The notes under the pieces are model-generated. The model did no database searches, was not told the DNA's origin, and saw only the letters and a list, made by a program, of their open reading frames with translations. A stretch of DNA of 64,000 bases from an uncultured Bacilli bacterium (GTDB taxonomy: Bacteria; Bacillota_I; Bacilli_A; RF39; UBA660), in contig CAKOLT010000001.1 in the NCBI GenBank assembly GCA_934096315.1, positions 43,412-107,411 on the forward strand. The letters are read 5' to 3'. Position numbers and translations under genes: made by a program. Below, piece by piece: positions 1 through 64,000 of the stretch; within the stretch, counting starts at the first letter, position 1; the number at the start of each line of letters is the position of its first letter.

Positions 1-192
1 TCTTTTTTAGAAACATCTTGAATTTTTAATCTATTTTCTTCTAAATATTTAATATAACAAGTAGCATCATATACATAAGACAATATAGAATTTCTTAACA
101 TTGTTTTCTCTACTTGTAAATAAAGATAATATTTCTCTAGTATATCTTTATTTACTGAAATCTTAATTTTTTCAAACACATTATCTGGCATT
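1..192 (-). CDS. Tyrosine recombinase XerC/XerD-like, N-terminal part (gene runs off the window start)
   Basis: Minus-strand ORF with ATG at revcomp 190-192 preceded by SD GAGTAGGTGGGG. N-terminus MPDNVFEKIKISVNKDILEKYYLYLQVEKTMLRNSILSYVYDATCYIKYLEE fits the XerD/RipX core-binding domain pattern (YL.VE...S.NT..SY..D...Y..FL). Confidence 0.5.
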
Positions 193-294
193 AACCCCAC
201 CTACTCTTAAACATATTATAACAAAAATAACTAACTTTTTCCAGTATTATTGACAATTTTACAAAAATTAATTATTATTATTATGGTGATATAT

Positions 295-1500
295 ATGAAT
301 GAGCCATTAGCAGTTAAACTAAGACCAAACAAACTAGAAGATATCATAGGTCAAACCCATTTAATCGGAGACGGTAAAATACTATCAAACTTAGTTAATA
401 ATAAAAAAATATTTTCAATGATTTTATATGGAAACCCTGGAATTGGTAAAACTACCATTGCACTAGCAATAGCAAATGAATTAGGATTTAATTATAGATG
501 TCTTAATGCTGTTATTAACAATAAAAAAGAATTTGACATAGTAGTAGAAGAAGCAAAAATGTACAATGGACTAATCCTAATTATGGATGAAATACATAGA
601 CTAAATAAAGATAAACAAGATTTACTTCTTCCTCTTTTAGAAAGCGGTTTAATAACATTAATTGGTATGACAACCTCTAATCCCTATCATAGTATAAATC
701 CCGCTATCAGAAGTAGATGCAGATTATTAAAATTAGAAGAATTAACTATTGAAAATATTGAAGATGGTATTAAAAGAGCTACAGAAAGCAAATATTTGAA
801 AGATATCAAAATAAATGATGAAACGATTAAATACATTGCCTCAATATCATCAGGAGACCTAAGATATGCATATAACCTTCTAGAAACAGCATACTATTCC
901 GTCAAAGATAAAAAAATAGATATTGAATTAATAAAAGAAATAGATAGTACACCAAATATATATCATGACAAAGATGGTGATAATTATTATGATTTATTAA
1001 GTGCCCTGCAAAAGTCCATAAGAGGAAGTGACGTAAATGCTTCTATATATTATTTAGCAAGACTAATTGAAGGAGGAGAACTAGAATCTATATGCCGAAG
1101 ATTATCTGTAATTGTATATGAAGATATAGGGCTAGCAAACCCAAGTATGGGGCCTAAAGTAATGAGTGCTATAGCAGCCTCAGAAAGATTAGGATTTCCT
1201 GAAGCAAGAATACCGTTATCAGCAGTAGTCATAGAAATGGCATTATCCCCTAAAAGTAATTCTGCTGAAGCTGCAATGGATATGGCATTAAACACAATAA
1301 GAAATGGTGGCAGTTATCCCGTTCCATCACATATAAAAACTAATAGCCCTAAATACAAATATCCCCATAATTATAAAAACAGTTATGTAAAACAAGATTA
1401 TTTACCCCAAAAATTACTAGGAAGTAAATTTTATATACCAAGAGAAAATCTAAATGAAAAAAAGCTAAAAGCTATAATGGATAATATAGAAAAATACTAG
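295..1500 (+). CDS. rarA: Replication-associated recombination protein A (RarA/MgsA), AAA+ ATPase
   Basis: Walker A GNPGIGKTT, LRP..L.D..GQ.HL N-terminus, Walker B IMDEIHR, conserved C-terminal MgsA domain. Likely start is ATG 295 (MNEPLAVKLRP), downstream of TTGACA-17-TATTAT at 251-285. Confidence 0.85.
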   Translation: MNEPLAVKLRPNKLEDIIGQTHLIGDGKILSNLVNNKKIFSMILYGNPGIGKTTIALAIANELGFNYRCLNAVINNKKEFDIVVEEAKMYNGLILIMDEIHRLNKDKQDLLLPLLESGLITLIGMTTSNPYHSINPAIRSRCRLLKLEELTIENIEDGIKRATESKYLKDIKINDETIKYIASISSGDLRYAYNLLETAYYSVKDKKIDIELIKEIDSTPNIYHDKDGDNYYDLLSALQKSIRGSDVNASIYYLARLIEGGELESICRRLSVIVYEDIGLANPSMGPKVMSAIAASERLGFPEARIPLSAVVIEMALSPKSNSAEAAMDMALNTIRNGGSYPVPSHIKTNSPKYKYPHNYKNSYVKQDYLPQKLLGSKFYIPRENLNEKKLKAIMDNIEKY

Positions 1501-2174
1501 AAATCTTCTAGTATTTTTCTAATTATATAGCTTGCACAAATATTACCCGCAACAACAGGCATATAACTTATAGAACTTATATTCCCAGAAACTTTTTTTG
1601 CAGGCTCATCACTACAAAGTACCATTACTTTTTCCTTAATATTACTATCTTTAACATATTTCCTAATTATTTTAGCAATAGGATCATAACTAGTATCCCT
1701 AATATCACAAATCTTAAACTTTAAAGGATCTAATTTATTACCAGTACCCATACATGATATAAATGGTATAGATCTTTTTAGACATTCACGTATTATACAT
1801 TTCTTTGTATTAATACTATCACAAGCATCAATTAAATAATCAAAAGAAATAGAAAAAAGCTCATCAATATTATTTTCATCCAAAAAAATATTTAATTTTA
1901 CAACATTACAATTACTAATACTCTTAATTCTCATCTCTTCTTCATCCGTCTTCTTATTTCCAATGTTCTCCTTAGTAGTTAATATTTGCCTGTTTAAATT
2001 AGAAATATCAATTATATCAAAATCAACTATTACAACATTTCCAATTCCTCCCCTTACTAAAGCCTCAGTGCAAGATGATCCAACTCCTCCTAACCCAATT
2101 ACAGCAACAGTTTTTGAAGATAACTTATCATAATTACTCATTCCTATTAATTTAATTAACCTGTCATACATCAT
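1497..2174 (-). CDS. ThiF/MoeB-family E1-like protein (tRNA threonylcarbamoyladenosine dehydratase TcdA-like)
   Basis: Nucleotide-binding VAVIGLGGVGS motif with ThiF-family architecture and size (~225 aa). Confidence 0.55.
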   Translation of the reverse strand: MMYDRLIKLIGMSNYDKLSSKTVAVIGLGGVGSSCTEALVRGGIGNVVIVDFDIIDISNLNRQILTTKENIGNKKTDEEEMRIKSISNCNVVKLNIFLDENNIDELFSISFDYLIDACDSINTKKCIIRECLKRSIPFISCMGTGNKLDPLKFKICDIRDTSYDPIAKIIRKYVKDSNIKEKVMVLCSDEPAKKVSGNISSISYMPVVAGNICASYIIRKILEDF

Positions 2175-2204
2175 TATTCCTTCTTTCCTATATAATACTT
2201 AAAA

Positions 2205-2240
2205 TTATAAAAAACTAGTAGCATAATCTTCTACTAGTAT
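2205..2240 (-). terminator. Rho-independent terminator between ttcA and the ThiF-like gene
   Basis: Minus-strand ACTAGTAGaagattatgCTACTAGT stem followed by TTTTTT. Confidence 0.5.
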
Positions 2241-2547
2241 TAATCATAGTTACCAGAGAAACGACTCTTTGATATAAAACCCGCGCGTAAATCACACAGG
2301 TGGGTAATCACATTACTTTAATTAGGATCCTTATTATGAATAAGTTTTCAACACATAAAATAAATTAGATTCCCTATATATATCTTTAGTCGGTTTTAAA
2401 TGAAGATATCGTAATCTCTAGTAACTTAATTATATCACCAATTAATTATCAATAAACATAATTAACCACAAAGTAACAATATTACTCTATAATTACCAAA
2501 AATGTATATACGATTGACAATAATTTAAAATCCCTCTTAATTATAAA

Positions 2548-3309
2548 TTACTCTTTCTCTCTTGTAGTATTTTTATTAACATTAAACATTGAATTAAAAA
2601 TATTAATATCTGCATTACCATACATATCAACCAGTTTTTCCACAAGTTTTTTTACTTCAAGACGTTTACCACTTTTCTTTTTAGTAACACTACAAGCACA
2701 ATCCAAAAATTCAATTTCTGCATGTTTAGCAAAAGAAATAATATCCTTTTCTTTTACATAGAAAAGTGGTCTAATTAGTTGCATGTTCTCAAAATTATCA
2801 CTATCTAAAATAGGAAGCATACCAGAAAAAGTTCCATTATAAATTTGGTTAAGAAGAATCGTCTCTATTACATCATTAAAATGATGACCTAAAGCAATTT
2901 TATTACAACCAAGTTTTTTACCCATATTATATAAAGCTCCCCTTCTCATTCTTGCACATAAATAACAAGGATTGCTGTTACCTTTAACAATTTCAAAGAT
3001 ATTAGAACTAAAAATGTTTATTGGTATATTTAAATGTTCTGCAATCATCTTAATATTCTCTAATTTATCTGGAGCATATCCAGGATCCATCACAATAAAT
3101 TTAACATCAAAATTAAACTTATTATGTCTCTTTAATTCCTGCATACACTTTGCTAAAAGAAAACTATCTTTACCACCACTAATACAAACCCCAATAACAT
3201 CATTTTCTTTAATAAGATCAAAATCTTTAACAGCTCTTATAAATTTTGAATAAATCTCCTTCCTATATTTTTTAATTATTGATCTTTCAATCTCTACTAA
3301 ATTTTTCAT
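2548..3309 (-). CDS. ttcA: tRNA 2-thiocytidine biosynthesis protein TtcA (PP-loop ATPase)
   Basis: PP-loop SGGKDS motif, ~250 aa, conserved Cys residues typical of the TtcA family. Confidence 0.7.
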   Translation of the reverse strand: MKNLVEIERSIIKKYRKEIYSKFIRAVKDFDLIKENDVIGVCISGGKDSFLLAKCMQELKRHNKFNFDVKFIVMDPGYAPDKLENIKMIAEHLNIPINIFSSNIFEIVKGNSNPCYLCARMRRGALYNMGKKLGCNKIALGHHFNDVIETILLNQIYNGTFSGMLPILDSDNFENMQLIRPLFYVKEKDIISFAKHAEIEFLDCACSVTKKKSGKRLEVKKLVEKLVDMYGNADINIFNSMFNVNKNTTREKE

Positions 3310-5684
3310 TAACTACTCCTCAAGCTAGCACCAATATTCTTCTCTACATCATCAATAATTTTATTAAATACTTCCATTACCTCTTTCTCTGTCAAAGTCC
3401 TATCTGGATTATTAAATGTAAGCGAATAAGCAATAGATTTATTCAATGGACCAATATTATCACCACGATATATATCAAATACCGTAATATCAGTTAATAA
3501 TCTACCTCCACTTTTACGAATAACACTTTCAATTTCTCCACTAGTAACATTTTCATTAACTACAAAGGAAACATCTTTAACAATATTTGGATATTTACTT
3601 GGAGCCTTATATTTAATATTTTTTACATTCTGTATTAATGAGTTTAAAGAAAATTCACAAACATAAATTTCATCTTTATTTATAAGAGGATGCAGTCTTC
3701 CAATGACCCCAATAAATTTTTTATCTAAATATATTTTGCATGAAATGTAAGGGTGTAGTCCTTTAATATCATTAACCGCTTCATAGGAGTATCTATTCCT
3801 AAATCCCATATAATTCATAACACTTTCAAAAATACCCTTAAGTAAATAAAAATCACAAGATATATTTTGACAAAGAGCACTATTCTTCATATAATTACCC
3901 TTAATTAACATTGAAACTTTCATATCCTCATTAAAACTACTATCATAAGTTTTACTAATTTCATATATACAAACATCGTTAACTCCCCTTGCTTTATTAT
4001 AGTCATAGACATTTAAAAGTGAAGAAATTAAAGAACTCCGAATAATAGATTTATCATTACTCATAGGATTCGGTAATAAAATATTTTGTACATTAAAATA
4101 ATTAAACTCTTCCGCCATTTTAGGAGACACTAACGTATAAGTTCTTACCTCATTAAGACCAAGACTTTTCAATCTTGAAGAAACCTTTTTTTGATACCAC
4201 ACATCATCAAGATATACACCCTTTTTAGTATCTACCCTTGGTAATGTAGATTTTAAATTATCATAACCATAAAGTCTACCAATTTCCTCTGCTATATCAT
4301 TAATATTCGCTTCAATATCAAGCCTCCTATTTGGAATAGTAACTGTAAAACTATTACCCTCTAGCTTATATGGAAAACCTAATCTATTTATCTCATATTC
4401 CATATCACATGTATCAATAACAATTCCTAAAAGTTTATTTACTTCATCAGTTGTAAAATTAACAATTTTCTCTTCTTTATTTACATTATCATATATAACT
4501 GTTCCCTCTAAAACTGTAGCAGACGCATATTTTTCAAGAAGTTGACAACATCTTTCAATAGCCATCTCTGTATACTCATAATTAAGTCCCTTTCCATATC
4601 TAATAGATGCTTCACTCTTTAAATTAAGTCTACTTGCTGTACTTCTTATATTAAAAGGATCAAATATTGCACTCTCAATAAAAATACATTTAGTATCATC
4701 TGTAATTGAAGTATCAAGTCCTCCCATAACCCCTGCTATACAAACACTCTTACTACCATCTGTAATGACAATATCATTAACGTTTAAAATTCTATTCTGT
4801 CCATCTAATGTAACAATTTCCTCATTATCATAAGCCTCTCTAACACAAATATTATCTCCAAGTTTATCCTTGTCAAAAAAATGTAAAGGCTGTCCAAACT
4901 CAAGCATAACATAATTAGAAATGTCAACAACATTATTAATAGATCTTATCCCCACACTTGTAAGTCTATTCTTAATAAAATCAGGAGACTCACCAATTTT
5001 AACATTTTTAACCATTTTGCCAAGATAATATGAACATTTATCAGTTTCTACACGTATATTCATGTAGTTTTTAACATTATCACTAATTGGATGTGTATCA
5101 ATAACAGGCATATTTACTTTCTTATTAATAATAGCCCCCACTTCATAAGCAAACCCAATATGATAATAACAATCATTATTTCTATGTTTATGGACATCTA
5201 ACTCATATAAAACATTTAAAACATTCATATAAACAAGTGGATTAACCCCTAAAGGAGCATTATCATCTAGTATATATATACCTTTCTCATGATTAGCAGG
5301 AGTATCTTCTTCTAATCCTATTTCTGATAAAGCACATATCATTCCTTGTGATTCAATTCCCCTAATCTTAGACTTCTTAATAGTTATATCCCCAGGTAAT
5401 GTACATCCAACCAAAGCTACAATTACCTTTATTCCCTCTACCACATTAGGAGCACCGCACACAATTTGTAATTTTTCACTACCATTATCTACAGTGCATA
5501 CATGTAAATGATCAGAATCAGGATGTTTACTACAGCTAATTACCTTCCCTATAACAAGATTTTCAATATTATTTGAGATAACTTTTTCAACATTAACTCC
5601 CGCTTCAGTTATCTTTTCTGCAAGTACTTTAGGGTCAATATCTTTAATATCTATATAATCATTTAACCATTCTAAATTAATCAT
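3309..5684 (-). CDS. pheT: Phenylalanine--tRNA ligase beta subunit
   Basis: 791 aa with tRNA-binding, B3/B4, B5 and FDX-ACB domain pattern. Lies immediately downstream of pheS. Confidence 0.9.
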   Translation of the reverse strand: MINLEWLNDYIDIKDIDPKVLAEKITEAGVNVEKVISNNIENLVIGKVISCSKHPDSDHLHVCTVDNGSEKLQIVCGAPNVVEGIKVIVALVGCTLPGDITIKKSKIRGIESQGMICALSEIGLEEDTPANHEKGIYILDDNAPLGVNPLVYMNVLNVLYELDVHKHRNNDCYYHIGFAYEVGAIINKKVNMPVIDTHPISDNVKNYMNIRVETDKCSYYLGKMVKNVKIGESPDFIKNRLTSVGIRSINNVVDISNYVMLEFGQPLHFFDKDKLGDNICVREAYDNEEIVTLDGQNRILNVNDIVITDGSKSVCIAGVMGGLDTSITDDTKCIFIESAIFDPFNIRSTASRLNLKSEASIRYGKGLNYEYTEMAIERCCQLLEKYASATVLEGTVIYDNVNKEEKIVNFTTDEVNKLLGIVIDTCDMEYEINRLGFPYKLEGNSFTVTIPNRRLDIEANINDIAEEIGRLYGYDNLKSTLPRVDTKKGVYLDDVWYQKKVSSRLKSLGLNEVRTYTLVSPKMAEEFNYFNVQNILLPNPMSNDKSIIRSSLISSLLNVYDYNKARGVNDVCIYEISKTYDSSFNEDMKVSMLIKGNYMKNSALCQNISCDFYLLKGIFESVMNYMGFRNRYSYEAVNDIKGLHPYISCKIYLDKKFIGVIGRLHPLINKDEIYVCEFSLNSLIQNVKNIKYKAPSKYPNIVKDVSFVVNENVTSGEIESVIRKSGGRLLTDITVFDIYRGDNIGPLNKSIAYSLTFNNPDRTLTEKEVMEVFNKIIDDVEKNIGASLRSS

Positions 5685-6726
5685 TTATATCCCTTCCTTC
5701 TATTCTATCAAATGTTTCATTCACTCTTAAGTCAGCATTATAAAACACTCTAATATCATTAATCCCATATTTAAGCATAGCAAGTCTTTCTGCCCCAAAA
5801 CCAAAAGCAAAACCACTCCATATTTTAGGATCATACCCACAATTTTTAAGAACATTTGGATGTACAATACCAGCTCCTGCTACAGTTATATAACTAGTAT
5901 TTTTACATAAACTACATCCCCTACCATGACAATTAAAACAACTTATGTCAACCTCTACAGAAGGTTCTGTAAACTGATAATAACTAGGTCTAAATCTAAC
6001 ACTTACCTCACTACCAAACAATTTCTTCAAAATAACTTCAATAGTTCCCTTTAAATCTGACAAACTAATATCCTTATCCACTAGTAGACCCTCAATTTGT
6101 GTAAATTGATGAGAATGAGTTGCATCATCATCATCTCTTCTATAAGTTTTACCAGGACATATTATTCTAATAGGTTTCACGCCACTGCCCTTAAGCATTT
6201 CCCTAGCCTGAACAGGAGACGTTTGACTACGTAATAATAACTCATTATCTTTAATATAAAATGTATCCTGAGCATCTCTTGCTGGATGTCCCTTTGGAAT
6301 ATTTAAAAGTTCGAAATTAAATCTATCCTCTTCAATTTCTGGACCACTAGCTACATCATACCCCATACTCATACATATTTCTTCAACCTCTAAAGTTAAT
6401 TTTTCTAGAATATGAGAAGTTCCAATAGCAGGTGCTGTAGCAGGAAGGGTCATATCAATTTTTTCTCCTTCTAACTTTTTATTAATCTCTTCCTCTAAAA
6501 GAATTTTATACTTTTTATCATATGCACTATTAAATTCTTCCTTAACTTGATTTATCATCATTCCATATTCTTTTTTATTCTCACTAGAAATATTCTTCAT
6601 ATCACTATATGCTTTAGTAATATACCCATTCTTTCCCATAAATTCTTGTTTTATATCATTAAGAGCCTTCATATCAGAAATAGACTCTAGACTATTAATC
6701 TTTGTTCTTAATTCCTCTAAATTCAT
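5677..6726 (-). CDS. pheS: Phenylalanine--tRNA ligase alpha subunit
   Basis: Class II aaRS motifs (FRPSYYQFTEPS, GAGIVHPNVL). Likely start MNLEELRT after SD GGGAGGA (ATG at 6724-6726). Confidence 0.9.
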   Translation of the reverse strand: MNLEELRTKINSLESISDMKALNDIKQEFMGKNGYITKAYSDMKNISSENKKEYGMMINQVKEEFNSAYDKKYKILLEEEINKKLEGEKIDMTLPATAPAIGTSHILEKLTLEVEEICMSMGYDVASGPEIEEDRFNFELLNIPKGHPARDAQDTFYIKDNELLLRSQTSPVQAREMLKGSGVKPIRIICPGKTYRRDDDDATHSHQFTQIEGLLVDKDISLSDLKGTIEVILKKLFGSEVSVRFRPSYYQFTEPSVEVDISCFNCHGRGCSLCKNTSYITVAGAGIVHPNVLKNCGYDPKIWSGFAFGFGAERLAMLKYGINDIRVFYNADLRVNETFDRIEGRDIND

Positions 6727-6736
6727 TATATCCTCC

Positions 6737-7024
6737 CTATATATTTTCAAACATTATTATTATTTTATCTTTTGGTAATATTTTCTCATAGCTATCTATG
6801 TAGTCTCTAAATTCTTTATTACTAACTGTAAGTTCTTCCAATCTTTCAAATACTACATGATCAATATTACCAACACCATAATTTATCAAATACTCTATAT
6901 TATGGCATACATTAATTCTTGCATCCTCAAGTAATTTAAGTAAATACTCACTTTTATTATTAATTATATTATAATAAGTATTATTACTTATATATTTAAG
7001 TAAAAAATCTAATTTATCATTCAT
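6737..7024 (-). CDS. Small hypothetical protein (~95 aa) lying between the T-box leader and pheS
   Basis: ATG at 7022-7024 directly after GGAGGT SD and the leader terminator T-run. No recognisable family. Stop lies 10 nt before the pheS start. Confidence 0.4.
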   Translation of the reverse strand: MNDKLDFLLKYISNNTYYNIINNKSEYLLKLLEDARINVCHNIEYLINYGVGNIDHVVFERLEELTVSNKEFRDYIDSYEKILPKDKIIIMFENI

Positions 7025-7039
7025 AAATACCTCCATAAA

Positions 7040-7232
7040 AAAAGATGACACCAAAAAGGACGACATTGCCGCGGTACCACCTTTATTTATAACATATGTT
7101 ATACACTTATATCTTTAACGCGATTAGCGATAAAACTCCAAGAGTGAATTCATACTACATAACTATTAGCTTCCACCAAACACTAACTCTCTATAAATTA
7201 CTAATTAGTACTACTATTTTCTTATCAACATT
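7040..7232 (-). promoter_or_regulatory. T-box riboswitch leader (Phe) of the pheST operon
   Basis: Minus-strand AAAGGTGGTACCGCGG T-box consensus at ~7067-7082, then a terminator and T-run. Upstream AGAGAG box and a GAAUUCACU segment carrying the UUC Phe codon. Putative promoter TTGATA...TAATTA sits right after the frr stop. Confidence 0.6.
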
Positions 7233-7775
7233 TTATATAGTCATTAAATCTTTTTCTTTTTCTTTTAATTTACCATCAATTACTTTATTATATTTATTAA
7301 TTAATTCTTGCACTTCCTCATTACCCCTCTTTTCTTCATCTTCAGGTAATTTTAAATTGCTTAAATTTTTATTAGCATCTTGTCTAATATTTCTAAGATG
7401 GACTTTCCCCTCTTCACAAATGGTTTTAGCTTCTTTAACAAGTTCTTTTCTCCTGTCTTCAGTAAGCGGAGGTATTACAATAAATACACACTCACCATTA
7501 TTATTCGGAGTAACCCCTAAATTAGCCTCAAATATTGCTTTTTCAATAGATCCTAAAATAGATTTATCAAAAGGCTTAATCATTAACTGTCTAGCTTCTG
7601 GAATAGAAATATTAGCAAGTGATTTAACCGGAGTACTAACCCCATAATAATCTATCATCACCTTATCAAGCATACTAGGGTTAGCTCTACCTGCTCTAAT
7701 ATTATTTAATCTCTCTTCCATACTACGAACAGCATTAATCATTTTATCTTCTACATTCTTTATAATATCATTCAT
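7233..7775 (-). CDS. frr: Ribosome recycling factor
   Basis: 180 aa, typical RRF sequence (MNDIIKNVEDKM..AVR..EERLNNIRAGRANPSMLD). Confidence 0.9.
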   Translation of the reverse strand: MNDIIKNVEDKMINAVRSMEERLNNIRAGRANPSMLDKVMIDYYGVSTPVKSLANISIPEARQLMIKPFDKSILGSIEKAIFEANLGVTPNNNGECVFIVIPPLTEDRRKELVKEAKTICEEGKVHLRNIRQDANKNLSNLKLPEDEEKRGNEEVQELINKYNKVIDGKLKEKEKDLMTI

Positions 7776-7777
7776 AT

Positions 7778-8200
7778 TTATTCCTTTCCATTAGTATTTT
7801 TCTTATATATTTTACGTAAGGAAGTATCATTAACACCATTTACACTACACTTATACACCAGTGAAAGTGTTAAACAATTCATAATATCACGTCCATACTT
7901 TAAATATAAAGGATTTATTAACTCATCATTTGAATTCAAATAATAATCATAGTTTTTGACAAAATCATAATTTCCTTCAAATATTTTATTAATATCTCCG
8001 AAAAGTTCGACATATTCTTCCACTTTATCCAAAACTGCAAAAGTAGTATTGCGATTTAATCTTCTAGAATAAGAACTGCGAACTCTATCCATAACTTTTT
8101 TTAACATGTCAGCATTAACATTTGAAACTTTATAAAAACAAATATTTCCCCCTTCAATTCTGAATAGATCACTATCATTTGTTAATAACTGTCCAAACAC
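7778..8200 (-). CDS. Hypothetical protein (140 aa) occupying the position usually held by pyrH upstream of frr
   Basis: Unbroken ORF in operon position. No recognisable motif. Confidence 0.35.
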   Translation of the reverse strand: MFGQLLTNDSDLFRIEGGNICFYKVSNVNADMLKKVMDRVRSSYSRRLNRNTTFAVLDKVEEYVELFGDINKIFEGNYDFVKNYDYYLNSNDELINPLYLKYGRDIMNCLTLSLVYKCSVNGVNDTSLRKIYKKNTNGKE

Positions 8201-8268
8201 AACAATACCTCCTTCAAATATTACAGTATTATTATACCATATATTTTTAGGAAGTAAAGTATAAATAA

Positions 8269-9729
8269 TTATATTCTATATTTATTTTCTTGTTTATCAT
8301 TATAAGTATTATTTCTAATTTCCATCATCCTATTAAATAGATCCTCCGAACTACCCTTTAAAATATTATTTCTATTATTTGTAAAGTCTACAAATAAATC
8401 CTCTCTCTGAGAATCATTTACACTATTATATATTCTCAAATCTTCCTTATAATCTTTAAATGTAATTCTTTCAATTGGTTTTATTGCCTCATAATCATAA
8501 GTGTCAATTAACACCATAATATCTGCAAAAAGTTTAGCATACAAACTAGCCATATGTAAATCTTGATTTTGACCACTGGTGTAAAATCTATCTAGTAAAG
8601 ACAATCTCAAATCATTCTTCAGTCCACTTGAAGAAATTTTACTAATCTCCTTATCTAGTTCTGCAAAAATTAAATCTATCCTACTTATAACATTTTTACT
8701 ATTTTCTGGTTTAGCCTCCTCAAGAGGAAGATATACTTTAGATACTACCTCATTAATTAACTCTAATACCTTATCATTATCACTGTATTTATCCCGTAGA
8801 GACTGTATTTTTTCAGTAGCCTCATTTCTTTTATCTTGTATAATTTTATAATTATCTAAAATATACACAATTCTAGCTTTAAACTTATATATTTCTTCTT
8901 CAACTTCTTTTAAATCATGAGTTTTAATATATACACTATTACATCTTTCCTTTACATTATTTATCTCATTACTTAAATCTATTTTATCAAAAAACTCATT
9001 ATCCTTTAAAGAATCTAAAGTAATAGAAACCATGTCATTAATCTTATTATTGAATGCAGCCTCTGCTGTATTTTCCATTTTAATTAATTCATTTATCCTA
9101 TCACTAGCTAATTTACAAGCTTCACTTAAAGAAGTGATTTTATTTTTTTCAATATCCCCTGCTACATCAGAAACAAAAGTTTTAAAAGAATCTGTATACA
9201 AAAACTTATAATCATAACTTACTTCAAGACATGATGTATAAAGTTCGTTTATATACTGTATGCAGTTTTTTTTACAGTTTGTTAAAGCAATATCACAAAC
9301 ATTTTTACCATCTATAATACTACTACCATTAGCTTTTACGCTTCTAATTAAAAGTTTTAAATTAGCATTAATACGTTCAATATATTTTCTACCAATTCTC
9401 TCTAAATCACTTTTTGCAAAAACCTCTCCAAAATTAACATTAGTAATATAACTATTTCTTTCCATTAAATCACGAATATCCGCAATATCTTTTTCTATTG
9501 ACCCTCCATTAGTTTTAGACTGTTTTAAATCTTTAACTAAAGTATCATAAGCTTCATTTAGTTTCTTTGTCATAGACTCCATTACTTGAAGATCCAAACC
9601 AAGTTGATATACTAAATCAGGATGATACTGTTTTAATTTTTTACGGTAAATATGCTTTAAAAGATCTTCATCATAATTACCACTTAATCCTAACACTTCT
9701 TCCGCTTCTCTTCTCGTCATTTCCGCCAT
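8269..9729 (-). CDS. J-domain (DnaJ-like) protein with long coiled-coil region
   Basis: N-terminal LLKHIYRKKLKQYHPD contains the HPD motif of J-domains. The remaining ~400 aa are K/E/N-rich and predicted helical. Confidence 0.5.
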   Translation of the reverse strand: MAEMTRREAEEVLGLSGNYDEDLLKHIYRKKLKQYHPDLVYQLGLDLQVMESMTKKLNEAYDTLVKDLKQSKTNGGSIEKDIADIRDLMERNSYITNVNFGEVFAKSDLERIGRKYIERINANLKLLIRSVKANGSSIIDGKNVCDIALTNCKKNCIQYINELYTSCLEVSYDYKFLYTDSFKTFVSDVAGDIEKNKITSLSEACKLASDRINELIKMENTAEAAFNNKINDMVSITLDSLKDNEFFDKIDLSNEINNVKERCNSVYIKTHDLKEVEEEIYKFKARIVYILDNYKIIQDKRNEATEKIQSLRDKYSDNDKVLELINEVVSKVYLPLEEAKPENSKNVISRIDLIFAELDKEISKISSSGLKNDLRLSLLDRFYTSGQNQDLHMASLYAKLFADIMVLIDTYDYEAIKPIERITFKDYKEDLRIYNSVNDSQREDLFVDFTNNRNNILKGSSEDLFNRMMEIRNNTYNDKQENKYRI

Positions 9730-9785
9730 ATTCTTTTCCTCCTACTATAATATAAGTATATCATAAACATAATTAAAAAAAAAGA

Positions 9786-10307
9786 CTATTTTTCATTTTT
9801 AGTAGTCTTTTTTTCACTATTAGTACTTTTTGGAGCCTTCTTTTCAGTAGTTTTCTTTTCTTCAGTACTTTTCTTAACAGAAGTTTTTTTAGTATCTTCT
9901 TTTTTTGCTGTTTCTTTCTTTTCAAGAGATACCTTAGGTTCATATTTCTTACCCTCTAAACTATCTTTGGCAATCTTAACAAGTTCTGAAAAACCTTTAG
10001 GATTATCTATAGCAAGTTCACTTAGCATTTTTCTATTAACTAAAACACCAGCCTTATTTAAACCATTAATAAATTTAGAATAACTAATCTCATTTTCTCT
10101 ACATGCAGCATTAATTCTAGTTATCCATAATTTTCTAAAGTTTCTCTTATTTTGCTTTCTATCTCTAAAAGCATACTCACCTGAATGCATAAGTTGTTCG
10201 TGAGCAGTTTTATATAATCTATGTTTACTACCAAAATAACCTTTTGATTCTTTTAATACTTTTTTTCTTCTGGCACGTGCAACAGTACCACCTTTAACTC
10301 TTGTCAT
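9786..10307 (-). CDS. rplT: 50S ribosomal protein L20 with ~55-aa lysine/glutamate-rich C-terminal extension
   Basis: N-terminal 118 aa match L20 ([23 protein letters not shown]). C-terminal [17 protein letters not shown] tail is not found in canonical L20. Confidence 0.85.
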
Positions 10308-10324
10308 ATTTCCTCCTTCTCTAA

Positions 10325-10537
10325 TTAGATAAGATCTTTAATTCTCTTATAATCTGATTTATCTAATGCTATACCATTTCTTTTTTGTCTATTAGTTTTA
10401 GTACTTCTTTTTCCTGTATTATGAAGTACCCCTTGCTTACATACAGTAATAGATCCACTTTGTCTTACATTAAGAACTTTTTTAATACCCTTATGAGTCT
10501 TCATTTTATTCTTCTTAACTTTTACTTTTTTTGCCAT
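10325..10537 (-). CDS. rpmI: 50S ribosomal protein L35
   Basis: MKTHKGIKK core of L35 with a short K-rich N-terminal extension. SD GAGGAGG upstream. Confidence 0.8.
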
Positions 10538-10552
10538 AACTTTTCCTCCTCA

Positions 10553-11089
10553 TTATTTTTTAGGTGTTAAAAGTAAGTAAATATTCTTACCTTCCATCTT
10601 TGGACCAGATTCTAAATCTGATACCTCAGAAAGAGCATCCCTAAATTTAAATAAAACATCTTTAGCCAATTCTGGATGAGCAATCTGACGACCCTTAAAC
10701 CTAATTGAAGCCTTAACTTTATCTCCTTTTTCTAAATACTTACGAGCATTTCTAACTCTAGTATCAAAATCATGAGTATCAATAGTAACAGAAAGTCTAA
10801 ATTCCTTAATTTCTACTGCTGTCTCTCTTTGCTTTTTCAAAGCTTCCTTAGTCTTTTTCTTCTTTTCGTAGCGGTACTTATTATAATCCATAATTTTACA
10901 TACAGCAGGGTTTGCACTGCTATTCATTAAAACAAGATCAAAACCAGCATATCCCGCTAGTGTAAGAGCATCTTTTTTACTCTTAAGACCAAGTTGTTCT
11001 CCATTAGGTCCAATAACCATCATTTCTTTACATCTGATTTGTTCATTTATAGGGTTTTCCCTAGTATTTGCGATATGTAACACCTCCAT
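10553..11089 (-). CDS. infC: Translation initiation factor IF-3 (probable non-AUG start near 11074)
   Basis: IANTRENPINEQIRCKEMMVIGPNGEQLGL matches the IF3 N-terminus. The ORF-track ATG overlaps a GGAGGTG SD, so the true start is probably ATC/ATA ~7 nt downstream. Confidence 0.85.
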   Translation of the reverse strand: MEVLHIANTRENPINEQIRCKEMMVIGPNGEQLGLKSKKDALTLAGYAGFDLVLMNSSANPAVCKIMDYNKYRYEKKKKTKEALKKQRETAVEIKEFRLSVTIDTHDFDTRVRNARKYLEKGDKVKASIRFKGRQIAHPELAKDVLFKFRDALSEVSDLESGPKMEGKNIYLLLTPKK

Positions 11090-11330
11090 ACATATAAAAA
11101 TGAATACAAGAAAGTCTCATATTCACCTAATCTACCTATATAAAATTACAATAAAATAATATTTATAATTGGCATTTAACCCATTACTATGGTAATCAGG
11201 TGAGATAATATCTTCTTTCCGTTTCTTCGCATAGTATTATATAATAAAATATATGCGTTTGTCAAGAGATTTTACCAAAAATATTTTAAAATAGACACGT
11301 TTTTATACGTGCCTTTTACAAAGTTTAACA
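11090..11330 (-). promoter_or_regulatory. infC-rpmI-rplT promoter and structured leader (candidate L20-leader type autoregulatory element)
   Basis: Minus-strand TTGACA-18-TATAAT promoter near 11255-11285. ~170-nt leader ends in the hairpin TGAATAtgagactttcttgTATTCA plus T-run just before the infC SD. Confidence 0.4.
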
Positions 11331-11519
11331 TATACTATACTAGGTGATATATATATGTTTAATAGGTTTACAAATTTCTTTAAACTATGTGTTGGGTTAA
11401 AATTATTATGTTTATGTGGAGTTGTAGCCCTTATAATTATTACATTTTATCAATTATTAATAACACTATTTGTCCCTTGCTTCATTAATGTATTAATACT
11501 ATTAGCAGAATACTTAATA

Positions 11520-12422
11520 TTAATATGGCTCCTTCTCTTTACCATATTTGGTTGCTAAATCCATAGTTTTATATAAATAATCCATATATTCTCTAACTTT
11601 AATACACTGTTTAAACAAAGAAGAAGACATAGGGATAGGTTTAGGAAGAAGTAATAAAGTAAACATAAGCATTCTCTCTTCCGGAAGAAGAGGATACTTA
11701 CTTTCATATATATTAAATATTTCTTCAAAATTAAAATCTAAATAATGATTATTATATAAATTAATTAAATCATAAATAGGAAAATCTATTTTACTACGAT
11801 CCCAACTTATAAAATAAGGTTTATCACTTTTAATAAAATGATCCAAAGATAAATTATTATGAATATTTACATATCTAACCTTATTCTTTACACTTGCCAT
11901 ATTATACCAAGATTCAATATTCTTTTTACAGTAGTCTAAACATCTATATACCATACTAATATTTCTTGCAATTAAGTAAGACGAAGGTGACATATAAACT
12001 TCTTTATTTATATTAATAAGTAATTCATCAAAATAAATATAACTTTTTTTTATACTATCTTTAACACTTTCATAAATATATTTATAATCATCTTTACATG
12101 TCTCCTTATAAAAAGTAGTCTTACTATGTAAAAGCCCCAGCAAATAAATTAAATCACTAATTTTCTGTTCTCTCGGAGCCATAGTATCCTCAAGATAATC
12201 ATAAATATCATATACATCATCTTCGTACTTATTAGGAAAATAATCAAAAGCCCTACTCTTTAAATACTTATATACATTATCTATATTATTATTCTTTTTC
12301 TCTTTAAAAACAAACTTACCTTTATCAGTATCTACAATCCTAACATTACTTTTTAAAGTAATCTTATTAAAAGAAAGATTCTTTTTTTTTAGAGTCTCTC
12401 TTAAATTATTCATTTCTGACAT
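11520..12422 (-). CDS. ysxE: CotS/YsxE-family spore coat protein (kinase-like fold)
   Basis: APH-like motifs (HNNLSLDHFI ... WDRSKIDFPIYDL). Lies directly downstream of the spoVID-like gene, as in the B. subtilis spoVID-ysxE operon. Confidence 0.6.
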   Translation of the reverse strand: MSEMNNLRETLKKKNLSFNKITLKSNVRIVDTDKGKFVFKEKKNNNIDNVYKYLKSRAFDYFPNKYEDDVYDIYDYLEDTMAPREQKISDLIYLLGLLHSKTTFYKETCKDDYKYIYESVKDSIKKSYIYFDELLININKEVYMSPSSYLIARNISMVYRCLDYCKKNIESWYNMASVKNKVRYVNIHNNLSLDHFIKSDKPYFISWDRSKIDFPIYDLINLYNNHYLDFNFEEIFNIYESKYPLLPEERMLMFTLLLLPKPIPMSSSLFKQCIKVREYMDYLYKTMDLATKYGKEKEPY

Positions 12423-13167
12423 AAGGAATAATTATTTTATCTCCATATTTAATATCTTCAAGATTATTATAAGATTCTAAATCCTCCTTAGAAACACCAT
12501 ACTTACTTAAAATACTATCAATTGTATCCTCCTCTTTAATAACATATACTCTGTAAGCACTATAGGTTTCATTATTGCTAACATTACTAAATAAATTAAA
12601 ATTATTATTGTTATTAATATCATTATTTACAACTGAACTATCATTATTATTCATATTTACATTATTATTAACATTTATATTATCATTATTATTCATATTA
12701 ACATCATTAATATCTATATCCATCATATCATCATCCCTCTTTTCTAAAACCTCCTCAAAATCAGGTTCCTTAAAGCTAATATCATTAGAAATCTCTGGCT
12801 CAGCCTCCTTTTTAGAATCTCTCACCTCTTCTTTAATATCAGAAGCAATCTCTTCTCCCTCAATTAAAAGATCAATATTAACCTTTAACCCATTTTTAAT
12901 AACTTCATAATAAAAATCATCAATATCTATTACCATATTATCTAAATTAATTTTAGTACCTATTGCTATATCAAAAGGAAGAGTAAAATCAAACTTTTCT
13001 CTATTAATACTACTTTCTGCAATCTTATAATCCCCACTAATTATAAATTCTCCACTTATAATTTCTTTTGACTTACTTGTAATTCTATGTTCTAAAGATA
13101 TTGAAGTAACTTCTGCTAAAGGAGTCTTAAACTCCAAATCTTTTCTAAAAGGTATTATTTTCTTCAC
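12406..13167 (-). CDS. spoVID: SpoVID-like spore coat morphogenetic protein (N-terminal SPOCS-like domain, N-rich linker, C-terminal LysM)
   Basis: C-terminal LysM (YRVYVIKEEDTIDSILSKYGVSKEDLESYNNLEDIKYGDKIIIPY). N-terminal region resembles SpoVID. Synteny with ysxE. Confidence 0.55.
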   Translation of the reverse strand: MKKIIPFRKDLEFKTPLAEVTSISLEHRITSKSKEIISGEFIISGDYKIAESSINREKFDFTLPFDIAIGTKINLDNMVIDIDDFYYEVIKNGLKVNIDLLIEGEEIASDIKEEVRDSKKEAEPEISNDISFKEPDFEEVLEKRDDDMMDIDINDVNMNNNDNINVNNNVNMNNNDSSVVNNDINNNNNFNLFSNVSNNETYSAYRVYVIKEEDTIDSILSKYGVSKEDLESYNNLEDIKYGDKIIIPYVRNE

Positions 13168-13192
13168 TAGTAATCATCTCCTAATAAAGGAT

Positions 13193-13720
13193 ATGATAAT
13201 TGCTATTATTTATTCCCAAATCTTTTTATTAATCATACAATACCTAGGAGGCGGTATAATAATTAAGAAAATAAATGATAATTATTATAATGTAACTATT
13301 TTTAAAGAAATACTAAAAAATATAGACCTTAAAAGTGAAGAAGAATGCGAAAAGTTAGTTAGTAATATAATAAATCCCATCATAAAAGATATAAAAAAAG
13401 ATGGCATAATATTTATAGATACTTATATTGATGCAAATTATGGTGTTTTTATGAAAATAAGATTTAAAGAAGTTATAGGTAAAAAAGGATTAAGTATAAG
13501 ATTTAACTTTCATATAGATAATAATCTATTATATGAGACTACCAACTATTTTCTAAAAGATACATTACCAATAAATAGTTATAAAATATATTATTATAAA
13601 AATAAATTCTATATATTATTAAATAATATTATAGATAACACTATTTATTTAAATCTCCTGGAAAATACAAACATAATAGTAGATAAAAATGATATAATAA
13701 GTAAAGGCATAAAATTATAA
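13193..13720 (+). CDS. Hypothetical protein (175 aa)
   Basis: Unbroken plus-strand ORF followed by hairpin terminators. No family recognised. Confidence 0.35.
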   Translation: MIIAIIYSQIFLLIIQYLGGGIIIKKINDNYYNVTIFKEILKNIDLKSEEECEKLVSNIINPIIKDIKKDGIIFIDTYIDANYGVFMKIRFKEVIGKKGLSIRFNFHIDNNLLYETTNYFLKDTLPINSYKIYYYKNKFYILLNNIIDNTIYLNLLENTNIIVDKNDIISKGIKL

Positions 13721-13780
13721 AAATATACTTGACATTCACGCAAATATATAGTAACATATATATTGTCTTAAGACAAATTA

Positions 13781-13850
13781 CCCAGGGATCCAGATTTATC
13801 TGGATCCTTCCCCATATAAAAATATAACCCGAAAGGGTTATTTTTCTTTA
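13781..13850. terminator. Pair of hairpin terminators between convergent genes
   Basis: GGGATCCAGAtttaTCTGGATCC and AACCCgaaaGGGTT followed by a T-run. Confidence 0.55.
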
Positions 13851-14020
13851 TCTTGATATAAAATTAAAGAAGAGAAACAAAATATCTGTTCTTCTCTGTA
13901 TATACTATTACTAACAGAGAATCTAATTTCTATTATTTCAATATCCTCTTCTTTAATAAACTTATTAATTTCATCTTCTAAATCTTTTTCATGAGATTCA
14001 TCAAATACTTTAACTTTCAC
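13838..14020 (-). CDS. Cse60-like small sporulation protein (60 aa)
   Basis: MKVKVFDESHEKDLEDEINKFI ... CFSSLILY resembles the sigma-E-controlled Cse60 family. Confidence 0.4.
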   Translation of the reverse strand: MKVKVFDESHEKDLEDEINKFIKEEDIEIIEIRFSVSNSIYREEQIFCFSSLILYQDKEK

Positions 14021-14053
14021 TTATATCACCATAATAAGTATAGTAGATAAATG

Positions 14054-15278
14054 CTATTTATTTTGTCTAATATTATCATATATCCATAGTAATCTATTAT
14101 ATTTACATACTCTCTCTCCCCTGGTTATACTTCCTGTTTTAATATACCCAAGATCAAGACCCACTGCAAAATCTGCTATAAAAGTATCAGTAGTCTCTCC
14201 ACTTCTGTGAGATATAATAGTCTTATACCCACACTCTTTAGCTCTATTTATAGTATTAATAGCCTCAGTTACCGTACCAATCTGATTTAGTTTAATTAAA
14301 ATACTATTACACATACCCTCACTAATACCCTTATTTAATAAATCAATATTAGTAACAAATAAATCATCCCCAACTAAAGTAATTTTATCCCCAAGTTCCT
14401 TTGTAAGATTTTTAAACCCTTCAAAATCATCTTCTCCAAGAGCATCCTCAATTGATACAATTGGGTACCTCTCAATCAAATCCTTATAATAATCAATCAT
14501 TTCTAAACTAGTATGACCTACTCCATCAAAATAATATAAACCATCCCTATATAAACAACTAGCAGCCACATCTAAAGCTAAATTAACATCCTCTCCTAAA
14601 GTATAACCTGTTAAAGAAATACTTTCACAAATCAAATCCAAAGCTTCATAATTACTATTAATTAAGGGAGCAAACCCTCCTTCATCTCCTACACCGCAAG
14701 ATAAATTCCTCTTTTTAAGTAAATTCTTAAGAGAATAAAATATTTCACTAGCCATTTGCAAATTCTCTTTATAATCATCCCTATTAGGTACAATCATAAA
14801 CTCCTGAAAATCAAGATTATTATCAGCATGCATTCCTCCATTTAAAATATTCATCATACATTTAGGCATACTTATATTACCATTAAAATACTCATATAAC
14901 TCTTTATTATTATATTTGCAAGCAGCCTTTAAGACTGCTAAAGAAACTCCTAAAAGAGCATTAGCCCCAAGATTAGATTTATCCTCCGTACCATCTAGCT
15001 TAATTAATAAATTATCAATCTCCTCTTGATTTAAAGCATCCATTCCAATTAAATTATCCCTTAAAATAGTATTAACATTATGGCAAGCCTTAAGTACTCC
15101 CTTACCATTATATCTTGTTTTATCATTATCCCTAAGTTCTAAAGCCTCTCTTTTACCCGTAGAAGCTCCACTTGGAACAGACGCTTCTGCCTTAACTCCC
15201 CCAACTAACTCAATTTGCACACAAACAGTAGGATTCCCCCTAGAATCAAGAATCTCATATGCATATATATCTTTAATT

Positions 15279-15295
<17 letters not shown>
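14054..15295 (-). CDS. eno: Enolase
   Basis: N-terminus IKDIYAYEILDSRGNPTV and full-length enolase conservation. Confidence 0.9.
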
Positions 15296-18277
<2,982 letters not shown>

Positions 18278-18319
18278 TTATACCAGTAATAATTTTATTT
18301 GTAAAGAAAAAGAGCCAAT

Positions 18320-19219
18320 TTATTTATAATATTTGACTCTTCTTTTATACTCTATTTTATCCTTATTATTAGATAAAGTAATACTATCAATACTAACCGG
18401 ATATAGCCAGTTAAACCCTCTTAAAAGTCCGGTACTTTTAGGTAATTTAGTAATACCTCCGGAAATAATTAAATAATTATCATCAAGTTTAATTGTACCC
18501 CGAGCATTCTTTGGAAAAAGTTTTTTAGAGGGGGATATTAACCCTGTATTACCAGAAACAAAATCACATAAATATTTAGGAATTAACCCTTCATGAGTGT
18601 GACCTGATAACACTAGATCATAATCCTTAAGTAATTTTTGAATATCATTATTAAGTACACACAGTGTAGAATGTAAAAGCATAACTTTAGGATGCGTTGT
18701 TTCTATATTTTGAAAACTATCCGAAGATAGTCCCCGTTTCATAAAAATTGACCTCTCTTCTCTTCCAGAATAATAATAATCAAATGGTTGTGTATACCCT
18801 GCTATTAATATATTTTTATCTTCATAAAAAGCATTATGTAAAACATTTACGTTATCTATGTGATTAAGTTCACAAAAGAAATCCTGATTAAAGAAATGTT
18901 CCCATTTTTCACCATCATAATAAGCAATATCATGATTACCAAGTCCAATTATTACAGGACATATTGTGCCAAGAGACTCAATAAAATTAAATAAACTATC
19001 TGCATTTTTAAAACTACATGTTTCATTAGCACTATCAATAATATCTCCACATATACAAATATAATTAGGCTCTTCTTTAGATATTTTTTCAAATAAATTT
19101 AAAAGTAAATCCTCATTTATATCACAGGTATAATGTAAATCACTAATACTTATTATTTTAATATCATCATTAACCTTTTCGTTATAAATAGTATGTTCTA
19201 CTTTTCTAAAAGTTTCCAT
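18320..19219 (-). CDS. Calcineurin-like metallophosphoesterase
   Basis: ISDLH, GDIID, GNHD, GHTHE motifs. Confidence 0.65.
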   Translation of the reverse strand: METFRKVEHTIYNEKVNDDIKIISISDLHYTCDINEDLLLNLFEKISKEEPNYICICGDIIDSANETCSFKNADSLFNFIESLGTICPVIIGLGNHDIAYYDGEKWEHFFNQDFFCELNHIDNVNVLHNAFYEDKNILIAGYTQPFDYYYSGREERSIFMKRGLSSDSFQNIETTHPKVMLLHSTLCVLNNDIQKLLKDYDLVLSGHTHEGLIPKYLCDFVSGNTGLISPSKKLFPKNARGTIKLDDNYLIISGGITKLPKSTGLLRGFNWLYPVSIDSITLSNNKDKIEYKRRVKYYK

Positions 19220-19345
19220 AATTCCTCCAGTAAGAAAGATTATATCACTTTTTAGAGAAAAGTCAATAGAATTTTAAACAAATAACTTTCCATCCAAAAA
19301 AGACATAACTACATAGTCATGTCTTTTTTAAGTTTTATCTTATAA

Positions 19346-19633
19346 TTAAGCCTCCTTTAATTTTTTTATAAAGTTTTTAAGTTCTCTATCACTTGGAACA
19401 TTTCCACTAGATACTACAAAGCCATCAATAAGAAGTGTAGGTATTATTTTTATATTATATTTTTCTTTGTCTTTGCTATCTATTTTATCTATAAGAAGAG
19501 GATATTCAATTTGTTTTTGTAATTTATTAATATTTTTTATTATTTTAATACCATTACTAGTATCTGCACCAATCAATCTTACTTTGATTTTATTACTTAT
19601 ACTATCACCGCCTTTCTGTATTAATAATAACAC
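19346..19633 (-). CDS. Small thioredoxin-fold-like protein (no CxxC)
   Basis: IPTLLIDG-type segment resembling the Trx beta-strand. No redox cysteines. Confidence 0.25.
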   Translation of the reverse strand: MLLLIQKGGDSISNKIKVRLIGADTSNGIKIIKNINKLQKQIEYPLLIDKIDSKDKEKYNIKIIPTLLIDGFVVSSGNVPSDRELKNFIKKLKEA

Positions 19634-19720
19634 TTAATTATGATAGAAATGTGTAGAAAAAGTGAAAGTAAATAAAAAATTAATAAAAAAAAATTAAAAG
19701 CTAATTATTGCTTTCAATTT

Positions 19721-21010
19721 TTATCTTTGTTTAGGTTTAATCACTTCCATACCACCCATATAAGGTTGTAAGACTTTTGGAATTTTAACACTTCCATCTT
19801 TTTGATAATTTTGTTCTAGTATTGCGATTAGTGATCTAGGACTTGCTATTACAGTATTATTTAAAGTAGCAACATATTTATTACCATTATCTGTCTTCAT
19901 CCTTATAGATAATCTTCTTGCCTGAGCATCCCCTAGAGTAGAACAAGAACCAACTTCAAAATATTTCTTTTGTCTAGGACTCCATGCTTCAACATCACAA
20001 GATTTAACCTTTAAATCTGCTAAATCACCACTACAGCATTCTAAAGTTCTAACAGAGATATCCATACTTCTAAAAAATTCTACAGTATAACTAAGCATTT
20101 TATTATACCACTCCATTGCCTCTTCTGGTTTACAAAGAACAACCATTTCTTGTTTTTCGAATTGATGTACTCTATAAAGACCCCTTTCTTCTATCCCGTG
20201 AGCTCCAACTTCTTTCCTAAAACATGGAGAATAAGAAGTCATTCTAATAGGAAGTTCCTTTTCATCTATAAGTTGTCCTTTAAACTTACCAATCATAGAG
20301 TGTTCTGACGTACCAATTAAATATAAATCTTCATTTTCTATTTTATACATCATAGCTTCCATTTCTGAAAAAGACATAACACCATTTACAACATCACTAT
20401 GAATCATAAATGGAGGTATACAATAAGTAAACTCTTTATTTATCATAAAATCTCTAGCATAAGAAATAGTAGCCTCATGTAGTCTTGCAATATCCCCCAT
20501 TAAATAATAAAAACCATTCCCACTAGTTTTACCAGCACTATCTTTATCAAGACCATTAAATGAATCACATATATCTGCATGATACGGTATTTCAAAATCT
20601 GGAACAAAAGCCTCTCCAAATCTCTCAATCTCCACATTCTCACTATCATCTTTTCCTATTGGTACAGAACAATCAATAATATTAGGTATTTTCATCATCA
20701 TTTCCCTAACATCCATAGATAATTTATTTTCTTCTTCTTCCAAACTTATTAACTGACTATTAATTTCCTTAACTTCCTCTTTTAACTTTAATGCCTCATC
20801 CTTTTTACCCTCTCTCATAAGTAAACCTATTTTATCAGAATTTTTATTTCTAATACTTCTTTTATTATCAGCATTAGTTTTAATATCTCTTAATTTTTTA
20901 TCATCAGAAATTATCTTATCAACAAGAGGTATCTTTTCCTCCTGAAATTTCTTTTTTAAATTATTTATAACTTTCTCTTTATCATTTCTTATTATATTAA
21001 TATCTATCAT
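19721..21010 (-). CDS. serS: Serine--tRNA ligase
   Basis: N-terminal coiled-coil arm with class II core motifs (FRKE, GSCS..GD.QARR). Confidence 0.9.
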   Translation of the reverse strand: MIDINIIRNDKEKVINNLKKKFQEEKIPLVDKIISDDKKLRDIKTNADNKRSIRNKNSDKIGLLMREGKKDEALKLKEEVKEINSQLISLEEEENKLSMDVREMMMKIPNIIDCSVPIGKDDSENVEIERFGEAFVPDFEIPYHADICDSFNGLDKDSAGKTSGNGFYYLMGDIARLHEATISYARDFMINKEFTYCIPPFMIHSDVVNGVMSFSEMEAMMYKIENEDLYLIGTSEHSMIGKFKGQLIDEKELPIRMTSYSPCFRKEVGAHGIEERGLYRVHQFEKQEMVVLCKPEEAMEWYNKMLSYTVEFFRSMDISVRTLECCSGDLADLKVKSCDVEAWSPRQKKYFEVGSCSTLGDAQARRLSIRMKTDNGNKYVATLNNTVIASPRSLIAILEQNYQKDGSVKIPKVLQPYMGGMEVIKPKQR

Positions 21011-21012
21011 AA

Positions 21013-21558
21013 TTACTTCCCTCCATTTTGAATATTAACTTTATCCATAAATTTTTTATCATATATTCTTATACATTTTATTTGAAAAACAGTGGTTACA
21101 CATACTAAAGGAATCAATATATAATATAACCATTTAACATAAGGAGCATAGACTCCTAAAATTAAAGTTGGAAATAACAACACAGTTTTAATTTTACCAA
21201 TCTTCTCTGTACATGGATTAAATCCAAGCTTATCTGATAAAAGATTAGTAGTCCCTATTCTCTCTTCAAGTAAAAGGGGAATAAGCATAACCATATTGCC
21301 CCCAAAAATCGAGGATACAATCAAGGATAAGGCAAAAAGTTTATCACTAAATCCATCTAATTTTTTCCCAAGTTCGCTATAAGCATTAAGTCGTCTTGCT
21401 AAAAAACCATCAACAGCATCACTAATTGCCCCCAGTAAAAAGAATATTAAAGATAAAATAATTTTATCAAATAATAAACATAGTGGTGCAACTAATGCCA
21501 TAATAATCCTAAATGTTGTAATCATATTAGGAATATTTTTTACAATCTTCTCTTTCAT
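21013..21558 (-). CDS. pgsA: CDP-alcohol phosphatidyltransferase (PgsA-like)
   Basis: DAVDGFLARR...G...D motif, multi-TM, ~180 aa. Confidence 0.7.
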   Translation of the reverse strand: MKEKIVKNIPNMITTFRIIMALVAPLCLLFDKIILSLIFFLLGAISDAVDGFLARRLNAYSELGKKLDGFSDKLFALSLIVSSIFGGNMVMLIPLLLEERIGTTNLLSDKLGFNPCTEKIGKIKTVLLFPTLILGVYAPYVKWLYYILIPLVCVTTVFQIKCIRIYDKKFMDKVNIQNGGK

Positions 21559-21578
21559 CGTATCCTCCTCTTAAATAA

Positions 21579-22250
21579 TTAAAACTTTCCAAAATCAAAA
21601 AAATTTCTAACTGTATTCCAAGAGAAAAAATCTTTTATTTCTTCTTTTAATTGCTCCATAAACTTTCTTCTGTTAAATCTTTCCGGAGGTTTATAACAAT
21701 ATATATCTTCAACTACAGCCCAATATTTAGCCTTTATATCATCATCTACAAGCTCATATATAATACCCCTTGTAGCCATAGTTAAATAAAAAATATCTCT
21801 TCCCTCACAGTTAACTGCCCTCATATAATTCATAAGCCAGTCATAATCATTAATTTCAATCATTGTATCCGTAAGTCTATTCACGTCACAGCGGGAAACA
21901 TCCCTAGCAAACATTAATATAAATTCCGGATTCTTACTCCCTACAATAAAGTTCTCTAAAGCTTTAATATGAATTTTCTTTAAACGCTTAACATTCCTAG
22001 CAAAATAATATATATAAAGTAAATCACCTGTCTTAATAATAGCATTCATTAATTTAACTTTATCAGATTCTAATATGTCATTAGCAAACAAATATATATA
22101 TTTTGCATCATTCAATCTAATTATCTCTCTTTGAAGTTTTAAAATAGTACTATTACTCTTAGATTCCCTTGCTTTAAGGTATACAAGCTTTGGATTATTA
22201 GATTCCAGTACATTTTTTAAAGTAAATTTATTATTTTCTCTATTATCCAT
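21579..22250 (-). CDS. Hypothetical protein with three internal ~35-aa repeats (YIYLFANDI / YIYYFARNV / FILMFARDV)
   Basis: Intact ORF. The repeat periodicity is visible in the translation. Confidence 0.35.
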   Translation of the reverse strand: MDNRENNKFTLKNVLESNNPKLVYLKARESKSNSTILKLQREIIRLNDAKYIYLFANDILESDKVKLMNAIIKTGDLLYIYYFARNVKRLKKIHIKALENFIVGSKNPEFILMFARDVSRCDVNRLTDTMIEINDYDWLMNYMRAVNCEGRDIFYLTMATRGIIYELVDDDIKAKYWAVVEDIYCYKPPERFNRRKFMEQLKEEIKDFFSWNTVRNFFDFGKF

Positions 22251-22431
22251 AATAACACCTACCTAAAACACATTAATTTACTAAATATAATACCATATTT
22301 TTACATATAATACAAGTGCAAAACCAAAAAAGCATGATTTTAGGACAAAAAAGTTATATATATGATTGTAATTTATTATCTATATAATAATATGCAATAA
22401 ACTTTATAAGTTTCTCAAAAAAGAAATAAAA

Positions 22432-22662
22432 TTATTTAACTTTATTTCCACTAACTAAAATAATGTCGTCTCCAATTTTTACTATTTGACTCCATAATAC
22501 CTCATATTCTTCCTTAAGAGAAAACTTTCTTCTTCCCCGATCATTTAACATTAAACTCTTAATAGACCCATCTTCAAGAACAAAGACATCAATAATACTA
22601 CCTATTTTCTTACCTGATTCCAAATCAATAATTTCTTTATTTTGAAGTTCTGATAAAAACAT
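22432..22662 (-). CDS. ylmC: YlmC/YmxH-family sporulation protein (PRC-barrel-like)
   Basis: 76 aa with the LESGKKIGSI..DG.I consensus. Directly downstream of sigG as in Bacillus. Confidence 0.7.
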   Translation of the reverse strand: MFLSELQNKEIIDLESGKKIGSIIDVFVLEDGSIKSLMLNDRGRRKFSLKEEYEVLWSQIVKIGDDIILVSGNKVK

Positions 22663-22682
22663 GTTATCACCATTACAGTATA

Positions 22683-23471
22683 CTATTTTATCCTTTTTTT
22701 TAGACTATTTATTGCATTTTTTTCAATTCTGGATATTTGTGCCTGACTAATTCCAAGTTCTGCAGCAATCTCCATTTGAGTTTTACCAATTACAAACCTT
22801 TCATTTAAAATACGCATTTCTCTATCTTTAAGAGTATCTAATGCTTTATCTAAAGCAAGATGATAATCTAAATCATATTCTTTATCCTCACTCTTTAACT
22901 GATCATATAGATAAATAGTATCCCCACCATCATTATAAATAGGTTCATACATACTAACAGGTTCCCTTAAAGCTTCAAGAGCATTAACAACCTCACTTTC
23001 ACTTATTCCAAGAATATCTGCAACTGTCTTATTAGAAGGCTCCTTACCACTTGTTAAAAGTATTTCATTTTTAATTTTAAGGGATTTATAAGCAATATCC
23101 TTAACACTACGGGATATCCTTAAACTACAATTATCCCTTAAATACCTTTTAATCTCCCCACATATCATAGGAATAGCATAAGTAGATAATTTAACATCAT
23201 AGGAAGTATCAAAATTATCTATAGCCTTTACAAGACCCAAACAACCAACTTGAAATAAATCATCTAAATTATCAACCTTATTATAAAACTTCTTTAAACT
23301 ACTCAGTACTAGTTTTAAATTACCATTAATTAAATCCTCTCTGGCAAAAGGATCTCCATTTTTCATTTTCTGAAAAAGTTCTTTTGTCTCTTCACTAGAT
23401 AAAACTTTAATATTCGCTGTATTCACGTTACAAATTTCAACTTTGTGACGTGCCATAAATTCTCCTTTCAT
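22683..23471 (-). CDS. sigG: Sporulation sigma factor SigG (forespore late sigma)
   Basis: ARHKVEICNVNTANIKVLSSEE ... DLFQVGCLGLVKAIDNFD..YDVKLSTYAIPMICGEIKRYLRDN closely parallels B. subtilis SigG. Start probably MARHK. Confidence 0.8.
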   Translation of the reverse strand: MKGEFMARHKVEICNVNTANIKVLSSEETKELFQKMKNGDPFAREDLINGNLKLVLSSLKKFYNKVDNLDDLFQVGCLGLVKAIDNFDTSYDVKLSTYAIPMICGEIKRYLRDNCSLRISRSVKDIAYKSLKIKNEILLTSGKEPSNKTVADILGISESEVVNALEALREPVSMYEPIYNDGGDTIYLYDQLKSEDKEYDLDYHLALDKALDTLKDREMRILNERFVIGKTQMEIAAELGISQAQISRIEKNAINSLKKRIK

Positions 23472-23548
23472 ATTAGTTATGTTCTAGTTACTATTTTTTT
23501 ATACAACATAATGAAAAAAAGGGAGTATTAACTCTCCCCTACATCATT

Positions 23549-23698
23549 TCTTCTAAATTATCTATTACTTCGCTCTTTTTCTTATTCATTTTTCTGACCA
23601 TTTTTTGAAGGTTACCATTTTTAATATTTTGATACATTAATACGGACCCTGCACCAAGAGCAAGCATTGTAATACTGGTTTTAGCTTTCACTTTTATC
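23549..23698 (-). CDS. Candidate small membrane protein (~50 aa), absent from the ORF track
   Basis: Minus-strand GTG/ATG ORF VKAKTSITMLALGAGSVLMYQNIKNGNLQKMVRKMNKKKSEVIDNLEEMM after AAAGGGG. Lies between the recD2 terminator and the sigG promoter region. Confidence 0.2.
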
Positions 23699-23747
23699 AC
23701 CCCTTTAGAGTCTATGACAGGTACTTATGTACCATTTATAATATAAC

Positions 23748-25934
23748 CTATTTATTAACTTTTATACCTTCACAAAGCATATTTTTTAAAGTAGTTTTTC
23801 TATTAACATTATCATTATTAACTCCATATAAAAATGAAGACTTGTCTCCTACTAAAAGAAGAATCTTTTTTGCTCTCGTTATAGCAGTATAAACTAACTT
23901 ATTATATAACATCCTCTTAAAAGAATTACTAAAAGGAATAATAACCATAGGAAATTCTCCCCCTTGGGATTTATGAATACTAATAGCATATCCATGAGTA
24001 AAATTAATATAATCCTTCGGAGTATATGTAACATAATTATCATCAAAAGATATTATTATTTCACTAGAAGACTTTGTCTTATTAATATGTCTAATGTATC
24101 CTAAATCACCATTATAAACATTTTTTTCAGAATCATTAACAAGCTGAATAACTCTGTCACCTTCCCTATAAATAACTTCAGATAAAACTATTTCATTTTT
24201 ACTTAAATTTTTAGGATTAAATACCTCCTGAAGACATTTATTCAAATTATCAATTCCATTTAATGATTTATACATCGGAGCAAGAACTTGAATATCACTT
24301 TCCTTATACCCTTTTTCCAAAGCCTTATCAATAACTGAAGTAATAAGATCTACAATATAATCATTCGGACACTCAATAAAATTATAATCATCTTTTTTTA
24401 AATCAAAATTATCTTCAATTTTCTTCTCCCTAACCTCACTTGCTAAAAGAGCTATATACGAATTATTATTCTGTCTATACAAAAAATCTAAAGGTGCAAT
24501 ATCAATTACTCCAGAATCAATAAAATCTTTTAACACTTGCCCTTCTCTAACACTAGGAAGCTGGTAATAATCCCCCACAAATATATATTTACTACTTTTC
24601 TTAGTACCCTTAAATAAAGCTTCCATAAGAAGTGTATCAATCATACTAGATTCATCAATAATAATATATTTCTCATTATTAGGATTACTCTCATCTACAG
24701 AAAACATACCCGTATCCTTATCCCATCCTAAATATCTATGTATAGTAGAAGAAGGAAGGTTTGTAGATTCTGATAACCTTTTACTAGCTCTACCTGTCGG
24801 AGCAAGAAGAGCAATATCCCCATTTGAAACACCATATCCTTCTTTCAATAAATAAATAATAGCCTTAACAATAGTAGTCTTACCAGTTCCAGGACCCCCA
24901 GTAATTATAGTTATATTATTTCTTAAAGCTTTAAGTATTGCATTCTTTTGACTAACATCATAAGTAAAATTATTAATCTCTTCCAATTTTTCTAACAATT
25001 TTATAGCCTTTTTATTTTCAGAATTAACCCCATTAACAAGCCTTAACACTCTATCTGCAATATATTCTTCAGCATCATAAAAGTTTTTTAAATAAACTTT
25101 ATCATCGTTAACAACTATTACAGCCTTTTTATTTAATTTAAGAAGAATATACTCAAAATCATCATAACTATAATCATTAATATCTAAAATTAAAGCACTA
25201 TATAAATCATGAGCAAGAACATAAGTATCACCATTTTTTGACATAATCTCCCATATTAAATAAGTAATTAGACTACTAACCCTTCTTTCATCAGAAATCT
25301 CTATATCTAAATTATTTACTGCAATAAGATCAATTTCCTTAAAAGAATAATCCATATCATAAATTAATTTATATATATTATTATTAACAACATTTAAAGT
25401 ATTATCCCCATACTTATTAACTATATTAATAGCATCCTTAGAACTAAAACCAATCTTAGATAACTCAAGAACTGTATTATTATAACTCTCATATTTAACT
25501 AAAGTATCATGTATCTTATCAATTCTTTTTTGACTAAGTCTAGGTATCATCAATAACTTTTCCGGGGTATTCAATATTACACTTAAAGTATTCTCCTTAA
25601 AAGCATTAACTATCTTTTGAGCAGTTTTTTCTCCAATAGGAAAAACATCACTAGATAAATAATCTATTAATTCATCTTTCTTCTCCGGTTTAATAACTTC
25701 GTAAGCTTCTACCAAAAACTGTTTCCCATACTTATCATGAACAACAACTTCACCCTTTATATGATATAAATCTTTTTCATTAATATTAGAAAAAGAACCT
25801 ACAAAACTATATGTATTTTTAGTAGTCTCTATATCCGTCTCTTTAATCTTAATTAAACCTACAGTATAACCATTTATCTCATTATGATAAATTATATGTG
25901 TTATCTTACCTTTAATATAATTCATATTAACCAC
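23748..25934 (-). CDS. recD2: ATP-dependent RecD2-like DNA helicase (YrrC family)
   Basis: Walker A GGPGTGKTT, SF1 helicase motifs, N-terminal HhH/OB region typical of RecD2. Confidence 0.85.
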   Translation of the reverse strand: MVNMNYIKGKITHIIYHNEINGYTVGLIKIKETDIETTKNTYSFVGSFSNINEKDLYHIKGEVVVHDKYGKQFLVEAYEVIKPEKKDELIDYLSSDVFPIGEKTAQKIVNAFKENTLSVILNTPEKLLMIPRLSQKRIDKIHDTLVKYESYNNTVLELSKIGFSSKDAINIVNKYGDNTLNVVNNNIYKLIYDMDYSFKEIDLIAVNNLDIEISDERRVSSLITYLIWEIMSKNGDTYVLAHDLYSALILDINDYSYDDFEYILLKLNKKAVIVVNDDKVYLKNFYDAEEYIADRVLRLVNGVNSENKKAIKLLEKLEEINNFTYDVSQKNAILKALRNNITIITGGPGTGKTTIVKAIIYLLKEGYGVSNGDIALLAPTGRASKRLSESTNLPSSTIHRYLGWDKDTGMFSVDESNPNNEKYIIIDESSMIDTLLMEALFKGTKKSSKYIFVGDYYQLPSVREGQVLKDFIDSGVIDIAPLDFLYRQNNNSYIALLASEVREKKIEDNFDLKKDDYNFIECPNDYIVDLITSVIDKALEKGYKESDIQVLAPMYKSLNGIDNLNKCLQEVFNPKNLSKNEIVLSEVIYREGDRVIQLVNDSEKNVYNGDLGYIRHINKTKSSSEIIISFDDNYVTYTPKDYINFTHGYAISIHKSQGGEFPMVIIPFSNSFKRMLYNKLVYTAITRAKKILLLVGDKSSFLYGVNNDNVNRKTTLKNMLCEGIKVNK

Positions 25935-25940
25935 TATCCT

Positions 25941-26417
25941 CTATATTTCTTTAACTAATAAATGATTAAAATCCTGTTTACTTTTTAATAACTGCTTTAA
26001 AACAGGAGGTTTAATATTATAATTATCAATATCATCAATATTAATCCATTTAAAATCAAGTTTAACAGTATGTCCTTTATCATTTTCTACATAAGTAAAA
26101 TCTTCAGAAGGTATCTCTCCAGATGGAGTAACTAAATAATAAAAAGCAATCTCATGCATCTTATTATTATATTTATTTATAAAAAAATTCTCTATTACCC
26201 CAAGATATTTAATAATATTAAACTCCATTCTAACCTCTTCTCTAAGCTCTCTAACTAGGCCACTAGAACTATCTTCTCCAAGCTCAATATATCCTCCCGG
26301 AAGAGCTAAAAAATCACTATCATCCATACTAACCATAAGTATTTTATTATCATTAATAATAACTCCACTTCCTCGTAATTTAAAAGTAAAGTCTTCTGCC
26401 ACTAACCTAATATCCAT
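25941..26417 (-). CDS. NUDIX hydrolase
   Basis: Nudix box GGYIELGEDSSSGLVRELREEV. Confidence 0.75.
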   Translation of the reverse strand: MDIRLVAEDFTFKLRGSGVIINDNKILMVSMDDSDFLALPGGYIELGEDSSSGLVRELREEVRMEFNIIKYLGVIENFFINKYNNKMHEIAFYYLVTPSGEIPSEDFTYVENDKGHTVKLDFKWINIDDIDNYNIKPPVLKQLLKSKQDFNHLLVKEI

Positions 26418-26471
26418 TATACCTCCTTTATTTATAATAAAAAAACCTTATACTAAGGGTTTATTTTCTTC

Positions 26472-26547
26472 TGGTGCCGAATGTAGGACTTGAACCCACA
26501 ACCTTCTGATTACGATTCAGTTGCTCTACCAATTGAGCTAAGTCGGC
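26472..26547 (-). tRNA. tRNA-Thr (anticodon CGU)
   Basis: Cloverleaf GCCGACTTAGCTCAATTGGTAGAGC..CTGAATCGTAATCAG..GGTTCAAGTCC..CACCA with anticodon loop AUCGUAA. Confidence 0.7.
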
Positions 26548-26548
26548 A

Positions 26549-26624
26549 TGGTGACTCGTATGGGACTTGAACCCATGTATATTGCCTTGAGAGGGCAACG
26601 TGTTAACCACTTCACCAACGAGCC
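26549..26624 (-). tRNA. tRNA-Glu (anticodon CUC)
   Basis: GGCTCGTTGGTGAAGTGGTTAACAC..TTGCCCTCTCAAGGCAA..GGGTTCAAGTCCC..CACCA. Overall pattern matches Firmicute tRNA-Glu. Anticodon loop CUCUCAA. Confidence 0.7.
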
Positions 26625-26785
26625 ATTAATATTAAGATAACACTATTTTATCATATATATATAAATTTTACAATATATTTTATTATTTTTTTTAATATTT
26701 TAAAAAGCCATTCATCCCCACATTCATAGAGGTTAAATGACTTTCTATTTTAACATTTATAATATTAATATAATTTACATAATTA

Positions 26786-27241
26786 TTATTTCTTATTAGT
26801 AGTATTATTAATTATTATTTGATTTTTTACATTTAAATTATCAAACACTAAAATATCATCAATTTTAATGTTATTCATAATAGTATCAGTATCTATTAAA
26901 CTCTCATCATACCATTTCTTATTATTACAAAAAGGACATCTCTTTTTTGAAGTAAATAACAACTTACCTTCTTCTTCAAAATAAGAAACATGAAAAGAAC
27001 GGGTTCTAATATTATTTAATACCTTAATATTTTCAACATCAACCTTTAAGTCTTCAAGACTTTTAATACAAGTCTTCCCCTGCACATCATCACCACAGAC
27101 TCCGAAAACTGCCGTATCAATTCCCATTTTTGCTAAATTGGCAATAATGTTATGTGAAGTCATACCTCCATTTACACCTATTAATTTACCATCCTTATAA
27201 TAATAATCAGTCACAAGATCTCCTATACTAACTACTCTCAT
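26786..27241 (-). CDS. PfkB-family carbohydrate kinase N-terminal fragment (possibly truncated/pseudogene)
   Basis: N-terminal ~90 aa fit PfkB/ribokinase (GDLVTD..GG...N.A..LAKMG..TAVFGVCGDD.QG). The ORF is only 151 aa with a divergent tail. Confidence 0.35.
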   Translation of the reverse strand: MRVVSIGDLVTDYYYKDGKLIGVNGGMTSHNIIANLAKMGIDTAVFGVCGDDVQGKTCIKSLEDLKVDVENIKVLNNIRTRSFHVSYFEEEGKLLFTSKKRCPFCNNKKWYDESLIDTDTIMNNIKIDDILVFDNLNVKNQIIINNTTNKK

Positions 27242-27245
27242 TTTA

Positions 27246-27914
27246 CTAACTTCCTTTCGTATTTTTCATTAACCATTCATATAAATATTTATCTTTAAAT
27301 GCATGCGATGTTAAGTAATGATTATCATCTTTTATAATTTTTAATTCAATATTTGTTGCTCCAATATCTTTCAATTTATTGTAAGCAGTTATACTTTGAT
27401 TTAAATCTATAACATCATCATTATCTCCATGATAGATTAAAATTGCTTTTTCTTTTATTGGAAACAAGACCTGATCTATTGGAAGCGTTATACCACCCGC
27501 AACTGATATAATTCCCTTAAACAAATTAGGTCTTTGTATTAAATAATTCCATGCACCATAAGCTCCCATACTCGAACCAGATATAAAAATATTATTTTTA
27601 TCAAACTTAAATTTTTTATATTCAATATCTAATATTTTTTCAACATCTCTTAAATGATAATCCCAAAAATTATTATCTTGACATTGAGGAGCAATCACAA
27701 TATACGGAATATCAAATCTATTCATGTATTTAGGTAATGCATATTTTTCAATATCAGCAAGATTATCTCCACGCTCTCCTATTCCATGTAAATAAACTAA
27801 TACCGGCATACTTTCCCTGACATTATTTGGAAAATAAACATAGTACTTAAATGTTTTTTTATTAAAACTTATTTTTTGTCTTCTTTTTAACATTTTGTAA
27901 CTCCTTTTAACCAC
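27246..27914 (-). CDS. Alpha/beta-hydrolase (phospholipase/carboxylesterase family)
   Basis: GSSMGAYGAW nucleophile elbow (GxSxG), HG oxyanion region, Asp/His downstream. Confidence 0.6.
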   Translation of the reverse strand: MVKRSYKMLKRRQKISFNKKTFKYYVYFPNNVRESMPVLVYLHGIGERGDNLADIEKYALPKYMNRFDIPYIVIAPQCQDNNFWDYHLRDVEKILDIEYKKFKFDKNNIFISGSSMGAYGAWNYLIQRPNLFKGIISVAGGITLPIDQVLFPIKEKAILIYHGDNDDVIDLNQSITAYNKLKDIGATNIELKIIKDDNHYLTSHAFKDKYLYEWLMKNTKGS

Positions 27915-27966
27915 ATTATATCATGATTCTATATATTTTAATATATATTATTTAAAAAAAATAACC

Positions 27967-29616
27967 CTACACCGTAGAGTTATCCATATACTTACAAAAT
28001 CCTTCAATCCTCTTTAATACCCTATCCTTCCCCATAACCTTCATAATCTGATATAAATCTGGAGTATTTAAAGAAGCTGTCAAACTTACCCTTATTAATT
28101 CACACACATCCCCAACATGTCCCTTATAATCCCCTGGACTATTCTTATAATCCTTAACCTCTCTAGCAAAACCAAACTCTTCACACAACTGTTTAATATT
28201 ATCATACCACAAGTTAATATCATCAAAATCATCATAATAATTATTAATATAACTAAGAAGAATATCCTTTGAATAAAAATCTTTGATAATTATATCATTA
28301 TAACTAAATAATTCATCATACATATACCATATATTATTTCTTATATCACTATATTTAGAGTAATCCTTACGAGGTTTCTTTACCCCTCTTTCAATATTCA
28401 AAACATTAATAGTATAATCTCTATATTTATTAATCAAACTATAAAAATCCTTATCAAACACTTTCACATAATTAAGTAAACGATCATATAAATCTTCTGC
28501 TGATAAAAAAGAAATATAATTCTTAGAAATATTCAACAACTTATCCATATCAAATATAGACCCACTCGAAGACATCTTATTAAATGTAAATTTAAAAGAA
28601 TCAATACCATTATCTGGATTAGAACTAATATACCCTTCAAAATTCGTATTAGCTATAGTCATCAAATATAACTTAACTGCCTCATAACAAATACCTTCCT
28701 CATAATAATAACTAACCTTAGCAAAAACATCACGTCTTTTACTAATCTTTCTAGTAGTCTCACCATCCTTTATCATTAAAGGAGATATATGAGCGTATTT
28801 AGGTAGTTTAAAATTAAAAATTTGAAATAACTGATAATGAATAGGAAAAGATGATAACCACTCATCACCCCTGATAACATGAGTAACCCTCATTAAATGA
28901 TCATCCACTAAATGAGCAAAATGATAAGTAGGATACCCATCACTCTTAATAAGAACTATATCTAAATCATTCTCTGGAAATTCTACTTCTCCCTTCACTA
29001 AATCCTTAAATTTAATTCTATTATTAAAATTACCATTAGATTTTAATCTAATAACAAACTTCTTTCCCTTAGAAATATTTTCCTTAATATCCTCAAGAGA
29101 TAAATCACGGCACTTAGCATAAGATCCATAATAACCAATCCTATCTTTCTTCTCCATTTGCTCACTTCTAATATTAGATAACTCTTCCTCTGTACAAAAA
29201 CAAGGATAAGCTAAATTATTTTTAACTAAAAAATAAGCATATGCTAAGTATATATCTAATCTCTTAGACTGAAGGTAAGGAACATATAACCCCTTCTCTT
29301 CTTCTTCACTAATCATTCCCTCATCAAATGTAATATCAAAATCACGTAAATCATTAATAATATTAGTTACCGACCCCGGTATAAGTCTCTTTTGGTCTGT
29401 ATCCTCAATTCTAAGAAGACATACTCCATTATTATCACTAGCATACTTCCTATTAATAAAAGAAGTAAATAAAGATCCAATATGGACAAAACCAGTCGGA
29501 GAAGGAGCAAACCTTGTAACAACCTTCTCCTTTCTATAAGAATATTTTTCCTCATAAAAACTAATATCATGTTTGATATTAGGAAATAATAACTTTGCTA
29601 TATATTCATAATTCAT
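27967..29616 (-). CDS. gltX: Glutamate--tRNA ligase (with ~60-aa C-terminal extension)
   Basis: RFAPSPTGFVHIGSL (HIGH), KISKR (KMSKS) class I motifs. 549 aa. Confidence 0.9.
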   Translation of the reverse strand: MNYEYIAKLLFPNIKHDISFYEEKYSYRKEKVVTRFAPSPTGFVHIGSLFTSFINRKYASDNNGVCLLRIEDTDQKRLIPGSVTNIINDLRDFDITFDEGMISEEEEKGLYVPYLQSKRLDIYLAYAYFLVKNNLAYPCFCTEEELSNIRSEQMEKKDRIGYYGSYAKCRDLSLEDIKENISKGKKFVIRLKSNGNFNNRIKFKDLVKGEVEFPENDLDIVLIKSDGYPTYHFAHLVDDHLMRVTHVIRGDEWLSSFPIHYQLFQIFNFKLPKYAHISPLMIKDGETTRKISKRRDVFAKVSYYYEEGICYEAVKLYLMTIANTNFEGYISSNPDNGIDSFKFTFNKMSSSGSIFDMDKLLNISKNYISFLSAEDLYDRLLNYVKVFDKDFYSLINKYRDYTINVLNIERGVKKPRKDYSKYSDIRNNIWYMYDELFSYNDIIIKDFYSKDILLSYINNYYDDFDDINLWYDNIKQLCEEFGFAREVKDYKNSPGDYKGHVGDVCELIRVSLTASLNTPDLYQIMKVMGKDRVLKRIEGFCKYMDNSTV

Positions 29617-29629
29617 TATATCACCTTAT

Positions 29630-29703
29630 TGGTTGCCATAGCTAGATTCGAACTAGCGATGTCGGAGTCAGAGTCCGATGCCTTACCGCTTGGCTATATG
29701 GCA
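29630..29703 (-). tRNA. tRNA-Gln (anticodon CUG), 3' CCA ends 13 nt upstream of the gltX start
   Basis: TGCCATATAGCCAAGCGGTAAGGCATCGGACTCTGACTCCGACATCGCTAGTTCGAATCTAGCTATGGCAACCA parallels Bacillus tRNA-Gln. Anticodon loop CUCUGAC. Confidence 0.75.
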
Positions 29704-29825
29704 ATCACAGTACTAATTATAACACTAAATAAATATTTTTCAATACTTTTTATAAAATTTACAAAATAAACCGTTATTATACACAAGCAAATATTACTTA
29801 AAAACATAAAACAAAATAAATGTGA

Positions 29826-30058
29826 GGTAGAATATCTGGAGTAACTAATGATACCAGAGGTAAATTCTATTTATATAATACTACTACTAGTGAGAAAATT
29901 AGTGATATGGAATTTACTTTAAATAAAGGTTCTACCAGTGATATGGATTTTCCAGAAGTTAATTTTGCAGATATTTATACTGGGGGGTAATCTTGAAGTT
30001 AGAACTGAAATTATTGGTAATGATACAGGTAATATATCATATTCAATGATTAATGTTA
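29826..30058 (+). pseudogene. C-terminal gene fragment lacking a start codon and interrupted by a G6 homopolymer frameshift
   Basis: Frame 1 ...TSEKISDMEFTLNKGSTSDMDFPEVNFADIYTGG stops at GGGGGG (29982-29987). Frame +1 continues NLEVRTEIIGNDTGNISYSMINVILKSYKM*. No in-frame ATG. Confidence 0.35.
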
Positions 30059-30117
30059 TTCTTAAAAGTTATAAAATGTAAAAATAGTTTACATCAAAAG
30101 TGATATAAACTATTTTT

Positions 30118-30762
30118 TTATTTTACTCTTTTCTTATACTTTGCATCTACTGTCTTTTTACTAGAATCTAACTCTAATAACTCATTTTTAAGGTTTATAA
30201 GCATCTCTTTATCATTAACTTCTTTAATACTGTTATCTTCTTTTTTAGTTTTTATTTTCTTTATTTCCATTTCCTCTAATTTTTTCTCTTCTCTCTCTAT
30301 TAGCTTCGAAATAATTTTCATCTCATTTTGAAGTTTTTTTGATTTATTACCTTCCCTAAAAGCTAAAACTAAATTCACAATAGCAAGTCCAAGAATTGGG
30401 GCACTTACGACAGCTCCAAGAATAAATGACAAAACAAATGTCTCATTAATCCACCCTAGTGATGAATTAAATATAAAACTACTACCAAAAATAGGAAATA
30501 AATTACCAAAAATATATGATACTGCAGGAATCGCTATACCAAATAATAAACACTGTAAAGCTTTAACTTGGTATTCTCCCATACTTAAAAGTAACTTAAA
30601 ACTATCTCTTCCTGCTATAAAAAGTTTATTTTTCAAATATTCAATTGCATTCTCCTGAGATAGTATCTCCTCAATATTATGACAATTATCAACTACTTTT
30701 TGATCCCCTAACTCATCATTTATAATTACCTTATCACCACGATTAATATATTCTTTATTCAT
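30118..30762 (-). CDS. Two-TM membrane protein, paralog 1 of a tandem pair (N-terminal soluble domain, C-terminal coiled coil)
   Basis: Start MNKEYINRGDK after AAGGGGGG SD. Paralogous to the upstream gene (GDKV.I.DE.G.....D.C.N.E..L..ENAIE.L). Confidence 0.5.
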   Translation of the reverse strand: MNKEYINRGDKVIINDELGDQKVVDNCHNIEEILSQENAIEYLKNKLFIAGRDSFKLLLSMGEYQVKALQCLLFGIAIPAVSYIFGNLFPIFGSSFIFNSSLGWINETFVLSFILGAVVSAPILGLAIVNLVLAFREGNKSKKLQNEMKIISKLIEREEKKLEEMEIKKIKTKKEDNSIKEVNDKEMLINLKNELLELDSSKKTVDAKYKKRVK

Positions 30763-31387
30763 CCATATCCCCCCTTCTTTTAGAAAGTATCTTAACACCT
30801 TCCTTAGTATCAACTTCACTTTGTAATTTAATTAACTCACTTTTAAGTTCATGCAATCTCTTTATATCATTAACTGGTATTTCTTTACTATTTACTTCTA
30901 CTGAAGTATGACTATTCTCAAGTTTTTGTAGCTTCTTTTGTGCAGAAATTAATAAATCTTCAACTTTATAATACTCATTACACATATTTAACAAATTCTT
31001 TTTAAGTTTAGTAACTAATCTACATCTATATAAACTATCGGCAAACATACCCACGGTAAAGGAACCAGATAAAACCAAAAGAGAACTAATAACTAACTTT
31101 GTAACCCCCTCAAACAAATAAAAACACTCTGCTCCAAGAATAAAAGATATTAAACTAGCAAGTCCCAAAACAAAATGGTCAAAAGAAAGCGTAGAATTCT
31201 TACTATATAAAGAATTAACTGTACTAATCTTATCACTTAATCTATCTTTCATTTTAGAAAGCACTTCTATAGCATTTTCTTCAATTAATTTATCTTCTAA
31301 ATTCTCACAAGAATCCATAAGTCTTAAGTTACCTTTTTCATCAAATACTTTAACTTTATCTCCAACCCATATAAATGATTTATTCAT
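30755..31387 (-). CDS. Two-TM membrane protein, paralog 2 of the tandem pair
   Basis: Start MNKSFIWVGDK after GGAGGG SD. Same architecture as the downstream paralog. Confidence 0.5.
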   Translation of the reverse strand: MNKSFIWVGDKVKVFDEKGNLRLMDSCENLEDKLIEENAIEVLSKMKDRLSDKISTVNSLYSKNSTLSFDHFVLGLASLISFILGAECFYLFEGVTKLVISSLLVLSGSFTVGMFADSLYRCRLVTKLKKNLLNMCNEYYKVEDLLISAQKKLQKLENSHTSVEVNSKEIPVNDIKRLHELKSELIKLQSEVDTKEGVKILSKRRGDMDE

Positions 31388-31447
31388 AATAACTAACCCT
31401 CCTACAGTAAAAAAAAAATTATATAAAATAACTTTTTTCATAAAAAA

Positions 31448-31524
31448 TGGCGTCCCCGATAGGATTCGAACCTATGACCGCACGCTTAGAAGGCGTGTGC
31501 TCTATCCAGCTGAGCTACGAGGAC
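31448..31524 (-). tRNA. tRNA-Arg (anticodon UCU)
   Basis: GTCCTCGTAGCTCAGCTGGATAGAGCACACGCCTTCTAAGCGTG..GGTTCGAATCC..GGGGACGCCA. Anticodon loop CUUCUAA. Confidence 0.75.
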
Positions 31525-31572
31525 AACAGTGCATAACCAAGTTACAAACAGATTATACACCATTTTTTTAAA

Positions 31573-32544
31573 TTAATCAAGGTTTTTTAATAAAATTGTT
31601 GATATTTTTTGATTATTTGTATTAAAAACAACTTCTTTTACCCCAAGACTATCTTCTAAAGACAAACAAATCGTATAAACAACCTCTTCTAAAATACTAC
31701 CTGAAGCTATATCATTTAAGATCATTTCATTAAAATTAAGAGTAATAGAATCATCATTTAATTCATAATTAAGTAGTTTAGTACTTTCATTTAAAAAACT
31801 CATTAAATTACTTTCATAAGAAAACGAAGTAGCCAGTGTATTAATTATTAATTTTATCTTATCTTGATTATCATTATTTATATACTTAGTAACAGGAACA
31901 TAATAATAATTATCATTATACGAACTAACATAATACACAGTATAAGACTGAGCATTATTTAAAGTAGTTAAACTATACTCTTTATTAATTCCATATGATC
32001 TATCTAATATTTCATTTAACTTTTTACCAGAATTAGGAAGGGTCTTAAGTTCGTTAGATTCTACTAGAATCTTTATTTTATTAATACCATCAAGTTGTGT
32101 TAAAGTATATACTAAAGCCTCAATCATCTTCTCTTCATAATCTTTAGAAATATCAAGTATATCTTTAGAGAAATCAATAGTAAGCACATCATTATCTAAA
32201 GATAAATTCAATATCTTAGTATTCGGAGGTAATATACTCCGAAATCCATTAGGTATAATATTACTTTGCATACCATCTATTATTAGCCCTTCAATTAACT
32301 GCCTAGCCTTAGAGACAACATCACAATTACAAGTAACAATACTACTTCTTCCAATATAATCATTTTTATCAAGTAAATAAATAGTTTCTAAAGTATTATT
32401 TTGAATGTAGGTAACATCATCATTCTTAAGTGTTAACTCCTCCATCTTTGAAGATGGAATTAAATAAATAAGAAGGAGTATAAATAGGCTTAAAGAAGAG
32501 ACCATTATTTTTTTCATAGACATTCTCAAAAGCATTAGAATCAC
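31573..32544 (-). CDS. gerM: Germination/sporulation lipoprotein GerM (two GerMN domains)
   Basis: IPNGFRSILPPNTKILNLSLDNDVLTIDFSKD and YTVYYVSSYNDNYYYVPVTKYINND align with B. subtilis GerM (PNGFRAVLPADT...DFS ; LTVYYLAENEDSEYYVPVTKRID). Confidence 0.75.
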   Translation of the reverse strand: MILMLLRMSMKKIMVSSLSLFILLLIYLIPSSKMEELTLKNDDVTYIQNNTLETIYLLDKNDYIGRSSIVTCNCDVVSKARQLIEGLIIDGMQSNIIPNGFRSILPPNTKILNLSLDNDVLTIDFSKDILDISKDYEEKMIEALVYTLTQLDGINKIKILVESNELKTLPNSGKKLNEILDRSYGINKEYSLTTLNNAQSYTVYYVSSYNDNYYYVPVTKYINNDNQDKIKLIINTLATSFSYESNLMSFLNESTKLLNYELNDDSITLNFNEMILNDIASGSILEEVVYTICLSLEDSLGVKEVVFNTNNQKISTILLKNLD

Positions 32545-32596
32545 CTATTAGAGTATATGAAAAAAATATATAAATATACTAAAAGAAATAACTTTT

Positions 32597-32803
32597 TTAT
32601 AAAGCTATTTCCTTTAGTTTAATAAGTTCTACTACTGCTTGTGCTCTTCCTTTAACAGCAAGTTTTTGCATTGCATTTGAAATATGATTTCTTACAGTCT
32701 TTTCACTAATTTTTAATACACTAGCTATTTCCCTAGTTGTTTTATTCTTTACTAGTAAATTAAATACTTCTCTTTCTCTTTTTGTTAGTATACTTTTATT
32801 CAT
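32597..32803 (-). CDS. gerE: Spore coat transcription regulator GerE (LuxR-type HTH)
   Basis: LTKREREVFNLLVKNKTTREIASVLKISEKTVRNHISNAMQKLAVKGRAQAVVEL is near-identical in pattern to B. subtilis GerE. Confidence 0.85.
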   Translation of the reverse strand: MNKSILTKREREVFNLLVKNKTTREIASVLKISEKTVRNHISNAMQKLAVKGRAQAVVELIKLKEIAL

Positions 32804-32891
32804 AAATACCTCACTTCCCTATAGGGTGGTCTATGTTTACTCATAATATAGTATGCCATGTTACCATAAAAGTGAGAGTATTTTACCTATT

Positions 32892-33386
32892 TTAGTTTTG
32901 AAATTGCACTGAAATATACATTTTAGTATCATACAGACTCTGTACTAACCTCATTATTTCATTTGCAAGAGAGGCAGAATGCTCACTAGAACCTACGACT
33001 ACTCTAATCTGATCACCATCAGTTTTTACAAAAGTATCTAGTTTTAATTCTGTTTTAATTTTTTCCTCAATCATCTCTTCTTTAGCAACTTTACCATTTA
33101 CTTTCTTTAATTCTTCAAACGCTTTATTCTTCTCTTCTACAGAAGTTTTAGAATCAGATAATTTTTCTTTTATTTCTGATATTTCCTTATTTGAAGCATT
33201 ATCATCCTCAAGTTTTAAAGCTGATATAACATCTGTTTCTGTAATATTTACTTTAGCTTCTTCATTTGCACTTTCTGCATTATTATTAGTAACAAAAGCA
33301 TCAGTAGGCATAGTTACATAATAAATACTTAATACAAGTACTAAACTAAATAATGTTAAAAACCATAAATTATTCTTATTTATCAT
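32892..33386 (-). CDS. spoIIIAH: Stage III sporulation protein AH-like (SpoIIIAH), orphan copy
   Basis: N-terminal anchor NNLWFLTLFSLVLVLSIYYVTMP matches SpoIIIAH (VWLLTMLSLVVVLSVYYIMSP). C-terminal YscJ-like segment DGDQIRVVVGSSEHSASLANEIMRLV. Confidence 0.6.
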   Translation of the reverse strand: MINKNNLWFLTLFSLVLVLSIYYVTMPTDAFVTNNNAESANEEAKVNITETDVISALKLEDDNASNKEISEIKEKLSDSKTSVEEKNKAFEELKKVNGKVAKEEMIEEKIKTELKLDTFVKTDGDQIRVVVGSSEHSASLANEIMRLVQSLYDTKMYISVQFQN

Positions 33387-33445
33387 ATATTCCCTCTTTT
33401 CTAGTAAATTATATTAAGCGAAAAAGAAAATATGAAAAAAAGATA

Positions 33446-33922
33446 TTAATACATTCCTTCGATTTTCTTAATATCTGTTTCTGTAAGATTATTTAAAGTC
33501 CAGTTACCATTCTTATCTTTATAAACCTCTAAATCTAAAGTATACTTAACTTTATCTTTAACTTTTTCTAACCTATCAATTTTATCACTATCTACTGAAG
33601 AAGTATCTACTACCTTCTTATAATCTAAGACCTCTATTGTAACAGTTACAATAGCATTATCCCCATCTATTCTCTCATCTTTAATCTCATATGTTAAATT
33701 CCTATACTGCTTCTCCATTATTTTTCTATATCTATCCTTATCAATCTGATTAAGATCAGCATTATTTAAAACATTATCTATCTGAGTTGTTATATCCTTA
33801 TCAAGCTTCTGATACTTAGTAAATAAATCCTCCACCTTACTGGTGGGAGTATTCCCCAAAGAACAAGCACACATTATAAGAAGAGGAATCATAATTACTA
33901 AAGCATATTTAATATATTTCAT
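33446..33922 (-). CDS. Putative lipoprotein
   Basis: Signal peptide ending LIMCACSLG (lipobox-like), then a charged soluble domain. Confidence 0.4.
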   Translation of the reverse strand: MKYIKYALVIMIPLLIMCACSLGNTPTSKVEDLFTKYQKLDKDITTQIDNVLNNADLNQIDKDRYRKIMEKQYRNLTYEIKDERIDGDNAIVTVTIEVLDYKKVVDTSSVDSDKIDRLEKVKDKVKYTLDLEVYKDKNGNWTLNNLTETDIKKIEGMY

Positions 33923-33997
33923 ATCTATCACCACTAATATAATTAACAATAAAAAGATTTTTATACACAAAAGAAAAAGACCTTAAAGATCTTTTAA

Positions 33998-35110
33998 CTA
34001 TTTTTTCTTCTTAAATAGAAATACCAAACTTCCTAAAGAAATACAAATAACTATAAATGTAACTAACATTCCTATAAATGGTATTAATTTTAAAACAAAT
34101 ACAATTACAATACCTGTAAGTCCCATTAAATACTTATTAACATTCTTCTTATTTAATTTATTAAATAATACTTCCCCACATAAATACCCAGTAAATATAG
34201 TACCTAAATAAATTAACGCTATATAAAATAATATAAGAAGTATAGCAAGAGGAAGACCTAAAACACTTATAAATAAGAAGAAACATACTATTGGAAGACC
34301 AATCAATACTATAAGTCCAGCCCCAAAATCTTTAAGTAAATCTCTATTTAGATTATCAAATAACTTAGGTACTAAGAAGTATAATACAGAAAATATTATT
34401 AAAAGTGAAAGTAGTGAAGATACTTTATCCCATACAATATCCCCGGTAGTCTCTTCTTTAACATCAGAAGCAAAAGAACTCATTGAAGTAATTTTACTAT
34501 CACTATTTATAATTAATCTATCCTCATCTATATCACTTGGATAACTTAAATTACCCATAACTGTAGTATTTGAATAAACTACTATCTTACTAGCATCAAT
34601 CTTAACATTACCCTTTATGGTAACATTATTTAATTCCACTTCTGATGCATAAACCACTAAATCTCTTTCAAAAGTTCCTGAAAGAACAACTTTATTAGCA
34701 AATACAGAAATATCTCTACCTATAACCGCATCTTTACCAAAAGTAACATTATTACCAAAAACAGCCCCATCATTAATAATATTACCATTAACTGTAACAT
34801 TATTACCAAATACAAATCCATAATCACTTGTACCATTATAAACTACATTATTACCAAATGTAGTATTAATACCTTGGACTATACCATTATCATGGACAGT
34901 ATCCCCAAAAATAGCATTAGACCCAAATATTTTCTTATTAAACTCTATATCATCATCTGATACTGAATTAAACTTCTCTAACCCTTTATCCCCTTCACTA
35001 ATTAATAAATCTCCTGACGTAAGGTCAATATCATTATTAACTTCTTCAGCATATACCAAATTAAAAACTCCAAGTAAAACAAATAAGCCAAATAAAATCT
35101 TCTTTTTCAC
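33998..35110 (-). CDS. Secreted beta-helix repeat protein (bactofilin/DUF4097-like repeats) with C-terminal multi-TM anchor
   Basis: Signal peptide. ~8 tandem GNNV/FGNNVT-type repeats typical of left-handed beta-helices. Hydrophobic C-terminal 100 aa. Confidence 0.45.
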   Translation of the reverse strand: MKKKILFGLFVLLGVFNLVYAEEVNNDIDLTSGDLLISEGDKGLEKFNSVSDDDIEFNKKIFGSNAIFGDTVHDNGIVQGINTTFGNNVVYNGTSDYGFVFGNNVTVNGNIINDGAVFGNNVTFGKDAVIGRDISVFANKVVLSGTFERDLVVYASEVELNNVTIKGNVKIDASKIVVYSNTTVMGNLSYPSDIDEDRLIINSDSKITSMSSFASDVKEETTGDIVWDKVSSLLSLLIIFSVLYFLVPKLFDNLNRDLLKDFGAGLIVLIGLPIVCFFLFISVLGLPLAILLILFYIALIYLGTIFTGYLCGEVLFNKLNKKNVNKYLMGLTGIVIVFVLKLIPFIGMLVTFIVICISLGSLVFLFKKKK

Positions 35111-35112
35111 TA

Positions 35113-36174
35113 TTATTTCTCCCTTTCCTTAATTTTAATGATTTTTCCATTTATATCTTCTTTAAAGAACTTAAACGTTGTAATTAAAATTATAGCTATA
35201 GGTATAGAAAGTACTATTCCCCAGAATCCTCCAATAATACCTCCTGCAAAAACTGCAAAAATTATTATAAGTGGATGTAACTGATTAGATTTACCATATA
35301 TTCTAGGACCAATAACATAACTATCTATCTGAGGACATACAACTAGTATAACTGCAGTTAATATAAATAACTTAGTACTAATAACAGAAGATATTAATAG
35401 TGCTAAAATACTTACAAACAATCCCCCAAAAATAGGTATAATAGTAAATATTCCAGATAATAACCCTAAAACTAAGAAGTTAGGATGACCTATTATAAGG
35501 AAAGCAAATGTATACTCTAATCCTTGTACTAAAACATTCATACCAATACCCCTAGTATAATTAGTAATCTCTGTATCTAACTTCTTAAGATAAGCATAAG
35601 TCCTCTTCTTTTTACCACGTAAATTATTCTTTAAAAACGCCCTTATCTTCTCCATGTCTACTATAAAATATAAACTAGCAGCTATAACTACGATAGCATT
35701 AGCAATAACACTTACTCCCGTATTAACTAAAGTAATAGCCCCACTAGATAAATACTTACCAACATTCTCAATCATGTTACTAGACATCTCTGATAAAGAT
35801 GTTTGAAGTACCTTTAAATTTAACTCATATTTACTTGATATATCAGAAATAAATACTGACATATTACTTATAAATAATAAAGTTTGTTCATATAGCATTG
35901 GTACAGCCAGAACTAAAACTATTAATATTATTCCTATAGTAATAATAGATACTGTTAAAACTGCTAACCATTTTGGACAACCAGCCCCTCTTAATTTCTT
36001 AACAATAGGATACAGTGCGTATGCAATAGCAAAAGCAATTAAGAAAGGAAACAATATATCAAATACCAATTTTAAAGCTCCAACCCAAACACCCCTAATT
36101 AAATATACCAAAAGTACTATTGTAAGAAGTAATACAACATTTAATAATTTATAATCTATTCTATCATTATTCAT
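35113..36174 (-). CDS. AI-2E family transporter (UPF0118; YtvI/PerM-like)
   Basis: ~350 aa, 8 TM, N-terminal LFPFLIAFAIAYALYPIV motif characteristic of AI-2E proteins. Confidence 0.6.
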   Translation of the reverse strand: MNNDRIDYKLLNVVLLLTIVLLVYLIRGVWVGALKLVFDILFPFLIAFAIAYALYPIVKKLRGAGCPKWLAVLTVSIITIGIILIVLVLAVPMLYEQTLLFISNMSVFISDISSKYELNLKVLQTSLSEMSSNMIENVGKYLSSGAITLVNTGVSVIANAIVVIAASLYFIVDMEKIRAFLKNNLRGKKKRTYAYLKKLDTEITNYTRGIGMNVLVQGLEYTFAFLIIGHPNFLVLGLLSGIFTIIPIFGGLFVSILALLISSVISTKLFILTAVILVVCPQIDSYVIGPRIYGKSNQLHPLIIIFAVFAGGIIGGFWGIVLSIPIAIILITTFKFFKEDINGKIIKIKEREK

Positions 36175-36184
36175 AACTCCTCCT

Positions 36185-36622
36185 TTATTTTTCCAATATT
36201 ATTGTAACAGGACCATCAGCTTCTAACGATATCTTCATATCACAGCCAAACCTTCCTGTATCTAACTTTATACCATATTTCCTAAATTCACAATTAAATG
36301 AATCATATAACATATTTGCATCTTTCCCATTTAATGCCTCTATATAACTAGGTCTTCTTCCCTTTTTAGTATCAGCATATAAAGTAAACTGACTAATAGA
36401 TAATACACTACCATTAATATCAAGAAGTGACTTATTCATAACCCCCTCTTCATCATCAAATATCCTTAAATTAACAATCTTATTAACCATATAAGATATA
36501 TTATCTTTATCACTAAGACTATTAAATCCCACAAGAAGAAGAAGTCCCTTATCAATACTACCTACTTTTTTACCATCTACTCTAACACAAGAAGAAGTAC
36601 ATCTTTGTAAAACAACCCTCAT
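36185..36622 (-). CDS. dtd: D-aminoacyl-tRNA deacylase
   Basis: MRVVLQR...V.G..VG.I..GLL.LVG and C-terminal SGPVTI motif. Confidence 0.85.
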   Translation of the reverse strand: MRVVLQRCTSSCVRVDGKKVGSIDKGLLLLVGFNSLSDKDNISYMVNKIVNLRIFDDEEGVMNKSLLDINGSVLSISQFTLYADTKKGRRPSYIEALNGKDANMLYDSFNCEFRKYGIKLDTGRFGCDMKISLEADGPVTIILEK

Positions 36623-38784
36623 TAATTAACCTTCCTTCTAACTTTCTTTACAAACCTTAAATTATTTAAAATACTAATAAATTTATCAAGCATATCTTTA
36701 GAAAATACCATAACAGTAATTAAATATACTTTCTCTGTACCCTTATTAATAGTCTCAATCTTATCAATAGTAACATTATTAGAACTAGCTTTAGATATAA
36801 TATCTACTAAATTATCACTATTAGAAGTATATACAAGAATATCAGTAGCATACCTTCTTTCTACAGAACTATTCCACTTAACATTAATAAGTCTCTCATC
36901 CAAATCAGTAACATTACAGCAGTTTACTCTATGAATAGTAATACCATTACCCTTAGTAATATAACCCACTATATTATCTCCATAGACTGGTTTACAACAC
37001 TGACTAATAGTAGTCTTTATATTCTCTAAGCCTTCAACTAATATAGCATCTTTATTTAAGGTAGTATCACTCTTAGGTTTTGGGGTATTTAACTTAAATA
37101 TCTTAGATAAAGACCATTTATCATCTTTCTTCTTAAGACATTTAATAACTAAAGATATATTTATTTTACCACTACCTAAAGACATATACAAATCATCAAT
37201 ACTCTTTAAATTAAACTCTTTTAATATAGTATTTAAATTATTATTTATTGTCTCATTAATAGGTAAATTCTTCTTTCTAAATTCTTTTTCTAATATTTCA
37301 ATACCCTTAGCTATATTATCATCTTTTTCTAACTTAGCATAATAAGATTTAATCTTACTACGAGCTCCAGAAGTAATAACAAACTTAAGCCAATCTTTAC
37401 TAGGTCTAGAATTACTATTAGTATTAACTTTAATAATATCTCCAGTCTTTAAAACATAATCAAAAGGAACAATATTATCATTAACTATAGCCCCCGTCAT
37501 AGTATCCCCAACTTCACTATGCACCTTATAAGCAAAGTCTACTGTAGTAGAACCTTCAGGAAGCTCTATAACATCCCCTTTAGGGGTATATACATATATT
37601 GAATTACTAGTAAGTATATCTTTTTTAATACTATTTATAAATTCTTCCGGAGTACTTGAAGACTCATTCAACTCTATTATATTACGAAATATTTGTAACT
37701 TCTGCTCCATAGCATCCTTAGTATTATAAGTAGTATTTTCTTTATAAGCAAAATGAGACGCTATACCATACTCTGCAATCTTATCCATATCATAAGTTCT
37801 TATTTGAATCTCAAAAAGTTGTCCAAAAACCCCAAATACTGTAGTATGAAGAGATTGATATAAATTAGTTTTAGGCATTGCAATATAATCCTTAAATCTC
37901 TTCGGAACTGGTTTATATTTAGAATGAATAAGTCCTAGAGCAAGATAACACTCTTGTTTAGTATCTACTAAAATACGCAAAGCAAGTATATCATATATAT
38001 CATCAAATCTCTTACCCTTATTCATCTTTGTATAAATACTATATATACTTTTACTTCTGCCTTTTATTTCATGCTTAATATTATGAAGATCAAGAAGACT
38101 TGATACTTCACTAAGCATTCTTCCAACAGCCTCATCTCTCTCTGTCTTCTTAAGATTTAACTTCTCTACAATATCATAATAAGCTTCTGGCTTTAAATAC
38201 CTTAAAGATAAATCCTCCAGCTCACTCTTTATTTTATATATACCAAGTCTATGAGCAACCGGAGTAAGTATCTCCAAAGTTTCTTTAGCCTTTTTTCTTT
38301 GCTTTTCTATTGGCATAACATAAAGAGTTCTCATATTATGAAGTCTATCAGCAAGTTTAATAATTATTACCCTAACATCAAAACTAAGTCCCACCAAAAT
38401 CTTTCTTTGATTAGCAGCTATCTGTTCTGACTCCGAAGAAAAACTTATTCGATTAATTTTTGTAACACACTCAACTAAATTAGCTATCTCTTTATCAAAT
38501 AATTTACATATCTCCTCAAAAGTACCAGTAGAGTCCTCAATAGTATCATGAAGTAGTGCAGCACATATTGCCTTATAATCAGAATTTATCTCTGTAAGTA
38601 TTAAAGCAACATTAAGGGGATGCTGAATATAATCATCTCCAGTAATTCTTTTTTGTCCTAAATGTTTCGATGCTGCATAAGCATAAGCTTTATTAATTAA
38701 ATCTAAATGTTTTTTATCCTCATCATAAACTTTAACCTTATCTATTAAATTATCTATTGTTAATATTTTATTCTTACTTGACAT
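36622..38784 (-). CDS. relA: Bifunctional (p)ppGpp synthetase/hydrolase RelA/SpoT
   Basis: HD domain (HDTIEDS), synthetase domain (RFKDYIAMPK..YQSLHT), TGS and ACT domains. Confidence 0.9.
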   Translation of the reverse strand: MSSKNKILTIDNLIDKVKVYDEDKKHLDLINKAYAYAASKHLGQKRITGDDYIQHPLNVALILTEINSDYKAICAALLHDTIEDSTGTFEEICKLFDKEIANLVECVTKINRISFSSESEQIAANQRKILVGLSFDVRVIIIKLADRLHNMRTLYVMPIEKQRKKAKETLEILTPVAHRLGIYKIKSELEDLSLRYLKPEAYYDIVEKLNLKKTERDEAVGRMLSEVSSLLDLHNIKHEIKGRSKSIYSIYTKMNKGKRFDDIYDILALRILVDTKQECYLALGLIHSKYKPVPKRFKDYIAMPKTNLYQSLHTTVFGVFGQLFEIQIRTYDMDKIAEYGIASHFAYKENTTYNTKDAMEQKLQIFRNIIELNESSSTPEEFINSIKKDILTSNSIYVYTPKGDVIELPEGSTTVDFAYKVHSEVGDTMTGAIVNDNIVPFDYVLKTGDIIKVNTNSNSRPSKDWLKFVITSGARSKIKSYYAKLEKDDNIAKGIEILEKEFRKKNLPINETINNNLNTILKEFNLKSIDDLYMSLGSGKINISLVIKCLKKKDDKWSLSKIFKLNTPKPKSDTTLNKDAILVEGLENIKTTISQCCKPVYGDNIVGYITKGNGITIHRVNCCNVTDLDERLINVKWNSSVERRYATDILVYTSNSDNLVDIISKASSNNVTIDKIETINKGTEKVYLITVMVFSKDMLDKFISILNNLRFVKKVRRKVN

Positions 38785-38802
38785 AATAATCGCCTTCTTT
38801 TA

Positions 38803-40977
38803 CTATTCTTCTTCATTACTCTTTTTGACAAGTACTTCCCGAGGTTTAGAACCATTAGCGGGTCCAATAATACCACGTTCTTCTAATAAATCTATTATTC
38901 TAGCTGCTCTATTATACCCAAGACGATACTTTCTTTGAATAAGAGAAGCACTAATCTTACCTGCACTTATAGCAAACTCTACTACTTCATTATATAATGG
39001 ATCATCATACTCATCTTCACTAGCATAATCATCACTAGAACCCTTAGAACTACCACCTTTATCTACAGTTAAAGACTCATCATATATAGCCTTCTGCTGA
39101 CTAATAACATAATCTACTATCTTCTGTAACTCATCCTCACTTACAAATGCTCCTTGCACTCTTAAAGGAGTATTCTCTCCCATTGGTAAGAAAAGCATAT
39201 CCCCCCTACCAAGAAGTTTCTCAGCTCCAGTAGAATCTAATATAGTTCTAGAATCTATTCCTGAAGATACCGCAAAAGATATACGAGATGGTATATTAGC
39301 TTTAACTACCCCTGTAATAACATCAGTAGAAGGTCTTTGTGTAGCTACAATTAAATGTATACCCGCAGCTCTAGCCATCTGAGTAATTCTCATAATAGAA
39401 TCTTCTACCTCTTTAGCAGCCACTAACATAAGATCAGCAAGCTCATCTATTATAACCACTATATAAGGTAATTTCTTATATTCAGGATGAGTATCACAAT
39501 ACTCATTATACTGCTCTATCTTCTTAGTTCTAGTAGACTCAAATACTTCATATCTTCTCTCCATCTCACTAACTATATTCTTAAGAGCAATACTAGCCTT
39601 CTTCGGATCAGTAACAACTGGACAAAGTAAATGAGGTACCCCATTATACATAGTAAGCTCTACCTTTTTCGGATCCACCATAACAAGTTTAACCTCATCA
39701 GGTTTAGTCCTCATCAAAATAGACGCTATAATACAGTTCATACATACTGACTTACCACTACCAGTAGCACCCGCTACTAAAAGATGGGGAGTAGTATTAA
39801 TCTCTGTCCACTTAACCTTACCCATAATATCCTTACCAAGAGCAACTGCAAGAATATTCTTCTTATTAACCTCTGGAAGTGACGCTAAAACCTCTTTAAA
39901 AGAAACAGAAGAATTAACCTTATTAGGAAGTTCAATACCAATAGTATTCTTTCCAGGAATCGGAGCCTGAATTCTAACATCTTTAGCAGCAAGAGCTAAA
40001 GCAATCTCTCTTTGAATAGAAAGTAATTTATTAACCTTAGTACCTGCCTTTAACTCCAGTTCATACTGTGTAACTGTAGGTCCAATATTAACCTGCACTA
40101 TCTTACCATTAATCTCAAAAACCCCAAGTATTTGTTCTAACTTTGCAATAGATTCTTTAGCATAATTCTCATTATCTTTAGTACTTACATTTTTTACTGT
40201 TTTAAGAAGTGATAAAGGTGGTAACTTATAATCCCCAGAAATAGAAACTACCTCTTCTTTAATACTAAGAGCCTCCTCTTTCTTCTCTTCCTCTTTAACA
40301 TGAGCAAGCTCTTTAGCAGAAGATATAATAACCTTATCTACAATATCTTCTTCTTCACTAACATTACCCTCTTCCTTCTCATCTTTCTCTTTTTTCTTTA
40401 TACCCTTAAGTTTAGGAAGTTTAACTTTCTTAACTAGTCCAATAAGAGAAGTATTAAATACAAGTATAAGTCCAAGAAGAACCATAGTAATTAACACAAT
40501 CACAGTACCCTCTTTAAAAGCAAGATTAAATAAATATGCAAGTAAAGCTCCAATCATACCACCACCACAATTAGAAACAGCATAACTATCTTTAAAAGTT
40601 AACAAAACATTATCAAATGTTGTCTTAATAATATTTAAATTAAGACCCTCTACTTTAACATATTCTGTATGTAAAAATACCAAAAACGCTAAAAATATAA
40701 TATAAATACCAATTAAACGTCCTGATACTAAATTAGGCATCTTCCTTTTAACTATCAAATATCCCCCAATAAAAAGAATAAACAAAAGAATAAATAAATA
40801 TGGAATACCCACTAAAAAAACTGCAAAAGACTTCACAAAATTACCAACTGGTCCATAAGCACCAATCCCAATAATAGCAGTTAAAATAAGAAAAAGTCCC
40901 AATATCTCATTACTATATTCAAACTTACTCTCTTTTTCTTTTTTTTGTTTCTTCTTTGCCACTATTAACCACCTCAA
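38803..40977 (-). CDS. ftsK: DNA translocase FtsK/SpoIIIE
   Basis: N-terminal TM segments. Walker A GATGSGKS. C-terminal gamma winged helix. Confidence 0.9.
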   Translation of the reverse strand: MRWLIVAKKKQKKEKESKFEYSNEILGLFLILTAIIGIGAYGPVGNFVKSFAVFLVGIPYLFILLFILFIGGYLIVKRKMPNLVSGRLIGIYIIFLAFLVFLHTEYVKVEGLNLNIIKTTFDNVLLTFKDSYAVSNCGGGMIGALLAYLFNLAFKEGTVIVLITMVLLGLILVFNTSLIGLVKKVKLPKLKGIKKKEKDEKEEGNVSEEEDIVDKVIISSAKELAHVKEEEKKEEALSIKEEVVSISGDYKLPPLSLLKTVKNVSTKDNENYAKESIAKLEQILGVFEINGKIVQVNIGPTVTQYELELKAGTKVNKLLSIQREIALALAAKDVRIQAPIPGKNTIGIELPNKVNSSVSFKEVLASLPEVNKKNILAVALGKDIMGKVKWTEINTTPHLLVAGATGSGKSVCMNCIIASILMRTKPDEVKLVMVDPKKVELTMYNGVPHLLCPVVTDPKKASIALKNIVSEMERRYEVFESTRTKKIEQYNEYCDTHPEYKKLPYIVVIIDELADLMLVAAKEVEDSIMRITQMARAAGIHLIVATQRPSTDVITGVVKANIPSRISFAVSSGIDSRTILDSTGAEKLLGRGDMLFLPMGENTPLRVQGAFVSEDELQKIVDYVISQQKAIYDESLTVDKGGSSKGSSDDYASEDEYDDPLYNEVVEFAISAGKISASLIQRKYRLGYNRAARIIDLLEERGIIGPANGSKPREVLVKKSNEEE

Positions 40978-41070
40978 AACTTATTTTTCTAACAAAATAA
41001 TTGTACCACGAATAAAATAAATATGCAAGTTTTTAGAATAGAAAAAAGTGATTATTCATCACTAAAAGTA

Positions 41071-41862
41071 TTATTTTTTAGAATACAAACTATTAATAGG
41101 TAAAAACTCATTTTCATTATTTAATTTTTCTTCATGATAAACACCATCATTCCAATATGATTTTAAAATATATGGTTCTGCTTTATTATCTAATCTATTT
41201 AATATAATTTTAAATTTATCATCTATAATTTCTATAGCAGACCTATTAGACATCATAATTCCAATCTGTCCATTTTCCCGTAATTGCTCCTTTGTAGATA
41301 AATATCTTCCCTCTTCATCACAATGCGGAGTAACAAATAAATTAAACCAATTTAAACACGAAAGTGTTTCAAATACATTCTCACCATCATGTACTGAATC
41401 TGTATTACATTCTCTAAACCAACAAACCGCACCAGCAGAAATTCCACAAATAACCTTTCCTTTGTTCCAAGCATCATATAAAATTTTATCAAATCCTGTC
41501 TTTAACCAAAGATTAATCATCGCTTTAGTATCACCACCACCTTCATAAATTATATCTGCCCACTCTACTAATTCATTGACTAATTCTTTATTTAATAAAT
41601 CATTCGAACTTAAATGTTTACACTCACACCCAAATCTATCTCCATATATTTTTTTCATTACATTAAAATAACTCTCTTGAATTTCCTCAGAAAAACACAT
41701 TGAATGATTTATAAACAAATAATTAGGATTTTTCTTTTTAGATAATTTTACAATTTCTTCATCAATTTTTTCCGTTTCATATAACGTAGGTGTACCATCT
41801 TCAAGAATCCTACCATTTTCACCACCACTAATAGCTAGTATCTTCTTACTCATATCTTTCAC
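41071..41862 (-). CDS. Peptidase S51-family (dipeptidase E-like) protein
   Basis: GISAGA nucleophile motif within class-I glutamine-amidotransferase-like fold. Confidence 0.45.
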   Translation of the reverse strand: MKDMSKKILAISGGENGRILEDGTPTLYETEKIDEEIVKLSKKKNPNYLFINHSMCFSEEIQESYFNVMKKIYGDRFGCECKHLSSNDLLNKELVNELVEWADIIYEGGGDTKAMINLWLKTGFDKILYDAWNKGKVICGISAGAVCWFRECNTDSVHDGENVFETLSCLNWFNLFVTPHCDEEGRYLSTKEQLRENGQIGIMMSNRSAIEIIDDKFKIILNRLDNKAEPYILKSYWNDGVYHEEKLNNENEFLPINSLYSKK

Positions 41863-42062
41863 CTCTCTATAATAAAGATAGTATAAAAGGTTTATACACT
41901 ACCTCTTTATTTATTATATTATTCTTAAAATTACAATCATACAGAAATACAATATATATTATGTCTAAAATTATATCATTAAATATTAAAAATATAAATA
42001 GAATTAACAAAATTATTTTTAAAATTCAATCTATATCAAGTTTTTAGAATATAAAAAAGTGA

Positions 42063-43067
42063 TTATTCATCACTTTCTATATTAAACATCTTTTTACAGG
42101 TCCTAACCATTTGATAAGAATAACCCATCTCATTATCATACCACGCTACTACTCTAACTAAGTTACCATCTATTACATTAGTTAAACTACCATCAACCAT
42201 ACCACCACACTTTGTTCCTATTATATCAGAAGATACAATTGGATCAGTAGTATATGCTAAACTAGAATTAACACTCTTTTTAAATGCATTATTAATGTCT
42301 TCTGCCGTAACATCATTATCAAGTAGTAATACAAGGTCTACCAGAGATCCATCAGATACAGGTACTCTTAAGGCACTACCATTTAATTTACCCTCCAAGG
42401 AAGGTATAACAAGGCCAATAGCAGACGCTGCTCCAGTTCTAGTAGGAACTATATTCATAGCACACGCTCTACCTCTCCTTTCTTTAATACCCTTTTTATG
42501 TGATACATCAAGAGTTACCTGATCATTAGTATAAGCATGGACTGTAGTCATATTACCTTTAATAATTTTAAAATTATCTTCAATAACTTTTAATACTGGT
42601 GCTAAACAGTTAGTAGTACAAGAAGCCGCACTTACTACAACATCTTCTGGAGTTAATATTTCATCATTAACACCATATACAATAGTTTTCATCTCTCCCT
42701 TTCCAGGGGCACTAATAAGTACTTTTTTAGCTCCTGCCGTAATATGTTTCTTAGCATCCTCTAACTTAGTATAATGACCACTACATTCTAAGACTATATC
42801 TATATCATAATCTTTCCAAGGTAAATTTTCAGCATCTTTCTCACAAAATACTAAAACCTTTCTTCCATTTACAATAATACTATCCTCATTATATGATATA
42901 TTACTATTATAAGTTCTATGATTAGTATCATATTTAAGTAAATAAGCAAGTTCTTCTGGAGTAGATAAATCATTAATAGCTACTACTTCAAGTTCACTAT
43001 CTTCAAGTATTCTAAAAACAAGTCTACCTATCCTTCCGAACCCATTTATTGCAACTTTCTTTCCCAT
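42063..43067 (-). CDS. gap: Glyceraldehyde-3-phosphate dehydrogenase
   Basis: INGFGRIGR NAD-binding motif. Catalytic SCTTNCLAP. Confidence 0.92.
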   Translation of the reverse strand: MGKKVAINGFGRIGRLVFRILEDSELEVVAINDLSTPEELAYLLKYDTNHRTYNSNISYNEDSIIVNGRKVLVFCEKDAENLPWKDYDIDIVLECSGHYTKLEDAKKHITAGAKKVLISAPGKGEMKTIVYGVNDEILTPEDVVVSAASCTTNCLAPVLKVIEDNFKIIKGNMTTVHAYTNDQVTLDVSHKKGIKERRGRACAMNIVPTRTGAASAIGLVIPSLEGKLNGSALRVPVSDGSLVDLVLLLDNDVTAEDINNAFKKSVNSSLAYTTDPIVSSDIIGTKCGGMVDGSLTNVIDGNLVRVVAWYDNEMGYSYQMVRTCKKMFNIESDE

Positions 43068-43116
43068 ATTTTCTTCCTCCTTCTGTTATTATGTATAAAT
43101 TTTAACACAATATTTA

Positions 43117-44520
43117 TCATTTTTCAAGATTATTTGGGAAATTTATAATATTACCACTTTTAGAATATATTCTTCTTTTATATATAGAAGTCCTAACACT
43201 TTTCTTAATACTAAGAGACTCTTTAATACAACTATCTACATGTTTTTTCTCAACTACCCTATCACCACAATATTTACATACTGCAAAAGATTTCTTTAAC
43301 AAACTAATAGCAAGAGAAGGATTAACTATATTATTATCTAAATTACGTAAACTCCTATCAGTCATACTAACTATATACCATAATATATCACGCACTTCTT
43401 TAGAAGATATCTTAATAAAATATTCTTTTTCTAAATACTTATATGTATTAAGTAAAATATAATATACCTCCTCTAAAGAAGGCTCATTAATATTAATTAC
43501 ATCAAAGTTATAATAAAATTCCTTATTATTTCTTTTACAATCAGTAGTAGACATAATTACTTTATACCTTTTATCTAATAAATAAGGCATAAAATACTCT
43601 AAAACGTTATTATTCTTCTGACTACTAAACATATTAATATCCTCTATAAATAAAATAATATCTCTTCTATCTTTTAAATCATTAAATATACTTCTTACTC
43701 TATTTTCTATAACACTAGGGTATACACTTCCCATAACAAGAGACATATCCAATTTAACTATCTTCATATCCTGTAAAATATCAGGAACCATATTATTAGT
43801 AATTAAATAAGCAAGAGATTTTACCAACGTCTTTTTACCACACCCATAATCCCCCAAAAGTAAAACATTTTTATCATTAGACATTAAACTAATCATTAAC
43901 TCTTTTAACTTATCATGACTTCCAACCAAAGGATTATGATCATAATACATATTAGTTAAAAATAACCCATACTCCTTTAAAGAAGTAGTATCATCTCTAG
44001 AAGTATTACTACCCTCTAAAACTATATTCTGCCGTTTATTAATAACTTCAAGTCCATTTAATATTTCAAAGACCTTAATATAAGGTTTATCTAATCTATA
44101 TAAATACTTTATATAATTATCCGGATTAACTTCCCTAAAATCTCTTCTACTAGTATTCTCAAATATTACCTCACTAATAGTAGTCAAAGCATCTTTAAAT
44201 AAACTATCATAATATACTATATATTCTTCCTCTTCTAATAGTTTTACTTTATCTAAAGAAATATTCAAGTGATGAAGTAAAGTAGCCATATTAGGCTTAG
44301 AATTAGAATTAGAAGTAAGTATTAAAGATGAAATATAAAGCATAAGATATACTCTATCCATTATATTTAAAGAATATTCCCTTCTTTCTTTTTCACTAAT
44401 AGAAATAACTAACCCCTTATCCTCAAAAGCCTTATATAAACTAATTGCATACTTTAACATATTCACAGTTTTAGTAGTAGTCCTACTAATAAACTCATTA
44501 TAACTCATAAACTCCTCCAT
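43117..44520 (-). CDS. Degenerate ClpC-like protein: Clp-N-like region plus a single D1-type AAA module with altered Walker motifs, C-terminal CxxC..C cluster
   Basis: LTNMYYDHNPLVGSHDKLKELMISLMSNDKNVLLLGDYGCGKKTLVKSLAYLITNNMVPDILQDMKIVKLDMSLVMGSVYPSVIENRVRSIFNDL...IILFIEDINMF aligns with ClpC D1. Walker A is GDYGCGKKT (vs GEPGVGKT). Walker B is IEDI (vs IDE). No D2 ring. Confidence 0.5.
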   Translation of the reverse strand: MEEFMSYNEFISRTTTKTVNMLKYAISLYKAFEDKGLVISISEKERREYSLNIMDRVYLMLYISSLILTSNSNSKPNMATLLHHLNISLDKVKLLEEEEYIVYYDSLFKDALTTISEVIFENTSRRDFREVNPDNYIKYLYRLDKPYIKVFEILNGLEVINKRQNIVLEGSNTSRDDTTSLKEYGLFLTNMYYDHNPLVGSHDKLKELMISLMSNDKNVLLLGDYGCGKKTLVKSLAYLITNNMVPDILQDMKIVKLDMSLVMGSVYPSVIENRVRSIFNDLKDRRDIILFIEDINMFSSQKNNNVLEYFMPYLLDKRYKVIMSTTDCKRNNKEFYYNFDVININEPSLEEVYYILLNTYKYLEKEYFIKISSKEVRDILWYIVSMTDRSLRNLDNNIVNPSLAISLLKKSFAVCKYCGDRVVEKKHVDSCIKESLSIKKSVRTSIYKRRIYSKSGNIINFPNNLEK

Positions 44521-44559
44521 ATGAAAAGTATTCTAACATAATAAATATTAAAAGTAAAG

Positions 44560-45237
44560 TTATAATCTATTATCCTCATAGAAACTATAATACTTATTAT
44601 TTCCTATAATTAAATGATCAATTAAAGGTATCCCATGTATCTTACCAATCTCTACAAGTTTTTTTGTAACCTCTATATCCTCTCTAGAAGGACTAGGATC
44701 CCCTGAAGGATGATTATGGATACATATAATAAAAGAAGAAGAAAGTAAATAAGCCTCCTTAAATATCTCTCTAGGATGAACTATAGATATATTTATACTT
44801 CCCTTAAACAAAAGCCTCTTATCAATAAACTTCTTCTTATTATCTAAATATAAAACATAAAACTCCTCCTGCTTAGTATCTATAAATAAATTATGAAAAT
44901 AATTAATAATAGCATCCGGAGTTGTACAATGAAACATAGTATCAGGACTAGATTCCTTATATATCCTTTTCCCAAGCTCAACAGCAGAGAGAATAAGAGA
45001 AGCCTTCACTTCGGACATTCCCTCTATATTACTTAAAGTATTTAAACTATAATTTTTAAGATTAGATATATCTTTAATATCTCCTAGCACATTAAGAGAT
45101 ATATCCTTTACAGAGTACTTCCTATTACCCTTTTGAATTAATATCTGTAATAACTCTTCATTACTTAAATTTTCCTTACCATATATCTTTAACCTCTCTC
45201 TAGGTTTCTCATTATTAGGTAAATCTTTAAAATACAT
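44560..45237 (-). CDS. radC: RadC-like JAB/MPN domain protein
   Basis: HNHPSGDPSPSREDIEVTKKL JAMM motif. N-terminal HhH. Confidence 0.85.
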   Translation of the reverse strand: MYFKDLPNNEKPRERLKIYGKENLSNEELLQILIQKGNRKYSVKDISLNVLGDIKDISNLKNYSLNTLSNIEGMSEVKASLILSAVELGKRIYKESSPDTMFHCTTPDAIINYFHNLFIDTKQEEFYVLYLDNKKKFIDKRLLFKGSINISIVHPREIFKEAYLLSSSFIICIHNHPSGDPSPSREDIEVTKKLVEIGKIHGIPLIDHLIIGNNKYYSFYEDNRL

Positions 45238-45297
45238 TTATAACTCCTTCTACAGTGACAATCTAATAGTAGCAAAATAATATAGATAAGTCAAGTA

Positions 45298-46799
45298 TTA
45301 TCCTTTAGAAACCGTGTATGGATTATCAATAGTGCCATCTCCTTCGGTTATTATTACATCTGGTTTTAGGGAGAAGACTGGCCAAACCGAACGCCAATAG
45401 TAGACGAGGTAGAAGTCGGGGACGACGATGCCTGTCGTGGAGACAACGAACGCAGTGTCAGTGTAGGACGAGAGAGGGAACAATAGCCACTGATAACTTG
45501 AATTGAATAGCCAATCACTATTCTTACAACTAGTATCATAATCTTTTAAATTAGTTCCATTAACACAAGTAGTCCCTGCTGCATATCCATAATCTGATGT
45601 ATACATTAAGGCTACTTTCCCTTCCCAATAATATGGTCTATTCTCATCATATCTTCCACTATTATTTCCTGTTTTTGTTCTTTCGTATGTATACAGGTGG
45701 TTGTTGTTATTGATGTTGAATTATGTCCTGCTAAATAATATCTAGAATCTCCAATCATCCTTTTAGCAGTACTACTTAATTTGTAATTAGTAAAGTCTAC
45801 ATCTCTTACACTTTGATTAATATAGTCAGGCATCTTCCCTGTATTAGTTGTATCACTCCACCAGATACCACTATTAAGCATAATCATAAGAGAGCTACCA
45901 CTAGTGGTACTATTACTATAGTTATTAGTTATATTATTTCTTGTCTCTGTTGGGGTTGCCCAGATATTTGTATATGTTCCATCTGACTTCATATCCCATG
46001 CAAAGGTATTTACTGTACCATCAGTAAGAACAGTTGCCTTTATTACCTTTAACCTATTGACTCCCTCTAACTCATCATATATACTACCAATAATTCTATA
46101 TAAATGCTTATCTGGACATGTCGTACTACCCTCAAAATCTAGACATACATAGTTATCAGGATTAGCCCCATAATACCTATAATCATCTACTGCAGGTATT
46201 TTCTCTCCAGTTACACTATCAGTTGCACTTATCTCATCATGATGTACCTTATACACTCCACTACCTGAGTCACCATTAGTTCCATCATCTAATGATTCTA
46301 TATATTCATTTGCAGGAATTACCTCTTCAGGTATCATCACCTTCCCACTAGCTAAAGTAAGTTCTCCCCCTTTAACATAACCTGCTAAAGCCCCTAGATT
46401 AACTTTAACTTCACTAGAAGAAGTATTACTAACTTCTATAGTTAAAGTTATATTACTTTCTTTATTAGCTATACCACTAGATTTATTCTTACTTCTCTTC
46501 TTATATACTATACTAAACTCTTCTGGTTTAGTAGTAGGACTAACCATCTCATAATAAATAACATAACTTATCTTCGCAGGATTAGGGTTATACATTACTA
46601 CATCATAATACCTAGTCTCGTTAGGTTCCACTACTAACTGTTTAATACTACTATTACCTATTTGAAATGTATAATCTAAATCCGTTGTACTTAGGGTATT
46701 CTCTACTACACTAGTATCATAAGCAAGTGTCCTATAAAGGGCAAATACCGTAAATGAAGTTAACACAATTAATAATACTATTACTACTCTTTTTATCAT
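45298..46799 (-). pseudogene. Secreted paralog-family protein A, split by a frameshift near 45690-45715 (402-aa and 102-aa ORFs are one gene)
   Basis: The 402-aa ORF ends out of frame (..TTTTCIHT). The other frame continues YTYERTKTGNNSGRYDENRPYYWEGKVALMYTSDYGYAAGTTC, matching paralogs B/C. Central ~200 aa nearly identical to paralog C. True start MIKRVV after GAAGGGAG. Confidence 0.6.
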
Positions 46800-46822
46800 T
46801 TTCTTACTCCCTTCAAGCATGT

Positions 46823-46872
46823 AAAAAGACTATGACAAACTAGAATACTCCTGTATTCTTACTGTCATAGTC
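46823..46872 (-). promoter_or_regulatory. Conserved terminator-like leader hairpin ~20 nt upstream of the paralog A RBS
   Basis: mRNA sense GACUAUGACAguaagaauacaggaguauucuaguuUGUCAUAGUC then UUUUU. Almost identical element at 54356-54408 ahead of paralog C. Confidence 0.5.
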
Positions 46873-46918
46873 TTTAATTCTTATACTATTTTTCTTATTT
46901 TTATTTAATTGGCTGTAA

Positions 46919-47010
46919 ACAGCCTTATGTGCCCATAAAAATTATGTGCCCATTATTAAATAAAAGCCTGAAAAATGGGCTTTTTTTTATTTTTTATGTT
47001 CGCATAATAG
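46919..47010 (+). repeat. Repeat module R1 (~92 bp): aacagccTTATGTGCCCAT x2 ... hairpin ... half-palindrome GTTCGCATAA. Inverted copy at 47461-47555
   Basis: Reverse complement of 47461-47555 aligns along its whole length except the central hairpin. Ends in half-site atGTTCGCATAAtag. Confidence 0.7.
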
Positions 47011-47139
47011 TTTGGTTAATTTTTGTATTTTTTCTCAAAAATACCTCTATCTCTAATATTTCTTTTTTGGTATTTTTATTTTCAAACTTTTATTTATTCT
47101 ATTTTTTTCTAATATTTCTTTTTTCTTTCCAAAAAAAAC

Positions 47140-47437
47140 CCTCATTTATATTTCTGTGGTTGTCAGGTTTTTATATTCAAATAATTCTTTTATTACAGTT
47201 AATGAAAAACCATCATCAATTAAATAAAATCCCTTATAATGCCTTATTATATGGCTAATACAAGAATTTCCTTATATGATTAAACCTCCATTTCTGTGTA
47301 TCATAACTGATACCTAATTTAAATAAATATTTGGCATATTGATTATACACACTATATATATGTTTACTGTAACTATAATTCTTAGTTACTAAATAATTTT
47401 GTGAAAACATAAATATCAATCCTCCTTTTATTTTCAC
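47140..47437 (-). pseudogene. Decayed tyrosine recombinase/integrase gene (N-terminal ~50 aa intact, then frameshifted, then truncated)
   Basis: After strong SD AAAGGAGGA: MFSQNYLVTKNYSYSKHIYSVYNQYAKYLFKLGISYDTQKWRFNHIRKFLY* fits the integrase SAM-like N-domain (S.NT..SY..D...Y..FL). Another frame continues ..RHYKGFYLIDDGFSLTVIKELFEYKNLTTTEI*. No catalytic domain remains. Confidence 0.4.
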
Positions 47438-47460
47438 AAAATAATAATATCACATAATTT

Positions 47461-47582
47461 ATTATGCGAACATAAAAAAAGAAAAAAGCCCAGAAAATGA
47501 GCTTATTTTTAATAATGGGCACATAATTTTTATGGGCACATAAGGTGCATTATGCGAACGTTCGCATAAACAGCCCCCCCCA
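47461..47582 (-). repeat. Repeat module R2 (inverted copy of R1) plus full palindromic core site S1 and C8 tract
   Basis: Begins with half-site TTATGCGAAC. At 47550-47569 the perfect 20-bp palindrome TTATGCGAACGTTCGCATAA flanked by ggtgcat / aacagcc. Followed by CCCCCCCC and aaacaaaTGTTCGtATTA. Confidence 0.7.
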
Positions 47583-47782
47583 AACAAATGTTCGTATTAA
47601 TGATTTTCCTTTAAAATATTTATTCATGAGGGGCTCCTTTCTTAATATATTTTGACTCCGTCAAAATATATTTCTTTCTTTACTATCCATATTTTACCAC
47701 ATATTTATATTCTCTTCAAGTACTTTTCTAATTTTTTTTTACAAGTATATATAATATTTTCGATTATATGAATTTTATCAAT

Positions 47783-47822
47783 ACTCTATTCCAAAAAAAA
47801 TGTCCAATTCCTCTTTTTTTGG
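47783..47822. terminator. Bidirectional hairpin terminator downstream of ruvA
   Basis: TATTCCAAAAAAAatgtccaattcctcTTTTTTTGGAATA (13-bp stem). Confidence 0.6.
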
Positions 47823-47858
47823 AATAACTAAACTAATACTTTAAAATAAATATATAAA

Positions 47859-48395
47859 CTAAACCATTAGTCTAAGAGCCTGTTTAACCTGCTCTTCAAG
47901 AGATAAACTACTATCTACTTTAGAAATAACCCTATTAATATCTATATTCTTATATCCTAAAGATAATAAAACTTTCCTTATATCATCTTTAGACTCCTCT
48001 CTTACTACAATCTTACCCTTTAAATCCAATATTATCTGTCTTGCAACCTTATCCCCTATTTTAGGAAATCTCTTCAAATAAGATAAATCACTTCCCTCAA
48101 TTGCCTCCTGTAACTTTGTTATAGAATCAACCGCTAACATTGGAAGAATAGTCTTAGGCCCTAACCCCTTAACAGATATTAACTTAATAAACATATCATA
48201 CTCTTCCTTACTCTTAAAACCATATAAAGTATATTCCTCCTGTCTTATATGAAAGTATGTATACACTATATATTCATTATTAACTTTATAATAATAAGGA
48301 TTAGCAACATATATAAAATATCCAATATTATTATTTTCTATTACTATATAACTACTAGTTACTTCTGTAACTACCCCCCTGATATAGGCAATCAT
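47859..48395 (-). CDS. ruvA: Holliday junction DNA helicase RuvA
   Basis: MIAYIRGVV N-terminus, HhH GLGPKTILP, C-terminal domain III. Confidence 0.85.
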   Translation of the reverse strand: MIAYIRGVVTEVTSSYIVIENNNIGYFIYVANPYYYKVNNEYIVYTYFHIRQEEYTLYGFKSKEEYDMFIKLISVKGLGPKTILPMLAVDSITKLQEAIEGSDLSYLKRFPKIGDKVARQIILDLKGKIVVREESKDDIRKVLLSLGYKNIDINRVISKVDSSLSLEEQVKQALRLMV

Positions 48396-49540
48396 TATTT
48401 CATACTCCTTATATCATTAGTAGTTAACTCTTTTAATACACTACTATCTATTGTTAAAGTCATAGAATCCTTAATATTCTTTTCCTTTATAGAATCTTTT
48501 ATCATAATATTTAAAAGCTCTTTATAGGAAATATTAGCATCCTCCCAAAGATGATGGGCAAAACAATTAGGAATAGGATTAATCTCATTAACATATAACT
48601 TCTTACCATCATATAGAAAATCTATCCTACAAAAACCAGTATTAAATATCAAATTAAAGGTCTTCTTAGAAATATCTATTATTTCTTCTTTAAATTTACT
48701 ATCTAAATCTTTAGGAAATGATCTCTTAATTGTATCATTCTCCTCATTATCCTTATAACATTTATCTTTATACTCCCTAAACTCTACCTCGCAGTTAATT
48801 AATTCAATAGAACTAGTTAAAAACTTCTCATTAGTACGAAGTATAGATATATTATACTCTACTCCCTTACACATTCTCTCTATAACTATCTTCTTATCAT
48901 AAGCAAGTACTCTCTTAATCGTAGAATCCAATTCCTCTTTTTGTTTAACAACCTCTATACCTACACTACTACCAAGACAAGCAGGTTTAATAATTAAAGG
49001 ATAAGGAAGTTTATCTATTCTTTTAAATAACTCCTCTTTATTATTCAAATAATCACTTTCATAAAACCAAATATAATCAGTAACGGGTATATTATTACTC
49101 CTAAGTATCTCTTTAGTAAATACCTTATCTTGACATAATGAAGAAGAATATATAGAATCCCCTACAAAAGGTATACCTATTAAATTAAGATAACCCTGCA
49201 AAGTACCATCCTCACAATTAGAACCATGTACCATAGGAAAAGCAATATGTATCTCATTAACCTCTCTTTTTAATAATCCTGTAGACTGAAGAACAAACCT
49301 ACCTGACTTATTAACTAAATTAACTTTAGTACCATATTTCTCAATTAAATTATAATTATTAAAACTATCTAAAAACCTAAACATTCCTCCAGAATACCAA
49401 GTTAAATCTTTAGCAATATATATAGGTACTACCTCATAATAATCATTATCAATATGTTCCATAGCTTGAAGAGCAGTAATAATAGATATTTCATGTTCTA
49501 CACTTTGCCCTCCAAAAATAACTCCTACTTTTAATTTCAT
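48395..49540 (-). CDS. ddl: D-alanine--D-alanine ligase
   Basis: KVGVIFGGQSVEHEISI, ATP-grasp motifs. Start MKLKVG after GAGAGGTG. Confidence 0.85.
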   Translation of the reverse strand: MKLKVGVIFGGQSVEHEISIITALQAMEHIDNDYYEVVPIYIAKDLTWYSGGMFRFLDSFNNYNLIEKYGTKVNLVNKSGRFVLQSTGLLKREVNEIHIAFPMVHGSNCEDGTLQGYLNLIGIPFVGDSIYSSSLCQDKVFTKEILRSNNIPVTDYIWFYESDYLNNKEELFKRIDKLPYPLIIKPACLGSSVGIEVVKQKEELDSTIKRVLAYDKKIVIERMCKGVEYNISILRTNEKFLTSSIELINCEVEFREYKDKCYKDNEENDTIKRSFPKDLDSKFKEEIIDISKKTFNLIFNTGFCRIDFLYDGKKLYVNEINPIPNCFAHHLWEDANISYKELLNIMIKDSIKEKNIKDSMTLTIDSSVLKELTTNDIRSMK

Positions 49541-49724
49541 ATAACACCTCTCAATACTAATTTTAGCAGATAATACCATTAAAGTCTATAGTTATAAGGG
49601 TAAAATTTTAAAATATAATCGATGTAAAGATTAACTATAAAAACTTAAATAAATTTTAGTCAAGTTAGATGAATTTTTAAGAATTTATAGTATAATAGTG
49701 TTATATAACATTAGGAGGTACTTT

Positions 49725-50753
49725 ATGAATAATGAATTAATTAGTAATGATAATAAATTTAATAATTTTTTTAATAATATAAAAGATTTAGTTATCACTA
49801 GTAGGAATAAAGTTTATCAAACAGTTAATACAGAAATGCTTAATCTATATTGGAATATAGGAAAAATAATTATGGAAATACAGCAAGGTGATGAAAGAGC
49901 AAGTTATGGAGATGCTATATTAGATAAATTGTCTATTAAACTAACTAATGAATTCGGTAAGGGATTTTCTTCAAGAAATTTAAGAACTATGAGAAAATTC
50001 TATTTAATGTATCCAAATTGGAAGACAGTGTCTGCCAAATTAAGTTGGTCTCATTATTTAGAACTTATTAAAATAGAAGAAAAACCTAAAAGAAACTTTT
50101 ATTTAAATGAATGTATAAACTCTAAATGGAGTGTTAGAGAATTGCAAAGACAAAGAGATTCACTACTTTATGAAAGATTAACTATATCTGCTGACAAAGA
50201 AAAAATACTTGAGCTATCCGAAAAAGGACAAATCTTAAAAACTAGCAAAGATTTAATAAAAGATCCATTCGTACTAGAGTTTTTAGATATAAAAGAAAAC
50301 ACAAATTATCTTGAAAACGACTTAGAAAAAAACATTATAGAACACTTAAAAGAATTCTTATTAGAATTAGGAAAAGGTTTTAGTTATGTTGGAAACCAAG
50401 TTAGACTCACTTTAGAAGAAGATCATTTTTACCCAGATTTAGTTTTTTATAATAGACTTTTAAGATGCTTTGTTATTATTGATTTAAAAATAGGAAAAGT
50501 ATCCCATCAAGACATTGGACAAATGCAAATGTATGTTAACTACTATGATAGAGAAATTAAACAAGATGATGAAAATAAAACAATTGGAATATTGTTATCA
50601 ACTAATAAAAATGAAACCATTGTAAAATATACCTTACCAGAAGATAATAAAACAATATTTTCTACTGAATATAAATTGCATATGCCAACAGAACAAGAAC
50701 TAATTAATGCCATTGAAGAAGAAAAGAAAAACTTTGATTTAAATAAAAATTAA
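49725..50753 (+). CDS. DUF1016/YhcG-family PD-(D/E)XK nuclease-like protein
   Basis: N-terminal YhcG_N-like region (LYWNIGKIIMEIQQGDERASYGDAILDKLSIKLTNEFGKGFSSRNLRTMRKFY). C-terminal D..(V/I)IDLK motif (EDHFYPDLVFYN...VIIDLKIGK). Start MNNELI after AGGAGG. Confidence 0.65.
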   Translation: MNNELISNDNKFNNFFNNIKDLVITSRNKVYQTVNTEMLNLYWNIGKIIMEIQQGDERASYGDAILDKLSIKLTNEFGKGFSSRNLRTMRKFYLMYPNWKTVSAKLSWSHYLELIKIEEKPKRNFYLNECINSKWSVRELQRQRDSLLYERLTISADKEKILELSEKGQILKTSKDLIKDPFVLEFLDIKENTNYLENDLEKNIIEHLKEFLLELGKGFSYVGNQVRLTLEEDHFYPDLVFYNRLLRCFVIIDLKIGKVSHQDIGQMQMYVNYYDREIKQDDENKTIGILLSTNKNETIVKYTLPEDNKTIFSTEYKLHMPTEQELINAIEEEKKNFDLNKN

Positions 50754-50761
50754 CTTATAAC

Positions 50762-50808
50762 ATATTATCAAAAAAGAAACCTCTGATTTATAAGGTTTCT
50801 TTTTTTTA
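50762..50808. terminator. Bidirectional terminator between DUF1016 gene and paralog B
   Basis: AAAAAAGAAACCtctgatttataaGGTTTCTTTTTTTT. Confidence 0.6.
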
Positions 50809-50820
50809 ATAATATTAATT

Positions 50821-52734
50821 TCATGATAGGACATAAGGATTATCAACAGAACCTATACCACCATTAATCATAACATCTGATTTTAAATAGAAAGTAGGAA
50901 AGACTTTAAACGTAGTATTATAATAGTCACTACTACCAATACCTCCGGTTGTTAAAATTGCATATGCAGTAATAGCATTAGAATTAGCAGGAGATATTAC
51001 CCAATTAGATCCATTTCCTATAAGCCATCCTTTTTTACTACATTCTTTACTCATATTTTTGTTATATAAATCAAGTGAATAACAAACATTTCCTATAGTA
51101 TATCCATAATCTGACGCATACATTAAAGCTACTTTTCCATCCCAGTAGTATGATCTATCAGAATCATATCTTCCACTTCTAGTGCCTAGTTTAGTCCTTT
51201 CCCTAGTATAATATGCATGTGCAGTACTAGTCCCAGTTCCCTCAATAGAACTTAAATAAAACCTACTAGTGGCAATTAATGCTTTAACCTTATCACTAAT
51301 TTTATATTCATCCAAACCAAAGTTTACAGTCTTAGTTTGCATTCCTCCATCATAATAATATATAATACCCTCTGTTCCATTCCACCATAAACCCTTAGAA
51401 CTATCTTCTGAATTTAACATCTGCATTAATGTACTACCACTTTCAGTACCCGCTATTTCTGTCGCATTAGAGTATCCAGTTGCAGTATCTGTTACTGGTG
51501 CCCAGATATTTTTTCTTGAAGGATAATCAAAATTAGCTGTAGTCCAGTTCCAAGCAAAACTATCTATTACTTCATTATTAGAATCACTAACCTTAAGGGA
51601 AGTCGCTTTAACCACCCTTAACTTATAACTATTAGATAAATCCTCCCAGATAATACCTATTATCCTATATAAATGCTTATCTGGACAAGACTCACTACTT
51701 TCCATATCTAAACATATATAATTATCAGGACTATCCCCATAATATCTATAATCATCTACCGCTGGTATTACATTCCCAGTAACACTATCAGCACTACTAA
51801 TTTCATCATGATGTACTTTATATACTCCACTACCTACATTACCCCCACTACCATCATCTAACTTCTTAATATACTCTATTAAACCTGGACTAACCCATTC
51901 ATACTTAGCAATATTACTACTACCTGCAGTTATATTTAATATCTTTGTATCATTACTACCAACCTTAATATTAGACCCCTCTACTGTATAACTATCATCT
52001 TTAGTTAATGTAAAACTACCACTTGCAATAACAGTATTACTACTGTTTTTTACTTCCACAGTATGCTCTCCTAAAGGAACATTTACTAAAGTATAATTAC
52101 CACTAGAATCAGTAGTAGTAGTTATTGGATCACTATGTACAGTAATTAAAGCATTAGGTATTGGGTTATTACTACTATCAAGAAGAGTACCCCTTATAGT
52201 ATAACTATCTATAACTAGTGCATTTTCTCCACTAGCCCCAAGAATAAAATTAAATGTTTTACCACCCATATTACTAGGATTATCCATATTACCATCAATA
52301 TAAATATATATAGTATACTTACTAGTAGTATCCTTAGTTAATGTAGTAGTATCTAAAAGTGTATACACTTTATTAGTAGTAGCACTACTAAAATCTCCCT
52401 CATTAATAAGAGTATCCCCCTGATATAATTTCCATACAAAAGAACTATGTTTTAACTCTTCACTAATACTAACTACCTTTAAAGTTAGTTTAGCAGTAAC
52501 TCCACTACATTCAGGGGTCATACTTACTTCCTTAGAAATAACATTACTAGTATCATCTTTACTAAAAGAAGGACCAAAACTTTGTCCAATTATATCCGTT
52601 CCATCATTATAAGTAATATTACATCCCTCAATATTAAATGTAACATTAGTATTACTACTACTCCATCTTAGATAAGCATAAGTGCCTCCAAGAGATAACA
52701 TAATAATTAATATTAATAATATTTTTCTTTTCAT
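50821..52734 (-). CDS. Secreted paralog-family protein B (637 aa; carries a carboxypeptidase-regulatory-like/Cna-B-type insert)
   Basis: Signal/anchor MKRKILLILIIMLSLGGTYAYLRW. Conserved core GSGVYKVHHDEIS..DSVTG.VIPAVDDYRYYG..PDNY.CLD.E.S..CPDKHLYRIIG. C-terminal SDYGY..G..C...DNPY module shared with A and C. Confidence 0.7.
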   Translation of the reverse strand: MKRKILLILIIMLSLGGTYAYLRWSSSNTNVTFNIEGCNITYNDGTDIIGQSFGPSFSKDDTSNVISKEVSMTPECSGVTAKLTLKVVSISEELKHSSFVWKLYQGDTLINEGDFSSATTNKVYTLLDTTTLTKDTTSKYTIYIYIDGNMDNPSNMGGKTFNFILGASGENALVIDSYTIRGTLLDSSNNPIPNALITVHSDPITTTTDSSGNYTLVNVPLGEHTVEVKNSSNTVIASGSFTLTKDDSYTVEGSNIKVGSNDTKILNITAGSSNIAKYEWVSPGLIEYIKKLDDGSGGNVGSGVYKVHHDEISSADSVTGNVIPAVDDYRYYGDSPDNYICLDMESSESCPDKHLYRIIGIIWEDLSNSYKLRVVKATSLKVSDSNNEVIDSFAWNWTTANFDYPSRKNIWAPVTDTATGYSNATEIAGTESGSTLMQMLNSEDSSKGLWWNGTEGIIYYYDGGMQTKTVNFGLDEYKISDKVKALIATSRFYLSSIEGTGTSTAHAYYTRERTKLGTRSGRYDSDRSYYWDGKVALMYASDYGYTIGNVCYSLDLYNKNMSKECSKKGWLIGNGSNWVISPANSNAITAYAILTTGGIGSSDYYNTTFKVFPTFYLKSDVMINGGIGSVDNPYVLS

Positions 52735-54332
52735 CTATTATACACCATCCCTTCACCACTGCTAAATATTACGTCAGATTTCAGACTAAAGACTGGACGG
52801 ACCGCACCCTCGACGCTGACGTCGTCGTAGCTGCCGTTGATGGTGCCCTCCGGAATGACGCCCCACGCACCAAAAGGGTATGCAGTGCGGGGAGACTGTA
52901 ACCATTCCCATCCTTTTGGTGTTAACCAGTCTTTTTTATAACACTCATTATTATGATAATTAAGTGCTTCTTTTTGACATGTATTTCCTGCTGCGAATAC
53001 ATAATCTGATGGATACATTAGTCCTACATTTCCTTCCCAATATAATGGTCTGTTTTCATCATACCTTGTAGGTATGCTATCACTTCTTACTCCTGTCCTC
53101 TCCATTTTATATGTTGTGAATCCATTCTTATTGCCATTTCCCGGATGTGCTTCCGCTAAATAATATCTAGAGTCCCCGATCATACTTTTAACAGTACTAC
53201 TTAACTTATAATTAGTAAAGTCTACATCTCTTCCACTTTGGTTATCCCTATCATATACCTTCCCTATATTAGTAGTATCACTACACCAAATACCACTATT
53301 AAGCATTATCATAAGTGAGCTACCACTAGCAAGTGTATTACTATAGTTATTAGTTATATTATTTCTTGTCTCTGTTGGTGTTGCCCATATATTTGCTTTT
53401 GTTCCATCTGACTTCATATCCCATGCAAAGGTATTTACTGTACCATCAGTAAGAACAGTTGCCTTTATAACCTTTAACCTATTTGTCCCCTCTAACTCAT
53501 CATAAATACTACCTATTATCCTATATAAATGTTTATCTGGGCACGCAGTACTACCTTCAAAATCTAAACACACATAGTTATCAGGATTAGCCCCATAGTA
53601 TCTATAATCATCTACCGCAGGTATTACTCCCCCAGTTACACTATCAGTACTACTTATCTCATCATGATGTACTTTATATACTCCACTACCTGAGTCACCA
53701 TTACTTCCATCGTCTAAACTCTCGACAACATCAACTGCAGGAAATCTTCCCAAAGCAGAGTTAGTCCCCTCTACTGTTAGAGTAAAATCAAAACTCTGAT
53801 TCTGCATATTACTATCATTCTCATTATTACCATCTATCCATAGATATAGTATATATTTACTTAGAGTAGTAGTTAACTTCTTATTACTATCTGTACTATC
53901 ACTAGATAAAGTTACTAACTCTATTACATCACTACTACTCTTACCATTAAAAGTACCTTCACTTACTACAGTAGTATCCTTAACTAGTGTCCATTTAAAG
54001 TCTGATACTGCTAGATACTGACTTATTTCATTAATATTTAACTTAATATTAACTGTAGCTGGATCAGTTACATCATCTTTTAATTTAAGTTTAATACTCT
54101 TCTTTATAGCATCCACACTACTATAGCCTGAAGCTGGCACTAAATTAGCTCCCGTTATATCAGCTCCATCATCAAGCTGCAATATTGCCCCAGATACTGT
54201 AAAACTAATATTAGTATTCTGCATACTATTCCATATAAAATACCCAAAAGCAACACTAATTCCTGTAAGTACTGTAGCAATTAGTACTGATACTACTGCT
54301 AATTTTGGGGTTATCTTCTTATTTTCTTCCAT
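52731..54332 (-). CDS. Secreted paralog-family protein C (533 aa)
   Basis: Signal/anchor ..AVVSVLIATVLTGISVAFGYFIW. Central 200 aa ~95% identical to paralog A at protein and DNA level. N-terminal region (NTNISFTVSGAILQLDDG) resembles the SipW-type/TasA-camelysin mature N-terminus. Confidence 0.7.
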   Translation of the reverse strand: MEENKKITPKLAVVSVLIATVLTGISVAFGYFIWNSMQNTNISFTVSGAILQLDDGADITGANLVPASGYSSVDAIKKSIKLKLKDDVTDPATVNIKLNINEISQYLAVSDFKWTLVKDTTVVSEGTFNGKSSSDVIELVTLSSDSTDSNKKLTTTLSKYILYLWIDGNNENDSNMQNQSFDFTLTVEGTNSALGRFPAVDVVESLDDGSNGDSGSGVYKVHHDEISSTDSVTGGVIPAVDDYRYYGANPDNYVCLDFEGSTACPDKHLYRIIGSIYDELEGTNRLKVIKATVLTDGTVNTFAWDMKSDGTKANIWATPTETRNNITNNYSNTLASGSSLMIMLNSGIWCSDTTNIGKVYDRDNQSGRDVDFTNYKLSSTVKSMIGDSRYYLAEAHPGNGNKNGFTTYKMERTGVRSDSIPTRYDENRPLYWEGNVGLMYPSDYVFAAGNTCQKEALNYHNNECYKKDWLTPKGWEWLQSPRTAYPFGAWGVIPEGTINGSYDDVSVEGAVRPVFSLKSDVIFSSGEGMVYNR

Positions 54333-54355
54333 ACAATTCTTCCTCTCTTACACAC

Positions 54356-54408
54356 ATAAAAAGACTATGACAAACTAAAATACCCTTGTATTCTTACTGT
54401 CATAGTCT
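54356..54408 (-). promoter_or_regulatory. Conserved terminator-like leader hairpin upstream of the paralog C RBS (second copy)
   Basis: GACUAUGACAguaagaauacaaggguauuuuaguuUGUCAUAGUC then UUUUU, ~25 nt before GAGAGGAAG SD. Confidence 0.5.
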
Positions 54409-54444
54409 TCCATTTCTATTCTCATTATCTTACCAAACTTGGTA

Positions 54445-54515
54445 ATTATATTAATGGGCACATAAGGCTGTTTATGCGAACGTTCGCATAATGCACCCCC
54501 CAACAAATGTTCGCA
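54445..54515. repeat. Repeat module R3 with palindromic core site S2, in opposite orientation to S1
   Basis: taATGGGCACATAAGG ggctgtt TTATGCGAACGTTCGCATAA(54472-54491) atgcacc CCCCCC aacaaaTGTTCGCATTAT. The 34-bp core with arms is the exact reverse complement of the S1 core. Outer flanks are direct. Confidence 0.7.
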
Positions 54516-54625
54516 TTATAGATTTTTTTGGAGATTCTATATCCATTTTACCCATTATTTCTCTATTTATATTATATAAATTTAACATATAAAATCACCA
54601 AAAATCCTTTCTTATTCTTTTACTA

Positions 54626-55699
54626 TTAATATTCTTGTCTATCTTTTAAAAATGGTGGTATATCTATATCATTATCCATACTACTATCATACATATCTTC
54701 TCTTCTAGTAGATCCAAAACTATGATATAGTGGTTCTGAAGCTTCTTCAAAACCAGTAGCTATTACTGTAACTATTACTTCATCATTTAAATTCTCATTA
54801 ATAACTGCTCCGAAGATAGTATTAATATCTGTATTAGCAGCCGTTCTAATTATCTCTGCAGCTTCTTCTACCTCAAATAATGTTAATGATGTTCCTCCGG
54901 TTACATTTATTATAGCATCAGTAGCTCCATTTATTGAAGTTTCCAATAGTGGTGAAGAAACAGCTTGTTTAGCAGCCTCTGCTGCTCTACCTTCTCCAGA
55001 ACCAACCCCAATACCAATAAGGGCATTACCTCTATCTTTCATTACAGCCTTAACATCTGCAAAATCTAGGTTTACTAGTCCAGCTACTGCAATTAAATCT
55101 GAAATGGATTGTACACCACGATGTAATATATTATCTACTTCTCTAAAGGCCTCTAACATTGGTGTTGACTTATCTATTAATTCTCTTAATCTATCATTAG
55201 GTATTACTATTAAAGTATCTACATGTTTCTTTAACTCTTCTAATCCTTTAAGGGCATGTTCCATTCTCTTTTTACCCTCAAAACTAAATGGTTTAGTAAC
55301 TATACCTACCGTAAGAGCTCCTAACTCCTGGGCAATTTCAGCTACTATTGGAGAAGCTCCTGTACCAGTTCCTCCACCCATACCACAAGTAACAAAGACC
55401 ATATCAGCACCCTTAAGTACTTCTTCAATCTCTGCCTTACTTTCAAGTGCTGCCTCTCTTCCTATCTCTGGATTAGCTCCTGCTCCAAGACCATCTGTTA
55501 ATTCTGATCCTAGTTGAAGCTTAATCGGAGCTAAAGAATTATTTAATACTTGAAGATCTGTATTAGCCACAATGAAATCAACACCCTTAAGACCAGAGTC
55601 TATCATTCTATTAACGGCATTACAACCTCCCCCACCAATACCTATTACTTTTATTTTTGCTAATTGATCCATTTCCAACCCAAACATATTATTCATCAT
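54626..55699 (-). CDS. ftsZ: Cell division protein FtsZ
   Basis: [13 protein letters not shown], tubulin signature GGGTGTG. Confidence 0.95.
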
Positions 55700-56958
55700 T
55701 TCTCCTCCTTACCTTTAAAAAAGTTATCAAATAGTTTAGTAATTTGTTTTGTACTACCAGAAGTATCATTAGTTATCTTACTTTTTCTTTTAGGGTTTAC
55801 CAACCTATCTTCATCTTCTTCTGTTATCATTGAATAATTTTTCCCCCTAGATTCCATTTTATTTATATAATATTTTATCATACCAAGTGCGGTAATATAT
55901 TTATTATCACGAACTCCTAAGGTGCTTTCTGTATATATTATAACATCTTTCCCCATATTTTCAAATACTAAATTTTTAAAAGATTTAATTTCTGTAACTC
56001 CCCCGGTTATTATTATATAATTAACTGGGTGTTTTGTTAATATCATTATTTGTTTTTTTGCATATTCTAATATTTGATTTAACCTACTCATAACTACTTC
56101 GGTAACTTCTAATTGATTAAGTTTAATTATTTCTCCATAGTTATTTTTTATCTCAAATAATTCTCCTACCCCAATAAATCTTTTATGAGCAGATGCAAAC
56201 TTTTCTTTAATAACTCTACCATCAAACATATTTATTCCAAATATATATGATAAATCTTTATCTACATTAACTCCCCCTATTTGAATAGTTTCTGTATTCA
56301 TTATTTTACCACGATTAAATATAGATACATTAACAGTCTCATGCCCTATATTAACTATAGCCCCAACTTTTTTATCAGTAATATTATTTCTAACCTCATA
56401 ATAGTCTGCAATACCTGATAAAGTAATATCTACTACTTCTAATCCAGCATTTTCTACAGTACTAATTACTGAATATATATTCTTTTTAGGAACACTTACC
56501 ATAATACCATTAATATCTAATTTATCAGTAGCAAGTCCAATAATATTATCTTCCTTCTTTTCTCCATTAACTATATATTCTAAAGGTATAACTGTAACTA
56601 ATTCATAATCAGACTCTAACTTATTATACACACTATCTTTAATTACCTTACTAATATCTTCACTAGTTATATTATCAGTAATTCTAACAGAGCCAGTTAC
56701 ATATGTAAACTTTGCATTATAATCAGGAACACCTACTATTACTTTTTTTACATTAAAACCCAATTTTTCATTAATTATCTTAATTCCATCTTTAATAGCA
56801 TTAACAGCTAAATTAGAATCTACTATTAAAGCCTTTCTAATTCCTTTTGCTTTTATACTATGTGATGCTAAAACATAAATATTATTATTTAAATATTCTG
56901 CCGTAACAAACTTAATAGAATCAGATCCAATATCAATACATGTATATATTTTCTTCAT
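55696..56958 (-). CDS. ftsA: Cell division protein FtsA
   Basis: Actin-like ATPase fold ([11 protein letters not shown] ... [10 protein letters not shown]). Confidence 0.9.
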
Positions 56959-57110
56959 AGCATCGACTCTCCCTAAAATGATACAAATTAATTATACAAT
57001 AAATCCATATTATTTGCAACAAATTATTACATTTTTTTTATTAAAATAAAAGAAAAGACACAAAACCTTGTATCTTTGTCTATCATTCATTTACTTTAAA
57101 TGACACTATA

Positions 57111-58508
57111 TTATATGTTTTTTTTCTTCTTTTTATTACTATCTTTCTTTATTATATCTTCTACTAAAGCATCACCCTCTTCTTCCTCTTTAATTATATT
57201 TCTTGGATCCTTTTGTTTAGAAGAAACCACCTTTTTACTCTTCTTCTTTTTAGAAATATTATTCATAACTATACTTAAAATAATAACAAGTAATATTGCA
57301 GAAAAGAAAGCAGATATAATTATAAGATAATCTTTATATTTACTAGCTTCATCTTTATATAATGCTGATATTTCATCATTATATCTCTGGACAGTCTTCT
57401 CTTTACTATCATACATATATAAACCTTTAACCCCATCAGACACATTCATAGCATAAAATATATAATAATCACTATCACTATTTAATCTATAAGCATCTAT
57501 CTTATCATCATTATACTTAAAACTACTCTTTATATAATTTTTAGGTATCTTATTCTTATCATCTATTATATATAAAATAACATTCCCAAAATTATATTCA
57601 TTATATAATGTATATTTATTATCTTTATATATATAATAATTAATCTTACCCTTAGAATCCTTTAAGGCTACTAGAGTATAATTAATTTTTTTATTAGTAT
57701 ATGCTAAAACATCCTCATTATCTATCTTAACAGTAGTCTTCTCATAATATTCACAAGGAGGATCTATCTGTCCTTCTTTTCTAACTATAGTATATTCTTT
57801 ACCCCCGACCTTAACATTTATAGGTTTTAACTCTTTAACTGTAACATTAATAACATAAGTTCTTTTATTACCATTCTCTGCCGTAACAACTACTTCTATT
57901 TTATTAGCACCCTCAGATACATTAACATCTCCTACTCCACTAACCGTAGCAGTATTATCTTCTGCTACTGCACTTATTTTAACAGTACTAACATCATTTT
58001 CAACCTCTATATTATACTCTAAAGTATCTTTATTAAATTCTATACTAGAATTCTCTATAGATAAACTCTTTAAATAATTATTAGAAGAATATGTCTTTGG
58101 AGTTACTTTAGCAGGGGCATTAACTGTTACACTAACACTACCATTACCTAAACCTATCCAGTCTCCTGAAGACATATTAGTCATCCTAACACCACTTGTT
58201 GTGCAAGTTACCGTACCAGTAGAACTAGGTTTAATAGAAAGACTATAACTTTTTTGATATACACTATTACTAGAATCATCAAATCTTAAATCAAGACCAC
58301 TAGAAACACCAGCACCACTACAAGATAAACTTCCTTCTATACTTACTATTGGACTATCTGAAGATACTGTCACATATATACTAGTTCCAGAACCCTTAGT
58401 AATAGCCTTACTAGCAGAACTAACACTTACCCCATTAGCATATACACTAGGATTTAATATTACAAAACCCAAAAATATAAATAATAATTTATATAACTTT
58501 TTATTCAT
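57111..58508 (-). CDS. Cell-surface protein: signal peptide, cadherin-like beta-sandwich domain, C-terminal TM anchor and K-rich tail
   Basis: NYLKSLSIENSSIEFNKDTLEYNIEV..TVKISAVAEDNTATVSG matches the Clostridial cadherin-like domain pattern. Hydrophobic segment then charged C-terminus. Confidence 0.5.
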   Translation of the reverse strand: MNKKLYKLLFIFLGFVILNPSVYANGVSVSSASKAITKGSGTSIYVTVSSDSPIVSIEGSLSCSGAGVSSGLDLRFDDSSNSVYQKSYSLSIKPSSTGTVTCTTSGVRMTNMSSGDWIGLGNGSVSVTVNAPAKVTPKTYSSNNYLKSLSIENSSIEFNKDTLEYNIEVENDVSTVKISAVAEDNTATVSGVGDVNVSEGANKIEVVVTAENGNKRTYVINVTVKELKPINVKVGGKEYTIVRKEGQIDPPCEYYEKTTVKIDNEDVLAYTNKKINYTLVALKDSKGKINYYIYKDNKYTLYNEYNFGNVILYIIDDKNKIPKNYIKSSFKYNDDKIDAYRLNSDSDYYIFYAMNVSDGVKGLYMYDSKEKTVQRYNDEISALYKDEASKYKDYLIIISAFFSAILLVIILSIVMNNISKKKKSKKVVSSKQKDPRNIIKEEEEGDALVEDIIKKDSNKKKKKNI

Positions 58509-58519
58509 TTTTTTACCTC

Positions 58520-60826
58520 CTAAAATTGATTTATCGTAGAATATCCATAATACTGTCTTAATATTGCTAAATAATCAAGTTTATTTACTTCCCCATCTCT
58601 ATTAGCATCCGCTGCCTTCTTATAAACACCACTATAAGTTGTATATCCATAGAACATTCTAAGTACCGCCAAATAATCTAATTTATCAATAACACCATCC
58701 CCATTAACATCACCATAAATAACTACTTCATACTTCTTACTATTTATTCCATTAGCTACATATATAATATCTCCAGTTTTTAATATACCATCATTCTTTA
58801 ATTTACCATCTCTATCATATACATTAACATAAGCAAGCGATGACACATTCTTAATATTATTTATTAAACTAGAAGCAGACGTACTAGGACCAATTCCATA
58901 TATTTCATTATCATTATATTTAACCCCACTATTATTCATAATAGTAGCAATACTAGGTCTATCCACTGTCCCCTCATACTTTATATTGATGTTATAACTC
59001 CTAACTCTTCCATTAGTAGCATTTACACTAACAGTAAGTTTATTTACATCACTATTTAAAGATATATCTCCAGTACCACTTATTTTAGAACTACTAACCA
59101 AAGAAGTAGCATCTAACCTTACACTATTTGTATTAACAGGAAGTACTATATCATATTCTTGCACATCATAAGCAAAACCACTAATAACATTACCGTTTAT
59201 CTTTAATTCTTTTAAATAATTATTAGGATTTCCCAGTTTAGGAGACGTAACAGCATAAGCTGGCATATTATCATATACAGGTATAATAAATGAAATATCA
59301 CTATTTAAATATGATGGCAAATACTTAGCATAAGTTGAAAATGCTGTATTAGTCTCTCCAATTGGAGCCTGAAGATTAGCCATATATTGATGAGTATAAT
59401 CACCATCACTAGAAGACACATCAAACCTCTCATAATATAATGTATCTTGATTAGCATCAACATATGCCTTAAGAAACTCTATACCCCCTCTAATAGCTTT
59501 AGAAGGCGTATCCCAACCATGATTTATTGCATAACTCATACCATTAAGTATTTTATTATTACCAGTTACCGCAATATTATAAAAATTATACCATCCCGAA
59601 TAAGAAGTACCATTAAGTGTAAAAGACGCCCCTAAACGAGGATCACTTGTTTTAACACCTCTCATTTCCTGATATATCCTACTAGCTATATGTACAGAAT
59701 CTATTCCTAAAGAAGAACTTACATTAACTATATCATCATAAACACTTGAAGAATAATTACCATACACACTCTGCCATACACCCATTGGACTTAATATAGC
59801 ATGAATTAATTCCTTATTATGCTCATTACTCCCCCTTAAATTCTTAAAAGCAAAAATATATTTCTCATTCAAATAATTACGAGGATCCATATAAAACGCT
59901 ATAGCCTCTGTAGAAGCATTATACCAACCAGCTTCATTACTAGCCTCAAAATATGTATTAGTAAATGGATTATAATGACCATAATTAGTAGACAAATAAT
60001 TCTCATCAAAAGCATTCTTTGGAAGAAGACTTCTTTCAGAATATGACTCTTGTGCTACAGCCTCTCCAAAATCTATATTTATCTTCTCAGCTTCAAATGA
60101 CCAGTTAGGATGCCTAGCATGAATTTCCGCTAAATATGGTAAATAACTCTCTGGAAAATTCTTTGCCCTTAATGTATTATAATAATTCTCAAGCCCCCCA
60201 TTATTAGCATAATAATTATTAGCAGTACTTGATAACTTATTAGTACTTACATAATAACCACAAAGCCATCCCGAAGCTCCATCTTTATTAGTAAGATTAT
60301 ACCAATACCTACAAGAGGATGACGTATATTCTTTTACCTCATTTATTTTAACAACATCTCCACACTTAGCATGCACACCAGTAGTAGCTCCTCCACCCGG
60401 ATTCTGATAATATATCCAATCTGCTGTATCCTCATAACAAGCAACAGTCCCATCACCATCAACATAACTATCATAATCAGATTTAACATAAACATTATCA
60501 CTACTAGTATTCCTTAAGCCATTAATAGATATAAATTCTCCGCAAGAATACCCTGTATAACTATTACCATTCTTATTAACTCTAACCTTCATCCATACAC
60601 TACATGAAGAATTACTACCAGCATTAGTATTTAATATTGTAACATTATCTCCATATGATAAAGAAGTTAAAATATTATTATCACTTGAAGTATCAATACT
60701 TGTCCTAACCCTAAGGGGCTTTGTACAATTAACCGTGCCAGTAATATCAGCATAAACAAAAGTACTATATATAAACATAAACATTATTATAAGTAATATT
60801 TTAGATAAACATTTCATAACCGTCAC
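58520..60826 (-). CDS. Secreted peptidoglycan hydrolase-like protein with two SH3b-like domains, cadherin-like domain and C-terminal type-I dockerin
   Basis: Dockerin duplicated segments GDVNGDGVIDKLDYLAVLRMFYGY and ANRDGEVNKLDYLAILRQYYGY. Glucosaminidase-like central region. Signal peptide. Confidence 0.55.
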   Translation of the reverse strand: MTVMKCLSKILLIIMFMFIYSTFVYADITGTVNCTKPLRVRTSIDTSSDNNILTSLSYGDNVTILNTNAGSNSSCSVWMKVRVNKNGNSYTGYSCGEFISINGLRNTSSDNVYVKSDYDSYVDGDGTVACYEDTADWIYYQNPGGGATTGVHAKCGDVVKINEVKEYTSSSCRYWYNLTNKDGASGWLCGYYVSTNKLSSTANNYYANNGGLENYYNTLRAKNFPESYLPYLAEIHARHPNWSFEAEKINIDFGEAVAQESYSERSLLPKNAFDENYLSTNYGHYNPFTNTYFEASNEAGWYNASTEAIAFYMDPRNYLNEKYIFAFKNLRGSNEHNKELIHAILSPMGVWQSVYGNYSSSVYDDIVNVSSSLGIDSVHIASRIYQEMRGVKTSDPRLGASFTLNGTSYSGWYNFYNIAVTGNNKILNGMSYAINHGWDTPSKAIRGGIEFLKAYVDANQDTLYYERFDVSSSDGDYTHQYMANLQAPIGETNTAFSTYAKYLPSYLNSDISFIIPVYDNMPAYAVTSPKLGNPNNYLKELKINGNVISGFAYDVQEYDIVLPVNTNSVRLDATSLVSSSKISGTGDISLNSDVNKLTVSVNATNGRVRSYNINIKYEGTVDRPSIATIMNNSGVKYNDNEIYGIGPSTSASSLINNIKNVSSLAYVNVYDRDGKLKNDGILKTGDIIYVANGINSKKYEVVIYGDVNGDGVIDKLDYLAVLRMFYGYTTYSGVYKKAADANRDGEVNKLDYLAILRQYYGYSTINQF

Positions 60827-60892
60827 ATCCTACAGTTATAATTATAACAAAAAGTGACAATAATTGCAATTAAAAAATGAAAAAAATAATAA

Positions 60893-60925
60893 TAAAAAGA
60901 CTATACCACATACATGGTATAGATC
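60893..60925 (-). terminator. Conserved hairpin terminator after Rpn gene 1 (copies at 62027-62058, 62447-62480, 63590-63625)
   Basis: CTATACCAtgtatgTGGTATAG followed by T-run. The same module follows each gene of the array. Confidence 0.6.
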
Positions 60926-60934
60926 TTTATAAAA

Positions 60935-61864
60935 TTAGAATAAATTTGACTTGATAGCATTTATTTCTGATAGGCTTAGTTTAGTTACTTCTGATATATC
61001 TTTCTCTGGGTATCCTTTTTTGAGTAAGTTTTTTGTTATTTCTACTTTTTCAGTTTTCTTTCCACGTTTTTCACCACGTTTTTCACCACGTTTTTCACCA
61101 CGTTTTTCACCAATCTCAATACATTCAGAACGCGTAGTTGCTAGTTCCATCTCACGTTCTTCCTCTGCAGATATACAGGCTAAATACGCCTCATCATTAT
61201 TTTTGTCCTTCATTATTTTTAAAAGTCTATCAATATTCACTTTTTTTATTCCTCCCTTCTTTAACAATTTTCTTATTTCATTCAAATTAGTACAAGCAAA
61301 CATAGCTCCGATAAAAATCCTTTTATCAATACTATAACTGCCATCATCACTGATATAATTATATACCTTTTTCTTACATTTTGCAACATCTAAATTCAAT
61401 GTTGAAAAATTTTTAAGCAAATCTTCTTGTGTTAATGTGTTTTTCTTAACATAGAAGGCTATGGCATTCTTGATATTCGATCTACCATTTATATTAACTT
61501 GATATAAATGGTAGTTTTTCATATCAGTGTAATTAACACAGTGATTAGAGATATAGTAAAAAATAGCGTACAGATATTTTTCATTCCTATATCTCTTATA
61601 ATCTGTGTAGCCATCTTTATTGACTTCACAGTTTATATACACCGTGTCATTTACTTTTAGTATGATATCGCATATCGATTTATCATCGCCTAAGTTTTGC
61701 TTTATGAGTTCTGAATTTAAAACTTCGACTTTATCTTCATAATTAAAATCTAGTCCTAAAAGAGAACACAAAAGATTAGCTAAAATCTTAGGCTCCTCTA
61801 AAAAGATATGCTTAAAAGAATTATCATATAGTAAACTCTTAATTTCCACATCTTGCTCCGTCAT
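60935..61864 (-). CDS. Rpn-family (YhgA-like) recombination-promoting PD-(D/E)XK nuclease with C-terminal DUF4351 domain
   Basis: N-terminus MTEQDVEIKSLLYDNSFKHIFLEEPKILANLLCSLLGLD after AGAAGGAGGTGA SD. C-terminus EKRGEKRGEKRGEKRGKK..ITKNLLKKGYPEKDISEVTKLSLSEINAIKSNLF. Confidence 0.65.
   Translation of the reverse strand: MTEQDVEIKSLLYDNSFKHIFLEEPKILANLLCSLLGLDFNYEDKVEVLNSELIKQNLGDDKSICDIILKVNDTVYINCEVNKDGYTDYKRYRNEKYLYAIFYYISNHCVNYTDMKNYHLYQVNINGRSNIKNAIAFYVKKNTLTQEDLLKNFSTLNLDVAKCKKKVYNYISDDGSYSIDKRIFIGAMFACTNLNEIRKLLKKGGIKKVNIDRLLKIMKDKNNDEAYLACISAEEEREMELATTRSECIEIGEKRGEKRGEKRGEKRGKKTEKVEITKNLLKKGYPEKDISEVTKLSLSEINAIKSNLF
61063..61113 (-). repeat. In-frame 12-bp tandem repeat (x4, encodes EKRG) inside Rpn gene 1
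   Basis: ccacgtttttca repeated four times on the plus strand. Paralog 2 has a different repeat count and composition. Confidence 0.7.
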
Positions 61865-62030
61865 GTTACTCACCTCCTTCTGAGAATAACTACCCTCACT
61901 ATAATATCTCCAAAGTGAGGTCAAAAATTCCCCCCTGTGTCTGAATTATTACCATAGATTATGCAATTATTACCAAAAATAGTGTAAAGTAAGTGTAAAG
62001 TAAGGTATTTTTGACAAAAAAAGACTATAC
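61865..62030 (-). promoter_or_regulatory. Conserved ~165-bp promoter/leader shared by the Rpn paralogs (second copy 63429-63595)
   Basis: Sense strand TTGACC-15-TATAGT. The -10 region is embedded in the inverted repeat CCTCACT-N13-AGTGAGG. The two copies are >90% identical. Confidence 0.45.
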
Positions 62031-62058
62031 CACCTACTTGGTATAGTTCTTTATAAAA

Positions 62059-62355
62059 TTAGAATAAATTTAACTTAATAGCATTTATTTCTGATAGGCT
62101 TAGTTTAGTTACTTCTGATATATCTTTCTCTGGATATCCTCTCTTGAGTAAGTTTTTAGCAACCATAACTTTTACTTTTTTTCTGCCAAGAGCTTCTCCA
62201 ATAGCAATACCACGTTTCTCACCTTTGTACAAAGCCTCAGACTTTGTAAATGCTAGTTCCATCTCACGTTCTTCTTTAGCTAATCTAATACCAAAACATA
62301 GATCCTCATACTTTTTTTGTTTCTCAAGGGCTTTTAAGATTTTATCTGCATTCAT
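62059..62355 (-). CDS. Free-standing DUF4351-only small protein (Rpn C-terminal domain homolog, RpnS-like)
   Basis: MNADKILKALEK..EEREMELAFTKSEALYKGEKRGIAIGEALGRKKVKVMVAKNLLKRGYPEKDISEVTKLSLSEINAIKLNLF. Own SD GGGAGG. Lacks the nuclease domain. Confidence 0.55.
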   Translation of the reverse strand: MNADKILKALEKQKKYEDLCFGIRLAKEEREMELAFTKSEALYKGEKRGIAIGEALGRKKVKVMVAKNLLKRGYPEKDISEVTKLSLSEINAIKLNLF

Positions 62356-62486
62356 TTTTTTTCCTCCCATTTACTATTTATGATACAATTATATACCATT
62401 ATTCTGTGTTTTACAACAAAAATATTAAAAATGCTATAAATTACAAAAGTACTATACCACCAGATGAGTGGTATAGTACTTAATTA

Positions 62487-63428
62487 TTAAAATAAATTTA
62501 ACTTGATAGCATTTATTTCTGATAGGCTTAGTTTGGTTACTTTTGATATTGCTTTCTCTGGATATCCCTCTTTAAGTAAGTTTTTTGTTATTTCTACTTT
62601 TTCGCTTTTTTTCCCACGTTCTTCACCACGTTTCTCTCCAATAGCGATTCCACGTTCTTCGCCACGTTTCTCACCTTTGTACAAAGCCTCAGACTCTGTA
62701 AATGCTAGCTCTCTCTTATGTTCTTCTTCTGCTGATATAATACCTAAATATTCATCATTTTTATTCTTTTCTTTTATTATTTTTAAAATTTTATCAATGT
62801 TCACTTTCTTTATTCCTCCTTTCTTCAATAATTCTCTTATCTTTTCTAAATTAGTAAATCCAAACATAGCTCCTAAATAGACTCTTTTGTCAGGACACTC
62901 TATGATACTGTCATTGGTATAATTATATACCATTTCTTTACATTTTGCAACATTTACGTTTAAATTAACCAAATTTTTTAAAAGTGGTTCTTTTGTAGAT
63001 ATATTTTCTTTGATGTATATGGATATAGCATCACTAATTCCCGAAGTACCATTAATATTTACTTGATATAGCTTGTAATTAGCCATATCTTCATACTTCT
63101 TAGAATGGTTACAGAGATGATTATAAATACTGTTAAAGTACTTCTCATTTCTGTATCTTTTATAATCTGTGTAGCCCTCTTTGTTGACTTCACAGTTTAT
63201 AAAAGTTTTATCATTAATCTTGAGAACTATATCACATATTAGTTTGTCGTCCTTTAGGAATTCTTTAATTAACTCTGAGTTGTTTATTTCTACGGTGTAA
63301 TTATAATCAAAGTCTATCCCTAAAAGAATACATAAAATATTTGCTAATATTTTGGGTTCCTCCAAAAGAATATGCTTAAAAGAATTATCATATAGTAAAC
63401 TCTTAATCTCAACATCTTGCTCCGTCAT
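62487..63428 (-). CDS. Rpn-family (YhgA-like) PD-(D/E)XK nuclease with DUF4351 tail, paralog 2
   Basis: ~75% identical to paralog 1. Same SD/start context. C-terminus ..EKRGEERGIAIGEKRGEERGKK..ITKNLLKEGYPEKAISKVTKLSLSEINAIKLNLF. Confidence 0.65.
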   Translation of the reverse strand: MTEQDVEIKSLLYDNSFKHILLEEPKILANILCILLGIDFDYNYTVEINNSELIKEFLKDDKLICDIVLKINDKTFINCEVNKEGYTDYKRYRNEKYFNSIYNHLCNHSKKYEDMANYKLYQVNINGTSGISDAISIYIKENISTKEPLLKNLVNLNVNVAKCKEMVYNYTNDSIIECPDKRVYLGAMFGFTNLEKIRELLKKGGIKKVNIDKILKIIKEKNKNDEYLGIISAEEEHKRELAFTESEALYKGEKRGEERGIAIGEKRGEERGKKSEKVEITKNLLKEGYPEKAISKVTKLSLSEINAIKLNLF

Positions 63429-63639
63429 GCTACTCACCTCCTTCTGAGAATAACTACCCTCACTATAATATCTCCAAAGTGAGACCAAAAATTCCCCCCT
63501 GTGTCTGAATTATTACCATAGATTATGAAATTATTACCGAAAATGGTGTCAAGTAAGTGTAAAGTAAAGGGTTTTTGACAAAAAAAGACTATACCGCATA
63601 CTTGGTATAGTTCTTCATAAAATTGAGTTAATTTTCATA

Positions 63640-64000
63640 TAAATTTAATATTATTATCATAAAAAAGTGAGGCTACAACAAATGCTGTAGTCTCCAGGTT
63701 CTGTATCCTTCTTCTTTATGGCTTCGAAGGCTTCCAATCAATTAAGAAGTAGATCCGTGCACAAACCTACTACTACTCCTAATGCCGAGCACGGAGATTT
63801 TAAATTGTATACACCAGTAGTAAGCAGTTACGTATAACACTTACGTATGTATAACTAGTTTTGACTATCAAAGATAGACAAGGGTAAACTCTGTCCTTAT
63901 TACGATTCTCATATTAAAGCTTTTATGCTAACCCTAATATCCACATTTTGTAAAAGGGCTGGCCGCACAGAACCCCCATTGTTGACGTTGTTGTTGTTGT
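63640..64000 (-). other. Unassigned structured, GC-richer non-coding region ending in a minus-strand rho-independent terminator (possible ncRNA 3' portion; extends off the window)
   Basis: Minus-strand GGCTACAacaaatgcTGTAGtC plus T-run at ~63660-63690. Stems CCGTGC...GCACGG. GC-rich GGGGGTTCTGTGCGGCCAGCCC near 63940-63975. No ORF. Confidence 0.25.

Follow-up and report, generated by a model that had tools for sequence, protein, structure and literature searches.

The window, by which we mean the whole 64,000-nucleotide stretch analysed here, carries three paralogous genes, A, B and C, as had been predicted from the letters alone; all three are on the minus strand (Table 1). Gene A is a pseudogene wherever it occurs, broken into fragments of 402 and 102 aa by a 1-nt deletion near 45697, the frameshift that the original prediction had noticed, and nothing resembling its N-terminal ~165 aa was seen in the other family members retrieved. 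Gene C overlaps the start of gene B by 4 nt, an arrangement which suggests that C and B form an operon. The family is large and unnamed, with neither a Pfam domain nor any sequence relative in the PDB. In A, B and C, which are membrane-anchored, an N-terminal beta-sandwich domain is followed by a conserved central domain, and the variable region described below lies in the C-terminal domain. Structure prediction did not confirm the C-type-lectin fold that such targets are expected to have: the AlphaFold models reached a pLDDT of about 47, and a fold search was meaningless.

The housekeeping genes ruvA and ddl, originally described as trapped in the locus, do lie between two family genes, but nothing shows that they have been mobilised. 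A ruvB fragment is indeed present roughly 32 kb from ruvA, at about 15.3-16.1 kb. The YhcG/DUF1016 nuclease gene is probably an insertion, since GC skew is locally lost there.

Table 1. Positions of genes, repeats and leader elements in the window.
Feature	Position	Strand	Description
Gene A	45298-46820	-	family paralog, pseudogene
Gene A variable region (VR)	45365-45471	-	51% GC, matches the template repeat
Leader hairpin 4, gene A	46826-46874	-	AAGACTATGACA...TGTCATAGTCTT, then UUUUUA
9-bp direct repeat TAAACAGCC, left copy	46916-46924	+	partner at 47567-47575
Internally deleted RIT element	46923-47545	-	623 bp, end to end of terminal inverted repeats
RIT terminal inverted repeat, gene A side	46923-47031	+	CCTTATGTGCCCAT, TTATGTGCCCAT, terminator-like hairpin, ATGTTCGCATAA
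ritC remnant	47074-47253	-	last ~60 codons, in another frame than ritA
ritA remnant	47258-47410	-	first 51 codons
RIT terminal inverted repeat, upstream side	47438-47545	-	same sub-repeat order
Palindrome S1	47550-47569		two head-to-head copies of the inner RIT sub-repeat
Short upstream ORF, gene A leader	47550-47627	-	25 codons, contains the poly-G tract
Poly-G tract, gene A leader	47574-47581	-	C8 on the plus strand; G9 in L016 and L024
Promoter P1 and leader hairpin 1, gene A	47644-47719	-	conserved
ruvA	47859-48395	-	housekeeping
ddl	48395-49579	-	housekeeping
YhcG/DUF1016 PD-(D/E)XK nuclease gene	49698-50753	+	only real plus-strand gene in this part of the window
Gene B	50821-52734	-	family paralog with inserted CarboxypepD_reg domain
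Gene C	52731-54332	-	intact family paralog
Gene C VR-like segment	52773-52937	-	57% GC, second class
Leader hairpin 4, gene C	54361-54409	-	as in gene A
Partial leader, gene C	54445-54546	-	P1 and hairpin 1 absent
Parts of the gene C leader			upstream ORF 54546-54472; G6 54501-54496; S2 54472-54491; one CCTTATGTGCCCAT 54467-54454
DGR template repeat (TR), 3' part	63950-64000	-	AAC-rich, ends GGGGGTTCTGTGCGGCCAGCCC

The paralogs are mosaic as proposed, and more extensively than the original prediction had it: along A, C and three additional family genes from two genomes, stretches with 90-100% nucleotide identity alternate with others at about 45-50%. A and C do share a central block, but it is not nearly identical, covering 571 nt at 88.6% identity, and other paralogs match gene A just as closely there. 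The alternation results from recombination among dispersed paralogs, which exchange blocks within and between genomes.

Comparison of the target genes with a template repeat shows that this paralog family consists of DGR targets and that the DGR is the family's own diversification machinery. In a DGR, a reverse transcriptase copies the adenine-rich TR, making errors at adenines, and the 3' end of the target gene is overwritten by the copy. Between the gene A VR and the TR, 17 of 18 core mismatches fall at TR adenines and 1 elsewhere (Fisher p=2e-8); the corresponding counts at TR adenines and at other bases are 15 and 1 for the P0002 VR and 12 and 1 for the P0009 VR. The VR segments stand at 51-57% GC against 28% GC for the genome. 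The gene A VR is one codon longer than the TR, and no VR is collinear with the TR without an indel (A, P0002 and P0009 +3 nt each, D -4); indels within VRs have also been documented (PMC5758913). In gene A the IMH-equivalent 3' end has decayed, with 5/18 non-A mismatches. The TR lies at the right edge of the window, beyond the coordinates originally flagged yet accounting for them, and its remainder is past the window end; it is complete in L027, where it translates as SSNSSNTDNAFNVNTTGNVNNNNNVNNGGSVRPAL. Both this repeat, at 63.95-64.0 kb, and the GC-rich VRs within the divergent C-terminal modules had been overlooked.

The VR-like segment of gene C ends GCGGTCCGTCCAG, exactly like the VR and TR of the DGR in the related genome L025, and no TR matching it was found within the window. 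In L025 the gene order is RVT_1 reverse transcriptase, family protein, 103-aa ORF, TR and bAvd, and 18/18 VR/TR differences are at TR adenines. A unit made up of a 115-aa ORF and the TR, together with about 200 nt of downstream sequence, is 73% identical between that DGR and the one in this genome, for which neither a reverse transcriptase nor Avd was found; the sole contig past the window edge ends within the next target gene. When gene C was aligned with 58 family members drawn from 1604 hits, column entropy across the 59 sequences was highest at gene C residues 476-525, where the consensus is mostly undefined in a pattern that, judged by eye, is like the TR Asn codons. The C-terminal segment of gene B is AT-rich (30% GC) and has no nucleotide similarity to the TR, and is therefore not a current DGR target; gene B has lost the variable-region feature or never had it. 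A and C carry rewritten GC-rich segments, yet these are static in today's strains: both VRs are identical in all assemblies and so give no sign of current diversification.

Multi-target DGRs such as that of Treponema denticola, with several, partly non-adjacent targets, likewise have an adenine-rich TR, 3' VRs that differ from the TR only at its adenines, a 3' boundary that is GC-rich and IMH-like, and target paralogs scattered in the genome (PMC5758913). Compared with that type, neither a reverse transcriptase nor Avd was seen for this genome, the target family is without Pfam domain or PDB relative, A and C look like retired targets, and the targets share a conserved leader with a poly-G tract.

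The repeats said to bracket a set of cassettes instead belong to the 5' leaders of genes A and C, where they lie in direct orientation, and alignment shows them to be two copies of a ~300-nt promoter/leader common to at least six family genes (instances in A, C, L024, L026, L022 and L025). The parts follow one another in a conserved order: promoter, hairpin, short upstream ORF with poly-G, two small hairpins, terminator-like hairpin and ribosome-binding site of the gene. In gene A, P1 reads TTGAAG-17-TAAAAT (47719-47691), hairpin 1 spans 47673-47644, and a conserved AAAGGAG ribosome-binding site precedes the short ORF, whose stop codon lies within palindrome S1; hairpin 4 is just upstream of the gene's ribosome-binding site. 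The predicted promoter of gene C, TAAACA-18-TATAAT (54474-54445), is created at an insert junction. Both C-tracts listed in the original prediction, of 8 C and 6 C, are present as the poly-G tracts of these leaders.

The gene A leader is interrupted by 642 bp flanked by copies of TAAACAGCC, and with these removed it aligns end to end with intact leaders. The palindrome, the ATGGGCACATAA repeats and the "fossil recombinase" of the original prediction are one internally deleted RIT (recombinase-in-trio) element, which keeps terminal inverted repeats of about 108 bp, collinear in architecture with the ends of the intact RIT L030, as well as the first 51 ritA codons and the last ~60 ritC codons. 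The decayed tyrosine recombinase is real. The ritA remnant is 50% identical to residues 1-50 of P0243, an intact RitA-type recombinase of 311 aa with a Phage_integrase domain (PF00589, 73 bits), and the ritC remnant, in a second frame, is 45% identical to residues 255-314 of L030 RitC (E=1.5e-15), retaining HxxRH and the TTEI region and having a stop in place of the catalytic Tyr codon. P0243 contigs measure about 1.0-3.2 kb, and the four long enough (L030-L033) consist essentially of three overlapping tyrosine-recombinase genes, in L030 bounded by perfect inverted repeats. The element, whose insertion the leader alignment shows, would have entered the loop of the second hairpin in the gene A leader and then undergone an internal deletion of about 2.5 kb. 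The gene C leader has, at this position, only a 26-nt insert and one terminal repeat copy. The native leader sequence at the insertion point is similar to the repeats at the ends of the element, which makes homing to that site probable.

RIT elements were first described in Cupriavidus metallidurans CH34 and are described as predominating in alpha- and beta-proteobacteria (PMC3414803; PMC10214605). As in those elements, ritA- and ritC-type frames occur here in the right order and orientation between terminal inverted repeats, and L030, the closest intact relative, has the three overlapping recombinase genes that define a RIT. Only about 110 of about 950 codons survive in the present copy, a dead derivative; its terminal repeats contain three TTATG-type sub-repeats and measure about 108 nt, compared with 34 bp in the archetype (PMC3414803; PMC10214605), its host is a low-GC, Bacilli-like gut bacterium, and its insertion site is a hairpin loop within a conserved gene leader.

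We consider it very probable that the locus combines three ordinary things, DGR target paralogs, a dead RIT element and a shared promoter/leader. It holds new members of already known kinds, and a new recombination-based variation system is not supported. The features listed in the original prediction were real in the sequence and were confirmed in part, some having been overstated or wrong. Its view of an accessory, variable surface-protein locus with paralog mosaics and recombinase-type repeats is correct; the site-specific recombination or cassette-exchange mechanism is not supported. The claim that no annotated system type of this kind exists for Firmicutes falls because DGRs are well documented and reported to be significantly enriched there; their detection rate per genome is also higher in human-gut samples (PMC8144416).

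Exactly two copies of the 20-bp palindrome TTATGCGAACGTTCGCATAA are present, at 47550 and 54472 (0 expected), and five of ATGGGCACATAAGG when at most 2 mismatches are allowed (0.26 expected). As anticipated, these are recognition-type repeats of a tyrosine-recombinase element with a dead recombinase among them; S1 sits 4 nt outside the RIT terminal inverted repeat, on one side only. The original prediction took S1 and S2 for active recombinase sites that invert or exchange cassettes of A, B and C, giving antigenic variation. This is almost certainly not the case, even though S1 and S2, once one of them is reverse-complemented, agree at 100% over a 32-nt core around the palindrome, their 4-nt flanks resemble reciprocal hybrids between two types of hairpin, mosaicism is seen among the paralogs, and in L024 this leader and element adjoin a different sequence upstream, with a sharp boundary at about 47642. 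The only recombinase is the remnant of about 110 codons with a stop for its catalytic Tyr, and just two sites exist, both in 5' leaders, flanking no cassettes and with none between the modules that differ, while the mosaic boundaries fall within coding sequence, far from both. Outside the flipped core, the surrounding repeats are in direct orientation, so recombination between them would delete ruvA and ddl. Instead of the expected inversions or cassette shuffling, every assembly recovered has the same consensus arrangement, in a comparison of two long contigs base by base and three more reported as similar places, with L024 crossing the element in an unchanged orientation. The flipped 4-nt flanks are not explained by a simple insertion-and-deletion history.

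A promoter switch for gene A, in which the 623-bp segment is flipped by a recombinase encoded elsewhere, would fit the long inverted repeats flanking the segment (45 nt at 96%, extending to about 108 nt), the promoter-like site inside it (47470-47441) and the inward-facing terminators in both repeat arms. We find it highly improbable, as the segment is homologous end to end with RIT termini and terminal gene fragments, the gene it would control is the pseudogene noted above, and the window, L016, L017 and L024 all show the segment in one orientation, with contigs crossing the repeats unbroken. Known switches of this sort (fimS/FimBE, Hin/hix, Clostridioides difficile RecV, mycoplasma vsa/vpma) share inverted repeats and a tyrosine-recombinase gene beside surface-protein genes; unlike them, this locus lacks both an intact recombinase and a site between variable modules, it shows a single orientation in all the assemblies, and its repeat-flanked segment is a transposon-like relic. 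It is also unlikely that the palindrome and half-sites are LacI-type or LexA-type operators regulating the family genes rather than recombination sites. The identical 20-mer does follow directly after -10-like boxes in unrelated phyla and lies upstream of a LacI-type N-terminus in L003, and the gene C palindrome overlaps a predicted -35 element. The Firmicute LexA box is CGAAC-N4-GTTCG, and the neighbouring CGAACATTTGTT(T/G)G resembles it, perfectly so in L022. However, both the window and L026 have a degenerate form of the box, the intact leaders of L022, L025 and L026 are without the palindrome, no LacI-type helix-turn-helix motif was found within the window, and the half-site is the inner sub-repeat of RIT terminal repeats, kept in an unrelated RIT copy.

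The single lead at the locus, as a candidate switch, is the poly-G leader, for which our literature search found no report of a conserved counterpart in DGR targets. As an addition to the DGR, RIT and leader reading rather than a competitor to it, the tract may tentatively be regarded as a slipped-strand phase-variation switch: its length sets the frame of the short ORF, and would alter read-through or translation of the downstream DGR target. Two frames end about 40 nt before the terminator-like hairpin, and the third runs 31 nt into it. The tract ranges from 6 to 15 G, with six lengths (6, 8, 9, 11, 12 and 15) in six leaders, and 8 versus 9 G is the sole difference in 12 kb between two assemblies, a one-base homopolymer difference that could be an assembly error. 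Intact leaders cover all three frames with stops where predicted, the short ORF has a conserved ribosome-binding site and ATG, and hairpin 4, with a U run after it, scores as stable (z=-5.1); on the other side, the RNA structures are without covariation support and the short ORF peptide is not conserved. Poly-G/C contingency loci of Campylobacter and Neisseria (PMC8355987, PMC5084427) likewise have a G/C homopolymer of at least 8 in the 5' region of a surface-protein gene, differing in length between otherwise identical strains. Their tracts lie in a promoter spacer or the main ORF, whereas the tract here, a candidate for switching, lies in a short upstream ORF before a terminator-like hairpin.

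Although not every part of it stands, the original prediction for this locus is largely correct in what it observed. Its interpretation, a site-specific recombination or antigenic-variation system, is replaced here by two known kinds of element, a target family of diversity-generating retroelements (DGRs) and a degenerate recombinase-in-trio (RIT) element, together with a duplicated gene leader. The genes concerned, A, B and C, belong to an unnamed surface-protein family: C has >1600 homologues in gut metagenomes, none with a Pfam domain, and searches of A and C against Pfam returned no match. The decisive clue linking this family to DGRs was L025, a locus of a related genome in which a family member has an RVT_1 reverse transcriptase gene on one side and a bAvd (accessory protein) gene on the other, and in which a 98-nt repeat pair differs at 18 positions, every one of them an adenine of the downstream copy (18 versus 0). 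L025 is recognizable from this organization as a textbook DGR, and the members of the family are now assigned as DGR targets. DGRs are reported to be significantly enriched in Firmicutes and to turn up at a higher per-genome rate in human-gut samples (PMC8144416). The Avd gene of L025 is followed, at 6558-6835, by tandem repeats of ~50 nt in two pairs (87-88% identity).

A template repeat (TR) is present in the genome studied here. Its 3' end forms the last ~50 nt of the window, and the full TR lies at about 1273-1385 of L027, a contig that extends 1.3 kb past the window edge. Ahead of the TR in L027 stands a 115-aa ORF with a homologue in the same position in L025, and upstream of the 115-aa ORF lies a further family gene, D, the end of whose variable region (VR) matches the GC-rich 3' end of the TR perfectly; D, just outside the window, is the only gene to match GGGGGTTCTGTGCGGCCAG without mismatch. 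In the VR of A, 17 of 18 core mismatches fall at TR adenines and 1 elsewhere (Fisher p=2e-8), and the VR cores of two family proteins from the same samples follow suit (15 of 16 mismatches in P0002 and 12 of 13 in P0009). This genome holds both the TR and VRs whose substitutions against it fall almost wholly at its adenines. The VR segments of A, P0002, P0009 and C have 51-57% GC in a genome of 28% GC, while the equivalent segment of B has 30% GC and no nucleotide relation to the TR. For C, no matching TR is known; in a 59-sequence family alignment, entropy peaks at its residues 476-525, where the undefined consensus positions follow, as judged by eye, the Asn-codon pattern of the TR. In a DGR target the VR would be expected to sit in a C-type-lectin (or Ig) fold; the two AlphaFold2 models made here were too poor to show such a fold, being confident only for an N-terminal beta-sandwich (pLDDT ~47 in the C-terminal half), and neither Foldseek, used with these models, nor sequence and profile searches of the PDB gave a match.

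Several observations bear on whether these targets are still in use. Compared with the TR, every VR of this genome has an indel of 3-4 nt; the VR of D is 4 nt shorter, which produces a frameshift in the assembly, and may be a heterogeneous VR that has collapsed. Both VR indels and DGRs whose targets are several and non-adjacent are documented (PMC5758913). The GC-rich VR boundary (IMH), which must be intact for current retrohoming, has decayed in A, where 5 of 18 positions carry a non-adenine mismatch (2 in P0002 and 3 in P0009). Moreover, neither the VR of A nor that of C differs between the window and L016-L019, four other assemblies of the locus, and there is no sign of ongoing diversification; all differences among these sequences across 12 kb consist of poly-G length and a few SNPs outside the VRs. 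Given the decayed IMH of A, the invariant VRs and the VR indels, A and C are best described, on sequence grounds, as retired DGR targets. Neither the reverse transcriptase nor the Avd of L025 had a tblastn match in the window or in any locus from these samples, the contig ending ~1.3 kb past the window inside D. Directly downstream of the TR, where L025 holds its Avd gene, a PD-(D/E)XK_2 gene (Rpn-like, transposase-type) is present twice in full and once as a fragment (~78% DNA identity); these copies may have displaced the Avd gene.

Coordinates of features at the locus (window positions).
Feature	Coordinates	Strand	Description
Gene A	45612-46820 plus 45298-45606	minus	family paralog in two pieces
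VR of gene A	45365-45471	minus	
Degenerate RIT element	46923-47545		
Terminal inverted repeats	46923-47031 / 47438-47545		
Segment flanked by 9-bp direct repeat	46925-47566		642 bp, in leader of A
Palindrome copy S1	47550		in leader of A
Poly-G (C/G) tract	47574-47581		in leader of A
CCCCUC motif	47631-47636		in leader of A
ruvA	47859-48395	minus	
ddl	48395-49579	minus	
YhcG/DUF1016 nuclease gene	49698-50753	plus	sole real plus-strand gene in region
Gene B	50821-52734	minus	family paralog
Gene C	52731-54332	minus	family paralog; ftsZ then ftsA come after it
Palindrome copy S2	54472		in leader of C
Two large secreted proteins	57111-60826	minus	between ftsA and transposase-like genes
PD-(D/E)XK_2 gene copies	60935-63488	minus	two full copies, one fragment
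3' end of TR	63950-64000	minus	

Compared at the nucleotide level, A, B, C and three more family genes, drawn from two genomes, show a patchwork of identity. The mosaic structure reported for the paralogs is therefore genuine, but it is family-wide rather than specific to A and C. For example, C is 98-100% identical to P0002 in parts of its N-terminal half and ~50% identical in C-terminal pieces; the C-terminal part of A is P0002-like (82-94%), that of C is P0003-like (78-98%), and the first ~165 residues of A match nothing among the family members retrieved. The central block of A and C had been described as nearly identical; a shared block does exist (571 nt), but at 88.6% identity; it is simply the conserved core of the family, and other paralogs are equally close to A in this block (84-96%). 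DGR targets, as this case shows, can multiply over time into mosaic, partly retired paralog sets. A is indeed frameshifted, by a 1-nt deletion near 45697, and ruvB does lie apart from ruvA, a ruvB fragment being ~32 kb off. GC skew drops to ~0 at the YhcG/DUF1016 nuclease gene, which suggests that this gene is a separate insertion between ddl and B. Beyond ftsA, the two large secreted proteins (465 aa with a cadherin-like domain and 765 aa with a dockerin domain) are odd neighbours for a division cluster.

The palindrome and repeats that drew attention to the locus are real and well above chance, with exactly 2 occurrences of the 20-bp palindrome (0 expected) and 5 of ATGGGCACATAAGG at <=2 mismatches (0.26 expected). 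In the leader of A, an inverted repeat, 96% over 45 nt and traceable to ~108 nt, encloses the recombinase fossil, its terminal arms pairing in three stretches (45 nt, 96%; 19 nt, 89%; 50 nt, 78%). The fossil's 60-aa ORF has no Pfam match; a weak Phage_integrase match (E=0.002) over an HxxRH...T-T-x-x-Y region in a second frame just downstream appears only when the two frames are joined. A word-indexed protein search with the fossil recovered the fossil itself and nothing more. An exhaustive HMMER search with its 51-aa N-terminus matched P0243, a 311-aa recombinase (PF00589 at 73 bits; 50% identity over residues 1-50) encoded on nine small contigs, six of which are ~1.0-3.2 kb. In the four of sufficient length (L030-L033), the contig is made up of three tyrosine-recombinase genes that overlap (311, 302 and 337 aa; overlaps of 13 and 8 nt in the nearest intact relative), and L030 ends in perfect inverted repeats, so that these are RIT elements by definition, the class being defined by a trio of tyrosine-recombinase genes (PMC3414803; PMC10214605).

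Measured against these intact elements, the second fragment in the window is 45% identical to RitC residues 255-314 (E=1.5e-15), and both repeat arms are collinear with both ends of L030, sub-repeat by sub-repeat, in the shared order CC-TTATGnG..., five bases, TTATGnG..., hairpin and then TTATGTTCnCATAA. The palindrome is the inner sub-repeat (GTTCGCATAA) taken twice, head-to-head, and lies 4 nt outside the repeat arm. The ritA and RitC matches and the collinear arms identify the segment as a degenerate RIT element that has lost everything between ritA codon 51 and the last ~60 codons of ritC. Thus ritA codons 1-51 and the end of ritC survive and ritB is absent; the ritC remnant retains HIIRH and has a stop codon at the position of the catalytic Tyr (TTEIY). 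With only these fragments left, the element is a remnant and not a functional RIT member. The predicted fossil tyrosine recombinase is accordingly upheld by the P0243 and RitC matches, but as a dead RIT remnant and not as part of a working variation system. No match to the element was found by blastn in phage and plasmid collections, the 60-aa ORF matched plasmids by tblastn only at noise level, and exact-pattern scans gave 0 matches both for the double 12-mer and leader hairpin in JGI metagenomes and for the double 12-mer and palindrome in viral contigs.

The repeats thought to bracket the locus as recombination sites are, by the following comparison, a duplicated gene leader. A 76-nt direct repeat lies immediately upstream of the A and C start codons, and a promoter and leader of ~300 nt is common to family genes in three other loci, L022, L025 (there upstream of a bona fide DGR target) and L026. 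In order, it comprises TTGAAG/TTGAAA-17-TATAAT/TAAAAT, an AT-rich hairpin of 13-14 bp, AAAGGAG and the ATG of a short ORF, a poly-G tract, the hairpin GGTGCA-GTTA-TGCACC, the hairpin TTACCAAnnTTGGTAA, a long hairpin followed by UUUUUA, and the ribosome-binding site of the gene. In A, a 9-bp direct repeat (TAAACAGCC) flanks the 642-bp segment, and without this segment the upstream region aligns end to end with the other three leaders; the second leader hairpin of A is altered on both arms (GGCTG-TTTA-CAGCC). The leader of C begins at the short ORF only and carries, at the same position, a 26-nt insert (palindrome plus ACAGCC) beside one copy of the terminal repeat, the junction of which forms the best predicted promoter-like site on the minus strand (TAAACA-18-TATAAT). 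As the native leader sequence at the insertion point (TTATGCACCCAT) resembles the RIT end repeat (TTATGTGCCCAT), we infer that the RIT element homes to this leader site, an apparent site preference. In the literature covered, mobility of RIT elements was still to be demonstrated (PMC3414803). The leader of A adds an insertion site for RIT elements in a gut bacterium that is low in GC and Bacilli-like.

Other assemblies of the locus were recovered by exact-protein look-up among ENA metagenome assemblies. Compared with the window over 12 kb, L016 shows a single difference, one extra G in the C/G tract; L017 has four SNPs, all in A, and L018 and L019 have one SNP apiece. Within 56000-64000, a 12-nt indel separates the window from L016 (otherwise 99.85% identical). 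Examined for inversions or cassette shuffling, every contig recovered had the same gene arrangement, at the level of assembly consensus, where rare variants would escape. This single arrangement, the lack of an intact recombinase in the window and the confinement of the sites to two leaders argue against the proposed inversion or shufflon-type phase variation, and a false lead towards a new recombination-based antigenic-variation system at this locus is thereby removed. Inversion of the 47.5-54.5 kb interval was also discarded, GC skew there being the same as elsewhere in the window. S1 and S2 have their 4-nt palindrome flanks interchanged, as if halves had been exchanged between the copies, and such hybrid flanks would fit S1 and S2 as attL and attR of an integrated circle of 6.9 kb with ruvA and ddl on it; this idea has no other support, is at odds with the intact hairpin left on the gene A side of the element, and was rejected.

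Movement of a different kind is evident between strains. L024, a contig from a sample that also holds this strain, contains the short ORF, S1, the RIT remnant and the beginning of gene A with 100% identity apart from G9, behind a different promoter region: between L024 2891-3826 and window 47744-46809 there are 18 differences, all in the first ~100 nt. The boundary is sharp, near 47642, the segment lies downstream of an ABC transporter, and the corresponding site is empty in a related strain (L028). It follows from this junction and the empty site that family genes and their leaders are moved or recombined between strains, for which homologous recombination across the conserved leader is the simplest route; no link between such movement and the dead recombinase was found.

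Two features keep the locus of interest: the poly-G leader of DGR targets and the apparent RIT site preference. Poly-G lengths in six leaders are 6 (C), 8 or 9 (A), 11, 12 and 15; G8 (window, L017) and G9 (L016, L024) occur in otherwise identical sequence, a difference that could be assembly error. All three reading frames are represented among the three intact leaders; two of the frames stop 40-45 nt before the long hairpin, and the third runs 31 nt into it. These lengths and frame-dependent stops fit a slipped-strand switch acting through the short ORF, a reading we hold only tentatively. More doubtful still is the fuller proposal of a phase-variation device for DGR targets combined with RIT homing to a mimic of its end repeat. 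In such a device, poly-G length would determine whether ribosomes stop before the terminator-like hairpin or run into it, and each paralog would switch on and off stochastically, on top of DGR hypermutation of the tip. To judge from the shared leader and its variable tract, hypermutated surface proteins may be phase-variable in their expression as well, and RIT homing to the leader, if true, would provide the first natural target site for a poorly understood element class. Leader RNA folds lacked covariation support, and an Rfam search over 44.5-55 kb gave chance matches only. A conserved leader peptide was considered and dropped, as the peptide is not conserved and frames differ between leaders. 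The short ORF has an invariant CCCCUC between its ribosome-binding site and ATG, in the same columns in L022, L025 and L026; this motif is predicted to pair with the poly-G tract and so enclose the ORF, a pairing without covariation.

A LexA site (Cheo box, CGAAC-N4-GTTCG) next to the promoter was likewise rejected, the box being perfect in L022 only and degenerate in most copies (CGAACATTTGTTTG and CGAACATTTGTTGG in the window, CAAACATTTGTTGG in L026). A scan of species-representative genomes for the palindrome returned unrelated genomes only, a side lead and not homology. In these (L001-L015; Cohnella, Massilia, Anaerolineae and Kiritimatiellae), the identical 20-nt palindrome directly follows -10-like boxes and, in L003, precedes a LacI-type N-terminus, and from these contexts it is probably a LacI-family operator there.

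Follow-up and report, generated by a model that had tools for sequence, protein, structure and literature searches.

A probable deletion derivative of a recombinase-in-trio element in the poly-G leader of a surface-protein gene of an uncultured Bacilli bacterium

The 5' leader of paralog A, a surface-protein gene, carries a feature of about 650 bp bounded by long inverted repeats, which is probably a deletion derivative of a mobile element of the recombinase-in-trio (RIT) type lodged in the poly-G leader of this gene. It lies in a stretch of 64,000 nucleotides from an uncultured Bacilli bacterium, the whole of which is called the window here, about 100 bp upstream of paralog A (45612-46799/46820, minus strand) and thus where the initial annotation had placed it. 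That annotation regarded the feature as an invertible, integrative or IS-like element whose recombinase had been inactivated. The recombinase homology, the uninterrupted leaders and one contig with an opposite-orientation junction (L029) bear out the general idea, while the IS-like part is better replaced by an RIT deletion derivative. The case is of interest as a mobile-element relic that appears to disable a putative phase-variable attenuator, in a gene whose family of gut-bacterial surface proteins is large and unannotated, more than 1,600 homologues having been found.

The feature is framed by two inverted repeats, R1 at 46923-47010 and R2 at 47462-47545 (plus strand), which are reverse complements of each other, as had been noticed at first. 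The arms are about 88 nt long (46923-47010 pairing with 47459-47545) and about 82% identical over 88 nt right up to their inner ends, the outer 45 nt being 96% complementary (46923-46967 and 47501-47545) and the mismatches being concentrated in the loop of a small hairpin. Read from its outer end, R1 has CC, then the subrepeat TTATGTGCCCAT twice, at 46925-36 and at 46942-53, next a hairpin resembling a terminator (46962-84, with a run of T) and last the inner half-site GTTCGCATAA (46998-47007). R2, read from its inner end, has the half-site TTATGCGAAC (47462-47471), a minus-strand hairpin of the same terminator-like kind (47486-47504), the subrepeat ATGGGCACATAA at 47515-26 and again at 47532-43, and GG. 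The half-palindromes recognized early at the ends of the repeats are real, since GTTCGCATAA and TTATGCGAAC each correspond to one half of the perfect 20-bp palindrome TTATGCGAACGTTCGCATAA, which stands intact just outside R2 at 47550-47569. The palindrome reaches 32 bp when its imperfect flanks are counted, and with TGCA before it and ACAG after it makes up the end of the element (47546-47573) on this one side only. Its half-site is enriched, with 9 matches at ≤1 mismatch against 1.6 expected. The fear that R1 and R2 were merely two copies of a common single repeat applies to their pieces, which occur singly at 54445-54501 and, as a subrepeat-like motif, in every leader; the complete repeat unit was seen in this element only.

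The borders of the insertion are marked by a 9-bp direct repeat GGCTGTTTA, one copy of which (46916-46924, minus strand) forms the attR-like junction on the paralog-A side and the other (47567-47575, minus strand) the attL-like junction on the promoter side. Taking out one copy together with the 642 bp between the copies (651 bp in all) makes the leader colinear with those of L003, L026 and L040, none of which has the palindrome, the paired subrepeats, the hairpin or the inner half-site. In L003 the chromosomal position is the same, but a different paralog follows the leader, which is therefore no true empty site for the leader of paralog A; an empty copy of that leader was not found. A classical transposon with inverted repeats and a target duplication is at odds with the geometry: the direct repeat touches the inverted repeat on one side and is 23 bp apart from it on the other, the rest of the palindrome lying between. 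A DDE-type insertion sequence or MITE was rejected on this ground and also because the relic inside is a tyrosine recombinase. Site-specific recombination may instead have inserted the element, at a core of 6 bp (GGCTGT) next to the palindrome. The excised leader would read ...GGGGGGGGCTGTTTACAGCCAATT..., the joined-ends junction would read ...ATGGGCACATAAGGCTGTTTATGCGAACGTTCGCATAATGCACCTTATGTGCCCAT..., and an uninterrupted leader of the paralog-A type would carry poly-G-CTGTTTACAGCCAATTAAAT.

Between the repeats lies what is, as judged from its alignments, a tyrosine-recombinase remnant comprising the last ~95 residues of a catalytic domain. It starts with a 51-aa ORF on the minus strand (47255-47410 with its stop codon; coding 47410->47258, stop at 47255-47257), preceded by the Shine-Dalgarno sequence AAAGGAGG (47421-47428, minus strand), so that the short ORF with a strong Shine-Dalgarno sequence described at the outset is confirmed. 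Residues 14-50 align to the stretch that immediately precedes box II in the catalytic domain. The frameshifted continuation, likewise described before, is the minus-strand peptide ISHIIRHYKGFYLIDDGFSLTVIKELFEYKNLTTTEI (47271->47149), which extends from box II H-x-x-R-H up to and including the place of the catalytic Tyr; box II is retained, whereas LGH has degenerated to FEY. A stop codon (47146-47148) occupies the place of the catalytic Tyr, and the C-terminal tail (47053-47148, minus strand), which reads MRVFFGKKKEILEKNRINKSLKIKIP past the stop, aligns with the C-terminal extension of RitC, a protein known to carry an extra C-terminal helix (PMC8138268). The 450-bp segment thus holds about 95 codons of one catalytic domain, and a scan of the window for tyrosine-recombinase motifs met no intact gene.

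Several comparisons agree on this assignment. The frameshifted piece alone matches PF00589 at positions 129-164 of 172 (E 0.0014; 0.0013-0.0014 across searches). The XerC model is matched at positions 205-273 of 295, XerA models are also matched, and the peptide aligns to residues 207-293 of a 301-aa XerC. Among structures in the PDB, XerA, the Brujita integrase and XerD were found with E values of 3e-4 to 9e-3, the XerA match (4a8e) covering residues 223-275 of 292 at E 3e-4. The C-terminal catalytic alignment was obtained whether the two frames were stitched or not. In a tblastn search of plasmids, every match with an annotated feature, among the matches listed, was a tyrosine recombinase, and query residues 14-103 were covered. 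The best match is RitC of pHG1, with 33% identity over 98 aa including the tail after the Tyr, and its lead over plain Xer-type proteins is modest among the matches listed in that plasmid search (E 4e-5 vs about 1e-3). The third gene of the Rhodococcus trio matches the remnant too, and a small BLAST comparison with the third genes of L042 and L016 gave no score. The initial annotation had seen in the 51-aa ORF the N-terminal SAM-like domain of integrases and had declared the catalytic domain missing. The former identity was rejected, because N-terminal SAM-like integrase models of Pfam and NCBIfam gave zero matches to the ORF. The latter statement is wrong, because the remnant aligns to the C-terminal end of the catalytic domain: its last third survives and the N-terminal two thirds are missing. 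Profile searches, proposed as a check, thus returned no similarity to N-domains, as had been feared, and a clear one to the catalytic domain.

RIT elements consist of three genes, ritA-ritB-ritC (Van Houdt 2009/2012, Ricker 2013; PMC3414803, PMC10214605, PMC5737581), and palindromic ends have been reported for them, with imperfect palindromes of 47 and 51 bp (PMC5737581). A search of JGI metagenomes for GG-N4-palindrome-N4-CC returned a single contig, L042, which carries three overlapping tyrosine recombinase genes with the identical 20-bp palindrome at both ends. A palindrome scan of GTDB returned 15 loci, of which only L016 has a trio; it is intact and begins right after the palindrome, which lies at the ritA end. 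These two intact trios from unrelated bacteria share with the window element a common end layout: the palindrome, 6 bp, a direct 11-bp subrepeat, 5-6 bp, a second subrepeat, about 44-55 bp, an inverted copy, about 50 bp and the first gene. In L042 the palindrome is followed by CTGACC, TTGTGCGAACC, TGGTGA, TTGTGCGAACC again, 53 bp, GGTTCGCATAA, 48 bp and ATG; in L016 by CTGTCT, TTATGCGAACC, TTATTG, TTATGTGAACC, 44 bp and GGTTCACATAA; and in the window by TGCACC, TTATGTGCCCAT, AAAAA, TTATGTGCCCAT again, about 44 bp, GTTCGCATAA, 51 bp and ATG. This comparison (window 47575->47408, L042 1-182, L016 4786-4960) applies a criterion of our own rather than a published definition. The Shine-Dalgarno sequence and ATG of the remnant, 51 nt from the inner half-site, are at the position of the ritA start in both intact trios.

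The features of RIT elements found here are therefore the terminal inverted repeats, the palindromic end and the subterminal repeat layout, while three adjacent, slightly overlapping tyrosine recombinase genes are not present; as 450 bp holds no trio, we class the feature as a deletion derivative and not as an RIT element. In the history that we propose, the end palindrome and both terminal inverted repeats, with their putative recombinase-binding subrepeats, would have been kept, and ritA-ritB-ritC would have been almost wholly lost by a deletion of about 2.7 kb, which would have fused the ritA ribosome-binding site and start to the last ~95 RitC-like codons, and the fragment would then have died by the frameshift and by the stop codon replacing the catalytic Tyr. 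Genome annotators may take from it that a much larger element, once deleted, can leave its fused ends behind as a short ORF that has a strong Shine-Dalgarno sequence and lies inside long inverted repeats.

The palindrome alone is not diagnostic, because 13 unrelated genomes have it as well, no tyrosine recombinase gene being detectable in the fetched locus, and in several of them it follows a promoter-like sequence; several of these remaining GTDB loci look operator-like, downstream of promoters. An intact version with a full-length recombinase between the same repeats, which the initial annotation had suggested looking for, did not appear in the protein, GTDB, JGI, viral or plasmid searches, and at neither the protein nor the DNA level did the searches reveal an intact trio bounded by exactly these repeats, whether in this organism or in relatives of it; the RIT assignment accordingly rests on the remnant of about 95 residues (~30% identity) together with the architecture. 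The stitched peptide retrieved nothing in a word-indexed protein search, an exhaustive phmmer search of the 41-aa piece against 1.8 billion representatives gave one repetitive, probably spurious match only, and an antisense ORF of 109 aa retrieved nothing. The whole element had no blastn match among plasmids, and three scans of viral contigs gave 0 matches. A JGI scan for the leader hairpin also gave 0 matches, from which we take the species to be absent from those data, and exact-protein look-ups of paralog A led to no contexts beyond the contigs already compared.

The consequence for the host gene follows from the organization of its leader. On the minus strand, a promoter-like sequence TTGAAG-17-TAAAAT with TG (47691-47719) and a conserved 5' hairpin of the leader transcript (47645-47671; the two together 47645-47719) precede a leader ORF, MNKYFKGKSLIRTFVWGGLFMRTFA (47550-47627, Shine-Dalgarno sequence at 47634-47643), which contains the poly-G tract (47574-47581). 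A terminator or attenuator hairpin with U5 (46823-46875, minus strand; -24.6 kcal/mol, z -6.1) lies between the leader and the ribosome-binding site of paralog A, and the gene itself (45298-46820, minus strand) is split into ORFs of 402 aa and 102 aa by a 1-nt deletion. No known RNA family was detected in or around the element, the sole match being a Histone3 stem-loop below threshold. In the uninterrupted leaders of L003, L026 and L040 the order is promoter, small leader ORF with poly-G, strong terminator and gene. Their ORF reads into the terminator at G9, G12 or G15, the actual tracts being G11, G12 and G11 respectively. The tract length differs between samples (G8 in the window, G9 in L001 and L021, G11-12 in uninterrupted leaders), and every third length would let a ribosome run into the terminator of an uninterrupted leader. 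Hence a repeat in a leader ORF whose length decides whether the terminator is reached can be recognized in the host leader from its sequence. According to the frame analysis, no poly-G length carries the leader ORF interrupted by the element to the attenuator. Since the insertion would part the leader ORF from the terminator and add the inward-facing terminator found in each of R1 and R2, paralog A is expected to be off at any tract length, and the element probably locks it off; the gene would since have acquired its frameshift.

A second site bears on the history of the element. Upstream of paralog C, at 54445-54501 on the minus strand, there are a poly-G tract of 6, TGCA, the palindrome (54472-54491), ACAGCC and one subrepeat, making the leader 26 bp longer than the uninterrupted ones; for reading into its terminator this leader would need G5 or G8. 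We read this site as the scar of a second insertion of the same element in the opposite orientation, so that the genome holds one full relic and one 26-bp scar, with no second full copy. With 4-nt flanks, the palindrome units are CTGT-pal-TGCA at the first site and TGCA-pal-ACAG at the second, exact reverse complements of each other inside flanks of the same orientation. Flipping of the small palindrome in place was rejected, as three assemblies are identical there.

RIT elements are widespread; their transposition has not been reproduced in the laboratory, nor has their target specificity been formally tested (PMC10214605), and it is conceivable, if unlikely, that the two insertions record how they integrate, and that the mini-element is still inverted or mobilised in trans as a recombinational lock over a slipped-strand switch. 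The argument comes from the reverse-complementary units at the two sites and from the 9-bp direct repeat GGCTGTTTA bounding the first copy. The intermediate would be one with joined ends, whose pseudo-symmetric junction (subrepeats, GGCTGT, palindrome, TGCACC, subrepeats) would present two opposed 6-bp cores, each recombining with the matching hexamer beside the poly-G tract of a phase-variable leader; a hairpin 'flip-flop' of the palindromic end could serve alternatively. Within one species cluster there are thus natural comparisons of a relic, a 26-bp scar, three uninterrupted paralogous targets and a possible inversion, which restrict the likely crossover to a core of 6-9 bp on the border of the end palindrome and suggest a preferred target resembling the element's own end.

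As to inversion, the junction of the opposite orientation, with R2 joined to the flank of paralog A at 100% identity, is present in a single fold-back MEGAHIT contig, L029, and this suggests that the element may still invert; any such present-day inversion would be driven in trans or by homologous recombination. One may then ask if the feature is a working switch, in which a segment of about 450 bp is flipped by a recombinase encoded elsewhere and its orientation sets the expression of paralog A. We consider this improbable. The inverted repeats do stand in the 5' leader that immediately precedes a surface-protein gene, L029 holds the inverted junction beside the parental one in one sample and is otherwise 100% identical, and a promoter-like TTCGCA-18-TATTAT (47470->47441) inside the element is aimed at paralog A in the window orientation. 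However, transcription from the leader promoter would be blocked either way round because both arms carry an inward-facing terminator, and no orientation-dependent promoter or terminator with ON and OFF states emerged. The four assemblies compared here that span the promoter-side junction (the window, L001, L021 and L028) share one orientation, paralog A is a frameshifted pseudogene, and the uninterrupted leaders of three lineages have a putative poly-G/attenuator switch for which inversion is unneeded. Besides, inversion is compatible with an RIT relic and does not offer an alternative origin.

A highly improbable explanation is an Xer/dif-type module, that is, inverted dif-like sites moved by host XerC/XerD or a single Xer protein. 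Such a site has an 11-bp arm ending in CATAA, a 6-bp centre and an 11-bp arm starting with TTATG; CATAA-N6-TTATG occurs 4 times in the window against 0.2 expected, two of the four being the sites of this element, and GTTCGCATAA-TGCACC-TTATGTGCCCA is similar in layout. The scores of the remnant against XerA, XerC and XerD models would suit this origin, yet they are equally expected of an RIT element, the RIT recombinases being themselves Xer-related simple tyrosine recombinases (PMC8138268). The element had its own recombinase gene or genes, and its ends with several subrepeats and an end palindrome match the trio elements rather than 28-bp pdif sites. The window does not look like a replication terminus, the usual place of a chromosomal dif, since its GC skew is negative throughout with no switch anywhere, and such a dif was set aside on this ground.

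It is scarcely credible that nothing mobile was involved and that a native leader was duplicated in inverted form, with the palindrome as a transcription-factor operator and the recombinase similarity due to an unrelated trapped gene fragment: the subrepeat TTATG(C/T)(A/G)CCCAT and the TAAT(A/G)CGAAC motif are indeed native to every uninterrupted leader, and in Massilia, Cohnella and Chloroflexota promoter-like sequences stand immediately upstream of the palindrome, which in one case lies upstream of a LacI-type N-terminus, but the palindrome, doubled subrepeats, hairpin and inner half-site are missing from L003, L026 and L040, the same ordered architecture surrounds intact trios, and the enclosed fragment is the gene expected at that trio end. 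For this genome the idea of a LacI-type operator was rejected as the principal explanation, given that uninterrupted leaders lack the palindrome and trio ends carry it.

Among known systems, the pdif modules of Acinetobacter plasmids are likewise short and bounded by inverted Xer sites of arm, 6-bp centre and arm (PMC5790767, PMC13141974), but they use host XerC/XerD and 28-bp sites only, whereas the window element is bounded by ends of several parts with a palindrome and contains a recombinase of its own that is now dead. Switches that tyrosine recombinases invert at a 5'-UTR or promoter, such as the flagellar switch of C. difficile with RecV (PMC5386303, PMC7446863) and the fimS-type switches of E. 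coli (PMC6083910), also place inverted repeats around a few hundred bp between a promoter and a gene for a surface structure, and one piece of evidence for both orientations exists here as well (L029). The repeats here differ in being much longer and composite, the segment holds a recombinase pseudogene and symmetric inward terminators, and neither orientation is expected to give an ON state. It is the leader, not the element, that resembles pil1 of Streptococcus gallolyticus, where a short repeat-bearing leader ORF is followed by a strong terminator before a surface-protein gene and only some repeat lengths let the ribosome reach it. The repeat is a poly-G tract here and GCAGA units in pil1, the logic was shown experimentally in pil1 and is predicted from the sequence here, and in the window copy the mechanism would be broken by the inserted element.

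The comparison with RIT elements is the closest. The differences are that the trio is absent, about 2.7 kb being missing and the fragment being frameshifted and devoid of the catalytic Tyr; that the host is a gut bacterium of 28% G+C while the compared trios come from genomes of 50-69% G+C; that the window subrepeats (TTATGTGCCCAT) have diverged from the palindrome half-site, the two being nearly the same motif in L042 and L016; and that the palindrome flanks are asymmetric here (GGCTGT ... TGCACC). In common are the terminal inverted repeats with a palindromic end sequence, the same 20-bp palindrome core and the same order and spacing of subrepeats as in L042 and L016, the restriction of the palindrome to one end, as in the RIT elements of pHG1 and Rhodococcus, and a remnant whose best match is RitC and which stands, at the RitC end, some 50 bp away from the inner repeat.

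The best description of site 1, an element of about 650 bp lying upstream of paralog A, is that of a decayed mini-derivative of a recombinase-in-trio (RIT) element inserted in a phase-variable attenuator leader. The feature noticed in the initial annotation is real and largely what it was suspected to be, apart from the protein domain to which its coding remnant was assigned. In the direction of transcription, on the minus strand, the row of genes reads ftsA, ftsZ, site 2 (54445-54501), paralog C, paralog B, yhcG, ddl, ruvA, site 1, paralog A and radC, where yhcG, between paralog B and ddl, lies on the plus strand unlike the rest of the row. The host DNA has 28% G+C with the standard genetic code and derives from gut metagenomes, Hadza human-gut samples among them; a 1.38-Mb contig carries a homologue. 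Paralogs A, B and C belong to one unannotated surface-protein family with over 1,600 homologues. Elsewhere in the window (60894-63635), two to three paralogous genes match PF12784 (PD-(D/E)XK family transposases) weakly, under the cut-off; variable 12-nt tandem repeats in them encode GEKR units, and a conserved hairpin (AAAAAGACTATACC...GGTATAG) comes after each gene. On contig L040 (9420-9634), a perfect 17-nt inverted repeat (TATAGTTAGGCTAGCCT) surrounds 181 bp coding for a small hydrophobic peptide, in the 1-kb gap that separates two divergently oriented surface-protein paralogs.

The inverted repeats and half-palindromic ends claimed for the element are both present. Positions 46923-46967 and 47501-47545 (45 nt) are 96% complementary, and the pairing extends to the inner ends, giving arms R1 (46923-47010) and R2 (47462-47545) of about 88 nt with 82% identity, whose mismatches fall mostly in a small hairpin loop. 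R1 has GTTCGCATAA (46998-47007) at its inner end, and R2 has TTATGCGAAC (47462-47471). Each arm contains TTATGTGCCCAT twice and an intrinsic-terminator-like hairpin pointing into the element. The full 20-bp palindrome TTATGCGAACGTTCGCATAA stands directly outside R2 (47550-47569), and its second copy in the window is found upstream of paralog C (54472-54491). In other genomes the same palindrome lies directly 3' of sigma-70-like promoters at five GTDB loci (L006, L007, L008, L011 and L014; Massilia, Cohnella and Chloroflexota), and at one of these loci a LacI-type helix-turn-helix N-terminus follows it; in these genomes it resembles the operator of a regulator, with no relation to recombination. 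Near a contig end of an uncultured Clostridium MAG with 25% G+C (L009, 4190-4260), it centres a 48-bp perfect palindrome, in which it is flanked by ttggaagttgaaga and tcttcaacttccaa.

Between the arms, a 51-aa ORF with the Shine-Dalgarno sequence AAAGGAGG was found as reported (47410 down to 47258), and its frame-shifted continuation is ISHIIRHYKGFYLIDDGFSLTVIKELFEYKNLTTTEI (47271 down to 47149). The 51-aa ORF, proposed to be a SAM-like N-terminal domain, matches no integrase N-terminal model in a profile search. The continuation alone has a sole profile match, PF00589, at positions 129-164 of 172 (E 0.0014), and the peptide stitched from both matches the C-terminal ends of the XerA and XerC models. 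Against PDB it finds XerA, the Brujita integrase and XerD (E 3e-4 to 9e-3), and in a 301-aa XerC its alignment spans residues 207-293. A tblastn search of plasmids with it returned at least 5000 records; among the matches listed, query residues 14-103 are covered and the annotated features are all tyrosine recombinases. In the remnant H-x-x-R-H is intact, LGH has become FEY, and the codon of the catalytic Tyr has become a stop (47146-47148). The C-terminal model matches, the kept H-x-x-R-H and the Tyr codon turned stop identify the remnant as the final third of the catalytic domain. The decayed tyrosine recombinase therefore stands, with its alignment at the catalytic-domain C-terminus and not at the SAM-like N-terminus. 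The 3' tail of the remnant also holds a perfect 17-nt direct repeat, TCTAATATTTCTTTTTT (47052-47068 and 47108-47124, 56 bp apart), which suggests a small duplication during decay.

The context of the insertion is provided by three uninterrupted leaders: L003 (2230-2480; same species, 3' of ruvA, joined to a C-like paralog), L026 (5730-6000; a Hadza gut sample, paralog 71% identical) and L040 (9720-10000; paralog 61% identical). Their counterparts in the window are 46823-46875 with 47550-47719 for paralog A, and 54358-54560 for paralog C. All three share one plan: a promoter TTGAA(G/A)-17-TA(T/A)AAT, a 5' hairpin, a Shine-Dalgarno sequence, a leader ORF that contains a poly-G tract (of G11, G12 and G11, respectively), TGCAG(A)-TTATGCACC(C/T)AT-TAAWATAATTACCAAKTTTGGTAA, a hairpin of -24.6 kcal/mol followed by U5, and a further Shine-Dalgarno sequence before the paralog. 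In these leaders one of the three reading frames, that of G9, G12 or G15, leads out of the tract and on into the terminator's 3' arm; the L026 tract is in this frame, and those of L003 and L040 are each one G short. Between assemblies that otherwise agree, the tract (window 47574-47581) varies in length, with G8 in L002 as in the window, G9 in both L001 and L021, and G11 in L003, which is consistent with slipped-strand instability. In Streptococcus gallolyticus pil1 a leader-peptide repeat was shown experimentally to control ribosome-dependent disruption of a terminator (PMC3894217), and the leaders here, as far as their sequence tells, share that logic of phase variation by attenuation. In L021, from another sample, the identical leader-element-paralog-A unit stands behind a paralogous promoter (about 85% identical) 3' of ABC-transporter genes, not ruvA, with 100% identity to the window from the Shine-Dalgarno sequence on (L021 2880-3000 against window 47640-47730), which implies that leader copies at different loci recombine with each other.

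With the element in place, the leader ORF fails to reach the attenuator at every tract length from G5 to G11, and transcription from the leader promoter is predicted to meet the inward terminator of the arm facing it. Paralog A itself (45298-46820) is split into ORFs of 402 and 102 aa by a 1-nt deletion near 45690 (ACCACC-TGTATAC, against ACCACCATGTATAC in a homologue). The separate 102-aa ORF recurs in four more contigs recovered by a radC look-up (L029, L031, L036 and L037), and gene calls in several metagenome assemblies give the 402-aa and 102-aa split too. The most economical reading would be a predicted lock-off of paralog A followed by its decay.

Evidence for inversion is a single fold-back MEGAHIT contig, L029 (sample ERZ27287381). 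Its first 661 nt are 100% identical to the plus strand of the window (46885-47545), and from position 624 on it is 100% identical to the minus strand from 46960 downwards. These overlapping alignments join R2, with its own hairpin variant, to the paralog-A flank, an orientation opposite to that in the window, L001, L021 and L028. The strand switch lies inside the 38-nt alignment overlap, in the identical outer part of the repeat. At its left end L029 shows the parental junction, so this one sample implies junctions of both types; reads should support the new one, as the diagnostic bases are 39 nt apart, well inside a 141-mer.

As for the insertion itself, GGCTGTTTA occurs twice on the minus strand (47575 to 47567 and 46924 to 46916), and removing one copy with the 642 bp between them makes the leader colinear with L003, L026 and L040. 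In this element-free leader, derived by hand, the reading frame would again enter the terminator from the tract. Joining the ends in reconstruction gives a pseudo-symmetric junction of subrepeats, GGCTGT, palindrome, TGCACC and subrepeats. The sequence of native leaders, TAATACGAAC ... TGCAGA-TTATGCACCCAT, resembles the element end TTATGCGAAC-GTTCGCATAA-TGCACC-TTATGTGCCCAT. Site 2, identical across three assemblies, is 26 bp longer than uninterrupted leaders and runs poly-G, TGCA, palindrome, ACAGCC and one subrepeat; the 32 bp at its centre match the site-1 centre exactly in reverse complement, with the flanks direct. We infer that a second insertion took place here, in opposite orientation and via a GGTGCA core, the hexamer that follows the tract in uninterrupted leaders; deletion between subrepeats would afterwards have left the present scar. 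The best promoter-like match in the paralog C intergenic region (TAAACA-18-TATAAT, 10/12, 54474 to 54445) arises from the solo palindrome and subrepeat of site 2.

A metagenome scan for the palindrome flanked by GG-N4 and N4-CC returned one contig, L042 (3.4 kb, 69% G+C), with a palindrome identical to that of the window at both ends and three overlapping tyrosine recombinase genes, which is the RIT arrangement (PMC3414803, PMC10214605). Among 15 GTDB matches to the bare palindrome, L016 (Paracoccaceae) has a trio starting directly after it; in the other fetched loci no tyrosine recombinase gene could be detected, and several of them resemble operators 3' of promoters, so that the palindrome by itself is not diagnostic of RIT. 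What agrees piece by piece with the intact trios is the layout of the end. Read from 47575 downwards, the window has the palindrome, TGCACC, TTATGTGCCCAT, AAAAA, TTATGTGCCCAT, a gap of about 44 bp, the inverted copy GTTCGCATAA and 51 bp to ATG; L042 has the palindrome, CTGACC, TTGTGCGAACC, TGGTGA, TTGTGCGAACC, 53 bp, GGTTCGCATAA and 48 bp to ATG; and L016 has the palindrome, CTGTCT, TTATGCGAACC, TTATTG, TTATGTGAACC, 44 bp, GGTTCACATAA and about 58 bp to the first start. An intact trio with these ends was not found in this lineage by protein searches, or by blastn of the element against plasmids. The best-scoring plasmid matches to the remnant, among the matches listed, are third genes of trios, including that of a Rhodococcus trio and that of Cupriavidus necator pHG1 (33% over 98 aa, post-Tyr tail included); an extra C-terminal helix is reported for RitC (PMC8138268). 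As the Shine-Dalgarno sequence and ATG of the remnant are placed where ritA begins and its homologous codons are the end of ritC, we infer that a deletion of about 2.7 kb fused the two, with more decay afterwards. We conclude that the element is probably an internally deleted RIT-like element, the RitC assignment coming from a short, about 30%-identical fragment and from architecture. RIT ends with palindromes have been reported (PMC5737581), and, like the window element, the pHG1 and Rhodococcus trios have their palindrome, a perfect one of 32-36 bp, at just one end. RIT insertion has not yet been reproduced in the laboratory, and the locus constrains how these elements insert.

Follow-up and report, generated by a model that had tools for sequence, protein, structure and literature searches.

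Palindromic sites in the leaders of two surface-protein genes are probably the ends of a decayed RIT-type transposon

The stretch of 64 kb analysed here (the window) carries two copies of a perfect 20-bp palindrome, each in the leader of a surface-protein gene. The blocks around these copies, S1 and S2, are probably recombination sites from the ends of a decayed transposon of the recombinase-in-trio (RIT) type, which is non-autonomous and was inserted in opposite orientations before the two genes. RIT elements are transposons with the gene order ritA-ritB-ritC (Van Houdt 2009/2012; Ricker 2013). The closest relatives of S1 and S2 appear to be the ends of such transposons and not chromosomal dif sites. 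This reading is built on a site grammar that is also found next to recombinase trios elsewhere, on a filled and an empty version of the same type of leader, on recombinase stubs within the insert at S1 and on the pattern of hexamers at the two loci.

Two mirrored palindrome blocks in paralogous leaders

The window is a housekeeping stretch from the low-GC (~28%) chromosome of a spore-forming Firmicute, in which nearly all genes lie on the minus strand. In the direction of the genes, ftsA-ftsZ is followed by S2, gene X, gene Y, yhcG (on the opposite strand), ddl-ruvA, S1 with an inverted-repeat region, gene Z and radC. Genes X, Y (637 aa, next to gene X) and Z code for paralogous N-terminally anchored proteins that belong to a large unnamed family with >1,600 relatives; gene Z is a pseudogene consisting of two ORFs (Table 1). 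Both palindromes are located in paralogous 5' leaders, those of genes X and Z. In these leaders a promoter and then a short hairpin precede a small leader ORF; next come the poly-G tract, the palindrome block and, just before the ribosome-binding site, a long hairpin with a T-run. An Rfam search over both leaders, using gathering and E-value thresholds, returned no relevant RNA family.

The first-pass annotation of this DNA had described the palindrome as present in opposite orientations at two loci within co-linear outer flanks, and both parts of this description are accurate. The 32-nt blocks, made up of the palindrome TTATGCGAACGTTCGCATAA and its 6-bp flanks, are 100% reverse-complementary to each other, although the start of S1 and the end of S2 had each been placed one base off. 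To the left of both blocks the sequence reads ATGGGCACATAA, and to the right a C-run (8 nt at S1 versus 6 nt at S2) is followed by A(A)ACAAATGTTCG; the right flank is co-linear because the leaders are paralogous. The extra direct half-sites that had been pointed out close to the blocks do exist as sequences (47589-97, TGTTCGTAT, with one mismatch, and 54508-16, TGTTCGCAT), but a role as recombination half-sites is not borne out: leaders without the palindrome (L033, L034) also carry them, and they are therefore native leader sequence.

Within the window, the 18-mer TATGCGAACGTTCGCATA is present in exactly 2 copies (47551-68 and 54473-90), and it was matched in 0 of 100 dinucleotide-preserving shuffles. 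The same S1/S2 structure was recovered from several independent metagenome assemblies (L023, L028-L030, L035, L038), and hence it is not an assembly artefact. A ubiquitous REP-like element, the possibility raised in the first-pass annotation against its own reading, is not what is seen here: REP/BIME repeats occur as many scattered intergenic copies, whereas the window has 2 copies in 64 kb, both in paralogous leaders, and the scan of species genomes described below gave no site with these flanks.

Table 1. Coordinates of the features discussed in the text (positions in the window)
Feature	Position	Strand	Remarks
S1, terminal palindromic repeat	47544..47575		GGTGCA 47544-49 / palindrome 47550-69 / ACAGCC 47570-75
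S2, S1 block flipped	54466..54497		GGCTGT 54466-71 / palindrome 54472-91 / TGCACC 54492-97
Two 11-nt arms TTATGTGCCCA, 6 nt between	47516..47543 (47533-43, 47516-26)	-	outer arms of S1 site
Mirrored pair of TTATGTGCCCA arms, far end of insert	46925..46952 (46925-35, 46942-52)	+	45-nt inverted repeat, 96%
Single TTATGTGCCCA arm left beside S2	54455..54465	-	forms CGTTCGCATAA-ACAGCC-TTATGTGCCCA
651-bp insertion in gene Z leader (element plus one 9-bp repeat copy)	46925..47575	-	distance between two GGCTGTTTA copies
9-bp direct repeat TAAACAGCC, left copy	46916..46924		6-bp overlap ACAGCC/GGCTGT plus TAA
9-bp direct repeat TAAACAGCC, right copy	47567..47575
Small native leader palindrome GGCTGT-AA-ACAGCC, far junction	46911..46924		target hexamer pair without 20-mer; L033 has GCTGTTTACAGCC there
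Left long inverted-repeat arm	46925..47031	+	terminator-like hairpin 46962-84, inner half-site 46998-47007
Right long inverted-repeat arm	47438..47543	-	terminator-like hairpin 47504-47486, inner half-site 47462-71
51-aa ORF, N-terminal stub of RitA-like tyrosine recombinase	47258..47410	-	matches P0123
Frame-shifted C-terminal stub SHIIRHYKGF...TTTEI	47149..47256	-	PF00589 positions 129-164, E 0.0014
Poly-G tract, leader A (C8 on + strand)	47574..47581	-	directly upstream of target hexamer; length varies between assemblies
Poly-G tract, leader B (C6 on + strand)	54496..54501	-
Gene X, intact surface-protein paralogue downstream of S2, 533 aa	52731..54332	-
Gene Z, surface-protein paralogue downstream of insertion, split	45612..46799; remainder 45298-45606	-
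N-terminus of 303-aa XerD/XerC-type recombinase gene	3..191	-	runs off window; candidate host enzyme

A dif-like 11-6-11 site architecture

The S1/S2 palindrome is, judged by its layout, a tyrosine-recombinase site, and the idea of such a site in the first-pass annotation is largely supported by the parse given here and by the recombinase genes that adjoin similar sites elsewhere. The core of 7-6-7 bp (TTATGCG AACGTT CGCATAA) that had been proposed is, however, not the best parse. The palindrome consists of two 11-nt Xer-type arms CGTTCGCATAA placed head to head with the central CG in common, and each of these arms is followed by a 6-bp central region and an 11-nt TTATG arm. What had been read as asymmetric 7-bp arms corresponds to the central (overlap) regions, 6 bp each, of two 11-6-11 sites that stand back to back. 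The core site is CGTTCGCATAA-TGCACC-TTATGTGCCCA at S1 and CGTTCGCATAA-ACAGCC-TTATGTGCCCA at S2, and on the element side of S1 there are two 11-nt TTATG arms, 6 nt apart. Also, the combination CATAA-N6-TTATG was observed 4 times in the window against an expectation of 0.2, and both S1 and S2 have the arms of ~11 bp, the ..CATAA / TTATG.. dyad and the centre of 6-8 bp that characterize dif-type sites.

Based on this architecture, it could be argued that the host chromosomal Xer recombinases use the sites and that the insert at S1 is an IMEX-like or dif-module-like passenger, a view that we consider unlikely. The palindrome half is identical to published XerC arms: for instance, CGTTCGCATAA-GATATA-TTATGGAACGT is a published site with a XerC-binding arm of the same sequence (PMC10132070), and nnTTCGCATAA-TGTATA-TTATGTTAAAT is the sequence of many dif sites (PMC2731167). 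The XerD arm begins with TTATGT, as does the second arm here, the N-terminus of a 303-aa XerD/XerC-type gene lies inside the window at its left edge, and small modules flanked by Xer sites are known from Acinetobacter, where they are called pdif modules (PMC10132070, PMC9947245); in the 11-6-11 layout the sites also resemble those of IMEX such as the CTX phage. However, the second arm has GCCCA in its outer half, unlike the well-conserved TAAAT of XerD arms, so that TTATGTGCCCA agrees with the consensus TTATGTTAAAT (dif of E. coli and B. subtilis, PMC3025954) at 6/11 positions. Furthermore, the GC skew is negative and monotonic over the whole window, which places the sites away from the terminus, and the site is present twice, at a distance of 6.9 kb. 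Xer sites also differ from S1 in that the latter has extra arms at fixed spacing, in a multi-arm register that is specifically common to RIT ends, and in that the insert contains stubs of a RitA-like recombinase, which the element once had as its own.

The same register at the ends of RIT elements

The 18-mer TATGCGAACGTTCGCATA was scanned against 185,579 species genomes (GTDB), and 0 of the 22 matches had the flanks of S1/S2. TTATG is found six bases past the palindrome in one of them only (L015), and a metagenome scan with the pattern palindrome-N6-TTATG identified three loci (L039, L040, L041). All four of these sites from outside the organism adjoin tandem tyrosine-recombinase genes, which form recombinase trios in three cases (L015, L039, L040), while in L041 the site sits between two recombinase genes. 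In L039, the trio is complete (425 + 307 + 367 aa) and the site is present at both ends. In L015, the site borders an insertion that splits an IS110 transposase gene and is followed by three tandem tyrosine-recombinase genes. The outer hexamer of this site is in-frame coding sequence of the interrupted transposase gene; it is therefore derived from the target, and the palindrome from the element.

When aligned, the four sites and S1 have a common register of flank, hexamer, palindrome, hexamer, 11-nt TTATG arm, 6 nt and a further 11-nt TTATG arm. Although the search pattern did not include the second TTATG arm, all aligned sites have it, S1 among them. Outer and inner hexamers complement each other in L015, in L040 and at the left end of L039, but not in L041 or in the window. 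RIT elements have a size of ~3.5 kb, also occur in Firmicutes and carry an inverted repeat with an overlapping palindrome flanking ritA and ritC (PMC3414803); their ends have also been described as 47-51-bp palindromic repeats (PMC5737581), and their recombinases are Xer-related 'simple' tyrosine recombinases (PMC8138268). The counterparts of these terminal inverted repeats and overlapping palindromes at S1 are the identical 20-mer in the same register and the long inverted repeats of the insert. A RIT trio, that is, three adjacent and slightly overlapping ritA/ritB/ritC genes, is absent from the 64-kb window, and a Pfam search on nearly all window ORFs identified no recombinase besides the Xer stub at the left edge. 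A short-query blastn search with the RIT end against plasmids gave chance matches only, and the palindrome core was not found in viral contigs.

Matches to the 18-mer are also seen in quite different surroundings. In many of the 22 genome matches its neighbours are regulator genes of the LacI family (Massilia/Pseudoduganella, Chloroflexota) or sugar-oxidoreductase genes (GFO/IDH/MocA type, in Cohnella), and an AACGTT centre is typical of LacI operators. In those other phyla the 18-mer is, by its gene context, a LacI-type operator. Since both S1 and S2 are located in gene leaders, the palindrome could in principle be the operator of a LacI-family (or similar dimeric helix-turn-helix) repressor of the surface-protein genes, but we regard this as very unlikely: no LacI-family gene lies within the window, no regulator or sugar-utilisation gene accompanies the sites, and the site is missing from the homologous leaders L025, L032, L033 and L034. 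The arm grammar is not present in the LacI-associated matches, and the fixed-spacing TTATG arms of this recombinase-type setting, the 651-bp insertion, the swapped hexamers and the recombinase stubs would all be left unexplained.

Filled and empty leaders

Palindrome-free leaders related to those of genes X and Z were found by exact-protein look-ups of homologues, and they fall into two types. The b-type leader (L033, from a gene whose protein is 71% identical) reads ...TTTGGGGGA-GCTGT-TTA-CAGCC-AATTAAAT..., with GGGGCTGTTTACAGCCAATT as the empty site, and the a-type leader (L034, L032, L025 (same species)) reads G11-12-GGTGCA-G(A)-TTATGCACC-CATTAA.... After the poly-G tract, element-free leaders have either GGTGCA (L025, L032, L034) or GCTGT (L033). 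Locus A, which contains S1, corresponds to a b-type leader with exactly 651 bp added between two copies of GGCTGTTTA (read as TAAACAGCC on the + strand), and removal of these 651 bp restores the L033 leader. The empty site comes from a relative, L033, and so from another strain; L025, the one variant from the same species, is without the insert but of a-type. Locus B, which contains S2, corresponds to an a-type leader with ~26 nt added, and its native TTATGCACCCA is altered to TTATGTGCCCA. In the direction of the genes, the sequence is polyG-GGCTGT-palindrome-TGCACC-... at locus A and polyG-GGTGCA-palindrome-ACAGCC-... at locus B. The outer hexamer at each locus is thus that of its own leader, and the inner one is the reverse complement of the hexamer found in the other leader.

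The link to structural variation that the first-pass annotation had proposed is found in the form of insertion versus empty site. Possible signs of mobility are the two sites in paralogous leaders, the empty b-type leader of the relative and the missing insert in L025. The only other context of the insert is L035, where the junctions are identical, so that it does not count as an independent second full insertion. In that assembly, the identical insert is found behind a different promoter region and downstream of ABC-transporter genes, which points to recombination between leaders, or to a chimeric assembly, and not to a fresh insertion. Exact-protein look-ups with FtsZ, MgsA and P0005 for further strain variants of locus A found none on record, and the look-up with gene Z returned the identical context only. 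A metagenome scan with the conserved 20-mer of the 5'-UTR hairpin gave 0 matches, and this lineage is therefore missing from that metagenome collection.

The orientation of segments between paired sites, for which differences between isolates had been envisaged, shows no polymorphism in any assembly. This bears on another alternative, according to which 46916-47575 is an active invertible phase-variation switch for gene Z (of the fimS / cwpV type) with S1 as one of its recombination sites. The long inverted repeats (45 nt at 96% and 50 nt at 78%) surround a centre of ~400 bp, which is located between a promoter and a surface-protein gene and has inward-facing terminators, all as might be expected of a switch. 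However, the segment has a single orientation in all assemblies that span it (L023, L035, L038), gene Z is a pseudogene, the flanking core sites differ in their central hexamer and there is no clear outward-facing promoter. We consider an active switch very unlikely.

Alternatively, replication errors of the fold-back or template-switch kind within a hypervariable poly-G leader, combined with gene conversion between paralogous leaders, could have generated the mirrored blocks without any enzyme-specific site. The length of the poly-G tract is variable, small native palindromes (GGTGCA..TGCACC, GGCTG..CAGCC) are already present at this position, and the leaders are recombinogenic, as seen in L035, where another promoter region precedes the same downstream sequence. 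Nevertheless, such errors leave unexplained why the identical 20-mer and arm register are found at RIT ends in unrelated phyla, and they account neither for the exact match to the XerC arm nor for the recombinase remnants in the insert, and we judge this explanation to have little probability.

Recombinase remnants in the insert

In the insert at S1, each arm of the inverted repeats contains two TTATGTGCCCA arms, a hairpin and a half-site. With the insertion, a terminator-like hairpin has come to stand between the promoter and gene Z. When joined as a circle, the end region is predicted to fold into a single long hairpin (ΔG -81 kcal/mol). The attP site of the CTX phage is folded, and the two inverted sites here could likewise form a hairpin in which the central region stays unpaired.

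The central part of the insert contains the remains of a recombinase gene. When 1.8 billion proteins were searched in full with HMMER, the 51-aa ORF matched the N-terminus of P0123 at E 6e-7, with 50% identity along 50 aa. P0123 is a tyrosine recombinase of 311 aa, complete in length, that scores best on the RitA profile built here, with 148 bits versus 109 for the host XerD as control. Together with P0127 and P0128 it is found on Logan contigs of at most 3.2 kb, nine of which carry P0123. The frame-shifted C-terminal stub covers the box II region of tyrosine recombinases, stops just short of the catalytic Tyr and is the top match of the RitC profile in the six-frame translated window. The RitA profile gave no signal on the 51-aa ORF, and a word-index homology search with the fused pseudogene peptide returned the exact 51-aa ORF only. 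A blastn search of the insert against phage and plasmid collections gave no match, and P0123 was not found in the viral scan. Because N-terminal and box II stubs are located at its centre, the insert is, as far as these remnants tell, what an internal deletion has left of an element that formerly encoded a RitA-like recombinase. With its own recombinase left only as stubs, any movement would now require an enzyme acting in trans.

A model for two insertions of one element

The arrangement of arms and hexamers can be accommodated in a model in which the end of the element comprises two mirrored 11-6-11 core sites, with GGTGCA and GGCTGT as overlaps. In the leaders, precisely these two hexamers come after the poly-G tract, one in each leader type. 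Strand exchange would take place across a 6-bp overlap common to element and target, as is usual for tyrosine recombinases, with the crossover lying within the hexamers. We hypothesize that the element passes through a circular two-site intermediate, for which the predicted junction is TGGGCACATAA-GGCTGT-palindrome-TGCACC-TTATGTGCCCA. Use of the GGCTGT site on the b-type leader of gene Z would then give S1 and a 651-bp insertion flanked by repeated GGCTGT(TTA). The expected product, polyG-GGCTGT-palindrome-TGCACC-arms...arms'-GGCTGT-TTACAGCC, is exactly as seen at locus A. Use of the GGTGCA site on the a-type leader of gene X, in the opposite orientation, would give polyG-GGTGCA-palindrome-ACAGCC-arm..., which is the retained part of locus B. 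Most of the copy at gene X would later have been lost by a deletion between TTATGTGCCCA of the element and the native TTATGCACCCA, which resembles it, so that S2 and one arm remain. Hence, a 32-bp block that looks flipped between co-linear flanks may have arisen because one element with two mirrored sites was inserted either way; the left flank would be the symmetric arm of the element itself and the right flank the paralogous leader.

Two features fit the model less well. The palindrome is present at one end of the element in the window versus both ends of the complete RIT element L039, and the a-type leaders read GGTGCA-G/GA-TTATG, so that their match to the element site is offset by 1-2 nt. 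A more specific version of the model is that of a recombinase-less mini-RIT with a single end in which two mirrored 11-6-11 cores share the palindrome, the choice of overlap sets the orientation of insertion and the loci are a record of integration. We put this version forward tentatively and think it may well not hold in full.

Other rearrangements were considered and rejected. The opposite orientation of the blocks is attributed here to two insertions of an element that is nearly palindromic, and not to an inversion of the 32-bp segment or of the 6.9 kb between S1 and S2. A reciprocal exchange between the two sites, or an inversion, does not fit, as an inversion would leave the hexamers unchanged and a deletion-type exchange would remove ddl-ruvA. 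Neither is needed, since a simple insertion into a leader of the L033 type accounts for locus A in full. A DDE-type MITE with a 9-bp target duplication was discarded because ends defined in this way are not inverted repeats.

Comparison with known recombination systems

The likeness to RIT elements concerns the identical 20-bp palindrome and the register of the end (L015, L039, L040, L041), the inverted repeats and palindromes at the ends (PMC3414803, PMC5737581) and the RitA-like recombinase stub inside the insert. In contrast to the RIT elements described so far, the insert in the window measures 651 bp instead of ~3.5 kb, lacks the trio and has the palindrome at one end only. Its setting also differs, as it is found in a low-GC spore-forming gut Firmicute with a surface-protein leader as target, and one of the copies is a 26-bp solo site. 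Transposition of a RIT element has never been experimentally reproduced (PMC10214605). Analogies with telomere resolvases, IS200/IS605 elements and integron attC sites were dropped in view of the RIT association.

[quoted passage not shown] In Tn554 and SE, the 6-bp spacer between the terminal motifs travels with the element from its former insertion site to the new one (PMC10214605), and this spacer transfer is the best precedent for a locus that bears the hexamer of another target. These elements have other terminal motifs. Here, no TnpC/Srap-like gene is found and the target hexamer is duplicated at both junctions. In Tn554 and SE the spacer is deposited at one junction without target duplication; the inner hexamer is of the other type at both loci in the window, but the target hexamer is doubled at the 651-bp insert.

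Implications

RIT elements are widespread tyrosine-recombinase transposons, the ends of which are described only loosely in the literature consulted. The locus studied here and the four outside sites define a precise end grammar with dif-like arms that spans phyla, and the locus provides a pair of filled and empty targets with a duplicated hexamer. The pattern of swapped hexamers suggests where strands are exchanged and how the orientation is chosen. For annotation, the palindrome alone is not diagnostic, as the same 18-mer serves other bacteria as a LacI-type operator; the register of the flanking arms is. While the RIT class itself is already known, a miniature recombinase-less RIT-like derivative with a solo site in surface-protein leaders appears to be new.

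The locus also indicates that such elements can decay to small non-coding inserts and 26-bp solo sites that persist in the leaders of surface-protein genes, where they have probably silenced one of the gene copies. If the mini-RIT reading is true, it would offer a mechanistic model for RIT transposition, and it would imply the existence of mini-RITs, comparable to MITEs, with the poly-G leaders of variable surface-protein genes as their targets.

The palindrome in other genomes

A complete recombinase trio flanked at both ends by the palindrome is found in contig L039 (positions 1-3664). Its outer flanks are mutually reverse-complementary except for one base beside the palindrome, and this symmetry reflects either an assembly path that folded back on itself or a genuine inverted duplication where the recombinase-in-trio (RIT) element inserted. 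The same 20-mer lies within a 50-nt perfect palindrome in an uncultured Clostridium contig with 25% GC (L005, 4197-4246); TTATG arms are absent around it. In Massilia/Pseudoduganella and Chloroflexota the identical 18-mer, the core of the palindrome, adjoins genes for LacI-family regulators, and in Cohnella it adjoins genes for GFO/IDH/MocA oxidoreductases (loci L001, L002, L012, L013 and L014, and also L008 and L022). At these loci the 18-mer seems to serve as a conserved LacI-type operator, identical in sequence and unrelated in use.

Within the window itself, a tyrosine recombinase gene of the XerD/XerC type is present with its N-terminus (see table); the gene is complete in contig L042 and there encodes 303 aa. 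Two paralogous ORFs (60935-61924 and 62487-63488) weakly matched PDDEXK_2, the Rpn-like PD-(D/E)XK 'transposase' family. A YhcG-type PD-(D/E)XK nuclease gene (49698-50753), which runs on the opposite strand, is located between loci A and B.

Features of the two leaders, the surface-protein genes and the recombinase gene (window coordinates)
Feature	Position	Strand	Remarks
Poly-G tract, locus A	47574-47581		length 8; just upstream of S1
Poly-G tract, locus B	54496-54501		length 6; just upstream of S2
Small leader ORFs containing the poly-G tract	47553-47627; 54475-54546	-	
Long conserved hairpin, followed by T5	46826-46873 (gene Z); 54361-54408 (gene X)	-	
Gene Z	45612-46820		
Gene Y	50821-52734		
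Gene X	52731-54332		
XerD/XerC-type tyrosine recombinase gene, N-terminus	3-191	-	continues beyond left window edge

The surface-protein genes and their leaders

Genes X, Y and Z belong to a large family of N-terminally anchored proteins with more than 1,600 relatives, all from gut-type metagenomes. Most lack a Pfam domain, and a CarboxypepD_reg domain is present in gene Y alone. One relative adjoins a prepilin peptidase gene and small pilin-like ORFs (L033), and another adjoins a sortase gene (L034). Gene Z (45298-46799) is broken into two ORFs of 395 and 102 aa, which in an alignment with gene X cover its residues 197-393 and 439-530, respectively; downstream of the insertion, it is probably a pseudogene. 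The same leader and insert, together with the start of gene Z, are found downstream of ABC-transporter genes in another assembly (L035, 2850-3826), where the promoter part of the leader has diverged. Either leaders recombine, shifting gene cassettes between promoters, or this contig is a metagenome assembly chimera.

In the leaders of both gene Z and gene X, a long hairpin, GACTATGACAGTAAGAATACA...TGTCATAGTC TTTTT, directly precedes the ribosome-binding site; it matched no family in an Rfam search. The hairpin and its T5 run recur in the leaders of L025 (same species) and L032-L035, and it is probably a leader attenuator of this surface-protein gene family.

Variation in the poly-G tract

The small ORF containing the poly-G tract, annotated as a gene of 52 aa in L032, enters the terminator-like hairpin ahead of the main gene in one of the three frames. 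Elsewhere, the tract has a length of 9 (L023, L035 and L038), 11 (L025 and L034), 12 (L032) or 5 (L033), and it differs among otherwise near-identical assemblies when the window, L023, L025 and L032-L035 are compared. This variation looks like slipped-strand phase variation acting via translation-coupled attenuation.
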